A stretch of DNA of 64,000 bases from a virus. Its lineage: Duplodnaviria > Heunggongvirae > Uroviricota > Caudoviricetes. The position numbers and the translations under genes were made by a program. Within the stretch, counting starts at the first letter, position 1. The number at the start of each line of letters is the position of its first letter. The DNA lies in the IMG/VR virus record IMGVR_UViG_2886837984_000001, positions 1 through 64,000 of that record; one strand, 5' to 3'. Below the pieces are notes generated by a model. It was not told the DNA's origin. It made no database searches and saw only the letters and a program-made list of their open reading frames with translations. Shown here piece by piece: positions 1 to 64,000 of the stretch.

Positions 1-468
1 CTCTTTGATGTTGTCGATATCAAGGTCTCCAAGCGACTTCGGAAGGGGAGCGGTCTTCTCGATCCACGCATAGGCATACTGTTCGCCGTCGATGAGACCG
101 CCCATGAGGACGTCTCGCACGAACGACTTGTCACGGATCTGGTCTGCGAAGGTGTTCGCCTTCTCGATATTCTTCGGTACGTTCTTCTTCTCGTTCTTGG
201 TGGCGTAGGCCACGCGGTCGAGTGTCGGGAGTGATTTCATGTAATCGATGACGTTCGTGTAGACGCCGTTTCGCGAGTACATCCGACGGGACAGGCGTTT
301 GATTTGACGGTGGCTGGTCATCGGGTTGTTGATCCATTGTCGGATCGTCTCGGGACTCTCTTCGCCAAAATACACTCTGTCCGCGCCTTGCGACGTCAAG
401 AGGTCGAAGAACGAGTTGAATTCGTGTGTCTCTTCCGGTAGTTCCGGGTTTTGTGCGGTTTCTGTCAT
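1..468 (-). CDS. Putative portal protein, N-terminal part. It is 5' complete and runs off the window edge.
   Basis: ATG at 468 is preceded by AGGAAAGG. The frame stays open to position 1 on manual translation. It sits immediately downstream of the terminase large subunit, and the composition looks portal-like. The product call rests on gene order. Confidence 0.45.
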   Translation of the reverse strand, partial: MTETAQNPELPEETHEFNSFFDLLTSQGADRVYFGEESPETIRQWINNPMTSHRQIKRLSRRMYSRNGVYTNVIDYMKSLPTLDRVAYATKNEKKNVPKNIEKANTFADQIRDKSFVRDVLMGGLIDGEQYAYAWIEKTAPLPKSLGDLDIDNIKE

Positions 469-492
469 TGTTTCACCGCCTTTCCTGATTGA

Positions 493-1926
493 TTAGTCGA
501 AGAACAGTCCGTACTCGAAGTCGGAGTCTTCGGCTTTGAGCTCATCCTCTAAAATAGAGGCGAGCAGGTTTCCGTAGGCGAGGGAAGAATATCTGTCCTT
601 ACGCATACGGCCTTTTTCCTTGAGACGGATCTTTCCGTTCAAGATCTCGTACTCAAGGTTGATCATCTCGTTGATGAGTGCGGTCGTCTGAAAGAACGGC
701 GCTAACATGCGCGCTTGCGTCTCTGAGTCGATTTTGTCGAGCTCATATTTATCTTCCAGGTAGTCCCGTCCCTCGAGGTCGTTCGCAAGTAGTTCGATTT
801 TCCCGTTCTCGATTGCGGCACGAAGTTTCGTGGCGATCGTATGGTTGATGTCGACCGTTGCTTTGACCGTATAGATGACCGGGAGAGCCATCGAGGGAGC
901 TCGTTCGGCCAACGCTTCGTCATTGTCCGACTTCCACGCCTCGTATTCGCTATCCCTCTCGTCGTCCCGTGTAACCTTGATCAATTCGTCATAGACCGAC
1001 ATCCCTAGACCGAGGGCATCGAGAACCGCCCAATCTGCTTCGAAATCATAAAAAAGACGCTTAAACATAAGCGCCTGGTAGTCTGAGTTTGCCCCGTTCA
1101 ACGAGTAGATGTTGACGATCTGTCGTTTGTACTCGCCGCCGTTAGGAAGCAACCGGATCAATGTGAAAATCGAGTTATCGTTATCTTTACCGCCGCTAAG
1201 GGCGACGTCTAGCGAGATGATTCGTTTCTCTCCGTTGACCTTCGGTATCTTCATCTTGGCGACACGTTTCACCGACGACGCGATAGTAGCCTCGTCAAAG
1301 AAGATGGCCGGTTTCAAGACTTTCCGACACTTTTGCATGTCTTCGAGACGGAAATAAGCTTTTTCTGACGAACCGTAGAACAGCGCCTCGTACTCCATCG
1401 AGAATGCGATAGGGTCGAAGTCATCCTCTTGCATCACCTGTTCGATGAACTTCGGCGGAAGCAACCCCTCATGGATCGAGAGGTTGTACTCGAGGTTGAC
1501 GGCGCAATAGTCGTCGTTCCCCTTGAACATCTGATAGGCGATCGCCTTCCATTTGTCGTACACCCAATTCGATCGATAGTGAGCGGACGTCAGGATGATC
1601 TCTGCGTTCGGCTCGACGGGGTAGTCTTTGTATTCGGTCTTGTTCTTGAATCCTGGAATCCGCTGAACGTTCAAGAACGGACGGAATATTTTGGTATAAT
1701 TCTCTGCCTTCAAAAGAATCGCTTCATCGGCCACCAATACCTGAGCACGAACGCCTCGGGCGTTTTCGTTGTTCGGTACGACGGTGATGGACGATCCGTT
1801 ATGGAAGAATACGTCGATGTTGCCACCACTGGTTTGAATCTTTTTGATCTCACGGGCGATATTCGGGTACTGCATGAGTTCCTTCTCTATCTTCTCCGTG
1901 ACAATCATCTTGGCTTGCCCTTTGGT
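493..1926 (-). CDS. terL: Terminase large subunit, exon 3. Covers the ATPase from after the P-loop through Walker B (VLVADE) and the nuclease domain.
   Basis: The first part (TKGQAKMIV...GNIDVFFHNGSSI...ARGV...LVADEA) aligns with T4 gp17 AHKGSMSAEVL...GSIELDNGSSI...VRGN...YIEDCAF. The frame is open from 1926 and carries no Walker A of its own. The region immediately upstream is intron sequence ending in G. Confidence 0.85.
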   Translation of the reverse strand, partial: TKGQAKMIVTEKIEKELMQYPNIAREIKKIQTSGGNIDVFFHNGSSITVVPNNENARGVRAQVLVADEAILLKAENYTKIFRPFLNVQRIPGFKNKTEYKDYPVEPNAEIILTSAHYRSNWVYDKWKAIAYQMFKGNDDYCAVNLEYNLSIHEGLLPPKFIEQVMQEDDFDPIAFSMEYEALFYGSSEKAYFRLEDMQKCRKVLKPAIFFDEATIASSVKRVAKMKIPKVNGEKRIISLDVALSGGKDNDNSIFTLIRLLPNGGEYKRQIVNIYSLNGANSDYQALMFKRLFYDFEADWAVLDALGLGMSVYDELIKVTRDDERDSEYEAWKSDNDEALAERAPSMALPVIYTVKATVDINHTIATKLRAAIENGKIELLANDLEGRDYLEDKYELDKIDSETQARMLAPFFQTTALINEMINLEYEILNGKIRLKEKGRMRKDRYSSLAYGNLLASILEDELKAEDSDFEYGLFFD

Positions 1927-3050
1927 CAGTTTTGTTATCGCATGGGCTTTTTATCCCTTGCTTCTACGCCTACATGGTCTCGGCGTAGCTCAGCATACAT
2001 CTTCACCCTCTAGGGGTGTCGGAGACTCGTGCCGGAATTATATTCTTCTTTGCGAAGGTTCATCCGGTATGCGTTACGATGCCGCCTGACTTTTAATCCA
2101 GGCGATTATCTCGGTATTGGGACATCAAACCATATCCTTTTACCGATATTCCCCGATCATAATCTCGGAGATTGCTCACCGAGACGGCGCCGGAAGATTA
2201 GCGTCGAAAAGTTCTTTCATGAACATAGCTTTCTTGAATTTTCTATCTAAGTGAATTTTCGAGTTGAAGTAATGAGCGTTTAAAAAACGAACAATATCTT
2301 CTCTTCTTGTAATCATTAGTTTATCGTTGTTTTTTCGTTTGGCATAAATACTCGATTTAATACCTAGCGAATCAAAATAAACTTTTAATTCGTTGAGAAC
2401 GACATCTTTATATCCCACGATTTCAACAGCGTAACGATACCGCTCATATCCCCGTTTATCTCTTCCGAACGACATATAAAGAGAACCATCTCCGTCAACA
2501 AATCCTCTAACGAAATGTTTCATCATCGCTGGGTTGATGCCGGTGAGACTCATCGCATATGTTTTGTTATGACCTATCCCGTAAGAAATTATGTCATTAC
2601 ATAATTCGGTTGAATGTATGATAATTTCGCAAGAAGGATATTCTTTACCATTAGACTTAGCTATTTTTTCTCTAACTGGAACATTAGCTTTGATGGCGTT
2701 TTTAAATTTCTCAAGATGACCCTTATCTTCGCCCTTTAAGGTTATTTTTAACGCCTTTGCCCCGGTCTTATCAATGATACAACCGTCTGCTGCGATAAAC
2801 CCTAACCAATACGACTTTTCTTCCGAGTCAATGACTTTAAAGAAATCTTTGTCATAATGATACCGAACAGTCATTCGAGAATATTTGGTATCGGTGATCC
2901 CCAAGGATTTGATTTTATGTCTCACGGATATTTTCGATCTGTTAAGAACGTCTCCGATTTCCTGAGCCGACATGTTTTTTGCATTTTCACTTAGATACAA
3001 TTCTTCTTCTTCAGTCCATTTTTTAACTTTTCGCATATATCTCCTTATTC
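1927..3050 (-). other. Group I-like intron 2 of terL. The homing-endonuclease ORF sits at its 5' end, followed by a structured core of about 250 nt.
   Basis: It lies between exon 2 (ends ...IAIVSG at 3051) and exon 3 (starts TKGQAK at 1926). The core at 1930 to 2175 is about 70% identical to intron 1 and shows compensatory hairpin changes. It ends ...AACAAAACUG followed by the exon. Confidence 0.55.
2176..3036 (-). CDS. LAGLIDADG-family homing endonuclease with two motifs and an N-terminal sigma-70 region-4-like HTH. It is encoded inside the intron.
   Basis: Motifs YWLGFIAADG and FVRGFVDGDGSL. The N-terminus EEEELYLSENAKNMSAQEIGDVLNRSKISVRHKIKSLG is HTH-like. It has its own RBS, AAGGAGATATATG. 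Confidence 0.85.
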   Translation of the reverse strand: MRKVKKWTEEEELYLSENAKNMSAQEIGDVLNRSKISVRHKIKSLGITDTKYSRMTVRYHYDKDFFKVIDSEEKSYWLGFIAADGCIIDKTGAKALKITLKGEDKGHLEKFKNAIKANVPVREKIAKSNGKEYPSCEIIIHSTELCNDIISYGIGHNKTYAMSLTGINPAMMKHFVRGFVDGDGSLYMSFGRDKRGYERYRYAVEIVGYKDVVLNELKVYFDSLGIKSSIYAKRKNNDKLMITRREDIVRFLNAHYFNSKIHLDRKFKKAMFMKELFDANLPAPSR

Positions 3051-3128
3051 ACCACTAACGATTGCTATTTTACTTTTTGGGAAAAGCACACATCTCGTAA
3101 TACAGTAAATCGCAGTCAGGAAGGATTT
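3051..3128 (-). CDS. terL: Terminase large subunit, exon 2. A 78-nt micro-exon encoding KSFLTAIYCITRCVLFPKSKIAIVSG, which supplies the Walker A lysine.
   Basis: Joining exon 1 to exon 2 gives AARGLGKS, a Walker A motif. The peptide aligns with T4 gp17 [25 protein letters not shown]. It is flanked by intron ends: ...AAAAGUG upstream, and an in-frame stop right after GGU downstream. Confidence 0.7.
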
Positions 3129-3402
3129 CACTTTTGTTATCGCAAAGGCTTTTTATCCTCTGCTTCTATATCTACATGGTCTTGATATAGGTCAGCATAT
3201 ATTTTCTTCTCGTCTAGAGAAGCCAAGGACTCGTGGGCGTCACTATGTTCTGCCAAAGCAGTTTCAGACATGCCTATGCGTTACGATATCACTCATCTTT
3301 TAAAACGAATGATTATCTCGGTGTTGGGAACGTGCAATCCATATCCTTTCACCGATATTCCTCGGTTTTCCATACTAGATCGCTCTAATAGGGGGCGAAT
3401 CC
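3129..3402 (-). other. Group I-like intron 1 of terL, 274 nt and ORF-less. It is inserted inside the Walker A codons, between GLG and KS.
   Basis: The exon 1 frame hits a stop 6 codons into this segment. The segment is homologous to the core of intron 2 with covarying stems, for example CTACGCC...GGCGTAG versus CTATATC...GATATAG. The 5' splice site follows a U, with GCCC seven nt downstream to pair with GGGU. The 3' end is G. Confidence 0.6.
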
Positions 3403-3672
3403 ACCCAATCCCCTGGCCGCGATGAACGCGGTGATACTACTGTGGAACATCATATAAATCAAAATCATCTGGAACAGCTTTAAGTCGAGACCGAAATAAT
3501 CTTTGATGAAGCGGTGTGGGTTTGCTCGATAGAAAGAACCCCATACCAAAAGCCCTTCATTCAATCTGTCGGCCTTGTTTTTAGGAAGACCGTCTTTTCG
3601 CTGCTTCTTCTCGCGAGAGTATATGTTTCCTCCGCGCTTGTCTTTGTTTCTGTTGACTTGAAACGCACCCAT
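3403..3672 (-). CDS. terL: Terminase large subunit, exon 1. It is the N-terminal 90 aa, ending ...LFQMILIYMMFHSSITAFIAARGLG.
   Basis: The sequence aligns residue for residue with T4 gp17 [24 protein letters not shown], directly before GKT. Its ATG overlaps the stop of the upstream gene. Confidence 0.7.
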
Positions 3673-4532
3673 TACTTGTCACCATCCAAAACGGACTCGA
3701 TATCGTCGTTCTTCGAACGGAGGTCGAGCGCTCGTTGCATCTGGTTGGTGAACCATTTAGTCATGTATTTCTTGATCCCGTCCACATCCTCGAAGATGTC
3801 TAATGGCTCGGGGATAGGACGCTCGTTCTCGATCTTCTCCATAAACTGACCGAAAGTGGCCGTGGAATTCTCGTCAAAACCGGTCTCCTGGAGTGGTTTG
3901 ATACGGGCATCACCCATTTGGCTCGATGCCGTTCTTTGGAGTTTTTCGTACTCAGATACATTTCCGTTAAATAAAGCTTCGTCTGATTTATGCAATGTGA
4001 TCACATAGCTTCGATAAAGGTTTCTTTTGACCGGTGTATCCGCCTCGTAAGCACTCAACATCTCTTGATACATCGCTTCTAGTTTGATCTTCTCTGCCGA
4101 ACTGAAACCGACCCACCGAGTCTTACTTGCCTGGCTCAACTCGTCGTCATCTTCTGATTCGGGGAACTCCGAGTCGTCCCATGTAAGGTTCGACATGCTG
4201 CTGATGCTGATGGATTTGAAGTAGTTCCCTAAGACCGCTTTTCCTTCCGAGCTATTTTCTGCCGCAATCCACTTGTCTTCGATAAACGGTTTGTCCATCC
4301 GTCGAAGCGTGTCGTAGACCGATACCTGGCTCGTCTCGTCAAACTGGTCTAAAATACATGTTTTACAGGTCGGGAATAGGGCGTCAGAATGATACGGGTT
4401 GGAGGATTTATAGTATTCGCTATATTTCCTCTCCTCACCGCAACAGGTACACGTCTTCAGCGTCCCGTTCTTCACCTTGCTGCTCAGACCCTTGAATTTG
4501 TCTGTGTTGACCGGTCTTGCCATGTCTGTCAC
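3672..4532 (-). CDS. Hypothetical protein with an N-terminal Cys4 zinc ribbon. It is a positional candidate for the terminase small subunit.
   Basis: 286-aa ORF with a CTCCGE...CKTC motif. It lies immediately upstream of terL exon 1 and is translationally coupled to it. It has an acidic central region. Confidence 0.6.
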   Translation of the reverse strand: MTDMARPVNTDKFKGLSSKVKNGTLKTCTCCGEERKYSEYYKSSNPYHSDALFPTCKTCILDQFDETSQVSVYDTLRRMDKPFIEDKWIAAENSSEGKAVLGNYFKSISISSMSNLTWDDSEFPESEDDDELSQASKTRWVGFSSAEKIKLEAMYQEMLSAYEADTPVKRNLYRSYVITLHKSDEALFNGNVSEYEKLQRTASSQMGDARIKPLQETGFDENSTATFGQFMEKIENERPIPEPLDIFEDVDGIKKYMTKWFTNQMQRALDLRSKNDDIESVLDGDK

Positions 4533-4535
4533 TCC

Positions 4536-5726
4536 TTAATTGAAGCGCAGGTTATATGTACAGAGTCGTCCGAGTTCACGCTCCCACACCATGAATTTCT
4601 GATGGGGGATGCTTGTCGCCCGAATGTCTTTCGCAAATTCGTCCACACCCGAGAGTGTGCCGTTTTGAATGATGTCAACGCCGTGAACTTCTTTTTCGAA
4701 GTGGTGGTGTCGATGTCCAAGGAGAACGGCAGCCGGTTTTCGGCCGGTCATGAGCGTCAAGTTCTCGACCACGTTGTTCGGTCGATCCTTGTGACCATGA
4801 ACCCCGTACACTAAGTCTCCGCAAATGTTGATTTCACACAATTCTTCATCGATTTGATTCTCGTGGAACGTCACACGAGCGTTGTTCTCGAGACGTGCTT
4901 TCACGTACCAGTGGATGATATCCATGAAACTCTCAGAAGAGAGCGTCAAGTCTTTCTGTGGTGTGATGCGGTCGTGGTTGCCTCGCACACAGTAGTAGTC
5001 GATACTGAAGTGCTCGGATAGTTCGTTCACGACCTCGGCAAGCACCTCTCCGACACGCATTGTCTGAATCGATACGTTCTCCGTGTTTTCGATACGGATC
5101 GTCTGATGGATGAGTCCTGAAATCATGTCGCCCAATACGGCCACATGCAGACGCTCGATCCCGTTCTCGATCCCGTGTTGGATCACACGGTTCTTGAGGT
5201 AGGCGACCCGTTCGAAGAACACGTTGTTGTCGAACTTGTTCCATGCGTTGTTCGCATGTGTCCCGAAGTGCCAGTCCGAGAAGACCGTGAGACCTTCGCG
5301 TTCCGATACGACGGGAACAGAAAAGTCTTCTTGGATGAGCGGTTTGCTCTGTGCAAGAAGACGGATCTCATGAAGCATATTCGCTTTCATCTCTTCGACT
5401 CGAGCCTCGTCACGCACATAACCTTTGTAGATACGGCGTTGGTCTTGCACCCGAATCTTTTCTTTTTCGAGCTCACGACGTTTGATTTCGAGTTCTGCTG
5501 TCAGATCGTCAAACGATACCGACTTGTCTTCCGCATATCTCATACCTTCTTGGAAGGCCGCATATTTCTTGCGCCACTTCGACTCGCCGTGATCCTTGCC
5601 AAACTCTTCGTTCAAGATCTGTCCGACCTCTACCCAACTCAGACCGTATTGATCCTTGTTCGAGCAGATGCGGACGAAATAATCTTGTTCGGTCTCGTCG
5701 CTCAATCGTTTGATTTCAATCATCAT
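4536..5726 (-). CDS. Calcineurin-like metallophosphoesterase family protein.
   Basis: Motifs HVAVLGD, VRGNHD, GVHGHKD and LGHRHHH. The N-terminal 150 aa is an extra domain. Confidence 0.7.
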   Translation of the reverse strand: MMIEIKRLSDETEQDYFVRICSNKDQYGLSWVEVGQILNEEFGKDHGESKWRKKYAAFQEGMRYAEDKSVSFDDLTAELEIKRRELEKEKIRVQDQRRIYKGYVRDEARVEEMKANMLHEIRLLAQSKPLIQEDFSVPVVSEREGLTVFSDWHFGTHANNAWNKFDNNVFFERVAYLKNRVIQHGIENGIERLHVAVLGDMISGLIHQTIRIENTENVSIQTMRVGEVLAEVVNELSEHFSIDYYCVRGNHDRITPQKDLTLSSESFMDIIHWYVKARLENNARVTFHENQIDEELCEINICGDLVYGVHGHKDRPNNVVENLTLMTGRKPAAVLLGHRHHHFEKEVHGVDIIQNGTLSGVDEFAKDIRATSIPHQKFMVWERELGRLCTYNLRFN

Positions 5727-5920
5727 TAGTCCTCCGAATCTACTGGTTCAACGGTCGTTTTCTCGGTGATGCTGATGACGACTTCTGCGTCATGGAAACG
5801 TTTCAAGACTTCCATGAGGTCGTATTCGAACTCACCGGCTTTCGTGATTTCTGTGACGCGCATCGTGCCGACGTCCAATGATCCTTTAAGTGAAACCGAA
5901 TGTTTGATCTCTGCTGGCAT
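5726..5920 (-). CDS. Hypothetical small protein.
   Basis: ORF in an operon context. The start is more likely the internal ATG at 5920 (MPAEIKH...) than the TTG used by the ORF track. Confidence 0.4.
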   Translation of the reverse strand: MPAEIKHSVSLKGSLDVGTMRVTEITKAGEFEYDLMEVLKRFHDAEVVISITEKTTVEPVDSED

Positions 5921-5921
5921 C

Positions 5922-6083
5922 TCAGACCACCTCCGATTCAAAGGTGAAGTCTTCGACCTTTTCGAGCTCGTCTTTTACGATATCGAGTTGCTCTTTGATC
6001 TCCGTGTTGCATTTGTGACCGGCTTTCTGAAGCTCTGCAAGAACCTCAAGGAAGCGGAGTCGGTAGTTTAATTTTTCGTTCAT
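5922..6083 (-). CDS. Hypothetical small protein, 53 aa: MNEKLNYRLRFLEVLAELQK...
   Basis: ATG at 6083 with GGAGAG upstream. Its stop lies 1 nt before the ATG of the next gene. This is the first gene of the leftward operon. Confidence 0.35.
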   Translation of the reverse strand: MNEKLNYRLRFLEVLAELQKAGHKCNTEIKEQLDIVKDELEKVEDFTFESEVV

Positions 6084-6104
6084 CGTTCATCTCTCCGTTT
6101 CTAT

Positions 6105-6190
6105 GTATGTTCTAATGTTAGAATATATAAGTTCTATAATTAGAAGATTAATGTTCTAACGTTAGACTATTTATGTTCTAATGTTAGAAT
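6105..6190. promoter_or_regulatory. Array of four palindromic sites, TGTTCTAA-YG-TTAGAAT, spaced about 22 bp apart. A candidate operator array upstream of the leftward late operon.
   Basis: Three near-identical copies at about 6106, 6152 and 6174, plus a degenerate TTCTATAATTAGAA at about 6133. They are read directly from the sequence. Confidence 0.45.
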
Positions 6191-6200
6191 TTTGTTTGCA

Positions 6201-6247
6201 AAAAAAAGACTCGCCCTAGTCCGCATCGTTGATAGGCGTGGCGAGTT
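6201..6247 (-). terminator. Putative rho-independent terminator on the minus strand.
   Basis: GACTCGCC and GGCGAGT arms are followed on the minus strand by a U8 run (A8 on plus, 6200 to 6207). Confidence 0.35.
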
Positions 6248-6364
6248 CATGTCTAATTCAATTGCGGAGAGGTCTCCCTAACCGCTTTAGTCCGGGTGTG
6301 GTACAGGACTTTGCTCTGGTGTCGACGAATCGACATGATAGTAGAATCGAATGAAGGGGAGTTT

Positions 6365-6462
6365 GTTGGCCAGGTTTCCCACACCTCATTAGAGTTTTTT
6401 AGCCAGGTGTCTAATCACCTCTCGAATTTTATTTAGCCAGGTGTTTTGCCACCTCACGACAT
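6365..6462. promoter_or_regulatory. Three copies of TTAGCCAGGTGT-N5-6-CACCTC, an inverted repeat AGGTG/CACCT, at a spacing of about 31 bp.
   Basis: The copies sit at about 6369, 6401 and 6433. The palindromes GAGGGTTGACCCTC and GACGTC...GACGTC follow. Confidence 0.35.
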
Positions 6463-7114
6463 TCGATTCTAGAAAGGTGAGGGTTGACCCTCATGATAAA
6501 ATGGCGCCTTTATTGGACGTCAAAAATGAAAATATAACGCCTGAAACCAAAAGTGACGTCCCACGTAGTTGTGGCTTTTTCGTCAGGTTGCGAACCTGAT
6601 CCGGTGATAATTTGTCCGCAACGAGGCAGGACGATGTATGCACTCAATTGTGCGGTGCGCTAGGCACAAAATATAAAGACCCGACGAGGTTCGCTTCTAT
6701 GCTAGGCGTGTCGGGTTCCGGTAAATCAAATAAGACCCCAAAGGGTCGTGACAAATTTCTTTGCCACCAAATTGGTCTTTACAAATCAAATTTGCACCAC
6801 TTAAGGCGCGGGTTATCCAAATGAGGACACCCTCAATATAGAAGGCTCGAAGTGTTTCGCATATTCAGAGGCGTTTTCGAACTACTGTTCTAAAAAATAG
6901 ATGACGCCCCGTCTACGCCTTAGGGGGATAGCTTTCGTAGCATTGTTTTCCTTTTTTCAAAGCCGCTACGCCGGAGCAGGTTTCATCTCTAACCCGCTAG
7001 TTTTGAACACCCATTCGCCCACACAGCCTTTTGTCCGAAGTCTCGTTGACAGTCGATTGGATCGATACAAGATGACCTTCGGGGGTCTGAGTAGGAATTC
7101 TGGATGCCAAATTT

Positions 7115-7167
7115 GATAAAAACTCGGCTTACAGCCCGGGGAATGATAGACAGGCCGAGTTTTTATC
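7115..7167. terminator. Candidate bidirectional terminator hairpin.
   Basis: AAAAACTCGGC ... GCCGAGTTTTT stem, flanked by an A-run and a T-run. Confidence 0.4.
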
Positions 7168-7395
7168 AATAAATACGCTGTATTGTGTGTCTTCGCCTTG
7201 GCGGACAAGCAAATTAATCAGCGTTGACAGCCGTGGCTGTGAAGTAAAACGGGCCACTTAACTTGTTTTGAAGTTATCCTTCTAGCAAGCCACCTCTGGG
7301 ACTTTGTTGAGGTCTTTCCTCTAATGTTGAGTCTTCACGACTCACATATCCGAAGATACGCATCTTTAATGTGGTGCTGACTAATCAGCATGATA

Positions 7396-7668
7396 TTAGT
7401 TTTTGCAGCAACAAGGACTTTCGACTTTAAAACCTCTTGCTTTAACCCGCTCGGCTTGAATGTCGATAGGTTGATTTTTATTTTCTTCGAGATCTTTAAT
7501 GTGGTTTTCGAGTTCTGCAAGACGTTGCTTATATTCGCCTAAGTAATCTTTACGGTTTTGTAGCAACTCTTCCTGAAAATTAATCTCTGACTCTGTACTT
7601 CTAATTTCAGCATTAATACGTTTTGCTTCCCTTTGCAGAGTGCTAATCACGGCTTTCATCTTCATCAT
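7396..7668 (-). CDS. Hypothetical coiled-coil protein, 90 aa.
   Basis: It is the only sizeable ORF in the 2-kb non-coding hub and has a weak RBS. Its heptad-like content is charged. Confidence 0.35.
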   Translation of the reverse strand: MMKMKAVISTLQREAKRINAEIRSTESEINFQEELLQNRKDYLGEYKQRLAELENHIKDLEENKNQPIDIQAERVKARGFKVESPCCCKN

Positions 7669-8099
7669 CCTTTTCTCTTTTATTGGTTTTTAGCGCTCAA
7701 ATCAGCCTTTTCTAAGGCTAGAACTAAAAATAATCCGCGCACACCTATCTTTCAAGGCGGCGCAGATGTTGGTCGGTCAGTCCGACCTGCTTCGAAATCT
7801 ACCTAGCTAGGTTGCTGTCTTTCTGTTTTTAACGTGGAGCTCGGCTGCACCACTATTAAGTTGTGTGTGATCTTTGAGGGTGGCCGCGCGATAAGCACGA
7901 CCAATTCCCTTGTGATGCGGTATGAATAGTTGCCCGCTCTAACCGAACTCTGCGAGCCGTCTGCGCATGACAGTTTTCCTTGAGACGACGGATTTCCGAC
8001 CCAATGTCGTACTCTCCTCAGACACATAGCCCTACGCATCTGCGCCCATTCTCAAAAGTGGCTAATCCTTCGAGAATCGCGGTATGTATGATTTATGAT

Positions 8100-9350
8100 T
8101 TACAACTTGTTCGCAAACATCTTACATGTCTCAGAACGCTCATCTTGCGTGAGCACCACAATCGCACATTGCGGATCGCCTTTAAGTTTGTTCACGGCCT
8201 CGATGATGCCCGAAGATTTCACGAACGCATCGTTCGTTTGAGCGAAGTCGCCCGTAAAGACGATCTTCGAATCCTTGCCGACACGCGTACCACAGTTTCG
8301 AATTTCTTTTAAACTCAAATCCGAACACTCGTCCACCAAGATCAATGTCGAATCCATCGATAAGCCTTTGACAAAGCTGATTTCGTGTTTCGTGAGCTGT
8401 CCGTTCTCCGACATATGTACAGGGTCTTGGATAGGGTCGTCTAAATGTTGTACGAAAGTCTCGTAGAACACGCCCATCTTCTCGTCCATGTCGCCAGGTA
8501 GGAATCCGACGCTCGATACATCTGCTTTACGCATGAGTGCGATCCGACCAAAGTCGCCTTTTCGAATCGTTTTCTCTTGCGCCATCTTCACCGACATCAT
8601 CGTCTTGCCTGAGCCAGCCAATCCTAAGATGAATACCGATGTGATATCCGGGTTGTTCAAAGCATCCAACGCACAAGCTTGTTCGGCGTTACGCGGTTTG
8701 ACGACACGATATTCGGGGAGTTTGATTTCCACGAACGACTCGCCGTTCCAACGTCGCACCATCTCTTTGAATTTCTGTTGTGACGGGTCGTCGATGATAA
8801 CATATTGGTTGATCTCCAACTTCATCTCATCTGCCACCGTCTTGTCGTCCATCCATACTCGGTCGATCAACTCTGCTTCCACGTCATCGTTCGGGTCGAG
8901 TTTTGTATATCCCTTGTATGAATACACATCCGTCGACACTTGCTGAAGCTGTTTTACTTCGACTCCGAATCCATGCGCTTGAATCCCGAGCAACATATCT
9001 TCCGTAATCAATCCGTACTCAGGGTTTTGAAGCAGACACTCTAAGAATTGGTTGTCCACATACTGTTCATCATATTCGCCGTGTTCAAGTAGCTTGTTCA
9101 ATCGATAAGGTTTCGTGTTGTACTCGAGACGGTCTTGATGTAACGTCAACCAATGCTGTGCGACACGCGCACGATAGGCTAGGTCACTCGACCGTGACGA
9201 CTTGTGTTTCTCGATCTCTCGTAAAAGCATGGTCGTCACGACGACCTCATTCGGATTCAAGGCGCTGATGTTATTCAGCACCACATTCGTATCGACTACA
9301 AACTTCTTCATCTTCGTTTCGGTCGTCATCATGTTATCCCCGATCATCAT
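8100..9350 (-). CDS. phoH: PhoH-like ATPase with an N-terminal PIN domain, the PhoH2 or YlaK type.
   Basis: PIN motif KKFVVDTNVVL. PhoH Walker A GLAGSGKT and LILVDECS. Confidence 0.8.
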   Translation of the reverse strand: MMIGDNMMTTETKMKKFVVDTNVVLNNISALNPNEVVVTTMLLREIEKHKSSRSSDLAYRARVAQHWLTLHQDRLEYNTKPYRLNKLLEHGEYDEQYVDNQFLECLLQNPEYGLITEDMLLGIQAHGFGVEVKQLQQVSTDVYSYKGYTKLDPNDDVEAELIDRVWMDDKTVADEMKLEINQYVIIDDPSQQKFKEMVRRWNGESFVEIKLPEYRVVKPRNAEQACALDALNNPDITSVFILGLAGSGKTMMSVKMAQEKTIRKGDFGRIALMRKADVSSVGFLPGDMDEKMGVFYETFVQHLDDPIQDPVHMSENGQLTKHEISFVKGLSMDSTLILVDECSDLSLKEIRNCGTRVGKDSKIVFTGDFAQTNDAFVKSSGIIEAVNKLKGDPQCAIVVLTQDERSETCKMFANKL

Positions 9351-9363
9351 CGAATTTTCGTCG

Positions 9364-9654
9364 TCAGTTAAACTTGTCTTTCACCTTGTTTGAAGGTCTA
9401 AATGTAACCGTCTGTTTGTCTTGCGTCACCACGGGTTCTCTTGTCTTCGGGTTTCGTCGGATCGTGCCTTTTCGTGTCTTCACTTCGAACGTGCCGACCT
9501 CGGCAATCGTAATCTTCTCTGCTGTCTTCAGTTCTCTGAAGAGCGAGCGGAACACCGTGTTGATAATATCTGTCGTCGTCGGAATATCTGCGCCGATGTC
9601 TTTCGCCAAAATCTTGGCGAACTCGGAGCGGTTCATCGCTTTCTTTTTGCTCAT
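9364..9654 (-). CDS. HU/IHF-family histone-like DNA-binding protein, phage TF1-like.
   Basis: MNRSEFAKILAKDIG...GTFEVKTRKGTIRRNPKTREPV..FRPSNKVKD matches the HU fold signature. The likely start is the ATG at 9654, which has AGGATGG upstream. The ORF track begins 7 codons earlier. Confidence 0.75.
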   Translation of the reverse strand: MSKKKAMNRSEFAKILAKDIGADIPTTTDIINTVFRSLFRELKTAEKITIAEVGTFEVKTRKGTIRRNPKTREPVVTQDKQTVTFRPSNKVKDKFN

Positions 9655-9822
9655 CGTAATCATCCATCCTGTCATCGTTTAATAGAAGAAGAGAGACGTG
9701 CGTCCACATCTCTCTTCGGTTTTTATGTATGCGGTAAAATAATCATTTTACTTTTTTATTTAATACCCTTCATAACTAAGGGGGAGTTAGACAAGAAATA
9801 TTTCACATTTCCACCTAATCCC

Positions 9823-11274
9823 TTATGAATTCGAGCATTTCTTACAAATTGTTCGGAATCCGTCTTTTGAAGATGTGTTTTTCTGGAAATAACGGTCGTT
9901 AGAGATCAGCTTTGTCTCTCCGCACTTCGTACACGTCTTGTATTTTCCTTTGAGTTTGTGCGTGTACACATGCTCGTCGACCTCTTCAAGATACGTCTGA
10001 TGGACTTTCTTCGGAATCGAAGAGTTGACCATGCGGTTGATTACCACGGTCGACAACCCAAGCTTCTCGGCCACGGACGATTGTGTCTGCGCGTCGATCA
10101 GGAGCGAGCACACGTCACGCTCTTCCGTCGTGAGTGGTGCTTTGTCCAGGAGTCGCTTGAATTCCCATAAGAGCCAGTACCAATCAGACGTATAGTTCCC
10201 GTCGTACTTGTCCCATAGCTCGGCATACATCGTGAGGAGCGGTCGGTACGTCTTCAAGTCGCCAAGCGATATGGCGTTCGTAGACACCTCGACGATCTCA
10301 CCGTCTTCCTTCTCGTAATATGTATTCGAGTTGATGTCGTACACCGGTTTACCGGCGTCAGGGGAGAGTGTGACCGTCTTGACGAGTTGACGCTTCATGA
10401 TCTCGTACTCACCTTTGACGCTCGAGTACGTCTTCCGAAGAAGGTTGTACTGTCGCTCGGGCGTGAAGTGTTTCGGCAACTCCTTGCCCTCAGACTCCTT
10501 CTCGATCGCCTTGATCGTGTTCTGTCTGATGATGTCCTGCATATCCTTCGTCTCGTTCACGCCGAGATAGTAGCGCATGTAGTCGATGTCGCGCTTGAAG
10601 TCCTCGAACACCTCTTGCTGCGTCGTCACCTCGCCGTGGTAGAAAGGGATCTCGTTGCCTTTCTTGTATGTATCCCAATAGGCTTCATCAAGATACTCAT
10701 CCGCCAACTTGAAGGACGAACGCTTACGCTTCATATCCAACTTCTGTTCGCTCGTGAGCTGCGTCTTGCCTGTCGCCTCTAGGACGGAGAAGTCGTTCGT
10801 GAGGACTTCGTGAGCGGTATCCGTGACACGCTTCATATAGTCGTACTCACGGGGGCGCTTCTGGAACACATGGTCTGTGCTCTCTGACAGTGATTCTAAG
10901 AATGCACGTTCCTGCTCTTCGCTATCGAACTTCGTGAACAGGATGTAGTCCGCAAGCGTCGCGAGTGTCTTGTCTAGCGTCTGGTCTTCCGAAAGGAATG
11001 ATGACGCCTTCTTGTGCTCCTTGATGATCGTGCGTTCGGCCGACATGATGTCCTCGAGGAAGTCTACCTCTCCCAATAAAGAGGAGACGAGCTCGTTTCG
11101 CTCTTCCCCGTACTTCGAGAGGTAGTTTAGCTTCGAGTGGACGAGTTCGCGCAACGCCTGGATGTCGCCTCGTTCTTCGAACGGGCTGTCACCGAAACGC
11201 ATTCCCTCGAAACGCTTCGGCAGTTCCATCCCGTCGATGATGATCGTTTCTACTTCTTCACGCACGACCAGCAC
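9823..11274 (-). CDS. Putative transcription regulator. It has a sigma-70 region-4-like HTH near the C-terminus and a C-terminal Cys4 zinc ribbon.
   Basis: LTTEERDVCSLLIDAQTQSSVAEKLGLSTVVINRMV is sigma region-4-like. The zinc ribbon is CTKCGETK...CKKCSNS. Confidence 0.6.
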   Translation of the reverse strand: MLVVREEVETIIIDGMELPKRFEGMRFGDSPFEERGDIQALRELVHSKLNYLSKYGEERNELVSSLLGEVDFLEDIMSAERTIIKEHKKASSFLSEDQTLDKTLATLADYILFTKFDSEEQERAFLESLSESTDHVFQKRPREYDYMKRVTDTAHEVLTNDFSVLEATGKTQLTSEQKLDMKRKRSSFKLADEYLDEAYWDTYKKGNEIPFYHGEVTTQQEVFEDFKRDIDYMRYYLGVNETKDMQDIIRQNTIKAIEKESEGKELPKHFTPERQYNLLRKTYSSVKGEYEIMKRQLVKTVTLSPDAGKPVYDINSNTYYEKEDGEIVEVSTNAISLGDLKTYRPLLTMYAELWDKYDGNYTSDWYWLLWEFKRLLDKAPLTTEERDVCSLLIDAQTQSSVAEKLGLSTVVINRMVNSSIPKKVHQTYLEEVDEHVYTHKLKGKYKTCTKCGETKLISNDRYFQKNTSSKDGFRTICKKCSNS

Positions 11275-11461
11275 CTCCGTATTGCTTCGACCATTCCACG
11301 AGGGCAGAAGACAACTCTTCTGTCACCTCGAAGATCGAAGCAGGGCGTCCGTCGAATTTCGGGTCTTCATCGTATGTACGGATCTTGGCGAGAAGCGGGT
11401 AGACCTTTTGTGAACGTAGGAACTGATATTGTTTGAGTGATTTGCAGACATAAAGTTTCAT
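11258..11461 (-). CDS. Hypothetical small protein.
   Basis: It is a 67-aa ORF that overlaps both its neighbours. Confidence 0.3.
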   Translation of the reverse strand: MKLYVCKSLKQYQFLRSQKVYPLLAKIRTYDEDPKFDGRPASIFEVTEELSSALVEWSKQYGGAGRA

Positions 11462-13836
11462 TTTGAATTATCTCCCTTAATACTTTTTGATTTCGTTAAT
11501 TTTTCTGAAATAAGTTCACCGAGCATCGTCTTCCGTTTGATGCTGCCGTCCCGTTTGACGCTACCGTTGATAGTGTAACCCGTACCGATGATGACGAGTC
11601 GTTCTCGTGCTCGCGTGATCGCCGTGTAGACGAGTTGGCGGTTTAACATATATGTATTCGACTTGTCGGCCACGAAGATGACCGCCTTGTTCGACGACCC
11701 TTGCATCTTATGGACAGTCATCGCGTACCCGAGAGAAGAGTTCTTGAAGAGCTTTCTTTCCCACGCATACGTAACGCCGTTGACGTCGATATAGAGCGTC
11801 TTCGAGTCAAGGTGGATACCGACGACCTTGCCGATCTCGCCATTAAAAAGTTTTGCTTTGTCTGCCGACTTTTCAAGTTTAGCCAGAGGCGGCATCGTCT
11901 TCTTCTTAATGATCTCTTGTGCTGTCAGTTCGCTGTCCGGTTGCTTTACAAACAAGATCTGCTGGAACGAGTGATACAGAAGGACATTGGGCGTGTTGTC
12001 TGTGATGAGTATCGGGTCTCCGATGCGATATGTATATCCGGCGAACTCGATCTCAGGTGAAATCGGATTGTGAGGGTTGAACTCGTTCTGAATCTCTTTG
12101 TTTAGTTCTTGGACGCCGATATCTCCTTTGTTCGTAGGGGAGATGACCGTGATGTCCGATAGGTCGATCTTTTCTGTCAGCTTCTTCATATAGACGATGA
12201 CGGCCTTCTTGATCTTTTCTTTCGACGTCTGATGGAAGATGGTGTCCGAGCCTAGCCGCGAAGCACCGTTGTTTTCAGACACGAGCTTCTGCTTCTGACG
12301 TGCTCTCGTGGCGAGATCTAAGATACCGCCTTCCGCTTGACGGAAGACCTTGGTGAGCTCGATCGTCTTGACACCGTTTTGCGTGAGGTCAAGGAGAACC
12401 TTTCCTGCTCCGACCGATGGTAGCTGCTCGGGGTCTCCGATAAAGACGAACCGTTTTGCGATCCCTTTGTTCTTCGCGATGTGATACATGATCTCTGTGT
12501 CGGTCATCGAAAACTCGTCTGCGACGAACACTTCTTCGTTGATCGCATAAGGTTCTTTATCGTCTTCCTCTGCCGTAAAATCCTCTTCTATGAAGGCGTC
12601 CGAATATTCGGCGTCCTTCTCGTCTTTGTCGACACCGATACCGAGCTTGCTGTGAAGCGTTCCTGCCTTGACCCCGGTATACTCTTGCAGGAGTTTCGCT
12701 GCACGTCCGGTAGGGGCTGTGAGCGTTACCGCCCATCCAGCGCTGTCGACCATCTGCACGAGCGCCTTCTGAAGCATCGATTTACCTGTTCCTGCGTATC
12801 CGAGCAGGCAGACGATGGTATGATCTTTTACCGCATAGAAGAACTTCTTCTGCTGTTCGGTGAACGTCACCTCGTTCTTTTTCTCGAACTGGACGATAAA
12901 CGCATCCACCTGCTCGTCGTTCAAAGGAAACTCGTCGACATCTCGGTTGACGTAGTCTGCGATAAACTCTGAGGTGAACGTCTCGCGGAAGTAGGTGTTT
13001 TGGAACGCCACCGTCTTACGCTCCTCGTCGATATGGATGTCGTTTCCGAGGTTGACTTCGTTGATCCGTGAGACGGGGATCGAGAGGAGGTCGAACATCT
13101 CGTCGATAAACGCCTTCTTACTCATATATGTAGAACCTGATTGTTCATTTTCTTTCGTTATGTATCGTGCGGCCGAAGTGATCCGATAGACGCTTTCTTC
13201 CGGCACACCCATCTTGAGGGCGATCGGGTCGACCGTCTTGAAGCCGAGTCCACGGAAGTTCGTGAGCACATATGGGTTGTCTGCGATGATCTCTAGCGCT
13301 CTATCTACGCTACCGTAACGTTTGAGGAGTTGTTCTCCCATCTGCGCGTTGACACCGAAGTTGGTGAGTTTGGCCGAGATGATCGCTCCGCCTTTTCGGT
13401 TCTTGACCTTGTTGACCAACGTATTGTAGTTCTTTCTGCCAAACCCTTTGACTTCCTCCCATCGGAGAGAGTCTGTCTCGACCTCTTTAAAGATATCGAA
13501 CGGCTTCTTGTAGACCTCCATAAACTCTTTGACCTGATTCTCGGTCAAGAAGAGACTCATGAGCGCCAGTTTTTCCTGCGGTGTCTGCGGACTTCGCTCC
13601 ACGAAGCTGATGGGCTCATATTGCTTGCCATACGTAGGGTGCGACGTCTCTTTGACATAGCATTCGACGACCATGCCCACTGAGAATTCCGGCATGTAAC
13701 CCTTTAGTGTCGCCCGGGTTCTCGTATCGACTTCCTTGGTTTGGTAGATATAGAAGCGTTTGTCGTCCGATACATAGCTGATCTTGGTGATTTCAAGTTG
13801 TTTTGTTTCTTGTTTCAATGAAAAATCTCCTCTCAA
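11458..13836 (-). CDS. RecD-like SF1B DNA helicase, RecD2 or Dda-type.
   Basis: Walker A LLGYAGTGKS. VFIGDPEQLPSVGAG and YAMTVHKMQGSS resemble helicase motifs. It has a long N-terminal extension. Confidence 0.8.
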   Translation of the reverse strand: MRGDFSLKQETKQLEITKISYVSDDKRFYIYQTKEVDTRTRATLKGYMPEFSVGMVVECYVKETSHPTYGKQYEPISFVERSPQTPQEKLALMSLFLTENQVKEFMEVYKKPFDIFKEVETDSLRWEEVKGFGRKNYNTLVNKVKNRKGGAIISAKLTNFGVNAQMGEQLLKRYGSVDRALEIIADNPYVLTNFRGLGFKTVDPIALKMGVPEESVYRITSAARYITKENEQSGSTYMSKKAFIDEMFDLLSIPVSRINEVNLGNDIHIDEERKTVAFQNTYFRETFTSEFIADYVNRDVDEFPLNDEQVDAFIVQFEKKNEVTFTEQQKKFFYAVKDHTIVCLLGYAGTGKSMLQKALVQMVDSAGWAVTLTAPTGRAAKLLQEYTGVKAGTLHSKLGIGVDKDEKDAEYSDAFIEEDFTAEEDDKEPYAINEEVFVADEFSMTDTEIMYHIAKNKGIAKRFVFIGDPEQLPSVGAGKVLLDLTQNGVKTIELTKVFRQAEGGILDLATRARQKQKLVSENNGASRLGSDTIFHQTSKEKIKKAVIVYMKKLTEKIDLSDITVISPTNKGDIGVQELNKEIQNEFNPHNPISPEIEFAGYTYRIGDPILITDNTPNVLLYHSFQQILFVKQPDSELTAQEIIKKKTMPPLAKLEKSADKAKLFNGEIGKVVGIHLDSKTLYIDVNGVTYAWERKLFKNSSLGYAMTVHKMQGSSNKAVIFVADKSNTYMLNRQLVYTAITRARERLVIIGTGYTINGSVKRDGSIKRKTMLGELISEKLTKSKSIKGDNSK

Positions 13837-13896
13837 TTTCGTTCTTTATTTCTATATAAAATATACCATATCTAAATCAAAAAGTAAAGCGTCTTA

Positions 13897-13931
13897 GGGG
13901 TTGACACGAAATCAAAAAATATGGATAATAA
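13897..13931 (+). promoter_or_regulatory. Sigma-A-like promoter: TTGACA, a 17-nt spacer, then GATAAT. It lies upstream of the recombinase gene.
   Basis: GGTTGACACGAAATCAAAAAATATGGATAATAA. The spacer carries the recurring AAATCAAAAA box. Confidence 0.45.
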
Positions 13932-13968
13932 AGTTATCAACAACTAAGCATAAGGGAGCGGATCGACA

Positions 13969-14988
13969 ATGGAAGCCATCAAAACAGTAGCGTTGAACAC
14001 GACAAACATTCAGAGCAATATCCGATTGTTCTTAGATAAGAAGGGGCTCAACTCCGATCAGACACGACGGGCATATGAGCGAGATATCGAGGAGTTCTTC
14101 ATCTTCTCGAAGAACAAGGCTGTCTCCGGTCTATTGGAGTCAGACGTATCGTTCTCGCCGCAAGACGTCGACAAATATCTCGTCCATCTGTCGGAGAAAG
14201 GGACTGCCTCGTCCACGATCAATCGTAAAGTCGTCTCTGTACGCTCTCTGATGCGCTACCTTGACCGCTTGGACGGATATGACATCAACTTATCGGCGTT
14301 CGATACCGGCTCTGTGAAGGGCGCTCAGAACTCGTATGGGGTGCTCACGTATGAAGAGACGGAGATGATGGCGAGCCGTGTCCTGTCTCACCGTAACGGT
14401 CAGATGAAGGCCGCCCTCATTCGTTTGGCCGTGGTGACGAGTTTCCGCTTGGATTCGCTCTTGCGATTGACGAAGACGGACTTTATGAATCAGCGAGGCG
14501 TGTGGACGGTGACAACGGTGGGGAAGGGCGGAGAACGTGATACGAAGGCTATCCGTGACGAGTTGTACGAAGAGATCCGCATGATCATGATGTTTAAAGA
14601 GGACGATGAGCCGATCTTCAAATTGTCTCCTGGGACTGCGTTGAACATGGTTAAGGGTCTGTCTGAGGAGATGGGGGTTCCGAAAGAGCGCAATATCACG
14701 TTCCACTCGCTGAAGAAGGCCGGTGTGACAGAGGTGTGGGTGCAGACGGGGTACGACGCTATGAAGACGAAGAAACAGGGGGCGCACAAGAACTTCTCTA
14801 CGACAGAGCGGTACATCGAGAACAACGAAGACTTCTCGCAGTCACAGAGCCTCTTGATCGGAAAAGAGATTGACTTGTCTATGTTGGACGGGCTGTCTAA
14901 AGACGAACTGCTCGAGTTCATCAACGGCATGAACCGCAGCGTGAAGATGCAGATCAAAAATGAGATCAAGAAAAAAGGGATGGCGTAA
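13969..14988 (+). CDS. Tyrosine recombinase or integrase, XerD/phage-integrase family.
   Basis: N-terminal core-binding region TRRAYERDIEEF. Candidate catalytic R in VVTSFRLDSL. HSLKKAGVT. The C-terminal motif is GAHKNFSTTERY. Confidence 0.75.
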   Translation: MEAIKTVALNTTNIQSNIRLFLDKKGLNSDQTRRAYERDIEEFFIFSKNKAVSGLLESDVSFSPQDVDKYLVHLSEKGTASSTINRKVVSVRSLMRYLDRLDGYDINLSAFDTGSVKGAQNSYGVLTYEETEMMASRVLSHRNGQMKAALIRLAVVTSFRLDSLLRLTKTDFMNQRGVWTVTTVGKGGERDTKAIRDELYEEIRMIMMFKEDDEPIFKLSPGTALNMVKGLSEEMGVPKERNITFHSLKKAGVTEVWVQTGYDAMKTKKQGAHKNFSTTERYIENNEDFSQSQSLLIGKEIDLSMLDGLSKDELLEFINGMNRSVKMQIKNEIKKKGMA

Positions 14989-15004
14989 GCCGTCCCTTTT
15001 AGTA

Positions 15005-16369
15005 TTATACAGAGAAGTCGTACAGCTTGCCGAGCGCTGACTTCTTCTCGATTTTTCGTTTCATTCTCAAGTGAAGAGGCTTAGGATTCGAAAGGTAGAA
15101 TTTGTCTACGTTACCGATCACCTCGGAGTGTTTGCCGCTGATGACGTCTCGAAAGTACGCACCTTGCTTAAGGGAAGATGAATAAATTTCAGCAGCACTA
15201 GACCACTCCCCTCCCATCTCATTCACCTCTTCAAGCTTTGCGTCTTCTATTTTGAGAAAGTTGTTGAATTTGTCCGAAATCTTTTCAGATCGATTTTCGA
15301 TTGCAATCTTTTTGTTCTTCTGAAACGATTCAAGAATTTCTAGATACTCACCATCGCGCTTTTTGCCTGAGTAGTTTTCAATAAGCAGTTCGGCCGATTG
15401 TTTTGGGTCGCAAAACGGAAGAATTTTTTTCTTGATATATTTGATCACCGTCGGAGGCGTCGCCTTCATGTAGAAGCTTTGCTTTTTGTAGACGTATACG
15501 ACTTGACGAGGACATCCGTCTGGATCAGGGTCTAGTACCGTCTTCATAGCCTCTTCGATATCTTCTTTACATTTATCAATTTTTTCTGCCTTATGCTTGT
15601 TGTTGTATTTGATGTCGCTATATGTAAGGTCGTTATCTACAATCAATTTTCTTCTTGTTGACAGAACTTTCCCCATTTCTTCTGCGGTAATCGCCTGATG
15701 GATAGATCCGGTAGGTTCGTACTCGACGAACAATTCTCCGTTCTCATCAATGTACTGGACTTTTTCGTGCTTGATCACAAGCGCCCAATACTCATCTAAA
15801 CTGCCAATGATTTTTGATTTCAGTAGTCGGTTGAAAGACGACTCCATGTTTCTACGGACTGTGTCGTGGAAATCGATGTAATCACTAAACACCTTGTTTT
15901 GTCCTGCCTCGATCACGTTCTCGTCGATCAGATCGTCAATCTGCATCTTCTTATGAGATTCATCGAAACGGCTCAGATAGGCGTCGTGCATACTTCTCGT
16001 CGCAATACCCATCTCGACCATCCATGACGCTACGGTTCTAGGTCTAAACGCGCTTGGCGACTCAGTACCTTCAAGATACCCGATGATAGCCATATCTAAG
16101 TCGTAGCTATAAGGTACGCGCATATTACTCCCGTTAAGCATTCGGTCATCCTGTCTGTCGGAAACCTCGCTCTTTTTACCTGACAGTCGGTAACAAATAG
16201 ATCTTCCTTCTTTGACTCGTTCTACATTAGAGTAATGTTGTTCGAGCGTTTTGAATAAAGACTCCTCTACTCGTTTCGATGTAAATCGTCGATATTTATT
16301 GAAGTGATCTTTCTGAGGTTTAGTACCATACTCTTCTACGGCCTCTCTCTTAGATAGAACTTTAACCAT
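15005..16369 (-). CDS. Hypothetical protein, 454 aa.
   Basis: It is a long K-rich ORF with an RBS. It converges on the recombinase gene, and its start abuts the AT-rich palindromic region. Confidence 0.7.
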   Translation of the reverse strand: MVKVLSKREAVEEYGTKPQKDHFNKYRRFTSKRVEESLFKTLEQHYSNVERVKEGRSICYRLSGKKSEVSDRQDDRMLNGSNMRVPYSYDLDMAIIGYLEGTESPSAFRPRTVASWMVEMGIATRSMHDAYLSRFDESHKKMQIDDLIDENVIEAGQNKVFSDYIDFHDTVRRNMESSFNRLLKSKIIGSLDEYWALVIKHEKVQYIDENGELFVEYEPTGSIHQAITAEEMGKVLSTRRKLIVDNDLTYSDIKYNNKHKAEKIDKCKEDIEEAMKTVLDPDPDGCPRQVVYVYKKQSFYMKATPPTVIKYIKKKILPFCDPKQSAELLIENYSGKKRDGEYLEILESFQKNKKIAIENRSEKISDKFNNFLKIEDAKLEEVNEMGGEWSSAAEIYSSSLKQGAYFRDVISGKHSEVIGNVDKFYLSNPKPLHLRMKRKIEKKSALGKLYDFSV

Positions 16370-16436
16370 ACCCTCTCCACCTTTACTTAAATGTTAAATT
16401 AATGATAACATAAATACTTTTTTATTTCAATCTTCT

Positions 16437-16710
16437 ATGTAAAGCAATTCTTTGTATATGTATTTATAATAGGCATATCTTCTATATACAAGGATTTGCT
16501 TTACATTTAAAAACGCTCTATTCTTTTCCACTCAGCGTTCTGTTTCACAGAAGCGCTTCGTGTACTCAATTCGCTACGCTCATTTCGTTATATTTTTATT
16601 TTTATAGTCAATTATCTATATACCATATAGGTTTTTATGTAAAGCAAATCTTTGTATATATAAAACAATTATATATATATCTTTCTATACAAGGATTTGC
16701 TTTACATAGA
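16437..16710. repeat. Two direct copies of a 70-bp palindromic element. The arms are ATGTAAAGCAA(T/A)TCTTTGTATAT and TATACAAGGATTTGCTTTACAT, around an AT-rich 24-nt spacer.
   Basis: Copy 1 is about 16439 to 16508 and copy 2 is about 16633 to 16707. A further inverted repeat, TTATTATCTAT...ATAGATAATAA, lies at 16893 to 16930. The region is AT-rich and sits at a strand switch. Confidence 0.5.
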
Positions 16711-16961
16711 ACTTAATTAATCAATACTCAAATAATCATAACCAGCGAAACGAACGTAGTGAGTGTAGCACCCGAACTCTTTTTCGTCAGAAAAAGATGA
16801 GGGGTACTCTCTTTATAATAAGAATCCGATAATATGAAGATTAATGATCGACTTGATTGATTGAAATCAAAAAGTATTATATAATATAGAGGTAGAGGAT
16901 TATTATCTATTATAGTAATCGATAGATAATAATCAATCATAATCGATAGGAGTGAAGGGTA

Positions 16962-17495
16962 TTGAGAGTAGCGTTGATCGGTAAGATGAGAAGCGGGAAG
17001 TCTACCATCGCAGATCTGTTAGAGGAGTATTTGGGATATCAGAAGTTGTCATTCGGAACTCGTCTGAAGCAGTTCGCTCATGAGGTATTCGATGTGGATA
17101 GCGATGTGAAGCCACGAAAGCTGTATCAGGATTTCGGTCAGAAGGCTCGAGAGATCGATCCAGACGTTTGGGTGAAATGGGTCGAGCGAGATATGGGAGA
17201 CAATCAGTTGGTTGTCATCGATGATCTTAGGCAGCCGAATGAGTATGAGTGGGCGAAACGAAACGGGTTCATCTTGTTTCATGTGAGATGTTCCGACGAG
17301 GTTCGGTTGATGAGAATGAAGAGCAAGGGTGAGGATGTCGATCCGAAGCTTTTGAATCACGAAACAGAACGACATATTGATGAATATACATATGATTACA
17401 TATTAGACGGCGAGGTATCACCGCTAGAAAGCTACCAGGCGATCAAGTGGCTAGAAGCATACGGCGATAGTTTGAGCGGTTTGAATTCTAAATAA
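16962..17495 (+). CDS. P-loop nucleotide or nucleoside-monophosphate kinase-like protein.
   Basis: TTG start with AGGAGTGAAGGGT upstream. Walker A GKMRSGKST. LVVIDDLRQPNE resembles Walker B. Confidence 0.6.
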   Translation: MRVALIGKMRSGKSTIADLLEEYLGYQKLSFGTRLKQFAHEVFDVDSDVKPRKLYQDFGQKAREIDPDVWVKWVERDMGDNQLVVIDDLRQPNEYEWAKRNGFILFHVRCSDEVRLMRMKSKGEDVDPKLLNHETERHIDEYTYDYILDGEVSPLESYQAIKWLEAYGDSLSGLNSK

Positions 17496-17516
17496 AAAAG
17501 TAAAGGATGATTAAAG

Positions 17517-17792
17517 ATGGCTTATCCAAAAGACGAACAAGAAACGGTGATCGTATATGAGGCAGAGACGGGGTTGTGGAGTTTCTACTCGACTCACCCG
17601 CCTCATATTCGTAAGTATAAGGAACTTTTGGTCGACGCGACGATGACTGAGGATCAATACGGTATCAACTCGATCCGAGGGAGAATCGAAGATGCGAATG
17701 TACGAATCTCTAAGAAGCGTGTCATGTCAGAGGAGCAACGTGCAGCCTTAGCAGAACGTATGCGTAAGATGCGAGAAGCGCAGAACACGTAA
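17517..17792 (+). CDS. Hypothetical protein.
   Basis: 91-aa ORF with an AAAGGATG RBS. Confidence 0.55.
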   Translation: MAYPKDEQETVIVYEAETGLWSFYSTHPPHIRKYKELLVDATMTEDQYGINSIRGRIEDANVRISKKRVMSEEQRAALAERMRKMREAQNT

Positions 17793-18137
17793 GAATCGAT
17801 TCTGAGAGCCACAGCGTAGAGAGTTATCAGGAGAAAACGATGTCACTAGTTTTGGATATACCTAGGTATTCGGAAAACGTTGGCTCTCAGAAACGCTTTG
17901 GATTGACAGGAAAAAACGACTATGTTGAAAATCGTTCAGCTTAGTGGGTCTTAGAGGGTTTTGACGCCGAGACCCCATCAATACTCGTGGCGTATATCCA
18001 TAAATCGATTCTAAGCGTCAGAGCGCCTGTACGTGTGTACGTTAAACGACCTCATGGGGTTGAGTAAGGGTTAGGTATTAGTCTGGATCAGGTGTTCTTA
18101 AAACGCTGTACGAAAACACAAGAAAAGGGTGAGAAAG

Positions 18138-18287
18138 ATGATGATGATTTTTGCTGGAACTGTTGTGATCGGACTGTTTGTTGGATTGGGGTTCTACCTC
18201 GGCCACAGTACGGGTTTCTATGACGGCTACGAACTTGGGTATCGGGATGGCAATCTCGGGTATCCACGAAAGCTTGGTGAAAAGTGA
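18138..18287 (+). CDS. Small membrane peptide, 49 aa.
   Basis: Strong RBS AAAAGGGTGAGAAAG. Hydrophobic MMMIFAGTVVIGLFVGLGFYLG. Confidence 0.4.
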   Translation: MMMIFAGTVVIGLFVGLGFYLGHSTGFYDGYELGYRDGNLGYPRKLGEK

Positions 18288-18388
18288 TGCACTTATTCGT
18301 AACGGGTGTATTGGCAATATTGGTGATTGGAATCGTGGTATACGGGTTCGAAAAACTACTTACATACAAAGGACGGGATGAAGAATGA
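18287..18388 (+). CDS. Small membrane peptide, 33 aa.
   Basis: Its ATG overlaps the preceding stop and its own stop overlaps the next ATG. The sequence MHLFVTGVLAILVIGIVVYGF is hydrophobic. Confidence 0.3.
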   Translation: MHLFVTGVLAILVIGIVVYGFEKLLTYKGRDEE

Positions 18389-19221
18389 ATAAGGGATTAG
18401 CAATCGTAGGTGGAGCAGTATTGGTATTGGGCTTAGTGGCAACACCATTCGTCGTCGAAAAGATCGAACCAGGTCATGTGGGTGTACATTACAAACCGTC
18501 TAACGGCGTTCAGAAAGAGGTCTTCCAACCAGGATGGGAGGTTGTCGCTCCTTTTGACAAGGTAATCGAGTATCCGACACGTACACAGACGAAATCAATC
18601 AAGGATTTAGTGTTGAGTACAAAAGACGGTAAGAACGTCACAGTCGACTTCTCTTACTCGTTCTCGGTGAACCCTGAAAAGGTCGTCGACTTGTTTAACA
18701 AGTATGGAGCTGTATCGGTGGATGATATCGCAACGAAAGGATATCTTCGTCAACAGTTGTTCGACGCAGCGCGCGATCAGGTTAGCAAGGTGACAGTTCT
18801 TGAGTTGTTCGGAGAGCAGTCATCGCAAGTTTCTTCTGACATTCAGGCACAATTTGCCGACAAGGTGTTAGAACTTGGATTCATCGTCGAAGACTTGTCA
18901 TTGGGTGCTCCGAAGCCAGATGAGAAAACACAAGAGGCGATTGATGCGCGAGTGAAAGCGAGCCAGGAGTTAGACCGTAAGAAGACGGAGCTCGAAATCG
19001 CGAAGGCCGAATCGGAGCGAATCCTCGTAGAATCCGACGCTAAAGCGAAAAAGACCGTGATTGAAGCCGAAGCTGAAGCGAAGGCCAACAAGTTGCTCTC
19101 GAACTCGATCACACCTGAGCTCATCAAACTTAAAGAAGCTGAGGCGCGTCAGAAGCATGGTTGGGTCGAGATTCAAGGTGTCGCTCCGACGTTGACTCAA
19201 GAAGTAGAGAGTAAAAAGTGA
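18385..19221 (+). CDS. SPFH/Band-7 domain protein, prohibitin or HflK-like.
   Basis: N-terminal TM helix, an SPFH-like core, and a coiled-coil tail rich in A, E and K. Confidence 0.75.
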   Translation: MNKGLAIVGGAVLVLGLVATPFVVEKIEPGHVGVHYKPSNGVQKEVFQPGWEVVAPFDKVIEYPTRTQTKSIKDLVLSTKDGKNVTVDFSYSFSVNPEKVVDLFNKYGAVSVDDIATKGYLRQQLFDAARDQVSKVTVLELFGEQSSQVSSDIQAQFADKVLELGFIVEDLSLGAPKPDEKTQEAIDARVKASQELDRKKTELEIAKAESERILVESDAKAKKTVIEAEAEAKANKLLSNSITPELIKLKEAEARQKHGWVEIQGVAPTLTQEVESKK

Positions 19222-19625
19222 TGATCGACCTGTGGGAAGATTTCAAGCTTCACAATCAGTATGAATTTGACGAGAATACAAGGTTTCAACTCGAAGACCT
19301 CCGCGACGGCTATGACGGCTTGTTGCGGTTGGTCGATCGGGCTGAGTTTAACGAAGAAGAGATGTTGATGAAGCTTGACGCGAAGAACCATGCGATTGAG
19401 CAACGTAAACTCGAGCATGACTTCGTTTACCTGGCTGCATTGGTTCATTTTGATGAACCGGAGATGTTTTTTCTTCTGACGAGCGGCCTACATCCCAAGA
19501 TTGCTCTTGAATGTGCGATCGCTCGGTGTAAGTGGATGAAGAATCATCCTGAGACGTTCGATCTGTTTGGTGCGTTTGCGAATCGGTTTGACTATGAGAT
19601 GAATGCGAAGGGGTTGATGGAGTGA
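19218..19625 (+). CDS. Hypothetical protein.
   Basis: ORF with start-stop overlap in the operon. Confidence 0.55.
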   Translation: MMIDLWEDFKLHNQYEFDENTRFQLEDLRDGYDGLLRLVDRAEFNEEEMLMKLDAKNHAIEQRKLEHDFVYLAALVHFDEPEMFFLLTSGLHPKIALECAIARCKWMKNHPETFDLFGAFANRFDYEMNAKGLME

Positions 19626-19909
19626 TGAGAAAAGTGACGATGAATTCCATGTTGAAAGATTATGAATCGGTGCAAGAGGAAGTGGAATACAATTTCTTGA
19701 TTGTTTTCGTTTCGGTAGATGGTGCAAAGCCTGAAATGATCGTAAACCCGCGCGAAAACGTGGATGCGAAGATGGTGTATTACCGCTCGGCCTACGACAA
19801 CGACTTACGTCTGAAGGCGAACCCTAAGATTCAGATTGTGGATTATCAGTTTTCCGAAGGTGACATTTCGCTTAATGCACATTATCGAATTGGAGTTGGG
19901 GAGTTATGA
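19622..19909 (+). CDS. Hypothetical protein.
   Basis: Coupled ORF. Confidence 0.55.
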   Translation: MMRKVTMNSMLKDYESVQEEVEYNFLIVFVSVDGAKPEMIVNPRENVDAKMVYYRSAYDNDLRLKANPKIQIVDYQFSEGDISLNAHYRIGVGEL

Positions 19910-20226
19910 TGACAACCAAAGATAAGCTAAAATCATTGATTTTGATGCTAAATGAGGCGAAAACAGGTAAAATTGAGGTGTATCAGGCAGATTTAGCGCT
20001 TTTCGAGGGATTGATTGAAGATTTAGAAGAGAGAATTCGGCTCGAAAATGAGTCTTCTGACGAAGATTTGTGGTTCGTTTACCTGACTGGTGGCGAGGTG
20101 CAAGGTTTACATAGCTTACTGATGACACGACCGCTCGGACATATGGATAATTTGCGGAAGCAGGTTGAGAAGGCGTATGACACGATCAAGACGCATGATG
20201 ATGCAGAGACGGTAGGTGGGCGCTGA
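19906..20226 (+). CDS. Hypothetical protein.
   Basis: Coupled ORF. Confidence 0.55.
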   Translation: MMTTKDKLKSLILMLNEAKTGKIEVYQADLALFEGLIEDLEERIRLENESSDEDLWFVYLTGGEVQGLHSLLMTRPLGHMDNLRKQVEKAYDTIKTHDDAETVGGR

Positions 20227-20717
20227 TGATGTGGTTAGCATTGTTGGTGGCATATGCGACGGGATTGACGGTGTATGCCGTATTCCTTTACTTAGACCTG
20301 GATGTTGTGACTGCTAGACTCGAGTCGAAACAAGAGAGATATGAGGAAGTTTTGGATGAGTTGTCGGAGTCCCGCTCCACTCTCCGAGACCTACAGGAAG
20401 AGTTGTATATCGCTCAGGCAGACTTAGAAGAAGCGAAAGAGGGAATCGGGGTATGGAAAGATCGGTATCTAGAGGCCGTCAATGCACATAGTTTGTTGGC
20501 AGACGAGCGAGAACAGTCCATCGGAGACCGTCATGACCTGGTGATTCTAGGAGATGACGATGTGTTTGTGGCTTACTATCACGGAGAGTTGGTGGTCGGT
20601 CAGAAGCGAATGAGCTTCAATGGATACGAGGATGATACATATCGGTTTGAAGTGACATTCGGGAACACCAAGGATGAAGGGAATGTGATTTACTTTGACG
20701 GTGGCGAGTATGAATAA
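20226..20717 (+). CDS. Hypothetical membrane-anchored protein.
   Basis: N-terminal TM segment and a coiled-coil region. Confidence 0.55.
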   Translation: MMWLALLVAYATGLTVYAVFLYLDLDVVTARLESKQERYEEVLDELSESRSTLRDLQEELYIAQADLEEAKEGIGVWKDRYLEAVNAHSLLADEREQSIGDRHDLVILGDDDVFVAYYHGELVVGQKRMSFNGYEDDTYRFEVTFGNTKDEGNVIYFDGGEYE

Positions 20718-21020
20718 TAGTTGGTTTCATATGAAACAAAACAGAGATTTAGCGAAAGACGCTTGACAATCGAAATCAAAAAGTATATATTGTAATTAAG
20801 AGGTAGCGGAAACTACCTAAAAATTCATATGAGAATATGAATGATGTACTAGTATCGTACATACGTTTCGTTTTTCATGAGACGACCGCTCACTCGTTGC
20901 CATCGATAGCGGTCTGATCATATGCCTCCCTAGAGGGGTGAAGAGAGGTGTGATTCCTTTCGGGCATACCATACATACCGGATGTTTTTGTGACATTCAT
21001 GATTTACCTCCTCCTTTCGG

Positions 21021-21057
21021 AAAGACCGTCTCCCTTACAGGACGGTCTTTTTGTTTG
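21021..21057 (+). terminator. Rho-independent terminator.
   Basis: AGACCGTC tcccttacag GACGGTCT followed by TTTTTGTTT. Confidence 0.6.
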
Positions 21058-21148
21058 GATAAAAACACACCCCCCTCTCTAGATTAAATGAAAAAGTATT
21101 TTAATATTGGGAGATATAGGGTATGATAAGAGGGAGGAGGAGATGAAG

Positions 21149-21595
21149 ATGTTTTTGATGTATCTGATCGGGTTGGTGTTCTTCGGGGGATTCTTGCTGC
21201 TGATGGTAGGGTCTTTTGCTAATTATATGGATTATAAACAGGAGAGCGAGATGGGTGCGAGGTTGGGTGACACTTTGAACGGCCGTCCACCGGAGAGAGC
21301 GAAGCCTGTCGTGAAGGATTGGGTTCAGGGGTTGCGTAAGCTAGGGATTGAGATTGCGGATGTGGAGACGTATGAGAGTGAGTTGCGGAGGGATCTGAGA
21401 GAGTTGATGAATGTGACGCTGCCTGAGATCGCGAAGATGGATATCGGTTTGGAGATGAAGGTTGAATATGGGGGAGTGATCAGGAGGGAAGTTGATGCTG
21501 TGATCGAGAGAGCGAAGCGAGAGAAGACAGACCGAGTAAAATCAGAGATTGACTATTTGGTGGGATATGGGTTGGGTGAGAAGGCTAAAAAATGA
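21149..21595 (+). CDS. Hypothetical membrane protein.
   Basis: RBS GAGGGAGGAGGAG. The start is probably the ATG at 21149, which is spaced better than the earlier ATGs. It has an N-terminal TM helix. Confidence 0.55.
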   Translation: MFLMYLIGLVFFGGFLLLMVGSFANYMDYKQESEMGARLGDTLNGRPPERAKPVVKDWVQGLRKLGIEIADVETYESELRRDLRELMNVTLPEIAKMDIGLEMKVEYGGVIRREVDAVIERAKREKTDRVKSEIDYLVGYGLGEKAKK

Positions 21596-22030
21596 ATGAT
21601 TTCTCTGACAGGGTAAGGGAAAAGTGAGGTTTTGGGACTCCGAGAGGGGTTCTTTTTTGTGCGTGTATTTAGGAGTCTAAAAAAGTGAGTGAGGATAAGG
21701 GAAAATGAGGGTTTTAAGAGGGATGAAATGAGGAGAGATTTTTTGATGAGTTTTTTAAAGGGGCGAAAAAGTGAGTAAGGGTAAGGGAAATTAAACGATT
21801 TGACGATAACGGATTTTGAGGGAGAAAAGTAAGGCAGGGTAAGGGATTTTATATGATTTAAACGATCTGAAAATAGGGGCAAATGGTATAGTGTGGGGTT
21901 GGGGTTTGTGAGGGGGTTTGGGTATCGAATCGGAAAAAGGAGATATATGGATTTTGATATCGCTATAGGGGGAGGGGAGAAATGAAATTTGATATATGAG
22001 GGAAAAAGATGAGGTGTGGATTTGTAACTA
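21596..22030 (+). repeat. Strand-biased degenerate tandem repeat tract, purine-rich and almost C-free on the plus strand. It carries GGGTAAGGGA and AAAGTGAG units and a G4-like run.
   Basis: GGGTAAGGGA occurs three times and AAAAGTGAG(G/T) three times. GATTTTGAGGG is a further unit. GGGGTTGGGGTTTGTGAGGGGGTTTGGG has four G-tracts. The overlapping minus-strand ORF is a translation artefact. Confidence 0.5.
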
Positions 22031-22287
22031 CTATCGGCCTATCCGAAGGATAGGACGAATGGGTGGATCTTTACTGTCCCCACCGTATTGTTGATAATGG
22101 ATATTATCCACAATTTGAGATTGGACGGATTTTGACGTTTTTTGACTTGGGGCGACTTGGACGATGATGTCGCCACCACGCTCGGACGCTCACGTCTTCG
22201 GACAAAAGAAAAAACGCCACCGCTCGATGGCAATGGCGCTTGTCTATATATGGGCGCTCTAGCGTCCGTTGGGAATTGGTATAACAT

Positions 22288-22503
22288 TCAGACGTTAACC
22301 GAATAGTCAACCTCGTTAACGTAACCCTCGTCGTCGTACTCGACCCACGCCGTCAAGTGTGCTTCTCCCACATCCTCCATCTCATTGACGTACACGCCCA
22401 ACGTGTGCACCTCGTTGCCTTCGGCGTTCCAATCCTCGTTTAGCTTGATTGCCTCTTTAATAGTAAGTCCTTCATTGGCGAGCATTTGTTTGAGTTTGTT
22501 CAT
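22288..22503 (-). CDS. Hypothetical small acidic protein.
   Basis: RBS CAAGGAGGAAAAC. 71 aa. Confidence 0.6.
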   Translation of the reverse strand: MNKLKQMLANEGLTIKEAIKLNEDWNAEGNEVHTLGVYVNEMEDVGEAHLTAWVEYDDEGYVNEVDYSVNV

Positions 22504-22672
22504 TTTTGTTTTCCTCCTTGTTTGTTGTACCCTTATTATCTCATCTGTCGAGATCTTTCCGCACTTTATTTTTATTTTTTTTATTTAATTAAAAAAGAGA
22601 AGAAAATAAATTTCTCCTCTCTCTTATATATGACATAGTTATAAACATACGTTCAAAATCCGTTTAACAGAT

Positions 22673-22969
22673 TTAGTATAATTGAACCCTGCTAAATTCT
22701 GGCGCGCTCTCGCTGGCCGTGTGAGATCTTACGAGCTCGTTCCCCGTAACCTCATACACATACAAACCGCCTTCTTCTTCGTCTTCTCCGTACTCGACAA
22801 ACGCGACACGCTGGCCTTTAGTGTCCACATAATACAAGTTCGTCCATAGTGTCCGGCCGCTCTCCGCGTCCTCAACGCGTACAATTACATCATGAATATC
22901 TTGACCGCCAAACAATGCAGCAGCTTCGCCAGCTTCGAGCTTTACAGTTACGTTAGTAAGATCTTTCAT
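22673..22969 (-). CDS. Hypothetical protein.
   Basis: The start is probably the ATG at 22969, which has CTAGGAGGCG upstream. The ORF track extends 12 codons further. Confidence 0.55.
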   Translation of the reverse strand: MKDLTNVTVKLEAGEAAALFGGQDIHDVIVRVEDAESGRTLWTNLYYVDTKGQRVAFVEYGEDEEEGGLYVYEVTGNELVRSHTASESAPEFSRVQLY

Positions 22970-22998
22970 GTTAACGCCTCCTAGTGTATGTTTAGTGT

Positions 22999-23391
22999 TT
23001 ACCATGTATGGCCGGTTTTGAGGTTTTTAATTATCATATGGTCGCTATCTTCCTTATTAACCTCAACTTTATATTGGCCTTCCTTTTCCCAAACAGCGTC
23101 ATACGTTTTAACCGCGTACGTTGTGTACTCTTCATCTTCCGATACGTATTCAATGGCCGTAGCATACTCTTCATTAAATTCTGTCGTATATTCTTCTTCA
23201 ATCGCTGCCACAACTTCGGCCGCCTGGACTTCTACAAATTCGCGTTCTTCTTTACTAAAAGATCTTGCAACGTATCCGAATGTATACAAGCCTTCTTTGC
23301 TGCCCGACACGACTTCTAGCGTCATGCGCTCCTTAATTGTAACGTTTACTTGTTGGCCGATTGCGTTCATGATTGTGTTCATCTTGTTCAC
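22999..23391 (-). CDS. Hypothetical acidic protein.
   Basis: 130-aa ORF, E- and Y-rich. Confidence 0.55.
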   Translation of the reverse strand: MNKMNTIMNAIGQQVNVTIKERMTLEVVSGSKEGLYTFGYVARSFSKEEREFVEVQAAEVVAAIEEEYTTEFNEEYATAIEYVSEDEEYTTYAVKTYDAVWEKEGQYKVEVNKEDSDHMIIKNLKTGHTW

Positions 23392-23676
23392 CGTTCCTTT
23401 TCGTTTTGTTGTTTTGCTTACTCTTATTTTCTCATGTCGTGAAGATCTGACACGTTTTTAATTTATTTTTTTATGATCTACTCATTCTTAAAAAATCATA
23501 ATTATCTCTACTCTTATATTAAGTATATATATAAAGACTTGCTCAAAATCCGTTTAACAGGAATCCATATAACTAAAACGACATAATTCCCGGCTCGTGA
23601 TCGTAAACATATTTCTTAACTCGATCACTCGATCAACTGTCTTCAATCAAAAAAAGAGTCTTTCGACTCTTTGCAA

Positions 23677-24426
23677 TCATTCTCCTTCAAACCCTTCCAG
23701 CTCCGTATAAACGCCATAACTTATTACATCGTTAACCTGTATAATATTGTTTTTGTAATCGCCTTGTGTTGACTCTGTTAGACTCATGCAAGGTACATCA
23801 AACATTTCTGTATCATGAGGGTAAATATAAAGATCTTGAACGTGTACATAGGTTTCTTTACTCGTCTCTTTAATGCTGGCGTGTTCTCCGTATTCGTTAA
23901 ACTTTCCGATATGGTTATATTTATCTTTAATTTCGAGCTCGGCCACATTTCGCACTCTGTCGGTCGAACCTTTAGATCTTACGCCATCTTCTAGATATCC
24001 GTATCCTTCTAAAATCCCTTTGTACTTAATACGGTCATACATCATGACGACATGGCCACCCTGTCTTACAAAATAGTACACCTCATAACGATTATTGTAT
24101 TCGCCATGCTTCGAATACGCGTTTTCTGATACATCGATTAGTGCTGTGTTTTGGTCGTCTAAAATGATTTTGCCGCTCTCAACTTCCTTTTTAAATTCCT
24201 CAACCGTTTTTACAATCGCTTTACCTGGCGCTTTCCAGTATGTGCGCGAGCAGCCTAATGTATTTTTAAAAGGATTGTTTGGCCGTTCGTTCGGTTCGTC
24301 AACGCGTACAACTAAACTATATTCGTTCCTTGTTTCATCCAAAACAATAAACTTGTTTACATTTTTGGCCGTTTCCACCTGGTGCAATACAGTTACATTT
24401 AATTCGTTTTCGATTAGATTTTTCAT
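23677..24426 (-). CDS. Hypothetical protein.
   Basis: 249-aa ORF. Confidence 0.6.
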   Translation of the reverse strand: MKNLIENELNVTVLHQVETAKNVNKFIVLDETRNEYSLVVRVDEPNERPNNPFKNTLGCSRTYWKAPGKAIVKTVEEFKKEVESGKIILDDQNTALIDVSENAYSKHGEYNNRYEVYYFVRQGGHVVMMYDRIKYKGILEGYGYLEDGVRSKGSTDRVRNVAELEIKDKYNHIGKFNEYGEHASIKETSKETYVHVQDLYIYPHDTEMFDVPCMSLTESTQGDYKNNIIQVNDVISYGVYTELEGFEGE

Positions 24427-24680
24427 TTTGATTAGCTCCCTTTTTGATTTGGGTTATCTTGCTTAATTACATTATCGCACGTTTATATATTTAATTTTAT
24501 ATTATATTTTTTTATTTTAATAGCATTGATCGTAAACATTATTAAAAATTTAAATCATCTCGCTATAAAGTAATAGTATTAAACGTTTCTTCAATATCCG
24601 TTTAACAGATTTAGTATAACTAAAACTTGATAATTTTTGAACGTGATCACTCAACAAAAAAAGAATCCTTTCGGATTCTC

Positions 24681-24899
24681 TTATCTTTCGTAACACGTAT
24701 GAATTTCATTTCTTGCAATGCCGATCAAATAATATTTTCCGTCAACCGTTTCAACGTCATATATTTTTTCTTTGTCTGATCCGTTTATATAGTCTTCATA
24801 ACTAAATTTATAGTTTGCGACTTTTAACCCTTCTGATTCTAAAACCCGTTGAACGTTCATCATCTTACGTCCGCTTTTGGCGCTCTCGCGTCCTCGCAT
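24681..24899 (-). CDS. Hypothetical small protein.
   Basis: ORF that overlaps the upstream gene end. The start is uncertain. Confidence 0.35.
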   Translation of the reverse strand: MRGRESAKSGRKMMNVQRVLESEGLKVANYKFSYEDYINGSDKEKIYDVETVDGKYYLIGIARNEIHTCYER

Positions 24900-25252
24900 A
24901 GCTTCATAAACAACGCGGCCTCTCTATCCAGCTTTTCGCGTTCCTCGCGCTCTCTCACGCTTTCGAAAACATAACCTTCAAACGTGTATGCCTTGTGATC
25001 TTTCTTAATCTCATAAGTACCATGTGATCCGTACATATCACAATTTACTTTTTCAATTAGCGTGATATTTTCAAACACGCTTAGATTGATGATAGCAGCG
25101 TACTGTAGTGCTTGCTCTGGCGTGTCTGCCTCAACTTCGTTAAACCTTTGCCCGTGATCTTTGCGCTCGCTTTCCCATGTATACATACCCGTTTCAGGAT
25201 CAAACAATAAATCATATTCTACAACAAACCCTTTAACAATAAATTTACTCAT
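24860..25252 (-). CDS. Hypothetical protein.
   Basis: The start is probably the ATG at 25252, which has AAGAGGAGG upstream. A palindromic operator promoter lies immediately upstream. Confidence 0.55.
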   Translation of the reverse strand: MSKFIVKGFVVEYDLLFDPETGMYTWESERKDHGQRFNEVEADTPEQALQYAAIINLSVFENITLIEKVNCDMYGSHGTYEIKKDHKAYTFEGYVFESVREREEREKLDREAALFMKLCEDARAPKADVR

Positions 25253-25288
25253 ATCAATAACCTCCTCTTTTGATACTCTTAGTATACC

Positions 25289-25309
25289 ATGCGTACAATG
25301 TACGCGCAA
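25289..25309 (-). promoter_or_regulatory. Promoter with an embedded 15-bp inverted repeat GCGTACA-A-TGTACGC. On the minus strand it reads TTGCGC, 17 nt, then TATACT.
   Basis: It is one of four near-identical boxes. See also 31364, 31939 and 32623. Confidence 0.5.
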
Positions 25310-25397
25310 TACTTTTTTAATTAGCTATCATATTTATTTTACGATCACATAGGCCGATCACATAAAAAAAGCACTCAACCCGTCAACGGTCAAGCGC

Positions 25398-25967
25398 TCA
25401 ACTTATCTTAATAAATTTTTTAATATCCTCGTCAATCACATAAACCGCATAAACCTTTTTGCCATGCTCGATCAACTTTACTTTAAACAATGGAATTGCT
25501 TTACCTTGTATCAATCCCGTATACATATCATATTCATTCAAGATGTGATTGCGATAATACTTTACATTGTTTGTCTTGCATATCCATTTAATCACGGTCT
25601 CTTTGTCGCTATCATAGCAGCGTATATAATTATACGTATATTTTGGTAGATTAACATTAACAATGTAGCTCTTACTCTCATTATGCAGGTTTACAGGTGA
25701 TCCCGTACACGTCAACCGATCTCCATCACTTTCTAGCGCTCTCACATGGCCTTTTTGGATCTCCGCAACGGCCGGCACTATATCATACTTTGTTACCATG
25801 TTAGCGGGTAAACATCGCGCGAGCTCGGGATAGATGTTACACGCTATATAAAATAACTCGTCTAACGTCTCTTGATCTTGTTTGTCTAACCATCTGTTAT
25901 AAGTTTGCAAGTAATAGCAATCCTCATCTTTTAGTTTAAAATTGTTAACGTCTCTCATCGTATACAT
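25398..25967 (-). CDS. Hypothetical protein.
   Basis: 189-aa ORF. Confidence 0.6.
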   Translation of the reverse strand: MYTMRDVNNFKLKDEDCYYLQTYNRWLDKQDQETLDELFYIACNIYPELARCLPANMVTKYDIVPAVAEIQKGHVRALESDGDRLTCTGSPVNLHNESKSYIVNVNLPKYTYNYIRCYDSDKETVIKWICKTNNVKYYRNHILNEYDMYTGLIQGKAIPLFKVKLIEHGKKVYAVYVIDEDIKKFIKIS

Positions 25968-25985
25968 ACATTCAAACCCTTTCTT

Positions 25986-26552
25986 TCAAGCCGTTACGAG
26001 CTCTTTATTTTTATTCAACTTCTTTTCAAGTTCCTCAACCGTTGGCAATTCTTCAAACATCTCTATTGCCTTATCCATGCTTAAACGCTTTACAGGTACA
26101 CCGTTTTCGAGCTTATACATATGAATCGAATCGCTTTGTCGTGTGCGGTTTGTTGCTTTAGCAGCGCTTTCGAGACGGCCGAACATATCGCGCTTCTCTT
26201 TGTGATCGTAACGGATTTGTGCCATATAGTAATCAAACATGGTACGTTGATTGACACTTTTTTTATAAAAGTAATCTACACCACTATTGCGTATAAATAC
26301 AATACCGTCCTTGTGATTGCCTAACATTTCGGCCGCTGTATGGATATAAAAATCATTTTCATATCTTGCATTTTTACCCTTTACCTTTTCAGTGAGCTCG
26401 GGAAACAATTCTGTTACGGCCTTTTTGATTGTCTTTTTAAGTCGATCAACCTTGTTTTCAATAACTCTTCTTTCTTCATTGTATACATTGTGTTTTCTCA
26501 TATCTAATTCTTGATAGCGAGCGATTTGTTTCAAAAGTGTCATTGTTTTCAT
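25986..26552 (-). CDS. Hypothetical protein.
   Basis: 188-aa ORF. Confidence 0.6.
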   Translation of the reverse strand: MKTMTLLKQIARYQELDMRKHNVYNEERRVIENKVDRLKKTIKKAVTELFPELTEKVKGKNARYENDFYIHTAAEMLGNHKDGIVFIRNSGVDYFYKKSVNQRTMFDYYMAQIRYDHKEKRDMFGRLESAAKATNRTRQSDSIHMYKLENGVPVKRLSMDKAIEMFEELPTVEELEKKLNKNKELVTA

Positions 26553-26606
26553 TTTGATTTCTCCCTTTTTGATTATGATTTTTTAATTTATTAGCAGCTT
26601 ACAACG

Positions 26607-27017
26607 TCATCTAAACCATGATTTATTAATTTCTTCGTAACGCTCTTTTGTGATTGCCTGGCACGTCTCAACGTATTCTTTTTTAACTTCGTTGTGGCCG
26701 TCCAAAACATTGAAGATTAATAACGTGCCATTGTCGTAAACGTCTACTAGCTTAAACGTGTCGAGCGGTGCGTTTTCGCGTCCGTCTTGTGGATCGTAGT
26801 AATAAATACCTTTAGCAGTTGCGTTTGTTACCATGTATAAACGGTGGCTTGCTTCGTCTTCGTCTTTAAATCCATCTTCAAACAATTCGCAATCGTTACA
26901 TAAACACCATTCGTCACCGCTATCCAACCATACAATTTCAACCTCTTCATTTTGTTCTTCTAGATTATTTAAAATTGTGTTCCATTGTGTAAGACTGATT
27001 CTTTTTGCAGTTTCCAT
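26607..27017 (-). CDS. Hypothetical protein.
   Basis: 136-aa ORF. Confidence 0.6.
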   Translation of the reverse strand: METAKRISLTQWNTILNNLEEQNEEVEIVWLDSGDEWCLCNDCELFEDGFKDEDEASHRLYMVTNATAKGIYYYDPQDGRENAPLDTFKLVDVYDNGTLLIFNVLDGHNEVKKEYVETCQAITKERYEEINKSWFR

Positions 27018-27104
27018 GTGTAGCAGCTCCCTTGTTTTTGAGTGTTAAAATAATTGTTTTAACGGATAAATTGCTTTTAAAATCCCTTACAGGGTAATGA
27101 TTTT

Positions 27105-27377
27105 TTAAACAGTCATTTCGAGCCGTGATAATTCTTGATAGACTTCATCAAACTTCTGATCACTATCCGTCAAAATTAGTTCATGCTCGCTTTGCCATAC
27201 GTTGATATATTTATCGAGCATAATAATATAGTTTGGTGTTTGGCCGTCTACCTGCAATGCCTTGTTGTTATAAATGATATAGCTATCATTCAACGTCCCT
27301 TCAAAAACTTCCATATCCAATTGTTTTTCGCTTGCAAGTTCCAAAATTTTTCTTGATTCGTCCGCTGTTAGTCTCAT
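27105..27377 (-). CDS. Hypothetical protein.
   Basis: 90-aa ORF. Confidence 0.5.
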   Translation of the reverse strand: MRLTADESRKILELASEKQLDMEVFEGTLNDSYIIYNNKALQVDGQTPNYIIMLDKYINVWQSEHELILTDSDQKFDEVYQELSRLEMTV

Positions 27378-27436
27378 TTTTAATCATTCCTTTTCTGTTT
27401 TTTGATTTCAGTACATGGCCGATTTATCGGCCTGGA

Positions 27437-27919
27437 TTAATTGTTTTCACCGTCTTGTGTAAAATAAATCATATTTTCTAAATCCTCGCGAATCAAAATA
27501 ATTTCCTCATATGATCCACCGTCATCAATGTAATGGCCGTTATAAATTTTTTCTAATGCAGCTTGTAATTCTTTTTCCGTGTGATTTTCTACGTTTGTTG
27601 TGTATTCATAATAAAAATGATTAAAGTAACGGCCTAGCCCGTAAACTTCTTCATATTCATATTTAAAACCGTTGATTTCGTCCGAAAACTCAACTTTTAA
27701 TTCTTTATCAGCCTCGTTTAAATGGCCTTGTAAATTTTCAAGCGTGATCTTTTTGTGCGCTTGCTGGCGCTTGTTAAAAATATGATCATCTGCCTTGTTT
27801 TCGTCCCCGTTAAAAAAGATTCTCGCGAAATCATATTGACCGATTTGTTTGTACATCTTATCCAGCTCCCTTTGTTTGATGTGATTATTATACAGTTTGT
27901 AAGGCCGTTGACGCTTCAC
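27437..27919 (-). CDS. Hypothetical protein.
   Basis: 160-aa ORF. Confidence 0.55.
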   Translation of the reverse strand: MKRQRPYKLYNNHIKQRELDKMYKQIGQYDFARIFFNGDENKADDHIFNKRQQAHKKITLENLQGHLNEADKELKVEFSDEINGFKYEYEEVYGLGRYFNHFYYEYTTNVENHTEKELQAALEKIYNGHYIDDGGSYEEIILIREDLENMIYFTQDGENN

Positions 27920-28496
27920 TTTTTTGTACTAGCTTATAATCATATGGATTAAAACCGTGTTCTCGAATATACTCGCCTAACAACTTACGATTAACAAAAC
28001 TCAAACGACTTATTTCTTTTACTTCGTCCCACTGTTTAGCGATTGATAATTTTTCATCGTTCGATAAATTAGGATACATTTTATTGATTTTTTCAGTGGC
28101 GTATTTATTTAGCCGCTCGATTTCGCTCTTGTTTTCCGTCATTTCTTTAAAGTCCTCGATTGCAGCTGGCGACACTTCGCGATCACGTTTAAAGCCTTCG
28201 TATTTTCTTACTGACTTGTAACGGTCATCGGCTGGACGTAACGTGTAATAAGTTGTCGTTGCATATTTGTTTAAAATCGTTTCGTTTTGTTCGATGTGAT
28301 TAAGTGTCGGTACAACAAAACAAAATTCTTTTTTATTTCGTCCATAATATACGGCTGTTACTTCATCAACTTTGTTAGACACAAGGATAACGCTTGCTCT
28401 TTGTGTTTCGTGCATATCGTAAGGATATAAAGCATATTCTTTAGACGTTTCTTTAATTTTTGCTTTTTTAAACTCTGTAAATGTCATTCTTCTCAT
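27888..28496 (-). CDS. Hypothetical protein.
   Basis: The start is probably the ATG at 28496, which has AAAGGATGA upstream. Confidence 0.55.
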   Translation of the reverse strand: MRRMTFTEFKKAKIKETSKEYALYPYDMHETQRASVILVSNKVDEVTAVYYGRNKKEFCFVVPTLNHIEQNETILNKYATTTYYTLRPADDRYKSVRKYEGFKRDREVSPAAIEDFKEMTENKSEIERLNKYATEKINKMYPNLSNDEKLSIAKQWDEVKEISRLSFVNRKLLGEYIREHGFNPYDYKLVQKSEASTALQTV

Positions 28497-28527
28497 TTTA
28501 ATCATCCTTTTCGTTTTGATTTTTTGT

Positions 28528-29058
28528 TTAAAACTTTTCGAGCGATCCATGCGCGTTAAAACCCATCATAGTTAAGTGAGCATATTCTAAAACTTTTTCA
28601 TCGTTCCGGGATTCTTCAAAAATGTTATTTAGATGACTTTTAACCGCGAAACGAACCGCCTTTTGAATATCGCTTTCGAGCTCGTTGTAAGTCGTTCCGC
28701 TCTTTTTGGCAAAGTAAGCAGCTAGATAGTGATCTCCGAACGTGTCCCACGCTATTAAGCACTTAAAATCATCTTCTTTGTTGCGATTAATCGTATCGAC
28801 TAGATCGTTTTTATCTTCGTTGTCGAGACGGCTAAAATAATACGTATCTAAAACGATATGCGGTTGGTAACATGGTTTAACGTCATACTGTAAGATGTCC
28901 GTTTTAAAGGTTTTACAAAACGCTTTAATCGCTCGCTCAACGTCCCAACCCTGCCGATCGTTTAGGTGTTTTAAATACTTGTCTCTCGCTTGATTGATTG
29001 CACGTTTTCTAAAACGTCCGTGTAGCTCGTCAATTTCATACAGTGTAATCTGTCTCAT
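28528..29058 (-). CDS. Hypothetical protein.
   Basis: 176-aa ORF. Its ATG overlaps the stop of the upstream small ORF. Confidence 0.6.
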   Translation of the reverse strand: MRQITLYEIDELHGRFRKRAINQARDKYLKHLNDRQGWDVERAIKAFCKTFKTDILQYDVKPCYQPHIVLDTYYFSRLDNEDKNDLVDTINRNKEDDFKCLIAWDTFGDHYLAAYFAKKSGTTYNELESDIQKAVRFAVKSHLNNIFEESRNDEKVLEYAHLTMMGFNAHGSLEKF

Positions 29059-29225
29059 TTTTTTAGATCCTCTTCGTCCAAAACGTAAGTTTCGATAAAA
29101 TATAAATCTTCGTCACACTCAAAACACTGATATGAATAATCCTCTAAATCACTTTTATATACTTGACTGTCACATCTACTGCACAAACGGTTGATACAAT
29201 CTTTTTCAATTACCTTTTCATCCAT
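29055..29225 (-). CDS. Small zinc-ribbon protein, 56 aa, with two CxxC pairs.
   Basis: RBS AAGGGAGCG. MDEKVIEKDCINRLCSRCDSQ...CFECDEDL. It is not in the ORF track. Confidence 0.45.
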   Translation of the reverse strand: MDEKVIEKDCINRLCSRCDSQVYKSDLEDYSYQCFECDEDLYFIETYVLDEEDLKK

Positions 29226-29261
29226 CTTTATTCGCTCCCTTTAAAATATTTATTTTAGCGG

Positions 29262-29528
29262 TCATTTTCTGAAACAATTACTTCTAAAAACATATCCGAT
29301 CAAAAGGCTTTTATCATTCCAGCAAGTTTGATATAAGACTTCTTTGTAAAATTCTGAAGCGTGAAACAATATCCCGTTTCGGCCGTGATACTGCAAGCGA
29401 TCCATAATAAACTTTTTAACGACTTTATCTGAATTGTAAGAAAGATTAGTGTTCTTGTTTTTTAGATCCGTATAGCCGTTAAAAATTTCATCGGCTACAC
29501 GGTCAATTTTTCTAGTTCTCATGTTCAC
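29262..29528 (-). CDS. Hypothetical protein.
   Basis: 88-aa ORF. Confidence 0.5.
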   Translation of the reverse strand: MNMRTRKIDRVADEIFNGYTDLKNKNTNLSYNSDKVVKKFIMDRLQYHGRNGILFHASEFYKEVLYQTCWNDKSLLIGYVFRSNCFRK

Positions 29529-29890
29529 ATATCCTTTCTTTTTGCTAACGTTTCTTTTAATTCGCTCGCTAGTTCCGGTTTGAAAAACTCAACGGCCTCT
29601 ATAAAGTAATGCAGCCGCGATTCATAATATTTAGCGTTTCCAATGTCTCCGTATTTTTCAAACGTCTCTTTAAACTGCATATAGCCGTTAAACTCTTCTT
29701 TAATTTGATCGTCCGTTAAAACGATTTCGCGTTCATAATTTTCCGCTGGCGCGTCGCTTTCATAGTCCCTAACACCGAAAGCCTTCCTAATGATTGCAAT
29801 TTGAGTCATAACTCTAATACTTTCTTCGCGAGACGTTAACGTTTTAAAATCAAGCTCTTTAACCTTGTTTAGTAATGTAACGTTGTTCAT
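29525..29890 (-). CDS. Hypothetical protein.
   Basis: 121-aa ORF, coupled to its neighbour. Confidence 0.55.
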   Translation of the reverse strand: MNNVTLLNKVKELDFKTLTSREESIRVMTQIAIIRKAFGVRDYESDAPAENYEREIVLTDDQIKEEFNGYMQFKETFEKYGDIGNAKYYESRLHYFIEAVEFFKPELASELKETLAKRKDM

Positions 29891-29908
29891 TTGTTTACCT
29901 TCTCTCTT

Positions 29909-30340
29909 TTAATACTCTTCTTCTAACACTGATTTAATAGCGAGCTCCAAACCCTTTTTAAGATTCGGCCGCTCGTTAACGCTTGTCATTGATAAGTCTA
30001 GCGCTTGCAACGTGTCGCTTAAATCGTAAGTATAACTGTATTCATGATTTCCTAGTTCATAGCGAAACATCTCTAAAATGAAACCCTCTCCGGTTTGATC
30101 GGATTCAATAGCTGCCTTTAATTCTTGTTCCTGTCGCTCGAACATATTATCAAAATCCATTAAGCTATCTTTTTTAATAAATCCTCCATTGCCAATATCC
30201 AAAACCATGTTAGTTTGATCTTTTTCAAGTTCTAACTTTTTCATACCTTCGTCAAACTGTTTGTTTGAAAATGCGAACATGATAGGAAAGTCATTTAATT
30301 GTTTTTGGTGTCTATCCTTCATTTGCTTATAAGCGTTCAT
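29909..30340 (-). CDS. Hypothetical protein.
   Basis: 143-aa ORF. Confidence 0.55.
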   Translation of the reverse strand: MNAYKQMKDRHQKQLNDFPIMFAFSNKQFDEGMKKLELEKDQTNMVLDIGNGGFIKKDSLMDFDNMFERQEQELKAAIESDQTGEGFILEMFRYELGNHEYSYTYDLSDTLQALDLSMTSVNERPNLKKGLELAIKSVLEEEY

Positions 30341-30366
30341 TTTTGAAACCTCCTATATTTTTTTAT

Positions 30367-31104
30367 TTAAAAGAAAATTTTCATATTTTGCGATCCGGTT
30401 TTTTGCTTGTTCTGTTTCGCTTCATAACGATCAACCGTTTCCCATCGATACGTATTCATATTGTTGTATTCGATTGTGATAGCGTTGTCCATGTCGTCGC
30501 CATCTTCTTTTGTCATACGTGACCGCCATACTTTTTTGTATTTAGATTCATAAATGAGTTCGCACGTTTGACACTCTCCGATTGATTCTGTTAGTGTCTC
30601 AACCTCTTCTAAGCGTCGATCAATTTCAATGTATGGCCGGCCGTCTTCTGCTTTAGTTTCGGCCATGTAGTCGTGAATTTCGTTTAATAGCAGCGCTTTT
30701 AATTCTTCTTCGTTTTGGCCGAACAAGGTTTCTAACGTCCATGCTTTCCGGCCTTTTGGCGCTTCGCTCTTAAACTCTCGTTCTGTTACCTTTACATGGT
30801 AGCGCGTTTCTAACCCTGCATACACATAGCTTTCGGCACTCAATGAAAAGTATCGTGTTTTACCGTCAATCTGTTTAATAACGGTGCGCTCGTTGCTGTT
30901 ATGCGAATCAGTGAGCAGCGAGAACGTTTTAAACGCTTCGGCCTTTTCATGATCGGTATTGCTTGCCGTTGTCGTGCGAGCCGTTTCCCTAACCGTTTCA
31001 ATGGCCGTTAAAAGCTCGCTTTTATTCATTCTCGATCTACCTGCAATGTTCAATTCTTTCGCGAGTGAGTAAAGTTCTTTTTGTGTTTTGTCAGTGATGT
31101 TCAT
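30367..31104 (-). CDS. Hypothetical protein with an N-terminal SAP/Rho-N-like helix pair.
   Basis: ELYSLAKELNIAGRSRMNKSELLTAI motif. Confidence 0.55.
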   Translation of the reverse strand: MNITDKTQKELYSLAKELNIAGRSRMNKSELLTAIETVRETARTTTASNTDHEKAEAFKTFSLLTDSHNSNERTVIKQIDGKTRYFSLSAESYVYAGLETRYHVKVTEREFKSEAPKGRKAWTLETLFGQNEEELKALLLNEIHDYMAETKAEDGRPYIEIDRRLEEVETLTESIGECQTCELIYESKYKKVWRSRMTKEDGDDMDNAITIEYNNMNTYRWETVDRYEAKQNKQKTGSQNMKIFF

Positions 31105-31125
31105 TTTGGTTAGCTCCCTTATGAT

Positions 31126-31299
31126 TAGTATTTTTTGATTACAGTAACAGTGTTTTCGTTCCCGTTATATGACTCAATTTCAAGCGGCGAAACAATGATA
31201 CTTTTAAACGTATCGGCCGATGGTGCGATACTTACGTCAATCTTTCGGCCGTTGATCCATTCGCTATACTGTTCGCGGTTTGAAAAGTAAACTAGCATG
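31126..31299 (-). CDS. Hypothetical small protein, 57 aa.
   Basis: RBS AACGGAGGTAAAAC. It is not in the ORF track. Confidence 0.45.
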
Positions 31300-31363
31300 A
31301 TGTTTTACCTCCGTTAAAATGATGTTTTTACTTGCTGTTTCTTAACTACCTTTAGTTTAACAT

Positions 31364-31383
31364 AAGCGTACATTGTACGCAAG
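31364..31383 (-). promoter_or_regulatory. Promoter with an embedded palindrome, AAGCGTACATTGTACGCAAG on the plus strand. On the minus strand it reads TTGCGT, 17 nt, then TAAACT.
   Basis: It is one of four near-identical boxes. Confidence 0.5.
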
Positions 31384-31413
31384 ACTTTAAATAAAAGTTT
31401 TTATTTTTTTATT

Positions 31414-31521
31414 TAGATGATGATAAACCCTTGTACGATCCACTGGATGACGATGATTGCAAAACCTGCAACGGCCATACCGGACAAGATCAAATAGTTT
31501 ACGTTGTCTCTCTTTTCCATG
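31414..31521 (-). CDS. Small membrane peptide, 35 aa.
   Basis: RBS TTGGAGGTATGAGAC. The sequence YLILSGMAVAGFAIIVIQWIVQGFIII is hydrophobic. Confidence 0.4.
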
Positions 31522-31636
31522 TCTCATACCTCCAATTACAAGCCTAAACGCTTGTTTAGTTTTTGTACGGCCATTTGGTTGTAATCGTCAACCTGGTTTG
31601 TTACACGTTTACGCTTGAATAGTGCGAGTAGCTTTT

Positions 31637-31876
31637 TCATGATGCGGCCTCGCTTTCCGTTTTATGATCGACAGTGTAAAGATATTCAAAATGTGCAAAA
31701 ACTTTTGAATCGTCACTATTTAAGGCCGTTGCAATATAAATGTGTTCGTAACGATAATTAAGCATATTCATAGACACCGCTCGTTTGTCGAGCTCGTTCT
31801 GCAAGACTACACTATCGACGATATTTAAAGATTTGGCATTTGACACGTTACTATAAACACTATATTTGCGATTCAT
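31637..31876 (-). CDS. Hypothetical protein.
   Basis: 79-aa ORF with AGGGAGGATTTTAAATG upstream. Confidence 0.5.
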   Translation of the reverse strand: MNRKYSVYSNVSNAKSLNIVDSVVLQNELDKRAVSMNMLNYRYEHIYIATALNSDDSKVFAHFEYLYTVDHKTESEAAS

Positions 31877-31938
31877 TTAAAATCCTCCCTTACAAGCGTT
31901 GTGCTCGTGTGTTTGTCGATCTATTAATAATATACAAT

Positions 31939-31958
31939 AAGCGTACATTGTACGCAAG
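31939..31958 (-). promoter_or_regulatory. Promoter with an embedded palindrome, AAGCGTACATTGTACGCAAG. On the minus strand it reads TTGCGT, 17 nt, then TATATT.
   Basis: It is one of four near-identical boxes. It lies 60 nt upstream of the 31876 gene start. Confidence 0.55.
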
Positions 31959-32379
31959 TGTTTTTTAAAATTAATTCTTTTTTATTTCGTTATGACGGGT
32001 TTCTTCTATTAAATAGCGTTTAAAATATACGGTGCTAAATCGGCCATTCGGATTATATACGGACGTGATTGATCCGTTTGGATGGTTTGGCCGTGTTTAA
32101 ATACGATCTATCTTTTTAATACGGCCAAAACATAACGAGCGCTAGCGAGCGATCTAATAGATCGTGATAGGGTAGTCCGTCCTGCTGCATGATCGGCCGT
32201 TGATCGGCCTAGCGATCTATCTTTCTTCCTGGCGTTCGATCCGTCCGGCCTTCGCTGGCGACGCGATCCGCCGCGAGCTCGCAGAGCTCCGCTCCTCGTG
32301 TCGGCGTCGTCAACCTAATAAGGGCGATGCAGACGTTTGTCCAAAAACCGTATAACAGCAAAGTCTTATATAAACCCTG

Positions 32380-32580
32380 TTATTTGTGAGTTTTGCGCGG
32401 TGTAATTTGATCCTTCAGACAATCGATAGTTGTCGTCTTCCAGAGTGGGCGGCCTTTATACGTATATGCGTCGGGCTCCGGCATATTATTTTGTGTGACA
32501 CGGTTCGAGATGGTGCTCCGCGAGATCTCTAGATAATCTGCAACTTCAGTGGTCGTTAAAAGAACTGTTTTATGGGTCAT
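32380..32580 (-). CDS. HTH DNA-binding protein of the excisionase or MerR-like HTH_17 type.
   Basis: The start is probably the ATG at 32580, which has CAAGGAGGCG upstream. HTH motif TTTEVADYLEISRSTISNRV. Confidence 0.6.
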   Translation of the reverse strand: MTHKTVLLTTTEVADYLEISRSTISNRVTQNNMPEPDAYTYKGRPLWKTTTIDCLKDQITPRKTHK

Positions 32581-32622
32581 AATTGACGCCTCCTTGAGTG
32601 GTTTGTAACTAAATAGTAACAC

Positions 32623-32642
32623 AAGCGTACATCATACGCAAG
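32623..32642 (-). promoter_or_regulatory. Degenerate copy of the palindromic promoter box, AAGCGTACATCATACGCAAG. On the minus strand it reads TTGCGT, 17 nt, then TACTAT.
   Basis: It lies upstream of the HTH gene. Confidence 0.45.
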
Positions 32643-32762
32643 CTAATTACAAAAATATTTTTATAAGGGTTTTACAGTCTCTTGTACAAAAACCGTATAA
32701 CAGAAACTCATATAAAAAACCCCGCCGAATTGAGCGAGGTCTGATGTATAACGATGTATGAT

Positions 32763-33143
32763 TTACTGTCCGTATCCGTTAATGAAGCGATCCAGGCTCG
32801 TCATCTCGTTGTATTTCTTAATCCGATATTCGATCAACCGGTTCACGAAGTTAGAGAACAACTTGGCCTTCTTTTTGAATTCATTGTGGTCGTTCGGAGA
32901 GACTTTTTTCATATTCACTTGCGTCCGTACCCACTCGGTGATCGTGAGAAGGCGGTCAACTGCGTACAGGTCAAACTCTTGATTGCTGGCAACGGCTTCT
33001 ACGACGACATCGAGAGAACGAATGGATTCAACTAAACTCATAACTTCTTTCTCTGTCAGGCCGTTCACGTCTTGTTGTCCAAACTGCTCTTTGATGTACT
33101 TGGCTGCGTATAGGGTGTCGGTTGTCATCAACATTGTTCTCAC
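32763..33143 (-). CDS. Hypothetical protein.
   Basis: 126-aa ORF. Confidence 0.55.
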   Translation of the reverse strand: MRTMLMTTDTLYAAKYIKEQFGQQDVNGLTEKEVMSLVESIRSLDVVVEAVASNQEFDLYAVDRLLTITEWVRTQVNMKKVSPNDHNEFKKKAKLFSNFVNRLIEYRIKKYNEMTSLDRFINGYGQ

Positions 33144-33240
33144 TTCCTTTTCAAATATTTTTTAAATACTTTTGTAATTGATTACTTCTGACCTAAATAT
33201 AACATCTTATGAACCCCAAATCAACCCCAAAATACTCGAA

Positions 33241-33816
33241 TTATAGGATTTTTTCAAACCCTTTTTCCGATTTCAGGTAAATGTTTTGTGAATTAGTAGA
33301 AATATAGATTTTTTCCAAGCTTTCGACCTTGCTTAGTACGGCGTCATACTGCTCGCTCGTCATCATCTGCATGATATCGATGATGTTTGATTTTCTATAT
33401 CCATCTTGATAGTGCTCGACCGTTTCCTTTCGCCAATACCTGCGCTTCGTATCGTAAAACTCGTATGCCGGGAATTTTTCCGAATCAACCAAGCGATTGA
33501 ACTGAGACGGGGAATTGTCTGTAAATTTGGCGGCCTCACTAGCAGACATGATCTCGAAGTCTCGAGAAGGGGCGTTCAGATCGATCACAACGTCCTCTCT
33601 TACATAGGATTTAGGTATCTGAGGATAGAGCGTGTCGTAACCCATCTCCTTTATGAACTTAGCCCATGTGCGAGGGGTCATATACCCCTGCTCAATGCCA
33701 TGATCGTCTAACCATTCGCTCAATTTCTCCTTTTTGAACAAGCAAGTTCTAAAGCGGAGGTCTTCGTCTACAAAACAATAGATGCGATTTTGATAGTTAA
33801 CTAGGTTCATCTTCAT
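33241..33816 (-). CDS. Hypothetical protein.
   Basis: 191-aa ORF. It is the first gene of the leftward block. Confidence 0.6.
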   Translation of the reverse strand: MKMNLVNYQNRIYCFVDEDLRFRTCLFKKEKLSEWLDDHGIEQGYMTPRTWAKFIKEMGYDTLYPQIPKSYVREDVVIDLNAPSRDFEIMSASEAAKFTDNSPSQFNRLVDSEKFPAYEFYDTKRRYWRKETVEHYQDGYRKSNIIDIMQMMTSEQYDAVLSKVESLEKIYISTNSQNIYLKSEKGFEKIL

Positions 33817-34143
33817 GGTGTTACCTCGCTTTCTAAATCAAAAAGTAGCGGTTGTTTAATTTATATGTTCCACGGGAACATAATTTGAAACATTATTTTT
33901 TTAATATGCTCACATTTCTTATATATTCTGTGATAGAGTAGAGTTATAGAACGTAGTATAATAATACTATAATGTATTAATACATTAACTTTATACCCCT
34001 ATGGGTAAAAAAGTATGTCTGTCCCAACGATTTTTTCATTTCCCAAGTTTTTAAGTTTGCTAAAGTGTACAGGTTTTGTGTAAGTTTTTATCAGATAGTT
34101 TATACAAATTATTCCTAAATCAAAAAAATAATACAATTAAGAG

Positions 34144-35370
34144 GTGGAGACGATGGTGAACGAAGATCTAACCCCGCAACGTTTAGCAGAAGTATTGCAA
34201 GATTTTCTGTACGAAAACCGTTATGATCATGATTTATTTAATGATTTACAAAAGAATTTGAAAAAACATGAAATATTTTCTAAAGATATTACAGATATTA
34301 TGAATAAAAGAACAGATTTCAAAGATATTCCTGCCACCGAGCTCGTGTTGTTTGCGCGGATTGTGTACGGCCGCTTTCCCGACTTCGAGATCATCAATCC
34401 GCAACGCTATTTCAAGCCAGGAGAGATCAAGGCGGCGCAATATTATACCCGCAACAATCGTCCTGAGTATATCAAACTTCCTTTGACAGTGAACAACGCA
34501 TTAAGCGTCCAGTACGACGAGTATATCGCCATCATGTCGGCCAAACAGCTCGTCAAGATGTTGGATAGCAGCATTGTCACCTACAACTTCGACTCACAGC
34601 GCGACGCGAAGAGCATGGTGGACACGAACGGAAGAATCGTGAGAGCGATCAACGTCAACCAAAAGTCGGTCATCGAGATCGCGCAACTGATGTTGAACGG
34701 AGAATATCTCCCCGATATGCTGACATTTAATATGTTGTTAGGTTCTAATGACGAAAGAGAAGAGTTTTCCTCTAAAGGAAACAGTATTGTCGTCAACGAA
34801 GGGACTCAGCTCGACATCTTGGACGGATTCCATCGTCTGTCTGCCATGCAGCAAGCGGTCGAAGCGAATCCAGAATTCGACTTAAACTTCCCTGTCGCCT
34901 TTAAAAACTTTGATATCCAAAAAGCGAAGCGCTATGTCGGTCAAACGAACACGTTTAACGTCATGCCTAAGGCGTATGTCGAGCAACTGAGAGCCAAAGA
35001 CCACTACGCATACATCGTCAACGAGCTCATCAACAACAGCGACCTGAAGGGGCGTGTGGGGTATCAGCGACGCCCAATCTTCGACAACGGAGAGATCACT
35101 ACGTTCGACCGTCTAAAGAATGCCATTCAGAAACAGTATAACGTCAAGATGAAACGAGAAGCGATGGGTGTGGTGGAGACACTTGTCCCGTTGTTCGATG
35201 AATTGATTTTCCTATACCTATCAGAGAAACCTGATCCACATGAAACATTGTTTGCTACGGTCGACGGGATAGATCGATTGTTAAATAAATATAAAAAGAT
35301 TGATAAAGATATAAAACGTGTCGATTTAGATTTCTTATTAGCCACAACAGAAAAAGGACAATTATTATGA
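34144..35370 (+). CDS. ParB/Srx-fold (ParB N-terminal domain-like) nuclease-domain protein.
   Basis: The LDILDGFHRLSAM motif is of the DGxHR type. 408 aa. RBS AAGAGGTGGAG. Confidence 0.5.
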   Translation: METMVNEDLTPQRLAEVLQDFLYENRYDHDLFNDLQKNLKKHEIFSKDITDIMNKRTDFKDIPATELVLFARIVYGRFPDFEIINPQRYFKPGEIKAAQYYTRNNRPEYIKLPLTVNNALSVQYDEYIAIMSAKQLVKMLDSSIVTYNFDSQRDAKSMVDTNGRIVRAINVNQKSVIEIAQLMLNGEYLPDMLTFNMLLGSNDEREEFSSKGNSIVVNEGTQLDILDGFHRLSAMQQAVEANPEFDLNFPVAFKNFDIQKAKRYVGQTNTFNVMPKAYVEQLRAKDHYAYIVNELINNSDLKGRVGYQRRPIFDNGEITTFDRLKNAIQKQYNVKMKREAMGVVETLVPLFDELIFLYLSEKPDPHETLFATVDGIDRLLNKYKKIDKDIKRVDLDFLLATTEKGQLL

Positions 35371-36431
35371 CAAACTTAGAGAATTTTGAAACCAATAAGC
35401 AAAAATTATTAGATGATGACCTATTTTATAATGCAGAATATAAATTAGATTTCTTAGACAAACATAAAACCAAAACACAGGATTTTAATTTTTACTATCG
35501 ATTATTTATCAACGTAAAAGAAAAAGAAGAAAGCCTTGGTCGTGATATGTACGACTTCTCTCGTCGTGATATCGAGGATGTCGTGTCGGGGATGCACCCG
35601 TCGACCTCTTCTGCTGCCGCCAAAATCATCGCAATGATCAAGCGATACCTGACTCACGCGGCACAAGACGGCGAAAAGAGTTCAAATATCGTTCACCAGG
35701 TAGGCAAATTGACAGATATGGCGAATAGTTTTCTTCCTAGTAATCCGAAATTCTATGTGTCAGAAGCAGAATTACAATTATTAGAAGATAGCTGTATGAA
35801 TCCGCAGGACGCATTTATCTTCCGGGCGATCTTCGAAGGGGTTTTGGGGGCTGAGATGACCGAGCTACGCAACCTAAAGATGAGCGATATCGATATCCAT
35901 CAAAATTTAGTCTCAATCAATATAGCTGATTACAACAAGAACCGGACAATCCGAGTGACAGAGCGATTTATTGATATGGCCGTAAAAGCATATGAACAGA
36001 AAGTATATATATTAAATAATGGCGAAGACGTCAGCGAGAACTTCATGCGCGCAAACACAGAATACGAGTTAGAAGATTCGGGATACATTATGAAGAAGTC
36101 GCATATTGGACGTATGATCAAGGATGCTCCGATTACGACGCCGACGCTATACAAACGATTTAATAACATCAAGGCGTTTCAATCATTCGAGACGATCGAT
36201 AAATATTACTTGAAATTCAACAACATTTATAAGAGCGGTGCGATCTGGTATGGGGCTCGTTATATAGAAGAAAAGCAGATAGCAATCAAGAAACTGACGG
36301 ACGATCATATGAAAGAGGTGGCTCGCCACGTCAAGAACGTCTATCAAGATCTCCCGGTAGATATCAAGAAGATCGTGAACGTTGAGAATATCGAAGAGTT
36401 ATATGTGGAAAAAGGGAAGATTATTTCGTAA
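35367..36431 (+). CDS. Hypothetical protein.
   Basis: 354-aa ORF, coupled to its neighbour. A weak tyrosine-recombinase-like box (LGAEMTELRNLKMSDID) lacks the catalytic Arg, so no product call is made. Confidence 0.55.
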   Translation: MTNLENFETNKQKLLDDDLFYNAEYKLDFLDKHKTKTQDFNFYYRLFINVKEKEESLGRDMYDFSRRDIEDVVSGMHPSTSSAAAKIIAMIKRYLTHAAQDGEKSSNIVHQVGKLTDMANSFLPSNPKFYVSEAELQLLEDSCMNPQDAFIFRAIFEGVLGAEMTELRNLKMSDIDIHQNLVSINIADYNKNRTIRVTERFIDMAVKAYEQKVYILNNGEDVSENFMRANTEYELEDSGYIMKKSHIGRMIKDAPITTPTLYKRFNNIKAFQSFETIDKYYLKFNNIYKSGAIWYGARYIEEKQIAIKKLTDDHMKEVARHVKNVYQDLPVDIKKIVNVENIEELYVEKGKIIS

Positions 36432-36541
36432 GAGGGGAGCAATCCTCTCTTTTTAATTTATTTTAAGCCAGATGCTTGACGTACTAAATCAAAAAGTATA
36501 GTATAGAGAATGTAAGAACAATACATAACACGAAGGAGTGA

Positions 36542-37531
36542 GTGATGGTGGCATTTCAACCAACTCGAGGATTAGTAAAACTTAAAGGGCAGATCACGCG
36601 AATGAACGAACGTTCGGTAAAGGACGATTTCGACAACGAGCGCTGCAAAAAGATCAGCTTTGCACTGAAGACCAGTGAGGTGAACGAAGTTCCTGTTCAA
36701 ATCTTCGGTTATAAGAACGACAAAGTATATTACTCAGAGAAGTCACCAAAAGGTGAGAAGAGCAAGATCGTATCCGTGGATTGGGCAGACCGTTACGAAG
36801 CACCTTCAGAGGGCGCTCAGTTGATCGGTACGCACATCAAGGCAGAAGGTCAAGAAGAAATCACGATCCTGACTTCATACGAAGCAATCGACAAGGTGTA
36901 TGAGAGTTTCAAAAACGGCGATTGGGTGTTCATCCAGGGGTCGACATCTCCTAACTCTTACGAGAGCAACGGTGAGACACGCACGACGATGAACATCGAG
37001 ATCGACAAGATCTACGCCTCTAAAGAAGACAAGTCGTTCGGAGACGAAGGATACGAAGAGATGGCTACGTTCAAACAAAAGGGTGTCTTCCTTGGCGCTG
37101 AGAAAGTGAAGAACGAAGAAACGAAAGAGACTGAAGTTCATGTAGACCTTCGCATCATCCAAGATAAAGAAGGTAAATTTACAGACTTTACATATGTGGT
37201 TCCGGCCAAGACAGACTCGAGCAAAAAACTCGCCAACGGTCTATTGAAAAAAGTAAAAGCATACGACGAAGTCGTGCTCATGGGTTACGTTCGCAACGAG
37301 GCGATCGTTGAAGAGGTCGAGCTCGACGAAGAAGATGATTGGGGCGGAGAGACGGTAGCAGGATTCGGTACAGCCGTCACATCATACCGTCGTGTATATG
37401 AGGTCGTCGGTTTCGATACGGCTTACTGGAAAGAGAACAAAGAGAAATACAAAGAGTCGGACTTCGAGCCAGACGATTTTGACAGCAGCGATGCGATCGA
37501 TTTCGGTGACGATGATGACGACGATTTCTAA
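36542..37531 (+). CDS. Putative single-stranded DNA-binding protein with an acidic C-terminal tail ending DDDDDDF.
   Basis: Tail DFGDDDDDDF resembles the SSB tip DDDIPF. It sits in the replication module upstream of the recombination ATPase. Confidence 0.5.
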   Translation: MMVAFQPTRGLVKLKGQITRMNERSVKDDFDNERCKKISFALKTSEVNEVPVQIFGYKNDKVYYSEKSPKGEKSKIVSVDWADRYEAPSEGAQLIGTHIKAEGQEEITILTSYEAIDKVYESFKNGDWVFIQGSTSPNSYESNGETRTTMNIEIDKIYASKEDKSFGDEGYEEMATFKQKGVFLGAEKVKNEETKETEVHVDLRIIQDKEGKFTDFTYVVPAKTDSSKKLANGLLKKVKAYDEVVLMGYVRNEAIVEEVELDEEDDWGGETVAGFGTAVTSYRRVYEVVGFDTAYWKENKEKYKESDFEPDDFDSSDAIDFGDDDDDDF

Positions 37532-37631
37532 GAAGAAATCGAATTAAAAAAGTAATACATAAAAAACGCCGGAAAGCGTTTATCGACAGAGGACACATCA
37601 ACATTTTCATTTTAAAGAAAATGGTGATTAC

Positions 37632-38678
37632 ATGAGCTTAAAAGACTTGCAACCGATCGTACCGAAAGCGCACTTGGAAGACTATATTACGACGATCTAC
37701 GGGCCGCCAAAGGTCGGTAAGACGACATTGGCGTTCAATCTTGGAAAAGAGCACTTCGGTTCGACACAAGAGACGTTGATCCTTGGTTTCGAGGACGGGT
37801 TCAAAGCTCTCACGGGTGCGATGGCCGTCTCGATCAAAGATTGGTCGCACTTCCTCGAGTTATCAGAAGAACTGATTGACGAGAAGGAAGACATGCCGTA
37901 CAAGCTTCTTGTGTTAGACACAGCGGACGGGATGAGCAGCATGGCGTCGAAGTACGTCGTCCGACGCGAGAGCAAGGCCGACCAGAAGCGCTACCGCACA
38001 ATCAAAGACATCCCTTGGGGTCGAGGCGGAGAAGCGTTGCGTGTCGAAATCCAAGAGGCGATCGAACGTCTCGCCAAGTTTTACGGGATTTTGATCATCA
38101 CACACGGAAAAGAGAAGAAAATCGAGCCTAAAGTCGGCGCTTCTTACGATACGACGACGCTATCTTTAGATGGCAAGGTATTGGATGTCGTTAAGAACAT
38201 TTCAGACTTCATCGTTTATCTTTCTCCCGAGCGTGAAAAAGGCAAGAACAAAGAGGTCAAGCGGTTCATGTATTTCCGCGACGAGTCGATGTTTGAAGCC
38301 GGATCTCGTTTCGACAAAATCAAGGCGAAAGTGCCTTACGGGGCAAAAAACTTCCTCGACACAGTTAAAGATGCGGTCGAGAACGCCAACAAAGGCATCG
38401 GTTCTGACAACGAGACAGAAGAAGTTGAAGAGTCCGCTCTTCCGACGACAGCGTCCGACACACAAGACCAGCAGGACGACAGCGACGCAAGTGAGGTTGA
38501 AGTAAAAGACGTCAAGACGTTGCGCGCCGAACTCCAAGCGTCGGTCAAAGGACTGACTGCTGATCAGAAAAAATCTCTTCGAAGCTTCATGGTCGAGGAG
38601 ATCGGATCGAGCAAGTTTGCTGAGATTGACCAGATTTCTGAATTAGAGTCTATTCAATCGTTCATCGACGAGTTATAA
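37632..38678 (+). CDS. RecA-like AAA_24-family ATPase, a Sak4-like recombination or replication protein.
   Basis: Walker A GPPKVGKTTLA. Walker B LLVLDTAD. Acidic C-terminus. Confidence 0.6.
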   Translation: MSLKDLQPIVPKAHLEDYITTIYGPPKVGKTTLAFNLGKEHFGSTQETLILGFEDGFKALTGAMAVSIKDWSHFLELSEELIDEKEDMPYKLLVLDTADGMSSMASKYVVRRESKADQKRYRTIKDIPWGRGGEALRVEIQEAIERLAKFYGILIITHGKEKKIEPKVGASYDTTTLSLDGKVLDVVKNISDFIVYLSPEREKGKNKEVKRFMYFRDESMFEAGSRFDKIKAKVPYGAKNFLDTVKDAVENANKGIGSDNETEEVEESALPTTASDTQDQQDDSDASEVEVKDVKTLRAELQASVKGLTADQKKSLRSFMVEEIGSSKFAEIDQISELESIQSFIDEL

Positions 38679-38927
38679 TCAGGTTAAGAAAATAAGAACG
38701 AACGTTCGTGTTGAGGAAAAAATGGCTATAAAACACTATAAATTATAGTTTTTACCCGTCATTTTCCTCAACTAAACCTTTTTACCCAAAAATATCTAAA
38801 GAAAGTCATACAATATTCCTAAATTATCTAGATTATTTGCCAATTAAGAGGTATTATAAATAGGTGATATAAGAATACGTATGCAATCAAAATGTTTTTA
38901 TAATTAAGAAAACGGGGGATTCAACAC

Positions 38928-39278
38928 TTGAACGATACATTCTCAACATCCAACCTACGCAGCACAAGCCCGTTCCAAAGCCTACAACGAGACGCTGTCG
39001 AAGCGAAAGCTCAGATCAGGCACTACAAACAACATGAGAACTTCATTGGAATGGTATTGTCAGATAGCACACTCGAAGAAAAAGTGACACACTTGTTCGT
39101 CAAGAAGGCTTCAAAAGGCCACATTGACAAACTCCTGGATATCATTTCAAAGATGACACATGACGAGATGTACGAGACGTATGTCGAACACATGGAGTAC
39201 GTCGGAGACCTTCCAGGTTTGGCGCGACTGTTTACATACCGAAAGGTGACAACGGATTTCAATTTTGCAAATGGTTGA
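38928..39278 (+). CDS. Hypothetical protein.
   Basis: TTG start with ACGGGGGA upstream. Confidence 0.4.
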   Translation: MNDTFSTSNLRSTSPFQSLQRDAVEAKAQIRHYKQHENFIGMVLSDSTLEEKVTHLFVKKASKGHIDKLLDIISKMTHDEMYETYVEHMEYVGDLPGLARLFTYRKVTTDFNFANG

Positions 39279-39372
39279 AATCCAAAAATATTGTCTGACA
39301 AGCGTGTCGAACGGTGTCGAAAACTTAAGGGGATGACTTGGTCATTCCCTTTCATATTAGGAGCTGAAACGC

Positions 39373-39726
39373 ATGAAAAAACAAATCAAAGGAACGGTGA
39401 TCGGAGTTACACTCGTTATCGCATCGATAGGTTTCACCTATAACTTTAACGAAATCAAAAAGTATAATTCAGAAATAGACGCGGTGGTACATAAAAACGA
39501 CTCATTGACGGCTACACTCGACAAACGAGAGTCAGATCTGGCGCTCACCGAGCTCGAGGTGTCTGAACTAAAACTCGCTCTCGAAGCCGAGATTCAAGAG
39601 AAGGCAGACCTTTCGGAGCAATACAAGCAAACCAAAGACAAGCATAGGCGGTCTGAGGAAGAGGTTAAGTCCTTAAAAAAGACATTGGCATTGTTGAACA
39701 ACGAATTAAAGAGCAAGAGCGAGTAA
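39373..39726 (+). CDS. Hypothetical membrane-anchored coiled-coil protein.
   Basis: TM helix followed by a coiled coil. Confidence 0.55.
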   Translation: MKKQIKGTVIGVTLVIASIGFTYNFNEIKKYNSEIDAVVHKNDSLTATLDKRESDLALTELEVSELKLALEAEIQEKADLSEQYKQTKDKHRRSEEEVKSLKKTLALLNNELKSKSE

Positions 39727-39779
39727 ATCGACTCAAAGCTGAAACGCTTGAACGAGCAAAGAAAGAAGAAGAGAAGTCG

Positions 39780-40157
39780 GTGGCAGCCGTCGCACCAAAG
39801 CAAGAAGCGAAGACGTCACAAAAGACCGAAACTAATCAATCGGCAACTCGTTCAACAATGCAAACCTTTAACGTATCCGCTTACAGTATCAACGCACCGG
39901 ACATGAGCTGGTCGACAGGGACGACAGCGACAGGAACGCAAGTCCAAGAAGGGCGAACGATTGCGACCGACCCAAACGTCATCCCGATGGGGTCTCGTGT
40001 CGAACTGTCGTGTCCTAGCTATCCTAGTGTGAACGGCATCTACGTCGCGGAAGATACGGGTGGGGCAATCAAAGGTTACAAGCTAGACCTATACATACAC
40101 AGCGCTGATAGAGCCGTTGATTTTGGCCGCAGACAGTGTTCAGCACGAATCCTCTAA
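39780..40157 (+). CDS. 3D-domain protein, a cell-wall-binding or lytic-transglycosylase-like fold.
   Basis: RTIATDPNVIPMGSRV...GIYVAEDTGGAIKGYKLDLY matches the 3D-domain signature. GTG start. Confidence 0.55.
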   Translation: MAAVAPKQEAKTSQKTETNQSATRSTMQTFNVSAYSINAPDMSWSTGTTATGTQVQEGRTIATDPNVIPMGSRVELSCPSYPSVNGIYVAEDTGGAIKGYKLDLYIHSADRAVDFGRRQCSARIL

Positions 40158-40185
40158 TCAAAATATTTAAAGTGAGGTCATTGAG

Positions 40186-40782
40186 ATGCCGAAATGTAAG
40201 TGGTGCAAAGAGGAAGTCGCGAAAGAAGAAGCGATGGTGATCGAAAAAGAGACCGGTCAACTGCTTAAAAGTGGGAAACCCAAGGTCTTGCGGAGCTACT
40301 ATCACGAGGATTGCATGGATAAATATCTCGAAGATAAAGAGAAGAAGCTGATCGAACAAGAACAGTTGGATGCTCTTGTTAAGACGATCATTGCTATCCA
40401 TAGTATCCGACCCGAGGATTTCCCTCAGCGCTTCTATGTGGACATTCAGGATATTCGGAACGGATATCGTCGTGGAGATCGCAAGCAAGTGAAGAGTAAG
40501 AGCGGCACACCGTACTATGTCATCGAATCGGCTTATGAGTACGTCAGAAGCAACATCGAGTACGCGAAGCTTCAGAAGAGTTTCGATAGCATATACGGGG
40601 AGATGCGGTATGGTCTGGCAATCATGCGAGACAAGTTGCCGATGATCCGACAACGTGAGCTCGAGCGAATCCGGGCGAAACGTGCAGCCAAGAAGCAGTT
40701 GAAAGAAAAGGTCTTCAGGGACGACCGAGCGAATTATAAAAACAAAAAGTATGAAAACGATATTTCAGATTTTCTAGATTGA
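40186..40782 (+). CDS. Hypothetical protein with an N-terminal Cys/His zinc-binding motif.
   Basis: CKWC...HEDC. 198 aa. Confidence 0.55.
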   Translation: MPKCKWCKEEVAKEEAMVIEKETGQLLKSGKPKVLRSYYHEDCMDKYLEDKEKKLIEQEQLDALVKTIIAIHSIRPEDFPQRFYVDIQDIRNGYRRGDRKQVKSKSGTPYYVIESAYEYVRSNIEYAKLQKSFDSIYGEMRYGLAIMRDKLPMIRQRELERIRAKRAAKKQLKEKVFRDDRANYKNKKYENDISDFLD

Positions 40783-40800
40783 CAAAGGTGGGGTACTTGA

Positions 40801-42318
40801 ATGGATCACAAGAAACGGATCAAAGAAAAAGCGGAGATCGAAGAGGCATACCTGGTGGCGTCATTATACCGTCACCCGGATCACTTCTCGACCTTTACGG
40901 CAGCAGAACTGAACGAAGAGATGTTTCTACATCCTTCATGGCGCTTCTATTTCAGTCTAGCGAGACAGATCTTCAACGACGGCGTCCGCAAGTTTGATGA
41001 CGTCATGGTCTTAAAGAAAGTGAAAGAATACGGCGCGTCATCAGACTTCGACGAGTACGGCGGATTCGCACCGATCCAACAGATCTTCAACTCTGTCGAT
41101 GTCGAGCTCGAGAACTTCGATGATTATAAGACGGGTATCCGTTGGAACCACACGATGAAAGAGACGTCAAAGATTCTCGGAAGTAAGGTGTTCGAGAAGG
41201 ACGGCAAGTACGACCCGTACAAGATGAAAGCCAACCAAGTCACGCTCTACTGGCAAGACAAACTGAACAAGTTGACGATGATGGCCTCAGAGAACATCTA
41301 TGAATCAGAGAAGTTGATCGTCGACGCCGAGGTGTATATCGAAGAGATCGAGAAACAGGCAGAGGGAATGTTGCCGTTCTATAACTCAGACCTCACGAAC
41401 AAAGCGGTCGGTGGATGGGCGAGAGGAAACGTGTATATGTTCGGGGGATACGGAAACACCGGAAAGACATCGATTTCGGTCGAGAAACTGGTGCTCGGTT
41501 GTGTTGACAAAAAAGAACAGCTCGTCATCTTGGCAAACGAAGAGGCGGGTAAGTCGTGGCGAGACAAGATCTACAAACACATCATCTTCAAGAAGTTGAA
41601 AGAGACGAAATTCGACACGAAGAAGCTGACACGAGGCGGTCTGACAGAAGAAGAACGTCAGATCATTCGTGCTGCGACGGACGAATTGAGAGCGTTGGTG
41701 GACGGAGACGAGTCATTGATTCAGATCGTCTATCTTCAAAACTATATCGTCGAAGACGTGAAGACGCTCATCAAGCATTATGCGGCTCGTGGGTGTATCA
41801 ACTTCCTGATCGACACGCACAAGGTGAGCGACGAGAAGACAGGCGAGCAACGTTATGCACAGTTCGTCGAAGACACGAAACAATACTACAAGATCGCTCG
41901 CAAGGATGCCGGTGGTCTCAACCTACGTGTCATGCTGAACTTCCAGGTGGCCGAACATACGAAAGGTCGTCGCTACATGGATAACGACTGCATCGGTGAA
42001 GGTAAGGCAGCCAAAGATGAAGCGGCGGTCGTGATGATGTTCCGTAACACGTTCGATGACGAGCTAGAGGGTGGCAAGACAGAGCTCACTTGCTGGAAAT
42101 GGAAGAAGGACGAAATCAACGGCGGTTTCTATAAGAAAGAGTTTAAACTCGACAAGAGTCACCACTACAAACTTCTGTTCGTCACAAAGAACCGTTTCGG
42201 AGCAACGAATGACGGTGGGCAAGAAGTGATCGTGCTTCGCTCAAACTTTGATGCCAACTCGTTTTGGGAGTGCGGTTATACACACGTTCCTAAAAACGCA
42301 GACGGCTATCGTCGCTGA
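40801..42318 (+). CDS. dnaB: Replicative DNA helicase, DnaB-like SF4.
   Basis: DnaB-like N-terminal domain. Walker A GYGNTGKTS. ILANEEAG. FLIDTHKV. Confidence 0.8.
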   Translation: MDHKKRIKEKAEIEEAYLVASLYRHPDHFSTFTAAELNEEMFLHPSWRFYFSLARQIFNDGVRKFDDVMVLKKVKEYGASSDFDEYGGFAPIQQIFNSVDVELENFDDYKTGIRWNHTMKETSKILGSKVFEKDGKYDPYKMKANQVTLYWQDKLNKLTMMASENIYESEKLIVDAEVYIEEIEKQAEGMLPFYNSDLTNKAVGGWARGNVYMFGGYGNTGKTSISVEKLVLGCVDKKEQLVILANEEAGKSWRDKIYKHIIFKKLKETKFDTKKLTRGGLTEEERQIIRAATDELRALVDGDESLIQIVYLQNYIVEDVKTLIKHYAARGCINFLIDTHKVSDEKTGEQRYAQFVEDTKQYYKIARKDAGGLNLRVMLNFQVAEHTKGRRYMDNDCIGEGKAAKDEAAVVMMFRNTFDDELEGGKTELTCWKWKKDEINGGFYKKEFKLDKSHHYKLLFVTKNRFGATNDGGQEVIVLRSNFDANSFWECGYTHVPKNADGYRR

Positions 42319-42330
42319 CGAGGTGATGAC

Positions 42331-43389
42331 ATGGACTATCGTTCGGTAAAACAATACATATTCGACAACGAGTTGATCGAGAACGTGTTAGAAGGACTGG
42401 AATGCGAACACATCCGACCAGAACAGGGAGGACAGCTATTCGTAGCTAGGCTCCCTGAACGGTTCGGCTCAAAGAACCGGCGAGCGGTGCAAATACGAAA
42501 CGTCGTCGGGTTGTATGCGAACGTCCGAAACCGAAACCTTAAAGGCGACATCTTTCAACTGGTGGCCGCCTTACGGTTCGACGATTGGGATGGCAGTTCG
42601 GAAGGCTTGTCTAGCGCAATCAGATGGCTCTCAGAACGATTCGGTATCGTCGACGGTATCGAGATGTCGGATAAGCGCGTCAAGAACGACTGGCTCAAAC
42701 AACTTGGCTCGAGCCGCAAAATCCACGAAAACGACAAGCTACCGTTGCACATCATGAACCAATATGTGATGAAACCGAACAAATGGTGGATCGACGAGGG
42801 AATCTCGTACAAGACGCAAGTCGAGTTCGATGTCGGCTTCGATCTCGAGAGCAGACGCATCATCTTCCCGGTTCATAACGAGCAGGGAGATTTGATCGGT
42901 GTGAAAGGCCGTCTCGTCCACTACGAGCGAGAAGAGGATAAGCAGTTCAAATATCTCTACCTTCACGCCTGTAACAAGTCGATCGAATGGTTTAACCTTC
43001 ATCGGGCGTTGCCGTTCATCGAGGAGAAGAGACGGGTCATCATCTTCGAGGGTGCGAAATCTTGTATGTCGGCTTGGTCTTCGGGGATTAAGTATACGGT
43101 GTCGATCGAAGGGGATTCGGTAACAGACGCACAGGTCAAGAAGCTTCAGAAACTACCACTTGATACCGAGTTCATCGTTGCGATGGACAAGGACAAGGAC
43201 GAAGAGTATGTCAGGGGAATCGCAGCACAGCTAGGAATGCGGAAGATCAGTTATGTAATGGACGACAATGGGTTGCTTGGCAAGCCGGAAGACAAGACCT
43301 CTCCGATGGACAAAGGGTGGGACGTCTTACGGACACTATTAAAAGAACGGAAGACGTATCGAAAATCAATCACATCCAAAGGAGCTTAA
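42331..43389 (+). CDS. DNA primase, DnaG-like TOPRIM catalytic core.
   Basis: TOPRIM glutamate in IIFEGAKSCM. DxD in VAMDKDKDEE. It sits directly downstream of the helicase. Confidence 0.7.
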   Translation: MDYRSVKQYIFDNELIENVLEGLECEHIRPEQGGQLFVARLPERFGSKNRRAVQIRNVVGLYANVRNRNLKGDIFQLVAALRFDDWDGSSEGLSSAIRWLSERFGIVDGIEMSDKRVKNDWLKQLGSSRKIHENDKLPLHIMNQYVMKPNKWWIDEGISYKTQVEFDVGFDLESRRIIFPVHNEQGDLIGVKGRLVHYEREEDKQFKYLYLHACNKSIEWFNLHRALPFIEEKRRVIIFEGAKSCMSAWSSGIKYTVSIEGDSVTDAQVKKLQKLPLDTEFIVAMDKDKDEEYVRGIAAQLGMRKISYVMDDNGLLGKPEDKTSPMDKGWDVLRTLLKERKTYRKSITSKGA

Positions 43390-43393
43390 TACT

Positions 43394-43717
43394 ATGAAAC
43401 TCAGCAAACAAGAACAGGCATACGCACTAGCGTTGATCGAAGAATACGGGGCGACGTTCGACTTTTACTATCGGGTGGACTGCAATTTAGAAGAGCATCA
43501 TCGACGATTCGACGAGGCGACAAGAAAAGTGAAGCTGATGGACGCGATCAACGACGGTGTAAGGTTTGAGTTAGCTGAGAAGTTTAAGCAAAACTTAGAT
43601 GAGAATGAAGAAGTACATACATATACAGAAGACGAGATGGCGAAAGCATATGCTGAAATGGGCAGTCTCGAGCAAACAGAAGATCAATTATGGGGAGCGG
43701 TGTCGGTTGAAAACTGA
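43394..43717 (+). CDS. Hypothetical protein.
   Basis: 107-aa ORF. Confidence 0.5.
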   Translation: MKLSKQEQAYALALIEEYGATFDFYYRVDCNLEEHHRRFDEATRKVKLMDAINDGVRFELAEKFKQNLDENEEVHTYTEDEMAKAYAEMGSLEQTEDQLWGAVSVEN

Positions 43718-45284
43718 ACTGGCTAAAAAGATTTTGGAGAAACGGGGTGTCGATGAGTCGTTCTTCGTCTATGACGAGAGCGATATCCTCGACCCTTATT
43801 CTCTTTTAAACATCAAAAAGGTATGTAAACGCATCTTGGATGCAATCAAGAAGGGCGAAAACATCGGGATTTCTGCCGATATCGACCCGGACGGGGTGAC
43901 GAGCGCGGTTTCGATGCGAAAAATCCTCATCCGTCACGGTCATCCGCCTAATAAAATCAGGATTTTAACACACGATCGGTCGCTCGGACACGGTGTAAAA
44001 CACCAAATGGAGTCCGCTTTTGACTTCTCAGAGCTCTTAATCATCGTGGATTCGTCTTCTAACGACGAGTTTGAGTGTGAGGAGCTGGCCGATTGGATGG
44101 ATGTCATCATCCTTGACCACCATGAGATTGAGAACAATAACGAGTTCGCGACCATCGTCAACCCGATGCAACGGAAATGCGGCTACACCAACAAACGTGT
44201 GAGCGCAGCGACCATCGTGTACCATGTCGCTCAGGTGCTCGACGATATGCAGGAGACATACTTTGCGGACGAGATCATCGATATGGTCGCGCTTGGCATG
44301 GTGGCCGACGTCGTTTCAGTCAAAAAGAAGAGTAATCGTGCATTAATATACAAAGGATTGAATAATATTACAAACATTGGGCTTGAAGCGCTCGTGAAAC
44401 TGAAGAATCAGTTCACCGAACAGCTCAAGACGAGCGATTTTGCTTTCAACGTCATCCCGACGGTCAACTCGGCCTTGCGATTTAACGATCAGGACTTGGT
44501 GTATGAGCTCTTTACGACGGAAGACGAGTACGAGGCGAAAAAGATTGCGAAAGAACTGAATGACCGTAAAGAGGCGCGTCGAGCAGAGGTTCAGGCGTTC
44601 GTCGAATCGACATCGATCATCGTCAACAGCAATGTCGTGGTCGGTTATCTCGAGAACAACAACGGAAACAGTTCGATGAACGGTCTCGTGGCTCAGAAAT
44701 TAGCCTCAGAATACAGCAAGCCGGCCATGATCCTCAACCCTAGTCATATCGAAGGGAAGCTTGGTGGGTCACTCAGAGCGCCAGGAGACTTCGATTTACG
44801 GTCATACTTGGCTGACAGCGGACTATTCGACTATGTGTTAGGCCATGCGAGCGCTGCCGGGTTCCGAATGAATAGCGAACTGGTTGATGATTTACGTGAT
44901 TATATCGAGACGAACGAGATCGAATTCGAGGTCAGAGAGGCGTATGACGTCGAGGTGGAAACACTTGTCTCGGCAGAACTGACGGACATTGAGGAGATCA
45001 ACCGGATCACGGGTGCTGGATTCGACTCGGTGACGGTGAAGTATACAGGGTACGTCGACAAAGCTGAGACGATCGGCAAGACGGGAGATCATCTCGCGTT
45101 CATGGTCGATGACATCAAGGTGATGAAGTTTTATGTAAAAGATGACGACCCGATTCGCTCAATCAAGAAGGGTGACACGATTTCAGTGCTCGGTATCCCG
45201 TCCATTAATTCGTGGTACAACTTCCAGAAGCGTGAAAAAGTCTACACGAACCAGATTCTAGCCGAAAAGGTGGTTAAGGTATGA
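43707..45284 (+). CDS. recJ: RecJ-like ssDNA exonuclease with DHH and DHHA1 domains.
   Basis: DIDPDGVTS. ILDHHE. The DHHA1 region is GGSLRAPGDFD...GHASAAGF. The start is uncertain. TTG at 43707 is proposed, since it overlaps the upstream gene end. Confidence 0.7.
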   Translation: MKTELAKKILEKRGVDESFFVYDESDILDPYSLLNIKKVCKRILDAIKKGENIGISADIDPDGVTSAVSMRKILIRHGHPPNKIRILTHDRSLGHGVKHQMESAFDFSELLIIVDSSSNDEFECEELADWMDVIILDHHEIENNNEFATIVNPMQRKCGYTNKRVSAATIVYHVAQVLDDMQETYFADEIIDMVALGMVADVVSVKKKSNRALIYKGLNNITNIGLEALVKLKNQFTEQLKTSDFAFNVIPTVNSALRFNDQDLVYELFTTEDEYEAKKIAKELNDRKEARRAEVQAFVESTSIIVNSNVVVGYLENNNGNSSMNGLVAQKLASEYSKPAMILNPSHIEGKLGGSLRAPGDFDLRSYLADSGLFDYVLGHASAAGFRMNSELVDDLRDYIETNEIEFEVREAYDVEVETLVSAELTDIEEINRITGAGFDSVTVKYTGYVDKAETIGKTGDHLAFMVDDIKVMKFYVKDDDPIRSIKKGDTISVLGIPSINSWYNFQKREKVYTNQILAEKVVKV

Positions 45285-45784
45285 GTGACGACAAGGTATT
45301 GAAGTGGGACAAGACATGGATGAACTTTGCTATCGATATGGCTGATACACATTCGAAATGCGCTTCTCATCGAGTGGCATGTGTGCTAGTCAAAGACGAT
45401 AAGCCGATCTCGATCGGTGTGAACGGGACGATCCCAGGCGCTACGAACTGCAACGAAATCTTCTCAAAAGTGGACGGTGTTTGGCATACGAAGGTCACGA
45501 TGACGGATGACTTATATCGCTGCGATGATCAACTGGCGCACCACAAATGGTCAAAAGAGAACGAGATTCACGCAGAAATCAACGCTTTGGCAAAGGTAGC
45601 GAAGTCGCATGAAAGTTGTGACGGGGCGACGGCCTACGTGACGCTGAGTCCATGTCGGTCGTGCGCGCTTGCGATGATCGCGTCGGGGATCAAGCGGGTC
45701 GTGTATCTGAATACATATGATAAGAGCGATAGTTTCGAACTTTTCCGTCAAGCAGGGGTCGAACTGAAAAAGTTAAATATCTAA
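45281..45784 (+). CDS. dCMP deaminase, zinc-dependent.
   Basis: HAEINAL and SPCRSCA zinc-binding motifs. Confidence 0.85.
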   Translation: MSDDKVLKWDKTWMNFAIDMADTHSKCASHRVACVLVKDDKPISIGVNGTIPGATNCNEIFSKVDGVWHTKVTMTDDLYRCDDQLAHHKWSKENEIHAEINALAKVAKSHESCDGATAYVTLSPCRSCALAMIASGIKRVVYLNTYDKSDSFELFRQAGVELKKLNI

Positions 45785-45886
45785 TTAAAAAAGTATTGTG
45801 TTATGTATTGCGAAGTGCTATTCTTGGATTAGGGAGTTAATTCCCAACAAGGATGGCACTTTTTTAAATCGAAAGGATGGAAGAAG

Positions 45887-46423
45887 ATGAAGATTGAGAA
45901 CTTAGACGAAGAGCTTAACAAGCTGACAGTAGGAGCTTTTGATTATGCCGATGAAATCAAAAGACTGTATGACTACGTAAAAAATGAAGAAGAAGCCGTT
46001 AACAAAAAGATGAGCGCTGTAGATTTAATTAGAGAAGACTTGTTACATATCTTAGAGTTCGAACCGCTCAATGCGCCGGGCAGAAGTCAGGTGTCTACAG
46101 CACTACATAAAGCATCTGTGAAGCGACGAGAAATCAAGAACAGACGCGACTTACTAAGACGTATCTCTAACCATTTGAGACCTCTTGAAAACCCTTTGAA
46201 AACAGCACTCCCACATGTTGAGAAGATTTTTGGTCGGCAAGCTAAAGCAATCGAAGATTCGACTTACACGCTACGCTATCTTAAGGTGTCTAATGTGAAA
46301 AATAAATCAATCCACAATGTCGAAGATCTTCCGGAGAACAAGGCCGACAGCTTTTACAATCGCTACAAGGGTCGTCACCATATGGACAACGCAAACGCGT
46401 TCAAGGAGGTTGTTTCGAAATGA
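45887..46423 (+). CDS. Hypothetical protein.
   Basis: 178-aa ORF with GGATGGAAGAAG upstream. Confidence 0.55.
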   Translation: MKIENLDEELNKLTVGAFDYADEIKRLYDYVKNEEEAVNKKMSAVDLIREDLLHILEFEPLNAPGRSQVSTALHKASVKRREIKNRRDLLRRISNHLRPLENPLKTALPHVEKIFGRQAKAIEDSTYTLRYLKVSNVKNKSIHNVEDLPENKADSFYNRYKGRHHMDNANAFKEVVSK

Positions 46424-46791
46424 TTTCAACAAATCCAGACGTAAACGTACATATCGATACAGCTCTAGCTAAACCAGGAATGAGACGAGTCGAGAAGCTT
46501 CGCAAGATGTTGGACTCTTACTACGAAGGCAATATGATTGACTTGTCGGAGTATACGGAAGAGATTGAAGAGCTGATGGACGCATACATAGATTCGATTG
46601 GTCAGCTAGAAGACAAGAAGGAATTGACTGTCGTATTGACGTCTGTGGAAGCGGACGACGAAGCGAAAGGGTTTTACTTTGGAATGAAGTACAAGGCCAA
46701 AGACCTCAACAATGGCTATTACACGCTTTACGCCAAAGATGGCAGCAAGGCTCACTTCAGCAAGAACCAAATCCGTCGGGTGTTACGTTAA
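46420..46791 (+). CDS. Hypothetical protein.
   Basis: Coupled ORF. Confidence 0.55.
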   Translation: MISTNPDVNVHIDTALAKPGMRRVEKLRKMLDSYYEGNMIDLSEYTEEIEELMDAYIDSIGQLEDKKELTVVLTSVEADDEAKGFYFGMKYKAKDLNNGYYTLYAKDGSKAHFSKNQIRRVLR

Positions 46792-46792
46792 T

Positions 46793-47005
46793 ATGGGACG
46801 GATCAGAATCTCAGGATTCGAGTCGCAGTACAAGTTTACGCGACGTGTGATGGAGATGAAAGAGCGAGGATATAAACTCGTTGACATGGGCGCTGAGGTC
46901 GTGTCGATGCACATGGATACATATAACTACAACGGAACCAAGATCATGCGAGAAGGAAAAGGGTCTAAGAAACATTGGGCGGTAATGGAGCGTGTTGAAG
47001 CTTAA
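46793..47005 (+). CDS. Hypothetical small protein.
   Basis: The ATG lies 2 nt after the upstream stop. The start in the ORF track is an upstream alternative. Confidence 0.45.
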   Translation: MGRIRISGFESQYKFTRRVMEMKERGYKLVDMGAEVVSMHMDTYNYNGTKIMREGKGSKKHWAVMERVEA

Positions 47006-47047
47006 ATCTAAATAAAAAAGTATTTTAATTAAAAGGGGTAGATTGAG

Positions 47048-47689
47048 ATGATCACAGCGTTTAAGACAAACATTCTTTCAAGTACATATCCTACGCTAAA
47101 GAAATTCAACAAAAAGCAGCAATCTCGCAAAGACCTTCGTATGGGAGACGTCGTAGAAACGGATTATGGCGTCGGAATTGTGACGAATGTTGACAAGGAC
47201 TCATATAATGTGGCTGTCAAGCCGACGCAAGATAGATATGGGTGGGAGAGCCAGTATTGTGTGGCGAAAGATTCGGTGATGCTCAGTGACGTCTCGATCG
47301 ATCCTAAAAGCAAGCTGCATCGCGGGGCGTGGATGATCATCGAAGATAGTGCGAAATACATGAATCAGAAATATGAGATCGAAAAAGGTAAAGCGGTCTT
47401 CTTAGGCTTGGAATGGAAGATCGAAGCAAAACGTGAGGAGCGTCTGAGCAGACCGGGGGCTTGGGGTCAAAAGCCATATCGTCGCTATACAGGCGTCAAT
47501 CCAAAGGGACAGAGCTTCGATTTCGAGTTGTGCGTGGCTTCCGGTACATATTTCGGATATGCAGACAAAGTGATGTACGCCCTCGGGTTGAATGACGGTT
47601 ATATCTCCCATCTGGACGGTACAGGATGGGTGGTACGTCGACAAATCGTTGATCACGACGTAAATCATGGGTTGTGTATCAACATCTAA
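47048..47689 (+). CDS. Hypothetical protein.
   Basis: RBS AAAAGGGGTAGATTGAG. Confidence 0.6.
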   Translation: MITAFKTNILSSTYPTLKKFNKKQQSRKDLRMGDVVETDYGVGIVTNVDKDSYNVAVKPTQDRYGWESQYCVAKDSVMLSDVSIDPKSKLHRGAWMIIEDSAKYMNQKYEIEKGKAVFLGLEWKIEAKREERLSRPGAWGQKPYRRYTGVNPKGQSFDFELCVASGTYFGYADKVMYALGLNDGYISHLDGTGWVVRRQIVDHDVNHGLCINI

Positions 47690-47730
47690 TAAAAGGATAG
47701 TTTTAAAAGACAGGGAAACGAGGAGATTAA

Positions 47731-48036
47731 ATGGTTTCTAATGTAGAAATTAAGCATACAGACGGAGCGAAATATCATTTTGGAATCGGGCAGTCTGCCG
47801 TCGGTTTGATGATTATGTGGATCAAAATCACCCCAAAAGGGAAGCGGAAATCTCTAGATGTAGGAGATCAAATCACTAACGATTGGAGATATCGGCAACT
47901 AGATAGCGCCGAAAGAGCAACATATCTTAATGAAAAGGTCTTGGAGATTGTACCAAAAGATGTCATTGAAGAAGCGCTCTTAAAAACTTGGGAAGAGATG
48001 AAGCCGAATGAGATTAAATTTTCAGGCGGGTTTTAA
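47731..48036 (+). CDS. Hypothetical protein.
   Basis: RBS AACGAGGAG. Confidence 0.55.
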   Translation: MVSNVEIKHTDGAKYHFGIGQSAVGLMIMWIKITPKGKRKSLDVGDQITNDWRYRQLDSAERATYLNEKVLEIVPKDVIEEALLKTWEEMKPNEIKFSGGF

Positions 48037-48046
48037 GGAGGAGAAA

Positions 48047-48484
48047 ATGATGGATCTTAGTAAGTTTGAAAAGATTGACGGGCGCGAGGCGCTACGACGG
48101 CTGGTTGAAGGACTCGAAATTTTCACGAACAAAGGAACCGAACTTCGCTTAAACTTTAAACATAGTCAAGTTGTGAACGGAAACAGCGAGATAGTCTCAT
48201 TATATTACCCTGTGAATGTAATTCTTTCAGGTGACTGGTATATCCCGAAACCCTTCGATGTCCGCCAAGCGATGCGCGACAAACCGGATGAATGGGTTGG
48301 GGCTTTTGAGAACGGTCAAGATAACTGGATTCAAGTAGGGTTTGACGCGATCAGCATGGCACCGGCTACGGCTTATCACGGTTACACAGGAAAAGTAATT
48401 GTAAACGAAGATAACCCCAACATTCCAACGCGTTCTACATTAGACAGTTGTATTCCAATCGAAGACGTACCGGCCGCCAGATAA
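48047..48484 (+). CDS. Hypothetical protein. It is a paralogue of 53060 to 53833.
   Basis: RBS AAGGAGGAG. It shares GDWYIPKPFDVRQAMRDKPDEWV...VGFD...IEDVP with the other copy. Confidence 0.6.
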   Translation: MMDLSKFEKIDGREALRRLVEGLEIFTNKGTELRLNFKHSQVVNGNSEIVSLYYPVNVILSGDWYIPKPFDVRQAMRDKPDEWVGAFENGQDNWIQVGFDAISMAPATAYHGYTGKVIVNEDNPNIPTRSTLDSCIPIEDVPAAR

Positions 48485-48582
48485 AAACGACATTTGATAG
48501 GATTAAATTAGACTCTAAAATCTAAATATTTCAAATCAGACGATAGAGTCTAATTATAAAAACATTCAATTTGAGGTGAAAA

Positions 48583-48843
48583 ATGAATCTGTTTATAGAG
48601 CGATTGCAAATTCTAGGACAAGTAATCTTGGTTACTGTCGTCCTAGTAGCGGTAGGTGGGATTACGGTAGGAGCAATTACGTTGGTTGCTTGGGGATTAT
48701 CTCTAATCCACCAGAACCTTCCAGGTATTCTGATATTCGCAGCAATCGGGATTTACATGACGTATCAGGCATTTCTGTTGGTTAAGTGGTTGATCGGAGA
48801 GCCGGTTATGTTGGCCTTCAAAAATCGAAAGAATAACAAATAA
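48583..48843 (+). CDS. Hypothetical membrane protein.
   Basis: RBS TTGAGGTGAAAA. Two TM helices. Confidence 0.6.
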   Translation: MNLFIERLQILGQVILVTVVLVAVGGITVGAITLVAWGLSLIHQNLPGILIFAAIGIYMTYQAFLLVKWLIGEPVMLAFKNRKNNK

Positions 48844-48906
48844 AATGTTGCTTTTAATATTTGGTACCGACATCGATGTCGGTACCAAAAGAGGAGATAG
48901 ATAAAA

Positions 48907-49149
48907 ATGAAAAAATTGATTATTGAAGTTATTTACGACAACGGGGTCAAGCAAACCATCGAAACATCAGCCGAAAACAAGGCGGACGTTTTAGGAGCCA
49001 TCAATACCGTAAAAGAATCTTACAAAGACCCTGATAAAGCGGGGTATATTCAAATCCCAGATCAAGAGAACGACTCGATTGTGTTCGTTAACCTACTCAA
49101 AACATCGAGTATCGAATTTCAGTATAAAGATCTCTTTAAAGAAGAATAA
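48907..49149 (+). CDS. Hypothetical protein.
   Basis: RBS AAAGAGGAGATAG. Confidence 0.55.
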   Translation: MKKLIIEVIYDNGVKQTIETSAENKADVLGAINTVKESYKDPDKAGYIQIPDQENDSIVFVNLLKTSSIEFQYKDLFKEE

Positions 49150-49180
49150 AATGTTGGATTTATGAGAGGAGCGATGTTTC

Positions 49181-49369
49181 TTGAGCAGGTCACTAGACGC
49201 AGAAATCGCAGTAAACGATCATGGTTGGGTTTGGGAAGAGTCTTACGACAGAAAGTTCCTTGTACCACCAGAAGGAGATCAGCGTCGAGGATGGACGGCT
49301 ATGTGGGATCAAGACGGAATACCCCATTGGCTGCCTAAATTTTCCGAAGGCGAAACAGACGACAAATAA
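49181..49369 (+). CDS. Hypothetical small protein.
   Basis: TTG start with AGAGGAGCG upstream. Trp-rich acidic protein. Confidence 0.4.
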   Translation: MSRSLDAEIAVNDHGWVWEESYDRKFLVPPEGDQRRGWTAMWDQDGIPHWLPKFSEGETDDK

Positions 49370-49389
49370 AAAATAAAAGGATGATACAT

Positions 49390-49782
49390 ATGAAAAAAAC
49401 ATTACTAGCAATCATTGGAGCAACATCATTAGCAGCGGTTCTCGCTGGATGCGAAACAGAAGCGGACGTGGTTTCTCATAACCTGTCAAAATCAGCAGAC
49501 TCGTTTGAAGTACAGCGCCGAGTCGTATTCTTTAACGGGATTACAGACAAGTATCTTTTAACAATCGAAGGACTCTGCTCGATCAGCGAGGACGGCAAAC
49601 AGCTCGAGGTGACCTGCAAAACCGAGGAAGATCGATACAAGAAACATTTCTTAGGCTTAAGCGATAACGTAAGTTACTTTGTCGAACAGACAGACGCCAA
49701 GTACGAAGACGCTTATCATTACAAAGTGTTGTTCCGACCAGAAGAGATTATTCCAGATATTGAACTTCAGTTGAGCAAATAA
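49390..49782 (+). CDS. Lipoprotein with a signal peptide and lipobox LAGC.
   Basis: RBS AAAGGATGA. MKKTLLAIIGATSLAAVLAGC. Confidence 0.65.
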   Translation: MKKTLLAIIGATSLAAVLAGCETEADVVSHNLSKSADSFEVQRRVVFFNGITDKYLLTIEGLCSISEDGKQLEVTCKTEEDRYKKHFLGLSDNVSYFVEQTDAKYEDAYHYKVLFRPEEIIPDIELQLSK

Positions 49783-49810
49783 AAATTCTATTTTATGAGG
49801 AGAGAACCTT

Positions 49811-50053
49811 ATGAAAAAAGGCACAGTAATTGAGTGTATCAAAACTGTCGAAATGAGAAACGTAGATGAAATTACATTTACAAAAGGCCGCAAATACACC
49901 ACATACCCATACACATACAAAGATGGATGGGAGGAGCCACGGCGGGTTATTTGCGCTAAAAACGATCAAAACTCTCGTCATATTATCCGAGATGTCGTAA
50001 GAGAAGATAGCGAAGAGTTTTTCAACACACATTTCAAAGTGGTAGGCGAATAA
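49811..50053 (+). CDS. Hypothetical protein.
   Basis: RBS GAGGAGAGAAC. Confidence 0.55.
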   Translation: MKKGTVIECIKTVEMRNVDEITFTKGRKYTTYPYTYKDGWEEPRRVICAKNDQNSRHIIRDVVREDSEEFFNTHFKVVGE

Positions 50054-50082
50054 AAATCTCATTTTACTAGGAGGAATGAACG

Positions 50083-50769
50083 ATGGATTGGCCTACTGAA
50101 GAAGATTATTATGACGATTATAGCGAGTTCGATGCCCAGGTGAACGACCTCAAAGAAAGTTTGAAAAAGGCAGTCAAACAAGAACATGTTGATGAGATGA
50201 ATCGAATTAAAAAAGAAAATGAAGAGTTGCAAGAGGTTAAGAAGAACTTCGAGGCAATCAAAGAAGATTACGCTCGAAAAGAGCGAGAGTTAGAATACGA
50301 ACGTAAGGGTTTGCTCGCTAAAGTTCGTCAAGAACGCTTAACAGAATTGCTCAAGGGTAGCGAGGTCATTATGTTTAAAGCAGCAACAACATATGTCGAC
50401 GCGCCCAAATGCGATCAGTGTGACGACTATCGATATATTCACTTTGAGTCGCCGTCAGGTAGAAAAATGACAGAGAAATGTTCTTGTAAAGATAGTACGA
50501 AGATGTATGTTGCAGAAAAAATTGTAAGAACTGAGTTCAAAGCAGACAACCATCGTTCAGTCCTGTGGTATAAACCTTATCGAGACAATGGAAACGTAAT
50601 GGTGCTCGACGAGCAGTTGTCGTCAGATGCTTACGACAAAGTATTTAAGCATGGTGACTCTTTTGCTAAGTTGGATCGATATCGAACCATCTTTAACTTA
50701 GAAGAAGACTGTTTAGAGTATTGCAAATTTCTTCAAAAGAAAGACGAAGAAGAGAGTAGTAACCAATAA
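50083..50769 (+). CDS. Hypothetical protein with a coiled-coil N-terminus and a Cys-rich central region.
   Basis: RBS TAGGAGGAATG. CDQCDD...CSCKD. Confidence 0.55.
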   Translation: MDWPTEEDYYDDYSEFDAQVNDLKESLKKAVKQEHVDEMNRIKKENEELQEVKKNFEAIKEDYARKERELEYERKGLLAKVRQERLTELLKGSEVIMFKAATTYVDAPKCDQCDDYRYIHFESPSGRKMTEKCSCKDSTKMYVAEKIVRTEFKADNHRSVLWYKPYRDNGNVMVLDEQLSSDAYDKVFKHGDSFAKLDRYRTIFNLEEDCLEYCKFLQKKDEEESSNQ

Positions 50770-50795
50770 AAGATGAATTTTAGGAGGCGAAAACG

Positions 50796-51005
50796 ATGTC
50801 CGAACTAACTGAACAAGATGTTGCTCGAGGTGTGTGTAAGCACCACGTTCTTCGACGAAGTTGTGAAATCTGCGATCTAGAGCACGAGAACGAAGAATTG
50901 CGGAGATGGGTGTTATGGTCAGCGCGGCGACTACATAAGACGTATAAAGATTACGTGTACGACGGGTTTGAAGAACTGACGGGCGTAAAGCCTGAGCGGT
51001 TGTAA
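50796..51005 (+). CDS. Hypothetical small protein.
   Basis: RBS TAGGAGGCG. CKHH...CEICD. Confidence 0.5.
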   Translation: MSELTEQDVARGVCKHHVLRRSCEICDLEHENEELRRWVLWSARRLHKTYKDYVYDGFEELTGVKPERL

Positions 51006-51019
51006 GAATGAGAGGAAGA

Positions 51020-51172
51020 ATGGAACGTGTCATATTAAAATGTAGTGACGAGCAGAAATACGGATTTGAATCCGCTATTGCACAACTCGGGTATAAGATA
51101 CTCGAGAGCTGGTGGGAATCCGAAGCTAACATAGTGTTCTACGTTGTTCAAATGAAAGGAATAAAACTCTGA
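51020..51172 (+). CDS. Hypothetical small protein, 50 aa.
   Basis: RBS GAGAGGAAGA. It is not in the ORF track. Confidence 0.4.
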   Translation: MERVILKCSDEQKYGFESAIAQLGYKILESWWESEANIVFYVVQMKGIKL

Positions 51173-51173
51173 T

Positions 51174-51392
51174 TTGAATGGAAGGATGATGAAGATGAAG
51201 ATTGTTACGCGAAGCAACTTTGGATTAGATTATTACAAAGAGACGGTTGTTGCAGAGAATGTTAACGAGTATTACGGAACTGAAATGGTAGAAGCTTGGC
51301 ATAAGCAGTACGGCAGCGAAAACAATTCAGAATACCTGGATCTAGTTGAAGATGATTACGAACTATATGACGGTGAAAAGGAGTTGATCTGA
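51174..51392 (+). CDS. Hypothetical small protein.
   Basis: GGAAGGATG upstream. The start may be one of the internal ATGs. Confidence 0.45.
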   Translation: MNGRMMKMKIVTRSNFGLDYYKETVVAENVNEYYGTEMVEAWHKQYGSENNSEYLDLVEDDYELYDGEKELI

Positions 51393-51619
51393 TGACTATT
51401 TATGAGTGGCATATTGATTTCGAAGGTAGCGGTGGGTTGGTTTTAGCTAAATGTAAAGAAGATGCAAAAACGAAGATTATCGAACTTTACGAATTAGACG
51501 ACTTCGCCAAAGATCATTTGCAAATTAAATATCACGAGAAACTTGATTACAAAAGATTAGAGAAAGAAGGAGAAGTACGAACAAGGTTTGGACGTGTTCA
51601 AAAACGTTTCTCCGTATAG
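51392..51619 (+). CDS. Hypothetical small protein.
   Basis: ATGA start-stop overlap. Confidence 0.5.
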   Translation: MTIYEWHIDFEGSGGLVLAKCKEDAKTKIIELYELDDFAKDHLQIKYHEKLDYKRLEKEGEVRTRFGRVQKRFSV

Positions 51620-51645
51620 AATTTCAACAATAAGGAGCTAATCTG

Positions 51646-51873
51646 ATGAGCAAAAAGACTCACGAAGACCTAATGGAAAAGTTACGATCTATTCCTGGTT
51701 ACGACGAAGCCCAAGCGAAACTAAAAGAAGGTATCGACGATCTTACCGAACAATTTCTCGAACAAGGGTTAACGTACAAAGAGGCCGTTTGGTACGCGAC
51801 ATCGATTGTGTTAAATGATCAGTACGAAGCCGGAGAAAAGTATGTTTTGAGGGGTTGGGAGATTGATGAGTGA
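51646..51873 (+). CDS. Hypothetical small protein.
   Basis: RBS TAAGGAGCTAATC. Confidence 0.5.
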   Translation: MSKKTHEDLMEKLRSIPGYDEAQAKLKEGIDDLTEQFLEQGLTYKEAVWYATSIVLNDQYEAGEKYVLRGWEIDE

Positions 51874-52021
51874 GATCACGCAAGTTTACGTGGATACTGA
51901 GCCCGGAATCAATCGATGGCTTAAAGAGAATTCTCATATGGACGTAATTGATATAAAGATGGCTGCCAACGACGAAAGCGAAGTCATTATGATCGTATAT
52001 AAAGAGTATGTAAGTGAATAA
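51866..52021 (+). CDS. Hypothetical small protein, 51 aa.
   Basis: GGGAGATTG upstream. Its start overlaps the upstream stop. Confidence 0.35.
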   Translation: MSEITQVYVDTEPGINRWLKENSHMDVIDIKMAANDESEVIMIVYKEYVSE

Positions 52022-52250
52022 AATTACGATTTGATTGGAGATGAAAATTCTTGCAAAACGATACCAGAACAATCCTGTGGGAATATGAAGATCAGCTTGA
52101 AGTCGAACTGACAGACGATATGTTTCTAAACAGTAAAATCGTGAACGGAGTACGGATGTATCCCTACATAGAAGTCGGGTTTTTCAAATATTATCTCGAA
52201 GGCAATATGGACAATTAGACGAATAAAATCTCACTTTTAGCGGAAGGAAG

Positions 52251-52766
52251 ATGAACGTGAATTCAAAAAATCTACTTACACAGAGAATGAGCGAAGAGTA
52301 TGCCAGAAGGAAAGGAATATCTGGAGACGTGATTGGGGTGTTCGCAGAGGAGTTTTACTTCCTGAGCAACTTTTACAATAGCAAAATTAATTTCAAAACA
52401 GGCCAGCGATTTCTTAATGGAGAAGCTGCTTTTCAAGCTATGAAAGATCCGTCTAGGGCAGAAGAGTTTTACAACCTTCAGCCCAATGAGGCAAAAAGAT
52501 TAGGAAGGAGAGTCAAGCTCAGAAACGATTGGGAAAGCTACAAAGACGAAGCAATGCGAAAGGTAGTTCTTCGTAAATTTCGAGGAAACGATAAGTTAAA
52601 GCGACTTCTCCTTAATACTGGTGACAGCTATTTAGTCGAAGGAAACACATGGAACGATAAATGTTGGGGAGTTTGCGCTGGAGAAGGGGAAAATAGACTC
52701 GGAATAATATTGATGGATGTGCGAGAAAAGATTAAAAAAGATAATTCTAAACTGCTAAGCAAATAA
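52251..52766 (+). CDS. NADAR-domain protein of the YbiA/DUF1768 family.
   Basis: FYFLSNF...GEAAFQAMK...PNEAKRLGRRV...WESYKDEAMRKVVLRKF...LLNTGDSYLVEGNTWNDKCWGVCAGEGENRLGIILMDVR matches the NADAR signature. Confidence 0.7.
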   Translation: MNVNSKNLLTQRMSEEYARRKGISGDVIGVFAEEFYFLSNFYNSKINFKTGQRFLNGEAAFQAMKDPSRAEEFYNLQPNEAKRLGRRVKLRNDWESYKDEAMRKVVLRKFRGNDKLKRLLLNTGDSYLVEGNTWNDKCWGVCAGEGENRLGIILMDVREKIKKDNSKLLSK

Positions 52767-52794
52767 AAGAATAATTTGATTGGACGTGAGAGAT

Positions 52795-52974
52795 ATGCAG
52801 GTGTTTGAGGTGTGGTTCAAGGACAGCGGGCATAGTCTTTATGCGAAATGGGAGCAAGACGAAAACTATACGGTTCTCTACAAGCTAGATCCTGAAACCG
52901 ACAAAGAAGTGGTGAATATGTACATCCCAACGTGTCACATTGAAAAGATAAAACCGAAACATATAAGAATTTAA
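52795..52974 (+). CDS. Hypothetical small protein.
   Basis: The ATG lies 5 codons inside the track ORF. Confidence 0.4.
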   Translation: MQVFEVWFKDSGHSLYAKWEQDENYTVLYKLDPETDKEVVNMYIPTCHIEKIKPKHIRI

Positions 52975-53059
52975 TATCTAATTAAAAAAGTATTATTATT
53001 TGGTGGTGTTGTGTGTTACTATAAACATGTAGCATCACCAATTTTTAGGAGGAATACAT

Positions 53060-53833
53060 ATGATCGATTTGAGAAAACACGAAAAAGTTAGTGGTATCAA
53101 GGGTATTCACGCTCTCTTGGATGGAAATCCTATCTACGATCGTCACGGCAACAGATTTGAGTTTGACAAAGAACACGGAACCGTATGGTTTTATAATCAG
53201 TATACGGCGCACGAAGATACGACGTCTCTCTCTTTACTTCTTCTTGAAGACTGGTATCTTAAAAAGCCATTTAACGCGCAGCAAGCAATGATCGACAACC
53301 CTGACACATGGGTAGCGGCTTACGAGACCGATGAATGCAAACACTGGTACAAGGTCGGGTTTGAGCTAGAGACGATGTCCGTGGTTACTTTGCCTTACGA
53401 AAAGGATGAGAAAGTGACAAGTAATCACGTTGGATACCTGGATGACATTGAGCTTGAGGATATTCTGAAGAAGTGTATTAATATCGAGGACGTTCCTGAG
53501 TCTGCTAAAAATCATGCTGATTTGTTTAAGAAGAAGAAATATGTGTCACCCGCATTATTGTGTTGGTTTAAAGACACATACAAACACTTGAGCGACGAAG
53601 ATCTCGATAAGGTTCTTTCTGGAATTGTGGAGTACAAAGACGACAGTATTCCTGTTGAGTTTGTATGTGGAGCTGTGATGATTCCGTACACCGGACTTTC
53701 TATGCCTCAGGTGAGGTACAAGATACATGAAGAAACGGCAAAATTATACGGTATCCGAGAGGAATTTCCTCATTTTGCCGATGATAGAGGTGTGCTGGTG
53801 ATTAAGTATAAAACACCGCAAGACGTATTATAA
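53060..53833 (+). CDS. Hypothetical protein. It is a paralogue of 48047 to 48484, with a C-terminal extension.
   Basis: RBS TTAGGAGGAATAC. It shares EDWYLKKPFNAQQAMIDNPDTWVAAYE...VGFELETM...NIEDVPE with the other copy. Confidence 0.6.
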   Translation: MIDLRKHEKVSGIKGIHALLDGNPIYDRHGNRFEFDKEHGTVWFYNQYTAHEDTTSLSLLLLEDWYLKKPFNAQQAMIDNPDTWVAAYETDECKHWYKVGFELETMSVVTLPYEKDEKVTSNHVGYLDDIELEDILKKCINIEDVPESAKNHADLFKKKKYVSPALLCWFKDTYKHLSDEDLDKVLSGIVEYKDDSIPVEFVCGAVMIPYTGLSMPQVRYKIHEETAKLYGIREEFPHFADDRGVLVIKYKTPQDVL

Positions 53834-53854
53834 AACGATGATTTTAGGAGGAAG

Positions 53855-54457
53855 ATGAAGATGGGAACGAAAAAACGAGGACAAGTACATGTAATGCTAG
53901 ATATCGAAACTTTAGGTACGGAGTCAGACACTTTAATCTTTCAGATTGCAGCATCAAAGTTCGATATTAAAACAGGTGAGATCCGCGAGAACTTCAACGT
54001 AATTCAAAACATTGATGAAGTTAAATCGGCCACAATCAATCCAAGTACATTGTTATGGTGGCTAGAAACCAACCCGTTGCTTTTGCGAGATCTGCTGGCT
54101 AAAAAGGGTGGCAAGGTTTCAGACGATATCTTGCTCGAATTCAAAGACTGGATCGATTACATTCAAGGAACACTATATGACGACGTGTTACTGTGGGGGA
54201 ATGGCGTGATTTTCGACAACCGATTCCTGCGAGAGCAGATGATTGGACGTGGATATGAATATCCAATCAAATATAAGAATGACCGCGACGTTCGGACGAT
54301 TTTGCATTTGGCTGCGGAGAAGATGGGTGTTACTGAGGTAAGTATCAAAGAACGCTTGAAAGACGATCGTCTTACCGAACATCACGCACTCGACGATGTA
54401 GAAGCTCAGGTTAAACTGGTTTCGTATTGCTATAACGTATTAATGGGCAAGTTATGA
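53855..54457 (+). CDS. DEDDh 3'-5' exonuclease, a DnaQ or RNase T-like fold.
   Basis: Exo I VMLDIETLG. Exo III HHALDDV. Confidence 0.7.
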   Translation: MKMGTKKRGQVHVMLDIETLGTESDTLIFQIAASKFDIKTGEIRENFNVIQNIDEVKSATINPSTLLWWLETNPLLLRDLLAKKGGKVSDDILLEFKDWIDYIQGTLYDDVLLWGNGVIFDNRFLREQMIGRGYEYPIKYKNDRDVRTILHLAAEKMGVTEVSIKERLKDDRLTEHHALDDVEAQVKLVSYCYNVLMGKL

Positions 54458-54816
54458 ACTGTCCATTTTGCGAGATCAAAGAGAACAAATATCAAGACGA
54501 CCTGTTTCGTGTGATCAGAGATCAATATCCGGTGTCGCCTGGACACAGCTTAATCATTCCTGTGCGACACGCTGAAACCTACTTCGATTTAACCGAAGGA
54601 GAAAAGGTGAAGATTTGGAAGTTGGTTGATCTAGTCAAAAAAGAATTAGAAACAGAGTTTGGGACAAGTTCGTTTAACGTAGGATTCAATGTGGGTTCAG
54701 TCGCAGGACAAACTGTACCACACTGTCATGTCCATATCATCCCGAGATTTGAAGGAGACATGAAAGATCCTCGAGGCGGAGTACGGGGCGTAATACCGGA
54801 AAAACAAAAATATTAA
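54454..54816 (+). CDS. HIT-family (histidine triad) nucleotide hydrolase or transferase.
   Basis: HxHxHxx motif HCHVHIIPR. Confidence 0.8.
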   Translation: MNCPFCEIKENKYQDDLFRVIRDQYPVSPGHSLIIPVRHAETYFDLTEGEKVKIWKLVDLVKKELETEFGTSSFNVGFNVGSVAGQTVPHCHVHIIPRFEGDMKDPRGGVRGVIPEKQKY

Positions 54817-54828
54817 GGGGCGATTTAG

Positions 54829-55101
54829 ATGAAAAAGTATATTATCGAAGACAAAATGAGTGTTCAAGGGTTGATGGACGAGCTAGGCAGAATGGATGAA
54901 TTACACGCCGGAAAACTTGTTCGACACGTAAAGACTAAAGGAGTTTATCGGATTAGCCACTTCAGCGTACTTAATCAGAACGGGGGTTCTGAGTTGGCAG
55001 TAAACTATCATCCTTTTGTCGAAGTAGGCGGTTACGACATTACATCGGTACGTCATACTCGATCATGCGAAGAGTTTTTTGATGGGCGCTTTGAGTTTTA
55101 A
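54829..55101 (+). CDS. Hypothetical protein.
   Basis: 90-aa ORF with GGGGCGATTTAGATG upstream. Confidence 0.5.
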   Translation: MKKYIIEDKMSVQGLMDELGRMDELHAGKLVRHVKTKGVYRISHFSVLNQNGGSELAVNYHPFVEVGGYDITSVRHTRSCEEFFDGRFEF

Positions 55102-55136
55102 GTAAATAAAAAGATAAATTTATCGGAGGGACAACG

Positions 55137-55682
55137 ATGGAATTAACAGTAATTTATATCATTTTAGCAGTATTGATCATTGGTTTATCGGTCGGAATCT
55201 TAGTTGGTCGTTCTGTTTTTCCTAAAAAAGAACAATACTATGTCGTAGATGAGCCACCAGCACAAGAGCGTACAGAAGCAGATCGTTCGAAAGATGAATT
55301 TAGAGAAGAAATGAACCGACGGAAAAACCGAGTAAAAAACTTAGGAGTTTATATGGCACGATTTATGCAAGCTATTGATAGTTACGACCTATCGACAAAT
55401 GGTAGAGAGTTTGAGGCGCTAGGATATACAAATATGTTTATCAATCACGGGCATAGCGACAGTTTTGCTACATATATCTATAAGAACAAGCAAAAAGAAA
55501 TGGACGAGTTATTAAACGATCATTTCTGTAATTTTTCTTCATGGAGCTTCTCGAAGAAGGTTTTTGAGGAAAAGGCAGAAATTATTATCGATTTAGCCAA
55601 GTCGATTGTAGATGGCTATGCGGCTTACAGTGAAGAAAAAATGAAATCAAAAATCAAAGAGGTTAAAAATGAAGTTGTTTAA
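55137..55682 (+). CDS. Hypothetical membrane-anchored protein.
   Basis: RBS TCGGAGGGACAACG. N-terminal TM helix. Confidence 0.55.
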   Translation: MELTVIYIILAVLIIGLSVGILVGRSVFPKKEQYYVVDEPPAQERTEADRSKDEFREEMNRRKNRVKNLGVYMARFMQAIDSYDLSTNGREFEALGYTNMFINHGHSDSFATYIYKNKQKEMDELLNDHFCNFSSWSFSKKVFEEKAEIIIDLAKSIVDGYAAYSEEKMKSKIKEVKNEVV

Positions 55683-55911
55683 AGAGCGGCTAAAAATATC
55701 GCTGCTAGGTGTAGGACAATTTGTCTTAATGATATTATCCTGTCTCGCTGTCGTCAGCGTTGCGATGACCATTGTGGTGCTCGTTACGATCTACGCGTGG
55801 AAAGTGGTTGTCTTTTTGATGTGGGCGGCAGGAGCAATATTTGCGCTAATAGTTTTGTTTTTAGTGACTTTCTACATCTATTGGCAATTCATTGAGCCGT
55901 TTAAGAAATAA
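55669..55911 (+). CDS. Hypothetical membrane protein.
   Basis: Overlaps the upstream gene. Two TM helices. Confidence 0.5.
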   Translation: MKLFKERLKISLLGVGQFVLMILSCLAVVSVAMTIVVLVTIYAWKVVVFLMWAAGAIFALIVLFLVTFYIYWQFIEPFKK

Positions 55912-55949
55912 GAAGAGTCCGAGAAAATCTAGTTTTTAACGGAGGAATC

Positions 55950-56318
55950 ATGGAGAAATTTAAAGTTGTTGTGGCTGGCGGACGTGAGTTTGACGACTAC
56001 GAGCTGCTTAAAAAATCCATCTCTGGCATCCTAAGAGGTCGATTTAAGCGTTCTGAGGTTGAGATAGTGTCAGGAGCAGCCAGGGGAGCGGACGTACTAG
56101 GAGAACGATTTGCTAAAGATATGAGGTGTTCGGTTAAACGCTTTCCGGCGAATTGGGACATAGGCAAGCAAGCTGGATACATACGTAATAGCGAGATGGC
56201 TGACTACGGAGATATGTTGATCGCATTTTGGGATCAACAGAGCCGTGGAACAATGCACATGATCAATCTCGCAAAGAAGAAGGGTCTAGAAGTACACGTT
56301 GTCCATTACGAAACATGA
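55950..56318 (+). CDS. SLOG-superfamily protein with a DprA/Smf-like Rossmann fold of the DUF2493 type.
   Basis: VVVAGGREFDDY...IVSGAARGADVLGERFA...IRNSEMADYGDMLIAFWDQQSRGTMHMINLAKKKG. Confidence 0.45.
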   Translation: MEKFKVVVAGGREFDDYELLKKSISGILRGRFKRSEVEIVSGAARGADVLGERFAKDMRCSVKRFPANWDIGKQAGYIRNSEMADYGDMLIAFWDQQSRGTMHMINLAKKKGLEVHVVHYET

Positions 56319-56326
56319 GGTGGCAT

Positions 56327-56737
56327 ATGCCGAAGCTAGTAGTAACACTTAAGAACGGCAAACAGGTCGAGTCAAAAGAATGTCCGTTTATACAGGCTAT
56401 TATGTGGCGCACAAGGATATTAAAAGGGGAGACGATCAAACTCCCTACTTGTGACGGCGCGATACGTATAGACGGTCGTTCGGTGGCCTTCCCGTCGGTA
56501 GAGGATTACATATTGTTAGAAACCACTCAGGCCGCTTTCTGTATGATGCTCGAGCCCTACGTCCACTATAAGAACGAGAAGGGTCAGACGTTTCAGTACA
56601 GCGAGGTCACAGGAGACTTCGAGAAAGCAGAAAGAAGAGCAAACACAGCGGTCTATTGGAGAGTCGATGCGTTACCCGATAGCACCTGGACGAGATTAGG
56701 CAAAGATACAATTATCAATAATTTGACGGTTGTGTGA
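56327..56737 (+). CDS. Hypothetical protein.
   Basis: ATG at 56327 with TGAGGTGG upstream. Confidence 0.5.
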   Translation: MPKLVVTLKNGKQVESKECPFIQAIMWRTRILKGETIKLPTCDGAIRIDGRSVAFPSVEDYILLETTQAAFCMMLEPYVHYKNEKGQTFQYSEVTGDFEKAERRANTAVYWRVDALPDSTWTRLGKDTIINNLTVV

Positions 56738-57148
56738 GTAGATTGATTCGAGTATATTGAAAACATAAAAATACAGAGGAGCGATGACGATGAAGGTGGC
56801 GGATAAAGAGTCGTATATGAAAGACGAAATTCGGCGTATGATTCAGGAGAGCGATGATCTCGCTTGGCAGCGCCAGCAAAACTAAAGAAGAAGCTCTAGA
56901 TGACAGAGCTATCGATGCTGTGTACGGGTATTTCATCAAAGATCAGAGCGGAGATACGCTCGAACAGTTCACGAAAAGCTTCTTCGGACTATGATCAGAC
57001 AGGCTGCCAATAGGCGGCCTTTTGTATGATTAAAAATAAATAAAGAAAAGTGTTGTATATCTAATTAAAAAAGTATAGAATCAAATTAGGAAGTAAGAAG
57101 TACATATCTAATCAAATTGACGTTTTATCACACAGAGGAGGAATTGAA

Positions 57149-57349
57149 ATGGTTTATTTTGAAATCGTAATGACTATGTTTCTTGCAGCTATGTTTTTGT
57201 TTCTGGCATATATTATGATGGACGACTTCTTGAGTTGGACGGGGTTTTGGGATCGGGTTCTCTCTGGGTCACTTTTATTATTAACGGGTTTACCAGGAAT
57301 CGCTTTGTTTATAGCTGCTACGCTCGATTTTTTTACGGCAATCTCATAA
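57149..57349 (+). CDS. Hypothetical membrane protein.
   Basis: RBS CAGAGGAGGAATTG. Confidence 0.55.
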   Translation: MVYFEIVMTMFLAAMFLFLAYIMMDDFLSWTGFWDRVLSGSLLLLTGLPGIALFIAATLDFFTAIS

Positions 57350-57374
57350 ATTAGGAGTTTTAGGAGGCTAAAAA

Positions 57375-57563
57375 ATGTCATTAGAAGCGGAAGTTATTGA
57401 GGCAGTACGGAAGCGGTTGGAAGAAGAAATGGAGAAAGCGGAAGCTGCGTTTAATTCCGCAATTTTCGAGCATGACGAACACTACGAAAGCGGACGCGGA
57501 GCGGCGTATGATTTCGCGTTACAAATTATCAAAACAGAAATGGGTCGTCGTGGCTTAAAATAG
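57375..57563 (+). CDS. Hypothetical small protein.
   Basis: RBS TTAGGAGGCTAAAA. Confidence 0.5.
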   Translation: MSLEAEVIEAVRKRLEEEMEKAEAAFNSAIFEHDEHYESGRGAAYDFALQIIKTEMGRRGLK

Positions 57564-57628
57564 GTGTGACGGGCGCTGACGGAGGGTTGGCGCTTTATAA
57601 AAACTAACTTTTATAGGAGGTGAATTCA

Positions 57629-57799
57629 ATGGGGAGAAGAGTTTTGATTATTAAGACTGAGACGACTAAAAACGACCCCCTGGTCAAAAGGTTGATTGGA
57701 ACGATATGGCCTTCTTTTAAACTTAAAGGTGCAGATGTTGTTATTCCAACATGTGGTGGAATCGTCATTAAAGACGGCGAGTATGAGTTTGTAAAATAA
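57629..57799 (+). CDS. Hypothetical small protein, 56 aa.
   Basis: RBS TATAGGAGGTGAATTC. It is not in the ORF track. Confidence 0.45.
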   Translation: MGRRVLIIKTETTKNDPLVKRLIGTIWPSFKLKGADVVIPTCGGIVIKDGEYEFVK

Positions 57800-57825
57800 A
57801 AAGTGACATTTATAGGGGTGATAAA

Positions 57826-58074
57826 GTGAGAGTGGTTGATTATTTGATTGAGTTGTCACCGCAGTTAAAACGGAAGACACGGCTCGATATTTATCCGTTG
57901 TCTCTTGAAATTATTAATATCCGAGTAAAACGAAACATGTCGCAAGAAGAATTGGCAGATGATCTTGGTATTGAAGTGTCCGCTTTAGCAAAGTATGAAT
58001 TCGCTGATGAACAATATGGTATAGATGAGTATAAGATGTTTCTAGAAAGACTTAAATTATCCGAGAAAAAGTGA
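57826..58074 (+). CDS. XRE-family HTH DNA-binding protein.
   Basis: GTG start with ATAGGGGTGATAAA upstream. The HTH is MSQEELADDLGIEVSALAKYE. Confidence 0.5.
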   Translation: MRVVDYLIELSPQLKRKTRLDIYPLSLEIINIRVKRNMSQEELADDLGIEVSALAKYEFADEQYGIDEYKMFLERLKLSEKK

Positions 58075-58097
58075 CTTTATAGGAGGTGGCAAAGTAA

Positions 58098-58274
58098 GTG
58101 AAACAAACATCGCGAGTACAATGCCCGAAGTGCCAGAAGTTTCAAGAAGATATGATTTATGATCTAGTAGAAGCCGGAGAGATGGAGGGTAGTTTTGAAA
58201 TGGAATGTGAACATTGCGAAACTGTCTTTTTGGTAAAATATACGTTTAAGCCATATGTAGAAACAATTCAATAA
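58098..58274 (+). CDS. Small zinc-ribbon protein, 58 aa.
   Basis: RBS TAGGAGGTGGCAAAG with a GTG start. CPKC...CEHC. Confidence 0.4.
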   Translation: MKQTSRVQCPKCQKFQEDMIYDLVEAGEMEGSFEMECEHCETVFLVKYTFKPYVETIQ

Positions 58275-58288
58275 AAGGAGCGGTTCCT

Positions 58289-58471
58289 ATGACTGATAGA
58301 AAGACGGAATTATTAGTTGCCTGTATGCAGTTGCTAGAGAAACAAGATAATTCCTTCATTGTCCTCGACCTACTAACCGAAACAGTGCGCTACGACGGCG
58401 CTGACTGCGATGGATATTGTCTTTTAGAGGACATCAAGGCAGAATTAAACCTCGATCAAACAAATATTTGA
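58289..58471 (+). CDS. Hypothetical small protein.
   Basis: RBS AAAAGGAGCGG. Confidence 0.5.
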   Translation: MTDRKTELLVACMQLLEKQDNSFIVLDLLTETVRYDGADCDGYCLLEDIKAELNLDQTNI

Positions 58472-58506
58472 CCGAGAAAAAGTAAATTTTATTAGGGAGA
58501 TATTCT

Positions 58507-59013
58507 ATGGCTAGAGCGATAGATGTGGCAATGTTTCTGGTCTATTTAAGAGACGTAGATGCGATAAAGCGCGGGGATTATAACACTTTAAGCAACCTTA
58601 AACTGCAAAAACTCTTGTACTACTGTCACGGAGGACATTATCGTTGGGATAACGAGCGACTGATAAGCGACAATGTCTTCGAAGCGTGGGAATATGGGCC
58701 GGTAATTCGAACGATTTACTATAAGTTGCGACACACTTGTCAAAACGATTTGCCCAATTTAAAGCAACTCAAATGTCGCGACAAATATAGAAATTGGGAG
58801 CACTATGAGAAAAGTCTGAGTGTCGACGAACGTGAAACCATCAAAGTTGTTTGGGGTCAACTAAAGAATCAACCAACCTTTGACCTGGTTAGCCAAACTC
58901 AATCTGAACCGCCGTGGAAAAAAGCAAGAGATTCAGGAATCCTCTTTTTGTCTGATCAAGACATCAGAAATCATTTCAGGGAGGATATCACGGTCGAACC
59001 AATAAAAGTTTGA
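58507..59013 (+). CDS. Panacea-domain protein, DUF4065 or SocA/PanA-like.
   Basis: LKLQKLLYYCHGGHY...FEAWEYGPVIRTIYYKL. RBS TTAGGGAGATATTC. Confidence 0.6.
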   Translation: MARAIDVAMFLVYLRDVDAIKRGDYNTLSNLKLQKLLYYCHGGHYRWDNERLISDNVFEAWEYGPVIRTIYYKLRHTCQNDLPNLKQLKCRDKYRNWEHYEKSLSVDERETIKVVWGQLKNQPTFDLVSQTQSEPPWKKARDSGILFLSDQDIRNHFREDITVEPIKV

Positions 59014-59077
59014 TTTGATTAGGATTAATGGCCGATTTTCGACCTACATACCAAATAAGAAGAAGAGGGTGTCAACA

Positions 59078-59536
59078 ATGGGCAATTATACTGGCCTTCG
59101 GGTAAAAGTGACGGTAAAAGAAGAGTACCGAAATATGATTAAAGAGATTAACCAGGATGGCTCTTGGTTTGATTTTGTAGATAAATATCCGTTCTTGAAT
59201 GAATACGCACGACTTTATAGAGCAGAATTTATCCCGAGAGGAGCGATCGCAGCGTACCTCCCGGATGATTGGGAAGAGCCGATTACAGGATTTGGCGCAA
59301 GCAAATATCCTATGTATAAAGCGACCGACGGTTTTGAACGCCATATAGATTTAAATACTGGCCTATGGTCGTTCCAGTGTAGTTTAAAGAACGAAAACAA
59401 TGAAATCGAAAAGTTCTTCGAAGACGTTTTGTGCAAGATTATTGAGTCATCTGATCACATCGAATATCTGTACGAAGCGTGGAAAGAAAGTGTGATGTAT
59501 GAGTTTTTGGACGGAAAAATTATAAAACGAGGTTGA
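59078..59536 (+). CDS. Hypothetical protein. It is a possible partner of the upstream Panacea-domain gene.
   Basis: ATG at 59078 with AGAAGAGGGTG upstream. 152 aa with no recognised motif. Confidence 0.5.
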   Translation: MGNYTGLRVKVTVKEEYRNMIKEINQDGSWFDFVDKYPFLNEYARLYRAEFIPRGAIAAYLPDDWEEPITGFGASKYPMYKATDGFERHIDLNTGLWSFQCSLKNENNEIEKFFEDVLCKIIESSDHIEYLYEAWKESVMYEFLDGKIIKRG

Positions 59537-59576
59537 ATCCGAGGAAAGTAAATTTTTATAAGGGAGATGATTTTGA

Positions 59577-59909
59577 GTGAATTTTGAACTGATTGAAACG
59601 CTGCCAACGGCGAGAATTTACAAGTTTGACGAACTTTTGTGTTCGAGTGTTACAGGTAAAGAACTAGACAATCCAACAAACTACGTACTCGTATCGGACG
59701 CTAAAACACATATAGAACGACTTGTATTTCCTGTCTATTTGCAAGATGGGTTTTCTGAAGACGACATCCTGAACAAAACTCCTAACGCTTTACGCGTAGA
59801 CTATTTTCAGATCGCAGGAAAGATGACGTTGATGATCGAAGGCGGAGACCCTGGTAGCATCCTGCCAGACGAAGATTATCTTAATCAACTAGTATTCGCG
59901 AACAGATAA
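59577..59909 (+). CDS. Hypothetical protein.
   Basis: GTG start with AGGGAGATGATTTTGA upstream. Confidence 0.45.
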   Translation: MNFELIETLPTARIYKFDELLCSSVTGKELDNPTNYVLVSDAKTHIERLVFPVYLQDGFSEDDILNKTPNALRVDYFQIAGKMTLMIEGGDPGSILPDEDYLNQLVFANR

Positions 59910-59939
59910 TAAAAGTTTAGATTTATAGGAGGAATGAAG

Positions 59940-60245
59940 ATGAGTTATATTAGAGAAAAGTTTGGTGTCAATCTTAAGCAACAGATTAAAAATTACTTAA
60001 CCGAAGAAGGCTTTAAGCCATATAACGAAGTCAATCAAAATGACATGGAATTCTTTGCTCAGAGCGAGCAATACGACGTCAAAATCGAAGTGGATTTGGA
60101 TGATCAGGAAATTGAGTTTTATGTCGACTACCGTTATGGCGGAGGTACGGTGGTGGATGCGTCTATATTCTACAACAGAGATTTTGATGACTTTGAAGAA
60201 AAATATAAAAATATTGTAGATCAAGCATCATTTTGGATGGAATAA
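59940..60245 (+). CDS. Hypothetical acidic protein.
   Basis: RBS ATAGGAGGAATG. The second ATG is used as the start. Confidence 0.55.
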   Translation: MSYIREKFGVNLKQQIKNYLTEEGFKPYNEVNQNDMEFFAQSEQYDVKIEVDLDDQEIEFYVDYRYGGGTVVDASIFYNRDFDDFEEKYKNIVDQASFWME

Positions 60246-60279
60246 AATTTAGATTTGATTAGAGAGAGGAGAAATCTTT

Positions 60280-60654
60280 ATGGGGGTTGCAATATTTTTA
60301 GTCGCTTTATCTCTATTTTTGTTTTTGTCTTTCGACTTCATATTTTGCGATTTCGAGTTGACGGGAAGTTTAATCGGAAAGACTTTCTGGTCGTTTAAAG
60401 GAATTTTTATAGAATATTCTACATACGAGGTGTCGAAGGCCGAATATATGCCGAGCATTTACGGCGGGTATTATCGAGTGGTTGTGGAGGAGGACGGGGT
60501 AAAAATTCCAATCGATTGTCCTGACAGCGTAGCTAGAAAGCTATGCGACATCATGGCTCTTAACAGTAAGGGTTCGAGAATCTCAGTAAAAGCGAAAATC
60601 GACCATAAGAGATTGAAGATGGTTTCTTTGAAGGGGTATATGGTCAAACAATAG
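60280..60654 (+). CDS. Hypothetical membrane protein.
   Basis: RBS GAGAGGAGAAATC. N-terminal TM helix. Confidence 0.55.
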   Translation: MGVAIFLVALSLFLFLSFDFIFCDFELTGSLIGKTFWSFKGIFIEYSTYEVSKAEYMPSIYGGYYRVVVEEDGVKIPIDCPDSVARKLCDIMALNSKGSRISVKAKIDHKRLKMVSLKGYMVKQ

Positions 60655-60668
60655 GAGGATTGATACAT

Positions 60669-60875
60669 ATGAACACATTTAAGTTTACGCTAAAGCCTAC
60701 ATTGAAGTTTAAAGCAATCGAAAAGATTGAAGACATTTCTGCTGCTATCGAACACGGAGAATGCTTCTATGACGATGACGCTATGGAAGAAGTTGAAGAC
60801 CAAATTTCTGACCTCCTAAAACTAATGAAAAAAGTACGAGAAGAAAATCGCCTAATGGACGAAGAGGAGGATTGA
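60669..60875 (+). CDS. Hypothetical small protein.
   Basis: RBS ATAGGAGGATTGATACAT. The same 19-nt context precedes the next gene. Confidence 0.5.
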   Translation: MNTFKFTLKPTLKFKAIEKIEDISAAIEHGECFYDDDAMEEVEDQISDLLKLMKKVREENRLMDEEED

Positions 60876-60880
60876 TACAT

Positions 60881-61864
60881 ATGGAATACTTTACAGCAGA
60901 CCTACATTTCTGCCATAAGAACATCCCAAAGTTCGAATCAACACGTACTCAGTTTATCGATAACATCGAACTGATGAACGAGACGATTATCGAAAACTGG
61001 AACGCTGTCGTGACAAACGAAGATGTCGTCAACATTATCGGAGACGTTGGTATCGGAGCTCAAGCAAAAATCGTTGAGTGTGTTAAGCAGCTAAACGGAA
61101 ATCTTCGATTATGGCCGGGCAATCATGATCACGGTAATTTACTCAAGAAGCTCGAAAGCGAAGCTGGCGTCGAAGTAATGCCTTACATGACGAAGATCAA
61201 GACTCACGGCGTTGTGGTGTTCGTGACACATTATCCGATGGACATCGGGGAGCGTCCAAACTTGTTTAACATTCACGGCCACATTCATAGTGAGCCAAGC
61301 CGTCTACGCAATCAGATTAACGTGGGAGTCGATCAGGATTGGGGTTTGCCATTCGGACAACCGATTCCGAAAGAGATGGTTGAGGAGCGGATCTTGAAGG
61401 TGTCTGAGGTGTTGTGTCGTGAACGAGAATTATCGGTAAAAGAGTCTGAGCAACCTTCTAAAGTGTTTGTAGATTGGTTTGAAAAACGCAAAGATTTAAG
61501 CGAAAAATTCTTAGACACTCCGATTCTGTCTCGCAAAGAAAGGATCGTTCGAATCTTATGGCTTTGGTACGACTATCATACAGAAAAGTTCGATCAAACG
61601 CTTCTCCATGATACATTCGGCAGATTTGGGGAGTCGAGAGTAATTGGACACGTTGATCAAATGAAGTCTAACGGGTACGCGCTTGATAAGCATCGTCGAA
61701 TGATGAAAACTGCGTACTTGTATGGTGTAACCGAGGAGCAAATGTTCAAGGGGAAAATGTCGAGCTATCGAGCGGTTCACGTAGATGAAATGTTCGAGCA
61801 GTATGAAAATATGGTTAAACGCGAATCAGAGTTGTTTGAAGATATGAAGTCAAGAGGGTTATAA
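60881..61864 (+). CDS. Calcineurin-like metallophosphoesterase.
   Basis: ADLHFCH, IGDVGIG, WPGNHDH, VTHYP and NIHGHIH motifs. RBS GAGGAGGATTGATACAT. Confidence 0.7.
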   Translation: MEYFTADLHFCHKNIPKFESTRTQFIDNIELMNETIIENWNAVVTNEDVVNIIGDVGIGAQAKIVECVKQLNGNLRLWPGNHDHGNLLKKLESEAGVEVMPYMTKIKTHGVVVFVTHYPMDIGERPNLFNIHGHIHSEPSRLRNQINVGVDQDWGLPFGQPIPKEMVEERILKVSEVLCRERELSVKESEQPSKVFVDWFEKRKDLSEKFLDTPILSRKERIVRILWLWYDYHTEKFDQTLLHDTFGRFGESRVIGHVDQMKSNGYALDKHRRMMKTAYLYGVTEEQMFKGKMSSYRAVHVDEMFEQYENMVKRESELFEDMKSRGL

Positions 61865-61973
61865 AACTTTCATTTGATTACTTAATCAATTACAAAAGTA
61901 TTTTAATAGATATATACACACTCTCCCTTTGATGATATAATTAAGTCAAATATTAACAAGGGAGAGTTTTTAT

Positions 61974-62516
61974 ATGAAAAAAATGCTAGTTATTCTAGGT
62001 ATTTTGATTATTGTTGGGGCAGGGATTGGTTATACAATGATTTCTGGCTCTGCGAGCTCCGAAATACCAGCGGATCGATATGGTAAGTTTGAGACATTTG
62101 AGGCTGATGACCGCGAACTGATAGAGTATGTGATCGAGTATAATAAATTCAACGAAGAATTAAAGACTCTAGATTTAACATATGCTTTCATTTTAGGTTC
62201 TGACGACAAACTGAATCAATACGAACTAGCAATGTCTTACGTCGAGCTCTACACAGAACTCCAGGGAAAGATCTATATCTTCAACAAAAATAACAAGGTT
62301 CCATCTGAATATAAGACCCTACACGAATCATTGATCAAAGAAATCGGAATCGCAGATTTGATCACAGAAGAGTACGAAGATGCGATCGAGAACGAAGATT
62401 TCTCTAAACTAGAAGAATTAATGAAAATCTCTAGCGATGCTCGTAAAGATGGGTTGGCGTCGACAGATCGTATAGAATATTTTGAAGATGTGAATGAATT
62501 CATCCTTAAAAACTGA
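61974..62516 (+). CDS. Hypothetical membrane-anchored protein.
   Basis: RBS CAAGGGAGAG. N-terminal TM helix. Confidence 0.55.
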   Translation: MKKMLVILGILIIVGAGIGYTMISGSASSEIPADRYGKFETFEADDRELIEYVIEYNKFNEELKTLDLTYAFILGSDDKLNQYELAMSYVELYTELQGKIYIFNKNNKVPSEYKTLHESLIKEIGIADLITEEYEDAIENEDFSKLEELMKISSDARKDGLASTDRIEYFEDVNEFILKN

Positions 62517-62542
62517 GACCTAAATGGTCTCTTTTTTGTCAC
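62512..62542 (+). terminator. Rho-independent terminator.
   Basis: GAGACC taaat GGTCTC followed by TTTTTTGT. Confidence 0.6.
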
Positions 62543-62628
62543 AAGAATGAATTAAAAAAGTATTGTTGCTTATTATCATGTGTGCTACAATAAGGTTGTG
62601 CAATAAAATATCTATTTTGGGAGGGATT

Positions 62629-62784
62629 ATGATGACAAAAGTGGTCTGTTTGACGGAATTTAGAGGCAGAAAGTTGGCCAGAGACCATAAAGAGCGTGAG
62701 TATCTGACAAATCTGACGCGAGAAGTCTTACATATGATTCAAAAAGAGATGCCAAAGCGAGACAATCCGACCGCAAGTGTTTGA
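62629..62784 (+). CDS. Hypothetical small protein, 51 aa.
   Basis: RBS TTGGGAGGGATT. Confidence 0.45.
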   Translation: MMTKVVCLTEFRGRKLARDHKEREYLTNLTREVLHMIQKEMPKRDNPTASV

Positions 62785-62826
62785 TTGAAACGCCGTCTAA
62801 ATAAAAAAGTATAGGAGATGTTTTAT

Positions 62827-64000
62827 TTGTTTGAAGCGATCGATAGAATCATCAACCAAGCTGACAAAGACGTAACGAACGAGAATGCGAACGTGAGCGG
62901 ATCAGAACCACAGGGGATCATGGCGATCATGGCAGGGAGCGTCGGGCAAGAGTATGCGCTCGAGAAGCTTGTCGATAAAGACGTGGCTGAATTACATCGT
63001 ATGGGATATCTACATATTCATGACCTTGATTACTATCCGACAGGAACGACGACATGTCTTCAGATTCCTGTCGGTAAATTATTGAAGGACGGATTTTCGG
63101 TGAAGGACAGCTTCATGCGAGAGCCAGGGAACATCACATCGGCCTTTGCGTTGGTTGCGGTTATCTTCCAGATCCACCAAAACATGCAGCATGGCGGGCA
63201 AGCTATGAGCGCATTAGACGTAGATTTAGCACCGTATGTCACAAAGACGTTCGACAAACATTATAAGTGGTTCGTTGATGCAGGTTTATATAAACACGAA
63301 GCACTTAGCTTGGCTAAAGCAAAGACGATCGACGAAACTTATCAGGCTGCCGAAGCATTTGTTCATAATATGAACTCAATGACATCTCGAGGCGGAGGGC
63401 AAACGGTGTTTAGTTCTATTAACTTTGGCTTGGGAACTAAAGATGAAGAAAGAGCGATTTCCTTCGCCTTGTTACGTGCGATGAAGAATGGTTTAGGAAA
63501 AGGCGAACAACCAATCTTTCCAATCATGATTTTCCAGCTTAAAAAAGGTGTGAATATGTATAAGGGAGACCCAAACTATGATTTGTTCGAAGAGTCGTTG
63601 TCGGTGACGGCAGAACGTTTCTTCCCGAACTACGTGTTCCTGGATGCGAGTTTCAATGGCCGTCATTACGACGCAGATAGACCCGAGACATGGGCTGCAT
63701 CGATGGGCTGTGTGGATGGAAGTTCGGAGATTGTTACAGACAAAGGAAGAGTGAGCATCGAAACGCTATTTAATGTTTTAGAAGTAACCGAGGGCGCTAA
63801 ATGGCAAGCTCAATCTTGTTATATCGAACCAAAAGATCAACTCGTCTTCGATTCTATTGCAGGACGCTTCGTGAAGGTCTTGAAGGTTATTAAGAACCCC
63901 GATCAAGCAAACTGGTTCAAACTAACTTTCTCAAACGGAATTAGCATCTATGCTACCGAAGATCATCCTTTCGACATCGTTGGCAAAGGCAGAACTTTTG
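62827..64000 (+). CDS. nrdD: Anaerobic ribonucleoside-triphosphate reductase NrdD, class III. It is 3' partial and interrupted by an intein starting at about 63718.
   Basis: TTG start 9 nt after AGGAG. It aligns to T4 NrdD at NENAN, HIHD/HVHD, HGG/YGG and KGDPNYD. After ...AASMG comes CVDGSSEIVTDKGRVSIETLF, an intein block A. ...ATEDHPF is block B. The window ends inside the intein. Confidence 0.75.
   Translation, partial: MFEAIDRIINQADKDVTNENANVSGSEPQGIMAIMAGSVGQEYALEKLVDKDVAELHRMGYLHIHDLDYYPTGTTTCLQIPVGKLLKDGFSVKDSFMREPGNITSAFALVAVIFQIHQNMQHGGQAMSALDVDLAPYVTKTFDKHYKWFVDAGLYKHEALSLAKAKTIDETYQAAEAFVHNMNSMTSRGGGQTVFSSINFGLGTKDEERAISFALLRAMKNGLGKGEQPIFPIMIFQLKKGVNMYKGDPNYDLFEESLSVTAERFFPNYVFLDASFNGRHYDADRPETWAASMGCVDGSSEIVTDKGRVSIETLFNVLEVTEGAKWQAQSCYIEPKDQLVFDSIAGRFVKVLKVIKNPDQANWFKLTFSNGISIYATEDHPFDIVGKGRTF

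Follow-up and report, generated by a model that had tools for sequence, protein, structure and literature searches.

The C-poor tract at positions 21596–22030 of the plus strand forms the heart of a conserved, non-coding region that is about 520 bp long (21596–22114), or about 650 bp when it is followed to the terminator of the leftward genes, and that is probably a control site acting in cis. It is part of a large, previously undescribed and unclassified Exiguobacterium phage-like element, and it is not a gene, not a member of a known RNA family and not a chance run of low-complexity sequence. Its conservation, its lack of a coding signature and its fixed geometry support a functional non-coding element, and its strand-specific composition points to a function exerted at the level of RNA, an R-loop or single-stranded DNA. 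As to what that function might be, the reading favoured here, at a rough probability of 0.3, is an iteron-bearing origin of replication activated by transcription. Throughout, the window means the whole 64-kb stretch of DNA that was analysed.

Composition, setting and conservation of the tract

The plus strand of the tract consists of 141 A, 22 C, 150 G and 122 T, that is, 5.1% C with a GC skew of +0.74, and the seven C-poorest 200-nt windows of the entire 64 kb all fall inside 21551–22050. An earlier first-pass annotation had described a purine-only tract of about 430 bp whose plus strand is almost devoid of C. The near-absence of C was borne out as the lowest in the 64 kb, but the tract is not purine-only, since T makes up 28% of it and purines 67%. 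The proposed extent was also too small, as the C-poor domain runs for about 930 nt, from roughly 21100 to 22030, and takes in the gene immediately upstream. Its left edge is an intrinsic terminator on the plus strand at 21021–21055 (the inverted repeat AAAGACCGTC / GACGGTCTTT followed by a T run), for which homologous terminators occur in the relatives L003 and L011, and just past which the C content drops from 16–20% to 0–12%. All 15 of the G-richest 100-nt windows of the 64 kb, together with 10 of the 16 overlapping plus-strand G-cluster matches, lie within 21100–22000. R-loop predictors use a criterion of 40% G, and with 35–39% G in its best 100-nt windows the tract narrowly misses their strict criteria. 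The depletion of C is kept in every relative found, even in the variable spacers (C 5–9%, skew 0.57–0.74). A constraint on one strand only is not required by sites that are read in duplex DNA, and it is for this reason that a role at the RNA, R-loop or single-strand level is indicated. The tract shows no 10–11 bp peak that would signal A-tract phasing or DNA curvature, and no further copy of it occurs elsewhere in the window. A CsrA/RsmA sponge RNA was considered and rejected because neither GGA (22 seen, 25.4 expected) nor GGAT (9 seen, 7.7 expected) is enriched above what composition predicts.

The gene included in the C-poor domain (21143–21595, plus strand) encodes a protein of 150 aa whose N-terminus forms a membrane helix, and it always lies directly upstream of the tract. 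It has 10 homologous clusters with 47 invariant columns, and its variable columns are distributed over the codon phases as 82/61/127, which is a coding signature. The compositional bias is nevertheless present here as well, with 11% C, a GC skew of 0.55 and 52% G at third codon positions. No family could be assigned to the protein: searches of Pfam, PADLOC and the PDB gave no match, PHROGs gave only a weak match (E 8.8e-4), the family being one of unknown function, and the structure model is all-helical and of low confidence (pLDDT 60). A DNA anchor resembling p16.7 of phi29 was entertained for this membrane protein and set aside, given the pLDDT of the model and the lack of a PDB or family match. 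An origin of the tract by duplication and decay of the gene was likewise considered and dropped for want of tblastn support; the sole DNA similarity between the two is a borderline match of 50 nt (21108–21160 versus 21698–21748) with a score of 34, compared with 23 ± 2.7 in shuffles.

The tract lies between converging operons, just past a terminator on the plus strand and to the left of one on the minus strand. It had earlier been placed between the terminator at 21021 and the start of the leftward gene block at 22503, and neither flank could be upheld. On the left, the conserved 150-aa gene intervenes, and the tract has its own plus-strand terminator, that of the rightward operon, at 21634–21659 (GGGACTCC-GAGA-GGGGTTCT followed by TTTTTT); its stem (21634–21653) has homologues in L003 and L011 with different stem sequences. 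On the right, position 22503 is the start codon of the last leftward gene, so that the tract lies past the downstream end of that block, beyond the minus-strand terminator at 22241–22212. This strong intrinsic terminator, a 12-pair stem with a T run, marks the right boundary of the non-coding region and again has homologues in L003 and L011. The adjoining ORFs gave no match to a Rep, DnaA, helicase-loader, initiator or DNA-binding family in Pfam, PHROGs or PADLOC. The replication genes lie 12–20 kb from the tract, the two genes for Xer-like tyrosine recombinases 7 and 13 kb from it, and the large terminase gene (493–1908) about 20 kb from it, while ParA and ParB were not found in the 64-kb window. 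A block of about 10 kb of small, fast-evolving early genes adjoins the tract, and strong early-type promoters face the convergent junction, which is a local maximum of cumulative GC skew.

Comparison was made with six independent relatives from isolates and metagenomes (L002, L003, L011, L012, L013 and L016), which together with the window give seven sequences. All six carry the tract in collinear order, with a nucleotide identity of 62–79% against 62–80% for the adjacent gene. Indel columns number at most two per tract segment versus 30 in the gene, and variable columns are spread evenly over the codon phases (51/51/54, 25/23/24 and 6/8/10), unlike those of the gene. No ORF is conserved across the relatives, the lengths ranging from 2 to 52 codons with starts and stops that shift between clades. 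Absence from close relatives and an expressed protein-coding gene had been named in the first-pass annotation as the outcomes that would speak against a functional element; instead, the region occurs in every relative found, the ORFs are inconsistent and variation is even over codon phases. Long minus-strand ORFs do overlie the tract (109 aa here, 162 aa in L003), and these were rejected as genes because they are artefacts of a G-poor strand. DNA searches of phage and plasmid collections gave no match. Among the matches listed, pattern and protein scans of IMG/VR returned only an unrelated SPFH-carrying phage (L001) and chance matches in coding regions (L014, L015, L036 and L044). No annotated relative was found, and the contig ends of the relatives are scattered in position.

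The same region was compared with known RNAs. Rfam 15 gave no match at gathering thresholds in the window and only chance-level matches in 21550–22320 (E 0.57–9), and neither tRNA nor tmRNA genes occur in the window. Folding scores against shuffles were z = −0.79, −0.84 and −1.35. The globally structured RNA that had been among the functions first suggested is therefore not supported, and covariation is confined to the single 9-pair hairpin described below.

Repeats, predicted promoters and the right-hand core

A repeat finder resolved four units of about 36 nt, R1 to R4, that start at 21598, 21680, 21766 and 21824 and are thus spaced by 82, 86 and 58 nt. The core AGGGTAAGGGA, allowing at most one mismatch, occurs four times, always on the plus strand (21610, 21692, 21778 and 21836), and nowhere else in the 64 kb; its chance expectation is 0.41, and four copies were seen in 0 of 100 shuffles. 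The element AAAAGTGAG(T/G) accompanies three of the four cores. The degenerate repeats reported earlier thus proved to be real, as four 36-nt units. R1 (21598–21633), with its core at 21610–21620, sits between the stop codon of the upstream gene and the terminator of the rightward operon. R2 (21680–21715) reads AAAAAGTGAGTG AGGATAAGGGA AAAATGAGGGTTTT, R3 (21766–21801) reads AAAAAGTGAGTA AGGGTAAGGGA AATTAAACGATTT, and R4 (21824–21859) reads GAAAAGTAAGGC AGGGTAAGGGA TTTTATATGATTT, and the centre of its core precedes the predicted P1 start by about 59 nt. R2 to R4 all lie upstream of P1 and are equally C-poor, and the 40 bp that separate R4 from P1 are AT-rich and poorly conserved.

The spacing of 82/86/58 is invariant in all seven sequences. 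In the variable 7-nt half of the repeats, by comparison, identity is 0.63 within a genome and 0.27 between clades for orthologous copies. The four repeats thus change in concert within each genome, with a putative recognition half that is lineage-specific. Their unique locus, fixed positions and concerted evolution support the view that they behave like iterons. Other identities were considered for them. A promoter family of a phage sigma factor was rejected because no more copies occur upstream of other genes, and a CRISPR array or the repeats of a type III antitoxin (ToxI-like) were rejected because Tandem Repeats Finder detected no tandem array in the tract and the spacing of 82/86/58 is irregular. 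A further short element, the block ACGGATTTTGACGTTTTTTGACTTGG (22125–22150, plus strand), contains one of three plus-strand copies of ACGGATTTTGA; the remaining two lie at 21809 and 21947. This block is kept in the L003 and L011 clades and missing from L002, and the ACGGATTTTGA core also occurs within the early-promoter element CTGTTAAACGGATTTTGA on the minus strand.

Downstream of the repeats lies P1, an extended −10 promoter-like element at 21884–21892 (TGGTATAGT, plus strand) that lacks a convincing −35. It was read from the sequence, as the promoter scan does not score promoters with an extended −10 only. Since TTTGGTATAG is nearly invariant in the seven sequences, P1 is regarded as a predicted, conserved rightward promoter that would lead into the non-coding stretch. 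At the predicted start of its transcript is the only canonical G-quadruplex motif (strict definition, G3+N1–7 ×4) on either strand of the 64 kb, GGGGTTGGGGTTTGTGAGGGGGTTTGGG, at 21895–21922. The motif first reported at the end of the tract therefore exists and is the only strict one, but its place is not at the end. Its unique occurrence exactly at the predicted P1 start could suggest that a quadruplex folded in DNA or RNA is the functional core of the region. We consider this very improbable: the strict motif is missing at that position in L003, L011, L013 and L016 and has an 8-nt loop in L002, the places of relaxed motifs differ from one relative to the next, as G-richness alone would predict, and 6% of composition-matched shuffles of the tract contain a strict motif. 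The potential to form quadruplexes thus tracks G-richness, and its position is not kept in the distant clades. In sum, the low C content, the repeats and the quadruplex motif of the first-pass annotation stood, and the purine-only description, the placement of the motif, the flanks and the extent had to be revised.

About 35–45 nt into the predicted P1 transcript there is a Shine-Dalgarno-like block with an ATG (21934–21949, plus strand), AAAAAGGAGATATATG in the window and GGAAAAGGGTGATAnATGG in relatives, whose columns are invariant. The ORF that follows the ATG has 12, 12, 34, 48 and 48 codons in the window, L002, L003, L011 and L013, respectively, and on reading the aligned sequences about 2 codons in L012 and about 6 in L016. 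The conserved Shine-Dalgarno-like block and ATG might be taken as the start of a small protein gene, either the ORF from 21947 or, further on, the 32-aa frame at 21995–22093, and a frame running from GAG GTG TGG to the palindrome is indeed open in several relatives. We give this explanation next to no credence, as the ORFs of 2–52 codons have starts and stops that move between clades, the segments vary evenly over codon phases (6/8/10 and 25/23/24), and a 21-nt block is invariant at third positions too, at distances where the neighbouring protein is only 52–59% identical.

The best-conserved part of the element is 22011–22114, mostly to the right of the interval first annotated; in 22011–22085 only 32% of columns are variable, as against 60–70% elsewhere. 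It opens with the direct repeat DR-a (22011–22032, plus strand), GAGGTGTGGATTTGTAACTACT, the longest near-invariant block of the element, and the similar repeat DR-b follows at 22061–22084 (plus strand), where GGGTGGATCTTTACTG precedes the invariant C run TCCCCACC; the resemblance of the two was judged by reading the sequence. Between them is a hairpin or dyad at 22034–22058, CGG-n-CTATCC GAA GGATAG-n-CCG, in which the GAA loop is invariant. Three of its nine pairs have changed on both sides, 96% of cells are paired, the covariation score was reached by 0 of 500 shuffles, and slid controls are near zero. All of the pairs are Watson-Crick, so that a DNA dyad is equally possible, and as single-stranded DNA the hairpin is predicted to be stable at −5.5 to −9.3 kcal/mol in four clades. 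A predicted helix flanking it depends on invariant G-U pairs and could be formed only by plus-strand RNA.

A second promoter-like site, P2, is predicted at 22070–22098 (plus strand, rightward), of σ70 type with TTTACT, 17 nt and GATAAT. The only promoter-like match in L003 lies at the homologous position (TTTTCA-17-GATAAT), and as read from the alignment the spacer is 16–18 nt in all relatives. P1 and P2 have the same direction, lie about 185 nt apart across an interval of fixed length without a conserved ORF, and both read into a terminator. Over the −10 and start of P2 lies a palindrome (22087–22114), ATTGTTGATAA-TGGATA-TTATCCACAAT, with two 11-bp arms, a 6-bp centre and inner ATAA / TTAT; its inner 18 bp, with the core TTGATAATGGATnTTATC, are invariant, and homology between the window and L002 stops exactly at its right edge. 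The right arm reads TTATCCACA, TTATCAACA or TTATCAATA among the sequences aligned, and in the window it holds one perfect DnaA-box 9-mer, TTATCCACA, at 22104–22112. Apart from the window, only L013 has this box in perfect form, and the CACA half varies in L002, L003, L011 and L016. The only other GATAA-N3–8-TTATC in the window is at 13924–13938, on the promoter of one Xer-like recombinase gene; it is kept in L002 and has a 5-nt spacer instead of 6. Two such palindromes were found in 27 of 100 shuffles and are statistically not unusual.

Candidate functions

In the origin model that we tentatively prefer, a phage-specific factor would bind the four direct repeats with their 82/86/58-bp spacing, and P1 would then fire a non-coding, purine-rich, C-depleted transcript to the right. 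The G-rich RNA could form an unusually stable RNA:DNA hybrid on its C-rich template, and the resulting R-loop would either open the duplex or provide a primer. On the displaced strand, the GAA-loop hairpin between DR-a and DR-b might act as a loading or priming signal, and the palindrome over P2 might serve as an operator through which phage regulation reaches the site. The direction and conservation of P1 and P2 and the covariation and single-strand stability of the hairpin fit such an origin. Moreover, the composition of 21895–22030 (38% G, 4% C) is what an R-loop-prone transcript would need, in line with the R-loop option raised earlier. Against the model, no initiator gene adjoins the repeats, the replication genes being 12–20 kb away, the repeat spacing of 58–86 bp is far wider than that of classical iteron origins, and the DnaA box is not generally conserved. 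The convergent junction, lying at a local maximum of cumulative GC skew, is terminus-like, and not origin-like, by bacterial analogy. The R-loop component has its own difficulties: G stays just under the predictor criterion, the conserved Shine-Dalgarno-like block and ATG suggest ribosome binding and would better fit a stabilised RNA, and R2 to R4 are as C-poor as the rest despite lying upstream of P1.

Known origins resemble the element in part. Like the iteron origins of lambda (ori), P1 (oriR) and theta plasmids, it has several direct repeats at one locus that are lineage-specific and alike within a genome, with a DnaA-box 9-mer nearby in this genome. It differs from them in its 58–86 bp spacing, where iteron origins have about 22 bp (about two helical turns), in the lack of an adjacent initiator gene and of a conserved DnaA box, and in its strong strand asymmetry, which iteron origins do not share. 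R-loop-primed origins, such as those of ColE1 (RNA II), T4 (oriF and oriG) and mitochondria (CSB II), have a promoter followed by a G-rich non-template strand. The G-run cluster at the predicted transcript start and the C-rich template are comparable, but here the position of the cluster is not conserved, the G density is just below usual thresholds, and the conserved Shine-Dalgarno-like block with its ATG suggests that ribosomes bind the RNA. In c2-type lactococcal phages, two promoters that point the same way flank the non-coding stretch that forms the origin, and replication needs the PE1 non-coding transcript, of which both length and sequence matter (PMC7150918). The element shares with the c2-type (Ceduovirus) origin a non-coding nature, a size of a few hundred bp, a host phage of the Firmicute siphophage kind, a position between gene blocks and two promoters in the same direction. 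The c2 origin, however, lies at a divergent early/late junction with promoters that read into early genes, whereas P1 and P2 are placed at a convergent junction and read into a terminator; fixed-spacing direct repeats and C-depletion are also not in its description (PMC7150918). A DNA search of the phage collection found no sequence similarity between the c2-type origin and the tract.

Much of the evidence would also suit a locus for a stable non-coding RNA, which we regard as a credible minority possibility. P1, perhaps with read-through from upstream, would make a long purine-rich RNA in which C-depletion denies Rho a place to load on the untranslated transcript. Close to the 5′ end, the Shine-Dalgarno-like block would be a ribosome-bound stabiliser, as the ‘STAB-SD’ elements of Bacillus are, and the repeats would be operator or activator sites of P1 or protein-binding motifs on the RNA. 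Strand-specific composition kept even in variable spacers, a conserved P1 and Shine-Dalgarno-like block with ATG followed by an ORF that is not conserved, the covarying hairpin, the helix that only plus-strand RNA could form and a bidirectional terminator downstream all speak for it, as does R1, whose place on the mRNA immediately 5′ of the terminator would suit the action of an RNA-binding factor. What weakens it is the lack of an Rfam match at gathering or E-value thresholds, folding no better than in shuffles, and covariation in one all-Watson-Crick hairpin, for which a DNA dyad is just as good an explanation. So few indels across 500 nt would also be unusual for an unstructured RNA, a CsrA sponge is unsupported by the GGA and GGAT counts, and no target can be named. 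The same strand bias can be viewed from the opposite side, as selection on the antisense strand for a buffer against colliding transcription, which seems quite unlikely. Leftward transcripts that escape the terminator at 22212–22241 would become C-rich, G-poor, untranslated RNA, and a Rho-loading (rut) zone of about 930 nt would shield the rightward operon. In the antisense RNA of 21100–22040, 52 of the strand's 77 windows of 78 nt with C/G of at least 4 are found, with ratios up to 55, which is a rut composition. The biased domain extends from the terminator at 21021–21055 to about 180 nt short of that at 22212–22241; it takes in a coding gene, which a property of the antisense strand would explain, and the convergent junction is faced by strong early-type promoters. 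But a rut zone needs composition only and leaves the conserved blocks, concerted repeats, spacing, promoters, hairpin and palindrome unexplained, a strong intrinsic terminator already precedes the zone, and in Bacillales the role of Rho is limited.

Another, unlikely, reading is that the region serves site-specific recombination, partition or packaging. The palindrome at 22087–22114 would then be the core site of one of the two Xer-like recombinases, for multimer resolution or integration, and the repeats its accessory (arm-type) sites; alternatively, the repeat array would serve as a centromere, or would mark the boundary of a terminal repeat as a site for the terminase or for the injection stop. 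Xer-type sites (dif, cer and psi) have a palindromic core with inner ATAA/TTAT and a 6-bp centre, accompanied by accessory sequences. The 11-6-11 palindrome with inner ATAA/TTAT presumably resembles dif and cer-type sites, the few hundred bp before it form a spacing-sensitive stretch, and the element encodes two Xer-like recombinases. The one similar palindrome, on the promoter of an Xer-like gene, is what the Xer link rests on, and fixed spacing and concerted repeats would suit arm-type or accessory sites. The end of homology with L002 exactly at the palindrome's right edge is compatible as well, and a separate contig of about 121–123 kb in two datasets would be compatible with a plasmid-like prophage. 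The outer arms, however, do not match the XerC/XerD consensus (TTATGTWAA for the XerD arm), the recombinase genes are 7 and 13 kb distant, and the second palindrome has the wrong spacer and a pair frequency expected by chance. The repeats, at 250–480 bp from the core, are also far for an attP. Phage T5, a 122-kb siphophage, provides a precedent for an injection-stop site, as its iss is a conserved untranslated repeat region beside fast-evolving pre-early genes (10.1101/866236). The element likewise is untranslated, has direct repeats, palindromes and DnaA-box-like 9-mers, and lies beside an early block of about 10 kb in a siphophage of about 120 kb (10.1101/866236). The T5 region differs in being 1.6 kb long, inside the terminal repeat and equipped with eight paired DnaA boxes, where the element has one non-conserved DnaA box and no sequence similarity to it. 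The absence of ParA and ParB from the window counts against partition and the distance of about 20 kb to the large terminase gene against packaging, and a pac site beside the terminase, as first suggested, is not what is found. None of these sites would explain the strand-specific C-depletion of the spacers and the upstream gene. From the functions listed in the first-pass annotation, iteron-like repeats, an R-loop-suited composition and a functional non-coding element thus find support, and a quadruplex core, a globally structured RNA and a pac site beside the terminase do not.

Significance for phage biology

To our knowledge, no origins, packaging sites or regulatory RNAs have been mapped in large Bacillales phages outside model systems. 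The locus offers a compact and testable cis element, in which four co-evolving repeats at fixed spacing, two predicted promoters, a covarying hairpin and an operator-like palindrome occur together. It also has a practical side, as its G-poor opposite strand yields spurious long ORFs that public metagenome annotations already list as genes.

That one strand has been kept nearly free of cytosine for about 930 nt, in spacers and synonymous sites alike, is a rare type of constraint. It is conceivable, if doubtful, that the domain represents a new kind of phage element acting at the single-strand level, either a Rho-proof, cytosine-free RNA or an R-loop origin. In the RNA version, a long non-coding RNA would carry four lineage-specific protein-binding repeats; in the R-loop version, the displaced strand would present the GAA-loop hairpin. 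Should either of these be true, selection on strand composition would extend to synonymous positions in the adjacent protein gene, with its 52% G at third positions. And if the C-depletion does reflect R-loop priming, or escape from Rho or its recruitment on the opposite strand, base composition itself would be used by the phage as a signal.

Setting and conservation of the tract

The window is phage-like by gene content (gene family matches) and encodes a large terminase subunit, an SbcD-like exonuclease, PhoH, a sigma factor, a RecD/Dda-like helicase, two tyrosine recombinases, a dNMP kinase, an SPFH protein, a DnaB-like helicase, a primase, a RecJ-like exonuclease and a Sak4-like protein. 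The large terminase ORF (493-1908) matches separate PHROG families by its N-terminal (residues 3-113) and C-terminal (137-463) parts, so the enzyme may be unusual or a mosaic. Both tyrosine recombinases (13969-14988 and 35367-36431) are divergent and Xer-like, with scores far under the NCBIfam cut-offs, and the second comes after a DndB/DGQHR-like gene (34144-35370). Among annotated phages, the closest relatives are ~160-kb siphophages of Bacillus with only ~31% protein identity, and no DNA similarity of the window to any phage or plasmid record was found. Directly left of the tract, the gene at 21143-21595 (+ strand) encodes a 150-aa protein that matches, at 100% identity, a hypothetical protein on a 121-kb contig of Exiguobacterium sp. 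SH5S4, and a 76%-identical homologue occurs on a 123-kb Logan contig whose gene order is the same. In two datasets the element thus assembled on its own, as a contig of ~121-123 kb, and it may be a plasmid-like prophage.

Since genes run rightward over 16962-21595 and leftward over 33816-22039, the tract lies at the meeting point of two convergent gene blocks. In the leftward one, the genes are small, match no family and each have a promoter and a terminator of their own; this block resembles an early or host-takeover module. The first-pass annotation had this block starting on the tract side; it in fact ends there, with a strong terminator at 22241-22212. Likewise, the tract does not adjoin the terminator at 21021, as the 150-aa gene stands between them; it has a + strand terminator of its own (21634-21653).

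Relatives carrying the region do exist. Searching via the upstream protein's homologues, plus a single pattern scan of DNA, gave six further versions, all collinear: L002 (Logan), L003 (JGI; L004-L009 are identical across the tract), L011, L012 and L016 (ENA, Logan) and L013 (JGI), which group into roughly four clades. No tract homologue was found in annotated collections. From the stop codon of the upstream gene to ~22114, the alignment is collinear and nearly without indels, with at most two indel columns per tract segment versus 30 in the upstream gene, at similar nucleotide identities to the window (62-79% and 62-80%, respectively). The best-conserved segment, 22011-22114, has only 30-32% variable columns. 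Conservation over 22115-22250 is patchy and with indels, and L002 is wholly divergent from the palindrome edge rightward.

A protein-coding tract, which the first-pass annotation had named as a competing outcome, is extremely improbable. Tract ORFs vary in frame, start, stop and length from clade to clade, and variable columns are spread evenly over the codon phases (51/51/54, 25/23/24 and 6/8/10 in the tract segments, against 82/61/127 in the upstream gene). Selection is thus acting on a non-coding element, which is conserved, multi-part, of fixed geometry and with a strand-specific constraint on composition. Public (JGI) annotation calls a 162-aa gene on the opposite strand, at 2608-3096 (- strand) of L003 and at the equivalent position in L004-L009; the corresponding ORF lies at 21553-21882 (- strand) in the window, and lengths outside L003-L009 are 109, 73 and 30 aa. 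These ORFs are spurious, being unconserved and of varying length, and they arise only because TAG and TGA stops are missing from the G-poor strand.

Repeats, promoter-like sites and hairpin

The sequence AGGGTAAGGGA (at most one mismatch) occurs four times, always on the + strand and, within the window, solely in the tract, against 0.41 occurrences expected by chance. The corresponding units of ~36 nt, R1-R4, start at 21598, 21680, 21766 and 21824 and are laid out as AAAAG, seven variable nucleotides, RGGRTRAGGGA and an A/T run. R1 sits between the upstream gene's stop codon and the terminator, and the other three lie beyond the latter. Start-to-start spacing (82/86/58 nt) varies by no more than 1 nt among the seven sequences. 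The variable nucleotides are 63% identical among copies within a genome versus 27% between orthologous copies of different clades, the variable part reading GTGAGT in the window, CTATAT in L003 and CTCGTA in L011. Such concerted change within genomes is expected of sites read by a co-evolving factor. A single near-copy, TTGAGTAAGGGTTAGGTA, with three mismatches, occurs at 18060-18077 in the 592-bp gap that precedes the SPFH gene. In addition, the start region of the 150-aa gene, with its promoter and ribosome-binding site (21108-21160), resembles 21698-21748 after R2 (local alignment score 34; shuffles 23 +/- 2.7), which may reflect an old partial duplication.

Beyond the repeats, the near-invariant TTTGGTATAG at 21884-21892 forms a rightward promoter-like site with an extended -10, P1, followed by a G-rich, C-free stretch (21895-22010). 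A Shine-Dalgarno-like block plus ATG is conserved at 21934-21949, and the ORF behind it is 2-48 codons long. The segment 22011-22114 then holds direct repeats GAGGTGTGGATTTGTAACTACT and GGGTGGATCTTTACTG with a hairpin (invariant GAA loop) between them, an invariant C run, and a second rightward promoter-like site, P2 (TTTACT-17-GATAAT; 22070-22098), the -10 of which is included in the palindrome ATTGTTGATAA-TGGATA-TTATCCACAAT. In L003, a P2-like site in the same place was the sole match of a promoter scan.

At three of the nine hairpin pairs both partners change (CG/GC/AU, UA/CG and CG/AU), and pairing holds in 96% of cells; the covariation score was reached by no shuffle, and slid controls collapsed. 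The hairpin is also stable as folded ssDNA in all four clades. Because all pairs are Watson-Crick, the hairpin could form in RNA or in DNA, or the element could be a dyad recognised by a dimeric protein of drifting specificity; the invariant loop favours a hairpin. A flanking helix predicted by RNAalifold relies on invariant G-U pairs without covariation support and, if real, would be specific to + strand RNA. The region folded no better overall than shuffles and matched no Rfam family.

Related elements in the window

The only other GATAA-N3-8-TTATC in the window lies over the promoter (TTGACA-17-GATAAT) of the Xer-like recombinase gene at 13969. At this site (13921-13945), the palindrome TGGATAA-TAAAG-TTATCAA covers the -10 and the start. 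Its arms are similar to those in the tract, and L002 conserves the site at 2458-2482. Two such palindromes also arose in 27 of 100 shuffles and are statistically unremarkable, so this site is a lead, not a result.

The tract has three + strand copies of ACGGATTTTGA (21809, 21947 and 22125), which also makes up the core of CTGTTAAACGGATTTTGA, an element that five early-type promoters in the leftward block carry. Five copies of the promoter-associated element CTGTTAWACGGWTTTTG, likewise with ACGGATTTTGA as its core (22653-22670, 23543-23560, 24591-24608, 32341-32358 and 32686-32703, all - strand), lie in intergenic gaps of that block, and L003-L008 have the element too. Each ends in a -35-like TTGNAC with a -10-like hexamer 17-18 nt downstream, and together they look like an early-promoter family with a common upstream site. 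Three 45-nt repeats with the palindrome AAGCGTACAnnGTACGCAAG (31358-31402, 31933-31977 and 32617-32661) resemble operators; they fall within a 1.6-kb stretch without long ORFs, near a divergent junction at ~33.9 kb. A second conserved stretch with no clear gene, 20718-21142, lies upstream of the 150-aa gene and aligns to L003 1900-2165. Within it are a possible 59-aa ORF on the - strand (20817-20996) and, at 21021-21055, the terminator. JGI and ENA have 224-aa versions of the neighbouring protein (P0004, P0007), over-extended across this stretch.

Strand composition and possible functions

The scarcity of cytosine reported at first pass holds (22 C in the 435 nt of 21596-22030, including the C-poorest windows of the whole sequence); the tract is not purine-only, as T makes up 28%. 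Every relative's tract is likewise depleted (C 5-9%, skew 0.57-0.74). So is the upstream gene (C 8-11%, skew 0.53-0.64; other genes at most 0.33), and the C-poor domain as a whole starts directly after the terminator at 21021-21055 and ends at ~22030. Third codon positions of the upstream gene are 52% G and 10% C (30-38% G in other window genes), so the constraint extends to synonymous sites. Spacers between conserved blocks vary in sequence and stay C-free, so it is a single strand that is constrained, which duplex-DNA binding sites alone are insufficient to explain. On one reading, the + strand RNA or a displaced DNA strand has to be rich in G and poor in C; all 15 of the G-richest 100-nt windows of the 64 kb fall within the domain. 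On the other, the antisense RNA has to be rich in C and poor in G; the domain accounts for 52 of the 77 antisense-strand windows in which C/G is >= 4, the signature of a Rho loading zone.

What could such an element do? We tentatively favour, at a probability of about 0.3, a transcription-activated origin carrying iterons, because this alone uses the duplex-binding and one-strand features together. The unique co-evolving repeats, their strict spacing and the palindrome would serve duplex binding, while a purine-rich transcript from the conserved promoter and a hairpin on the displaced strand would act on one strand. A precedent exists in the c2-type ori of Firmicute siphophages, a non-coding stretch between two same-direction promoters whose first transcript is required (PMC7150918). 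Against an origin stand the lack of an initiator gene adjoining the tract, the wide repeat spacing, a DnaA box that is not conserved, and the convergent junction. The conserved Shine-Dalgarno-like block and ATG also hint at a ribosome-bound, stabilised RNA instead, and a Rho-resistant non-coding RNA is only slightly less probable than an origin. A site for recombination, partition or packaging, including one like the T5 iss (10.1101/866236), is rather unlikely, and somewhat more doubtful still is a Rho-dependent buffer against antisense transcription. The G-quadruplex motif noted at first pass is indeed the only strict one in the window (21895-21922); it fails on conservation, and a G-quadruplex as the functional core is thus very unlikely. 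These readings are not all mutually exclusive and are in part compatible with each other.

Repeat-rich non-coding control or origin regions of phages are well known as a general kind. Unusual here are a conserved one-strand depletion of C that spans 930 nt and reaches a gene's synonymous sites, and co-evolving repeats of wide yet rigid spacing.

Follow-up and report, generated by a model that had tools for sequence, protein, structure and literature searches.

The question raised by this locus is whether a palindromic box shared by four promoters is the operator of a phage-encoded repressor and, if so, which protein reads it. The sequence analysed (hereafter the window) covers 64 kb of a 121-kb phage, a large SPbeta-like phage of Exiguobacterium sp. 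SH5S4 of the type in which sroE-sroF-like genes lie immediately 5' of a yorF-yorK-like replication module.

The box and its four promoters

A search of the 64 kb for GCGTACAWTGTACGC with at most two mismatches returned exactly four matches, as compared with an expectation of 0.03, and none of 100 shuffled sequences contained four. These results confirmed the shared palindromic box that a sequence-only reading had placed at four minus-strand promoters. Each promoter carries a single 15-bp dyad of strict 7-1-7, GC-ended architecture on the minus strand. The inverted repeat had been described for all four places; it is perfect at three (25291-25305, 31366-31380 and 31941-31955), whereas the fourth copy (32625-32639, GCGTATGATGTACGC on the minus strand) has two mismatches. 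Likewise, the 20-nt string AAGCGTACAWTGTACGCAAG is found exactly at 31364 and 31939 but not at 25289 or 32623. With a symmetrised weight matrix the four boxes scored 21.9 to 25.5 bits, and the remaining window did not exceed 10.8 bits.

The promoter pattern TTGCGY-N17-TANNNT matched the same four places only, all on the minus strand, exactly as the earlier reading had it. These are sigma-A-type early promoters with a 17-nt spacer, A/T-rich upstream flanks and a mostly TG-extended -10 element (TG at -15/-14 in three of the four). P1 (32613-32641) combines a -35 TTGCGT at 32641-32636 with a -10 TACTAT at 32618-32613 after TGT, carries the imperfect O1 box (32625-32639) and drives a 66-aa HTH gene (HTH66, 32380-32580, minus strand); the operon upstream of it ends in a terminator at 32742-32717. 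P2 (31929-31957, TTGCGT-17-TATATT) holds the perfect palindrome O2 (31941-31955, GCGTACAATGTACGC) and precedes genes at 31876-31637 (79 aa), 31640-31536 (34 aa) and 31520-31413 (35 aa, hydrophobic). The same perfect sequence forms O3 (31366-31380) in P3 (31354-31382, TTGCGT-17-TAAACT with TGT), which heads a long leftward small-gene operon running from 31298 to about 25398, with a Rho_N-domain protein at 31104-30367 and a terminator at 25399-25369. P4 (25281-25309, TTGCGC-17-TATACT with TGG) contains the perfect palindrome O4 (25291-25305, GCGTACATTGTACGC) and serves genes from 25252-24860 onward to 23677. The common layout proposed for all four promoters holds at three of them. At 25289 the box has moved 2 bp nearer the -10 relative to both hexamers, with TTGC preceding GCGTACA and 4 rather than 6 nt before the -10, and the dyad there spans -31 to -17 instead of about -33 to -19.

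A terminator scan delimited these genes as separate transcription units, which together span most of a leftward small-gene block of about 10 kb. Measured from the near edge of each box, Shine-Dalgarno-bearing starts follow at 25252, 31298, 31876 and 32580, at distances of 39, 68, 65 and 45 nt, respectively. The previous estimate was 40 to 70 nt, as compared with the measured range of 39 to 68 nt, and three of the earlier gene starts were correct while 31299 becomes 31298.

Conservation of the box in related phages

Box-bearing relatives (L031, L035-L042 and L156) and two distant relatives (L154 and L155) were compared with the window. The box was present at the same promoters in six further lineages although the downstream genes have been shuffled; in L031 and L035-L042, it is kept at orthologous promoters although P2 and P3 are followed there by other genes. 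The spacer is 17 nt, with 18 nt in a few relatives. Pooling of 20 sites gave the consensus GCGYAYRWTGTACGC with conserved ends and a variable centre: the outer GCG.A / T.CGC is kept and the central YRW is free. Positions C2, G3, A5, T11 and C13 are invariant, and G1, T9, A12, G14 and C15 are present in 19 of the 20 sites. The O3-orthologous box is perfect in four of six lineages with GCG-type boxes, and the O1-orthologous box is imperfect in all seven lineages examined. The box was not found in L154 or L155, where an HTH_26 gene (Cro/C1-type HTH) occupies the place of HTH66; L154 instead carries another palindrome.

The 2-bp shift at P4 is common to the window and L031. Because the box slides against the -35 and -10 hexamers, it behaves as an operator and not as an RNA polymerase recognition element. 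That the box is a protein operator is very probable from its sequence pattern, and the earlier suggestion of a repressor site over the -35 and spacer gains support from the dyad symmetry, the six-lineage conservation and this slide.

HTH66 as the candidate reader

When 86 small ORFs of the window were scanned with Pfam, the sole DNA-binding domain was HTH_17, found in two proteins. HTH66 gave weak matches, below cut-offs, to Pfam HTH_17 and NCBIfam 'excise'. Its AF2 model, of moderate confidence (pLDDT 74), is that of a stand-alone MerR-type winged HTH in which no dimerisation element was recognisable. The top Foldseek matches were the RacA DNA-binding domain with DNA (5i44, the best), BldC and MtaN, with weak E-values of 0.016 and above.

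Comparison of HTH66 between phages connects it to the box. Phages with a GCG...CGC box (five lineages, 62-89% overall identity) all have the same recognition helix and wing. In L156, all three boxes (six of six half-sites) are changed symmetrically to GTG...CAC, and HTH66, which is 77% identical to its counterpart in the GCG-box phage L035, has its recognition helix altered from RSTISNRV to RSAISQRI (T23A, N26Q, V28I). Between the same two phages the DndB-like protein is 99.7%, a 117-aa protein (p117) 96.6% and a 191-aa HTH_17 protein (HTH191) 90.6% identical, and the HTH66 and P1 stretch is a local minimum of nucleotide identity (72-78% as compared with 92-98% in the flanks). L156, the one lineage that provides this co-variation, indicates that HTH66 is the reader. 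Its phage group is mosaic, and the boxes and HTH66 have therefore possibly been inherited as one linked block; if so, the argument needs the unchanged neighbouring proteins to be unable to read both box types. For L035, the contig does not include the MrpR-like protein, and we infer the identity of that protein to its L156 counterpart.

It is thus likely that HTH66 reads the box. The fuller statement, that all four boxes are operators of one phage-encoded repressor, HTH66, made from P1, is reasonably probable. The sequence-only reading had already named the 32380-32580 protein as a possible autoregulating factor, and the MerR-type model, the invariant helix, the L156 co-variation and the imperfect box at its own promoter all favour that proposal. 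HTH66 may have an additional role as an excisionase.

In the proposed mechanism two HTH66 monomers would bind, one per half-site, each with its recognition helix in the major groove at a GC-rich end and about 10 bp from the other helix, and with wings meeting over the A/T centre, as in the RacA DNA-binding domain on a 14-bp palindrome. A monomeric MerR-like domain can dimerise on such a site (PMC4914108), and a small MerR-like phage repressor has precedent (PMC12266134). Bound HTH66 would block the sigma region 4 and spacer contacts and prevent RNA polymerase binding. It would shut P3, P2 and P4 first and its own promoter P1 last, since the P1 box is imperfect in every lineage, which is expected under autoregulation. 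The result would be negative feedback of the Cro type, limiting the early leftward genes or switching them off, probably alongside an MrpR/SroF-like master repressor as the proposed user of a separate A-rich motif.

The gene for that presumed master repressor (35367-36431, plus strand; Pfam MrpR_N_CB, 8e-16; terminator at 36430-36451), an obvious rival that the sequence-only reading had passed over, lies 3 kb away beside the gene of a DndB-like (DGQHR) counterpart of SroE/YopQ (34144-35370, plus strand; Pfam DndB, 2.8e-10; PHROG 5732, 3.5e-76). It encodes a clear MrpR/SroF homologue (9rd5, 5e-16; 8a0a, 3e-10) with a catalytically dead tyrosine-recombinase fold in which other residues stand in for the catalytic R, H, R, H/W and Y. 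The boxes could be its operators and the local equivalent of SPBRE: SPbeta MrpR acts on a 15-bp motif in the spacer/-10 region of about ten early promoters (PMC10516654), and the box has the same layout inside early promoters. However, SroF binds an asymmetric A-tract box as a monomer, wrapping 24 of its 26 bp (bioRxiv 10.1101/2025.11.27.690993) and the SPBRE copies of SPbeta are A-rich and asymmetrically conserved, whereas the GC-ended 7-1-7 dyad and its symmetric change in L156 suit a small dimer. The window also holds a better SPBRE-like candidate, the A-rich motif AAATCAAAAAGTA, with seven exact copies and 39 with at most two mismatches (4.6 expected). It fills promoter spacers, for example at 36486-36498 (plus strand) in the replication-module promoter TTGACG-17-TAGTAT, and also occurs upstream of the DndB/MrpR-like operon, a place where SPbeta has SPBREs. 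Judged by sequence, the MrpR/SroF-like protein more likely reads this motif than the palindrome, and its reading the boxes is very unlikely. The DndB-like protein as a second lysogeny repressor at the palindrome would give a neat pairing of two motif classes with two repressors. SroE has been reported to be a second repressor in SPbeta-like phages, with an unknown mode of action, and Salmonella DndB represses via palindromes TACG-N10-CGTA (PMC4507180); the box holds CGTA...TACG, but in an order and spacing unlike the DndB site. The window scan found no box upstream of the DndB-like operon. Only one residue in 396 separates the L035 and L156 proteins despite up to 15% nucleotide difference per 100-nt window, which implies that the protein is strongly constrained, while each box changed at both of its ends. 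The DndB-like protein was rejected as reader on this near-identity between GCG-box and GTG-box phages, and the idea is extremely improbable. L154 and L155 keep both the DndB-like and MrpR-like genes, yet the box is absent.

It is also unlikely that the reader is another protein, whether encoded outside the window (about half of the phage), HTH191 or the 126-aa protein next to it, or a host regulator, for instance a dimer of the Fur-family or BlaI/CopY-like kind, with HTH66 only an early gene under box control, e.g. the excisionase that its weak family matches recall. In its 7-1-7 layout with CG at positions 2-3 the box resembles the Bacillus Zur box (TCGTAAT-N-ATTACGA), and its TACA..TGTA resembles the cop and bla operators. 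A host factor would give no account of box type tracking the type of the small HTH gene across lineages, and the box was not found in the other 60 kb of the window. HTH191 (33241-33816, minus strand, C-terminal HTH_17), the first gene product of the leftward operon from the divergent region, is disfavoured; the recognition-helix segment of HTH191 differs between lineages whose boxes are the same, and it hardly changes from the GCG-box to the GTG-box phage, a pair in which the 117/126-aa protein is also well kept. A box read by no regulator, as a promoter-duplication relic, an RNA polymerase promoter element or a weak-terminator hairpin for read-through, is highly improbable. The terminator scan does pick up the boxes, as short GC-rich hairpins with T-rich DNA behind them, and their first four bases overlap the -35 hexamer. 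However, the 3' flank in relatives is not T-rich (ATATGA, AATCGG), outside the hexamers the four copies have unrelated flanks, the P4 box is displaced against both hexamers, and neither a relic nor polymerase contact predicts the dyad-symmetric conservation and the symmetric change in L156.

Comparison with known regulatory systems

In merO the dyad TCCGTAC-N4-GTACGGA lies inside the promoter spacer. MerR-family operators resemble the present boxes in having a dyad between -35 and -10, the half-site core CGTAC and a MerR-type winged-helix regulator. They differ in that the spacer of a MerR promoter is 19-20 nt long and activation works by untwisting the DNA; HTH66 has neither the dimerisation helix nor the effector domain. 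In structure, the HTH66 model is matched best by the Bacillus subtilis RacA DNA-binding domain on the ram site TGACGCCGGCGTCA, a MerR-like winged helix of roughly 70 residues that is monomeric in solution and forms a weak 'wing dimer' on a GC-ended palindrome (PMC4914108). RacA itself, however, anchors chromosomes, carries a C-terminal coiled coil and has its sites outside promoters; it is not a transcription repressor. Streptomyces BldC and mycobacteriophage D29 Gp36, the latter a phage protein that represses transcription of early and late genes (PMC12266134), are likewise small MerR-type domains without coiled-coil and effector parts, but they occupy GC-rich or AT-rich direct repeats as head-to-tail multimers in contrast to the inverted repeat here. 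As a counterpoint, the known small HTH_17/MerR-like proteins (BldC, D29 Gp36, excisionases) mostly bind direct repeats.

SPBRE/MrpR (SroF, YopR) of the Bacillus phages SPbeta and phi3T shares the phage type and a repeated box that silences the early promoters containing it. SPBRE and the phi3T box are A-rich, asymmetric and read by a monomer over about 24 bp, unlike the present 15-bp dyad with its GC ends, which changes together with a small HTH protein, and in the Exiguobacterium phage AAATCAAAAAGTA is the likelier counterpart of SPBRE. The lambda-type Cro/CI switch, whose dyad operators overlap early promoters with graded affinities and autoregulation, differs in its tripartite operator array, as compared with a single operator per promoter and four sites over 7.3 kb without a divergent PR/PRM arrangement, and in the Cro/CI fold in place of the proposed 66-aa MerR-type winged helix. 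It is alike in repeating one short dyad across the -35 and spacer of several early promoters, in an imperfect copy at the regulator's own promoter (here in every lineage), and in repressor and operator specificity shifting together between related phages. An autoregulated repressor-operator switch of this ordinary, known phage kind is a well-supported interpretation of the palindrome set.

A palindromic box within four predicted promoters

The sequence-only reading had proposed that four minus-strand promoters share one box, and a pattern scan bears this out. Allowing up to two mismatches, GCGTACAWTGTACGC has exactly four matches in the 64-kb window against 0.03 expected, and the promoter pattern TTGCGY-N17-TANNNT occurs in the same four places only, all on the minus strand. 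These are the predicted promoters P1 (32613..32641), P2 (31929..31957), P3 (31354..31382) and P4 (25281..25309). A weight matrix derived from the sites scores the four boxes at 21.9 to 25.5 bits and the rest of the window at no more than 10.8 bits, and among the perfect-palindrome families of the window the box is the only one with at least three copies. The 15-bp palindrome is perfect at three sites on the minus strand (25291-25305, 31366-31380, which is the P3 box GCGTACAATGTACGC, and 31941-31955), but the copy assigned to 32623 is imperfect, with two mismatches at 32625-32639 (minus strand). Likewise, the proposed 20-nt consensus with flanks is exact at two sites while the other two deviate, and the placement is not uniform, as the dyad at 25289 sits 2 bp out of register with both hexamers.

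All four predicted promoters have a 17-nt spacer and A/T-rich upstream flanks, and three have a TG at -15/-14. At P1-P3 the box extends over bases 3-6 of the predicted -35 hexamer and over 11 spacer bases out of 17; at P4 it extends over hexamer bases 5-6 and 13 spacer bases. The dyad, one per sigma-A-type promoter, occupies about -33 to -19. Gene starts with strong ribosome-binding sites follow 39 to 68 nt downstream (25252, 31298, 31876 and 32580). Intrinsic terminators lie ahead of P1 (32742-32717) and P4 (25399-25369), and therefore indicate separate transcription units; the units headed by P1-P4 cover most of a leftward block, low in GC and made up of small genes, between 32.6 and 23.7 kb.

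Several other explanations of the box were evaluated. The Bacillales LexA box (GAAC-N4-GTTC) differs from the GTAC-N3-GTAC found here, which has no match to the CGAACNNNNGTTCG core, and LexA-like sites show no enrichment in the window and are absent from P1-P4. Avoidance of GTAC as a restriction site is contradicted by an observed/expected ratio of 1.02, and a box hairpin acting as a terminator is contradicted by the relatives, in which the T-rich tail is absent. All matches of an Rfam scan of 23-37 kb were at noise level. Elsewhere in the window, a perfect LexA-type core GAAC-N4-GTTC stands at two intergenic sites (6878-6891 and 38695-38708). The latter, downstream of the MrpR-like gene and upstream of a small gene at 38928-39278, recalls the SOS-controlled antirepressor Sar of SPbeta-like phages. 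A further palindrome, GTTCTAA-N-TTAGAAC, is repeated 3.8 times with a 22-bp period at 6109-6190 and has an iteron-like look.

Relatives of the phage and conservation of the box

A hypothetical protein of Exiguobacterium sp. SH5S4, encoded on a contig of 121,308 bp, matches the window protein encoded at 35367-36431 (plus strand) with 100% identity; the window represents 64 of the 121 kb of the phage. By sequence similarity, the window protein is homologous to MrpR/SroF (YopR), which serves Bacillus phage SPbeta as its integrase-fold master repressor. It matches Pfam MrpR_N_CB (8e-16, 58.9 bits against a cut-off of 27), with the C-terminal domain below its cut-off (18.5 against 27), as well as PDB entries 9rd5 (5e-16) and 8a0a (3e-10), and shares 25.7% identity with phi3T and SPbeta-derived phage records by tblastn. 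An alignment to SPbeta MrpR at about 20% identity indicates that none of the catalytic residues R-I, H-II, R-II, H/W-III and Tyr nucleophile is retained. The preceding gene (34144-35370, plus strand) is DndB-like and, again by similarity, the counterpart of SroE/YopQ. The pair is followed by a terminator and a yorF-yorK-like replication module, and the window further encodes a RecD2-like helicase, PhoH, a LAGLIDADG endonuclease and, at 13969-14988, a bona fide tyrosine recombinase.

Searches for relatives returned none among INPHARED phages (megablast, tblastn) or in PLSDB (blastn). The IMG/VR pattern scan gave 29 single chance matches only and the IMG/VR protein scan gave none, the sole return from GTDB representative genomes was a 31% Brevibacillus homologue of the MrpR-like protein, and none of 110 single pattern matches in JGI metagenomes encoded a relative of eight window proteins. 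A protein search of a large collection recovered a syntenic 123-kb contig (L031) with a 76% identical MrpR-like protein, the short contigs L035-L042, and the loci L156, L154 and L155. Relatives lie on contigs measuring 116 to 123 kb (those of P0001, P0003, P0016, P0020 and P0021), which suggests that each contig was assembled by itself as an entire phage genome, one that is extrachromosomal or in active replication rather than integrated as a prophage.

The box is found at the orthologous P1, P2 and P3 in L031 and L035-L042, and at P4 where that region is covered, and phages vary in the genes that lie behind P2 and P3. The consensus of 20 sites drawn from six lineages is GCGYAYRWTGTACGC, in which C2, G3, A5, T11 and C13 are invariant, G1, T9, A12, G14 and C15 are present in 19 of 20, and the centre is free; information content is 1.7-2.0 bits at the outer positions and about 1 bit in the centre. 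No conserved bases were detected outside the dyad among the 20 sites. The P1 box is imperfect in every lineage, the P3 box is perfect in four of six, and the 2-bp register shift at P4 is common to the window and L031. The dyad-symmetric constraint, the unrelated flanks and the P4 shift mark the box as a candidate site of a two-fold symmetric protein, rather than as RNA polymerase recognition or a relic of duplication. Judged from the sequence, the four boxes are very probably a genuine operator set, and the repressor-site layout suggested initially is strengthened by a dyad that overlaps the predicted -35 element and spacer and is conserved in the relatives under symmetric constraint.

Two further features of this block were observed in the relatives as well. 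Very small genes stand under the control of P2 and its orthologues, among them those for 35-residue hydrophobic peptides (window 31413-31520; L031 5872-5979), which recall the SPBRE-controlled SPbeta toxin gene spbT/yonT. Upstream of P2, as far as the 66-aa HTH gene behind P1, 420 bp of GC-rich non-coding DNA (31960-32380) contain many GGCCGATC-like repeats, a conserved inverted repeat ATGTTTTGGCCG...CGGCCAAAACAT at 32082-32133 and blocks conserved in all relatives. This stretch matches no Rfam family and could be an origin, a partition site or a novel RNA.

Candidate readers of the box

A Pfam search of 86 small window ORFs identified only two DNA-binding proteins, both HTH_17: a 191-aa protein (33241-33816, minus strand) and the 66-aa product of the gene behind P1 (32380..32580, minus strand), here called HTH66. 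Across five lineages with 62-89% overall identity, both the helix-turn-helix of HTH66 (LLTTTEVADYL..RSTIS(N/T)RV) and its wing (MPEPDAYT(Y/F)K.RPLWK) are invariant. The AlphaFold2 model (pLDDT 74) comprises a beta strand, two helices, a two-strand wing and a short C-terminal helix, and its top Foldseek matches are the DNA-bound RacA DNA-binding domain, BldC and MtaN (5i44, 6ama and 1r8d; probability 0.99-1.0, TM 0.56-0.69). With E-values of only 0.016-0.05, the model suggests a MerR-type winged helix without C-terminal domains.

The comparison of L156 with its close relative L035 differentiates the possible readers. In L156, GTG...CAC replaces GCG...CGC in all three boxes (P1 GTGTTCAATGTACAC, P2 GTGTATATCGTACAC, P3 GTGTACAGTGTACAC) and in six of six half-sites, a symmetric change at positions 2 and 14, of which the former is invariant and the latter 19/20 among the other 20 sites. 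HTH66 of L156 reads RSAISQRI where the other lineages have RSTIS(N/T)RV (T23A, N26Q and V28I, plus T10S and one further substitution at residue 20). L035 and L156 are 99.7% identical in the DndB-like protein, 96.6% in a 117-aa protein, 90.6% in the 191-aa HTH protein and 77.3% in HTH66; the MrpR-like protein is left out of this comparison, as its gene in L035 lies beyond the contig end. Nucleotide identity has a local trough of 72-78% at the HTH66 gene and P1, between flanks of 92-98%. Since box and HTH66 are changed and the neighbours nearly identical, operator variation tracks HTH66 but neither the DndB-like protein nor the 117-aa and 191-aa proteins, an argument that presupposes that the unchanged neighbours could not read both box types. 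The co-variation comes from a single lineage of a mosaic phage group, and linkage therefore contributes to it. In the more distant L154 and L155 (DndB-like protein 37-41% identical, MrpR-like protein present), a 72-aa HTH_26 gene takes the corresponding place and no GYG-type box was detected; in L154, TGATTTWAAATCA occurs in 11 copies against 2.8 expected, clustered around early promoters as well as the divergent promoter of the HTH_26 gene. These two loci would point the same way as L156. The gene at 32580, named earlier as a possible autoregulator, thus encodes what the co-variation indicates to be the best-supported reader of the box.

The other proteins of the region are less suitable. The recognition segment of the 191-aa protein varies (SPSQFNRLV, PSSNMTRLV, SPSKLKLLI) at a constant box, and the DndB-like protein remains nearly unchanged across the change of box type. 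The DndB-type operator (TACG-N10-CGTA) also differs in order and spacing from the box (CGTA-N5-TACG), and no box precedes the DndB-like gene. A separate palindrome, GTAATGCATTAC, lies upstream of the operon of the DndB-like gene both in SPbeta (17773-17786 and 17857-17870, before yopM/sroA, one exact and one with a mismatch) and in L154 (9899-9914). This palindrome is a candidate for a conserved operator of sro-type operons, and the DndB-like SroE protein may bind there. At 33868-33880, in the divergent region of the window, the palindrome GTTCCACGGGAAC is not conserved in L031 and was discarded as an element.

The MrpR-like protein would at first sight be the natural reader. The window resembles the SPBRE/SroF system in encoding an MrpR/SroF homologue apparently without recombinase catalytic residues. 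In SPbeta, MrpR binds SPBRE, a 15-bp motif in about ten early promoters (PMC10516654), and SroF of phi3T encircles DNA as a monomer and reads 24 of the 26 bp of an asymmetric A-tract box (bioRxiv 10.1101/2025.11.27.690993). Such a monomer mode does not suit a GC-ended 7-1-7 dyad, which differs from the A-tract-rich, asymmetric SPBRE/SroF box of about 24 bp and makes the MrpR-like protein a poor fit as reader; mapping its putative DNA-contact residues onto homologues gave no discrimination. The A-rich motif AAATCAAAAAGTA would be a better SPBRE-like candidate than the palindromic box. It has seven exact copies in the window and 39 with up to two mismatches, against 4.6 expected, always oriented with the local genes (11481, 13874, 13909, 16864, 20773, 33835, 36486 and 39452, plus about 30 weaker copies). 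The site at 36486 lies in the spacer of the replication-module promoter (TTGACG-17-TAGTAT), that at 20773 in the spacer of TTGACA-17-TATATT ahead of an unnamed unit at 20.8 kb, that at 13909 in the spacer of the TTGACA-type promoter of the tyrosine recombinase, and that at 33835 upstream of the DndB/MrpR-like operon, a variant standing just before the ribosome-binding site of this operon. SPBRE copies read from the SPbeta genome (CAAATACAAAWAATATGTATA) similarly occupy promoter spacers or positions just before ribosome-binding sites, those before yorE and yopM corresponding in place to window sites, and L031 has the variant AAATAAAAAAGTA at orthologous positions. The motif is likely the SPBRE counterpart, as the operator of the MrpR/SroF-like repressor, or else a strong UP-like element. 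Directly next to the -35 of P4, and likewise of promoters at 45783, 52980 and 62550, stands another variant, AATTAAAAAAGTA.

A possible two-layer switch and its place among known systems

In the window, P1 and the HTH66 gene are enclosed by two direct repeats of about 45 nt that are 80% identical (32318-32361 and 32663-32706), and direct repeats enclose them in the diverged relative L035 too (2735-2779 and 3085-3129). These repeats suggest that the two form an exchangeable cassette, in agreement with the low identity between L035 and L156 there. Three states of the cassette were found: HTH66 with GCG boxes, HTH66 with GTG boxes, and the HTH_26 protein with TGATTTWAAATCA. In the proposed mechanism, two HTH66 molecules would occupy each dyad and exclude RNA polymerase. 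HTH66 would build up until P3, P2 and P4 are shut and would limit its own promoter only afterwards, because its own operator is imperfect in every lineage, resulting in a Cro-like negative feedback on the early leftward genes. We consider it possible, though doubtful, that this family of SPbeta-like phages of about 120 kb runs a two-layer switch. The first layer would be the conserved SroE/SroF-type module, whose A-rich boxes lie at its own promoters and at those for replication and the recombinase, and the second the exchangeable promoter-operator-small repressor cassette within its direct repeats, supplying a separate, lineage-specific specificity for host-takeover genes.

SPbeta-like phages are known for the unusual integrase-fold repressor SroF; according to this analysis, they may also possess a second repressor-operator layer of conventional type over their early genes. 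From sequence alone the analysis provides a small regulon for an unstudied group of Exiguobacterium phages, consisting of four predicted promoters, one operator consensus with putative contact positions and a candidate repressor, and the natural specificity variant (GCG/RSTISNRV versus GTG/RSAISQRI) makes the HTH66 assignment directly testable. If the two-layer switch is real, a domain-only MerR-type winged helix would repress in Cro-like fashion from a dyad embedded in the spacer, and this arrangement would be a simple steric forerunner or offshoot of the operator layout of MerR. The compact orthogonal repressor-promoter pair could be a genetic part for Bacillales. General concepts of phage regulation are unchanged by a system of such a well-known kind; the added interest lies in the SPbeta-like setting and the natural variant.

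Among known systems, the box most resembles phage repressor operators that overlap sigma-A promoters, being likewise multi-copy, dyad-symmetric and placed over predicted core promoter elements, and the apparent joint change of box and HTH66 specificity is a further likeness, seen in the L156 lineage. No comparable GC-containing palindrome family was found in the Brevibacillus locus or in a 50-kb stretch of SPbeta. The Alicyclobacillus phage KKP_3916 has the same palindrome-in-promoter design in a different sequence: its 771-14100 stretch, upstream of the gene for an MrpR homologue, has about a dozen intergenic sites in which the -35 TTGACA lies inside a 13-bp palindrome (CGCTTGACAAGCG), and encodes one HTH_26 protein and no HTH_17 protein. 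Operators of MerR-type activators differ in their over-long spacer of 19-20 nt that needs untwisting, and the activators themselves possess a coiled-coil dimerisation helix and an effector domain, both of which the HTH66 model lacks. With the 17-nt spacer observed here, MerR-style activation is therefore unlikely. The HTH66 model is closer to the stand-alone MerR-type fold of the RacA N-domain, BldC and Gp36 of phage D29, the last a small MerR-like phage protein that acts as a transcriptional repressor on direct repeats (PMC12266134). The RacA domain, a monomer in solution, pairs weakly as a 'wing dimer' when bound to a GC-ended palindrome of 14 bp, whose ends are read by the recognition helices (PMC4914108). 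Such a geometry would leave the A/T centre free and keep the GC-rich ends, about 10 bp from each other, conserved, as in the box.

What the first reader, a model, noticed from the sequence alone, without database searches (positions are those of the whole stretch)
62827..64000. nrdD carries an intein inserted at the conserved MGC active-site motif
The N-terminal 297 aa align to T4 NrdD up to ...ASMG. The sequence then continues CVDGSSEIVTDKGRVSIETLF, a Hint block A, and ATEDHPF, block B, instead of the expected CRSF continuation. This is a protein-splicing element inserted immediately before the catalytic cysteine. Together with the terL introns and homing endonuclease, it shows this phage carries several selfish genetic elements in essential genes.
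Basis: partly seen in the sequence, partly recalled or inferred. Interest (0 to 1): 0.65.

Follow-up and report, generated by a model that had tools for sequence, protein, structure and literature searches.

The report
Mini-intein at NrdD catalytic cysteine
The phage's anaerobic ribonucleotide reductase gene does carry a small self-splicing protein insert (a 154-residue mini-intein without a homing nuclease) immediately before the enzyme's radical cysteine; this is a correct call, but an ordinary new member of an intein family already widespread at this site.

Summary
An ORF starts at TTG 62827 and runs off the window end. Its residues 1-294 are NrdD (Pfam PF13597, E 1.8e-77). Residues 295-391 match the curated intein N-terminal model TIGR01445 above its cut-off. 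A 606-aa intein-less allele (84% identical) aligns without gaps up to the Cys codon at 63709-63711 and then reads CRTR.

A public 760-aa protein, WP_161568776.1 from Exiguobacterium sp. SH5S4, matches all 391 window codons. It supplies the missing part: the intein is 154 aa, ends ...DLVSHN, and is followed by CRTRTLENVNG and the rest of NrdD, including the glycyl-radical motif. It has no endonuclease domain.

An AlphaFold2 model (pLDDT 96.3) matches solved mini-inteins (TM 0.84-0.86). The insertion lies between G289 and C290 of the T4 MGCR finger-loop motif.

A library-wide search found 66 of 83 representative relatives with the same MG|C junction, both mini and LAGLIDADG forms. Clostridium phage c-st and Eggerthella phage EL753P1 carry NrdD inteins at the homologous position.

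This is a new member of a known kind. Splicing activity is inferred, not shown.

The parts
62827..63708 (+). nrdD N-extein, 294 codons, TTG start, ending ...ETWAASMG (= M288-G289 of the T4 MGCR motif)
   Evidence: Pfam PF13597 at E 1.8e-77 and NCBIfam PRK14704 at E 1.6e-106. Gapless alignment at 77% nucleotide identity to the intein-less nrdD of L002, 10001-10885. T4 numbering comes from the alignment.
63709..64000 (+). N-terminal 97 residues of the 154-residue mini-intein, cut by the window end; Cys1 codon TGT at 63709-63711
   Evidence: TIGR01445 scores 29.2 bits against a cut-off of 24.5. Identical to residues 295-391 of P0121. DNA homology to the empty allele stops right after the TGT. An HMM built from family alignment A1 gives E 1.5e-30 for this ORF and hits nothing else in six-frame translation of the window.
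63709..63747 (+). Intein block A (CVDGSSEIVTDKG), with the nucleophile Cys1
   Evidence: Read from the sequence. C1 is invariant and G4 nearly invariant in the 16-member family alignment.
63952..63972 (+). Intein block B (ATEDHPF) with the TxxH motif (T83, H86 of the intein)
   Evidence: Read from the sequence. T83, D85, H86 and P87 are invariant in alignment A1.
62629..62784 (+). Small conserved upstream ORF (51 aa) between the terminator at 62515-62531 and nrdD; probably first gene of the same transcription unit, function unknown
   Evidence: ORF seen. Terminator-like site and promoter-like site at 62552-62579. The ORF is conserved upstream of the intein-less nrdD in L002, 9799-9951.

Best explanation
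The window ends inside the nrdD gene (class III, anaerobic ribonucleotide reductase catalytic subunit) of an SPbeta-like temperate phage found in the Exiguobacterium sp. SH5S4 assembly. The gene is interrupted in frame by a class 1 mini-intein of 154 residues, placed between Gly294 and the finger-loop radical cysteine.

Inferred mechanism, canonical class 1 splicing:
- The 760-aa precursor cannot be active, because the intein splits the MG|CR finger-loop motif.
- Cys1 of the intein makes an N-S acyl shift at the Gly294-Cys295 bond.
- The first C-extein residue, Cys449 of the precursor, is the future thiyl-radical cysteine. It attacks the thioester.
- The terminal Asn154 cyclises with help from the penultimate His153, releasing the intein.
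- An S-N shift restores ...ASMG-CRTR... in a 606-aa NrdD, which the radical-SAM activase NrdG can then activate.

The intein has no homing-endonuclease domain. It is therefore a fixed, vertically inherited descendant of the LAGLIDADG-bearing inteins that occupy the same site elsewhere, and it cannot home on its own.

Shown: the anatomy, the insertion point, the conserved catalytic residues, the predicted HINT fold, and the presence/absence polymorphism. Inferred: that splicing actually occurs and that the spliced enzyme works.
For: N-extein and intein N-terminal models. The full-length protein P0121 = WP_161568776.1 matches all 391 window codons and gives a 154-aa intein ending SHN, followed by CRTR and 312 further NrdD residues. 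These include RIRRITGYLVG and a Cys-rich zinc-ribbon stretch. P0121 reaches the equivalog cut-off of PRK14704, 737.3 against 736 bits, despite the insert.

The empty-site alleles P0001-P0003 (84% identity, 606 aa) read ASMG|CRTRTLENING. The DNA alignment ends exactly after the Cys codon, with conserved synteny upstream and a radical-SAM nrdG-like gene directly downstream in L002.

Family alignment: C1, T83/H86, D137/T140 and S152-H153-N154 are invariant. The profile hits solved inteins, including NrdJ-1 at 2.5e-8 and Pab PolII at 1.5e-7. The AlphaFold2 model has pLDDT 96.3. Its Foldseek top hits are all inteins, with Pho RadA at TM 0.84-0.86.

No endonuclease family was found in Pfam or NCBIfam. 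The catalytic-Cys assignment rests.
Against: The C-terminal 57 intein residues and the C-extein are not in the window. They come from a database protein with an identical overlap, and no DNA contig could be fetched for it. Pfam PF14890 (Intein_splicing) scores only 17-20 bits, below its cut-off of 35.8. No intein C-terminal model was reported. No experiment shows splicing. The structure model rests on a 16-sequence alignment of relatives from the same family.
Confidence: 0.92

Rival explanations
1. The insert is a decayed, splicing-dead intein remnant. The phage nrdD would then be a pseudogene, or it would yield an inactive precursor.
For: It has no endonuclease and is the shortest of 50 complete family members. 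The first ~35 residues are shorter and more divergent than in relatives. Pfam's Intein_splicing model falls below its cut-off.
Against: Every residue that is invariant in the family and needed for class 1 splicing is intact: C1, TxxH, the block F Asp, HN and +1 Cys. The ORF is uninterrupted over 760 aa and both exteins keep strong NrdD scores. The model is confident throughout.
Confidence: 0.06
2. The intein is kept as a post-translational switch. Cys1 and the +1 radical cysteine would form a disulfide under oxidising conditions. Splicing, and therefore NrdD maturation, would then occur only in the reducing, anoxic conditions where this oxygen-sensitive enzyme can work.
For: Both splice-junction nucleophiles are cysteines, and the +1 Cys is the enzyme's radical site. 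Disulfide- or oxidation-controlled splicing is documented for other inteins, such as mycobacterial DnaB (PMC6195587). A mini-intein with no endonuclease persists in an otherwise intact gene.
Against: Nothing here tests it. Cys1/Cys+1 is the commonest intein junction. Persistence of mini-inteins at conserved sites is explained equally well by the difficulty of precise deletion. Close relatives do without the intein.
Confidence: 0.1
3. The Hint-like stretch is not an intein. It would instead be a bacterial intein-like (BIL) domain, or a chance in-frame read-through of an intron or other insertion.
For: The window shows only blocks A and B. The family profile also gives a weak hit to a BIL domain (2lwy, E 0.0027).
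Against: The insertion sits in a highly conserved catalytic motif and is flanked by a +1 Cys with the HN junction. It is homologous to the NrdD insert of Eggerthella phage EL753P1, which has the full intein layout (CADERE...LAGIVDADGYV...SHN|CRTR). Rfam finds no RNA family in the window. The top structural matches are canonical inteins.
Confidence: 0.01

Closest known systems
NrdD intein of Eggerthella phage EL753P1 (OP172808.1, nrdD 3741-6599; not annotated as an intein in the record)
   Same: Same insertion point (YMG|C ... SHN|CRTR). The splicing domain is homologous: 48% identity over window intein residues 38-97 at E 5e-9, and 137 bits to the family HMM. Both are in a phage nrdD.
   Different: It is 338 aa with a LAGLIDADG endonuclease domain (LAGIVDADGYV) between blocks B and F. 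The window's intein is 154 aa with none. The host phage is a different, 44-kb type.
Putative NrdD intein of Clostridium phage c-st (and D-1873), reported by Dwivedi et al. 2013 (PMC3653736)
   Same: Homologous position. It lies between C329 and C330 of the SCCR motif, which PMC4493059 aligns with T4 MGCR 288-291. c-st's annotation notes many SPbeta Yo* homologues, and the window's terL fragment is closest to SPbeta-like phages.
   Different: It is 330 aa with LAGLIDADG-type motifs and sits in the divergent NrdDh subclass. Similarity to this intein family is only generic (18.9 bits).
Metagenomic MG|C-site NrdD intein family (representatives P0122-P0203)
   Same: 66 of 83 relatives carry MGC at the intein start. 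50 have complete MG|C...HN|C junctions. Twenty of those are mini-inteins of 154-178 aa with the same block pattern.
   Different: The best non-self relative is only about 50% identical, and over only two thirds of the N-terminal part. The window's member is the shortest. None of its 120 closest NrdD homologues carries an intein, judging by their lengths of 303-664 aa.
Solved mini-inteins (Pyrococcus horikoshii RadA 4e2t, Pab PolII 2lcj, NrdJ-1 8ubs, TFIIB 5o9i)
   Same: HINT horseshoe fold, TM 0.72-0.86. Sequence-profile matches down to 2.5e-8.
   Different: Only 13-20% sequence identity. The host proteins and insertion sites differ.
T4 nrdD group I intron with I-TevII
   Same: The same host gene is invaded by a self-splicing selfish element.
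   Different: It is an RNA intron, not an intein. It is inserted after about codon 180, not at codon 289/290.

Membership tests
Intein (class 1, HINT domain) | In-frame insertion in a conserved host protein, precisely absent from close homologues | tested here: met
   P0001-P0003 (84% identity, 606 aa) read ASMG|CRTR. The DNA alignment to L002 is gapless up to the Cys codon and then diverges.
Intein (class 1, HINT domain) | Cys/Ser nucleophile at intein position 1 (block A) | tested here: met
   Cys295 of the precursor, codon 63709-63711. It is invariant in the family alignment.
Intein (class 1, HINT domain) | Block B TxxH motif | tested here: met
   T83-E-D-H86 (ATEDHPF, 63952-63972). T, D, H and P are invariant in A1.
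Intein (class 1, HINT domain) | Blocks F and G with penultimate His and terminal Asn | tested here: met
   This lies outside the window. In the identical-overlap protein P0121 the sequence is FSFDLETDSDRFDVNDLVSHN. D137, T140, S152, H153 and N154 are invariant.
Intein (class 1, HINT domain) | Cys/Ser/Thr at +1 and resumption of host-protein homology | tested here: met
   P0121 continues CRTRTLENVNG... to the NrdD C-terminus. PRK14704 covers residues 444-759.
Intein (class 1, HINT domain) | HINT fold | tested here: met
   AlphaFold2 model at pLDDT 96.3. The top 24 Foldseek PDB hits are all inteins, TM up to 0.86. The profile also matches PDB inteins.
Intein (class 1, HINT domain) | Match to curated intein HMMs above threshold | tested here: inconclusive
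   TIGR01445 (N-terminal region) passes, at 29.2/28.3/32.0 bits against 24.5. Pfam PF14890 fails, at 17-20 bits against 35.8. No C-terminal intein model was reported.
Intein (class 1, HINT domain) | Autocatalytic excision with extein ligation | not testable with these tools
   This needs expression of the precursor followed by SDS-PAGE or mass spectrometry.
Mobile (homing) intein | Embedded LAGLIDADG or HNH homing endonuclease domain | tested here: not met
   Only 154 aa. No endonuclease family appears in Pfam or NCBIfam, and no LAGLIDADG motif was found. It is therefore a mini-intein.
NrdD (class III ribonucleotide reductase catalytic subunit) | Match to NrdD family models | tested here: met
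   Window part: PF13597 at 261.7 bits and TIGR02487 at 239.6 bits. Full P0121: TIGR02487 at 546 bits (cut-off 326) and PRK14704 at 737.3 bits (cut-off 736).
NrdD (class III ribonucleotide reductase catalytic subunit) | Finger-loop radical cysteine (MGCR in T4, C290) | tested here: met
   The MG|C...|CR of the precursor aligns with T4 M288-G289-C290-R291 (motif as stated in PMC4493059).
NrdD (class III ribonucleotide reductase catalytic subunit) | C-terminal glycyl-radical motif and zinc-ribbon cysteines | tested here: met
   Outside the window. P0121 has CNECRLTTTIYDECPKCG and RIRRITGYLVG, aligned to 8p23 and T4 through the homologue P0001.
NrdD (class III ribonucleotide reductase catalytic subunit) | Adjacent NrdG radical-SAM activase | not testable with these tools
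   It would lie beyond the window end. In the related phage locus L002 a 150-aa radical-SAM gene overlaps the nrdD stop.

The most novel reading that the evidence does not exclude
The endonuclease-free mini-intein is retained because it works as a redox- or oxygen-gated maturation switch. A Cys1-Cys+1 disulfide, or oxidation of the junction thiols, would hold NrdD as an inert precursor in air. Splicing would release the radical cysteine only under reducing, anoxic conditions. That would couple phage dNTP supply to the physiology of a facultatively anaerobic host.
Probability: 0.08. Interest if true: 0.6.

Novelty: new member of a known kind. Interest (0 to 1): 0.25.

Why it matters
Mostly for annotation. 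The public records call this protein 'anaerobic ribonucleoside-triphosphate reductase' (760 aa) or 'hypothetical protein' (763 aa), and neither name flags the intein. The mature enzyme is therefore 606 aa, not 760.

It adds a compact 154-aa, Cys1/Cys+1 mini-intein to a family that targets the radical cysteine of class III RNR. Only one homologous member of that family was found among 50,697 deposited phage records. It also gives a clean pair of intein-plus and intein-minus alleles in related SPbeta-like phages.

Mini-inteins are useful raw material for protein engineering. The junction at an oxygen-sensitive enzyme's catalytic thiol would be a reasonable test case for conditional splicing. No long-standing question is opened or closed by it.

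Tried and rejected
- **Reading past the window end.** Exact-match scans with a 59-base pattern from the window end found nothing in viral, genome or metagenome contigs. Megablast against deposited phages found nothing. The look-up of encoding contigs has no record for P0121. The downstream DNA therefore could not be read, and the protein record substitutes for it.
- **Word-indexed homologue search.** With the 97-aa intein part it returned nothing. With the 391-aa query it did not list the identical protein. Only the exhaustive HMMER search found that protein.
- **MT837933.1.** It looked like a second intein-bearing phage contig. Its nrdD is uninterrupted (AYMGCRTRVIGN), so it was rejected.
- **Intron-intein coincidence with T4.** The T4 nrdD intron lies after about codon 180, not at MGCR. 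Rejected.
- **Group I introns.** I looked in the window, especially in the split terL. Rfam gave no match at gathering scores, and only a chance snoRNA hit at E 0.28.
- **A second intein.** An HMM of the family hit only this ORF in six-frame translation of the window.
- **Composition.** The GC difference between N-extein (45.9%) and intein part (41.8%) is small and was not pursued.

Full report
**What is in the window**

The last 1,174 bases hold an ORF that begins at TTG 62827. GGAG sits at 62814-62817, nine bases upstream, and the related phage locus L002 uses the same TTG start. The ORF runs without a stop to position 64000, 391 codons.

Residues 1-294 match anaerobic ribonucleotide reductase NrdD. 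Pfam PF13597 gives E 1.8e-77 and NCBIfam PRK14704 gives E 1.6e-106. The best solved relatives are 8p23 and T4 NrdD 1h78.

After ...ETWAASMG the sequence departs from NrdD and reads CVDGSSEIVTDKGRVSIETLF...ATEDHPF. Residues 295-382 score 29.2 bits against TIGR01445 (intein N-terminal splicing region), whose curated cut-off is 24.5, at E 1.4e-6.

**The insertion point**

The closest NrdD homologues are P0001-P0003. They are 606 aa, 83-84% identical, come from metagenome assemblies and lack any insert. They read ...ETWAASMG-CRTRTLENINGE.

I fetched one of their loci, L002. Window 62827-63711 aligns to L002 10001-10885 without a gap at 77% nucleotide identity. Similarity stops immediately after the shared TGT codon. 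The upstream genes are syntenic, and in L002 a 150-aa radical-SAM gene (nrdG-like) overlaps the nrdD stop.

None of the 120 best NrdD homologues has an intein-sized excess length. Among near relatives the element is therefore a presence/absence polymorphism.

**The part beyond the window**

Exact-pattern scans of the three contig collections and a megablast of deposited phages did not find the source DNA. An exhaustive HMMER search with the 97 intein residues returned P0121. P0121 is a 760-aa protein identical to all 391 window codons, apart from the TTG start read as M. It is WP_161568776.1, 'anaerobic ribonucleoside-triphosphate reductase [Exiguobacterium sp. SH5S4]', on a 121,308-bp contig.

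P0121 shows that the intein is 154 residues, precursor positions 295-448. It ends ...FSFDLETDSDRFDVNDLVSHN and is followed by CRTRTLENVNGEARAIGRGNLSF and the rest of NrdD. That rest includes a Cys-rich zinc-ribbon stretch and the glycyl-radical motif RIRRITGYLVG.

Even with the insert, the whole protein reaches the PRK14704 equivalog cut-off, 737.3 against 736 bits. No endonuclease family is detected. One caveat remains: it rests on a protein record with an identical overlap, not on contig DNA, which could not be fetched.

**Is it a bona fide intein?**

I aligned 16 mini-inteins from the same site. The invariant positions are C1; T83, D85, H86 and P87 (block B, TxxH); D137 and T140 (block F); and S152-H153-N154 (block G). 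The window's member has all of them, plus Cys at +1.

A profile of the alignment hits solved inteins. NrdJ-1 scores 2.5e-8 and Pab PolII 1.5e-7. CDC21, KlbA, TFIIB, gp41-1 and RadA inteins also match.

An AlphaFold2 model of the 154 residues has mean pLDDT 96.3 and pTM 0.88. Its Foldseek matches in the PDB are inteins from the top of the list down. The Pyrococcus horikoshii RadA intein scores TM 0.84-0.86.

Weak points are that Pfam's Intein_splicing model stays below its threshold (17-20 bits against 35.8) and that no C-terminal intein HMM was reported. Splicing itself cannot be tested here.

**Which residue is interrupted**

In the HMMER alignment of the intein-less homologue to T4 NrdD, the MGC cysteine falls on T4 residue 290. 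[quoted passage not shown]

The intein therefore lies between G289 and C290 in T4 numbering. The +1 splice nucleophile is the future thiyl-radical cysteine, so the precursor cannot be catalytically competent.

**How it most likely works**

These steps are inferred from the canonical class 1 mechanism (reviewed in PMC4031507, listed):
- an N-S acyl shift at Gly294-Cys295;
- trans-thioesterification by Cys449;
- cyclisation of Asn448, assisted by His447;
- an S-N shift that gives the 606-aa enzyme with ASMG-CRTR restored, which NrdG then activates.

The intein lacks a homing endonuclease, so it cannot home by itself. The simplest history is descent from an endonuclease-bearing intein of the same site, followed by loss of that domain.

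**How common this is**

Of the 83 representative relatives (50%-identity clusters; E <= 1e-3), 66 contain MGC at the start of the intein. Fifty have both junctions, MG|C...HN|C(R/K)(T/S).

Their lengths are bimodal. Twenty are 154-178 aa. Most of the rest are 348-381 aa, and 21 of those match a LAGLIDADG motif pattern. The window's intein is the shortest. Its best non-self relative is only about 50% identical over two thirds of the query.

Among 50,697 deposited phage records, only Eggerthella phage EL753P1 has a homologous NrdD intein. It is 338 aa, carries LAGLIDADG, has the same YMG|C...SHN|CRTR junctions, and is not annotated as an intein.

Dwivedi et al. 2013 had already reported putative inteins in nrdD of Clostridium phage c-st and D-1873. 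I checked c-st. Its 330-aa LAGLIDADG intein sits at ...ALASC|CFDG...ITHN|CRLTS. That is between C329 and C330 of the SCCR motif, the homologous position, though in a divergent NrdD subclass and with only generic intein similarity.

Inteins in RNR genes in general are among the commonest in bacteria (PMC4760082).

**Context**

The window encodes phage replication and packaging functions. These include a DnaB-like helicase, a primase, a RecJ-like exonuclease, a sigma factor, PhoH and integrase-like proteins.

The terL fragment is closest to those of SPbeta-like phages of Bacillus, Lysinibacillus and Clostridioides, at 40-45% identity. c-st's annotation also notes many SPbeta homologues.

Window GC is 43%, against 51.6% reported for the SH5S4 genome (PMC7374977).

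terL is split around a LAGLIDADG-type ORF. Rfam finds no group I intron there or anywhere else in the window. The T4 nrdD intron is at a different place, about codon 180.

**Verdict**

Both the observation and the interpretation are correct. The main refinement is that this is a 154-aa endonuclease-free mini-intein. It is a new, fairly divergent member of a known and widespread family of inteins at the radical cysteine of class III RNR.

A regulatory (redox-gated) role is not excluded, and there are precedents in other inteins (PMC6195587). Nothing here supports it specifically. Interest is low to moderate.

Noticed in passing
window 493-3672, - strand: terL appears split. The N-terminal fragment ORF 3385-3672 ends inside ...FIAARGLG. 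Next comes a 286-aa ORF at 2176-3036 with two LAGLIDADG-like motifs (WLGFIAADGCI, FVRGFVDGDGSL; phrog_4645 endonuclease). The terL C-terminal ORF follows at 493-1908. Rfam finds no group I intron at gathering or E<=1 thresholds, so the nature of the intervening sequence is unresolved.
   Followed up: partly
window 62629-62784 (+); L002 9799-9951: A 51-aa ORF (MMTKVVCLTEFRGRKLARDHKEREYLTNLTREVLHMIQKEM...) lies between an intrinsic-terminator-like hairpin (62515-62531) and nrdD. It is conserved in the same position upstream of the intein-less nrdD of a related phage. Its function is unknown.
   Followed up: partly
whole window: The window most likely comes from a 121,308-bp contig of the Exiguobacterium sp. 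SH5S4 isolate assembly (GCA_004337045.1). Its gene content resembles an SPbeta-like temperate phage. Its GC is 43%, against 51.6% for the host genome. The genome paper on the strain does not mention phages.
   Followed up: partly
window 62818 vs 62827: Public records disagree on the nrdD start. GenBank TCI26726.1 is 763 aa from ATG 62818 and is named 'hypothetical protein'. RefSeq WP_161568776.1 is 760 aa from TTG 62827. Neither name mentions the intein. RBS spacing and the homologue in L002 favour the TTG.
   Followed up: yes
window 13969-14988 (+) and 35367-36431 (+): Two tyrosine-recombinase/integrase-like ORFs (phrog_1, phrog_5830) sit inside the phage region. This fits a temperate lifestyle or resolvase functions.
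   Followed up: no
window 37632-38678 (+): A 348-aa ORF matches both a PHROG labelled 'terminase large subunit' (C-terminal part of phrog_19299) and the Sak4-like ssDNA annealing protein (phrog_124). This is probably a mislabelled PHROG rather than a second terminase.
   Followed up: no
L001 (OP172808.1) 3741-6599: The nrdD of Eggerthella phage EL753P1 is annotated as a plain 952-aa NrdD. It contains an unannotated 338-aa LAGLIDADG intein at the same MG|C site.
   Followed up: yes
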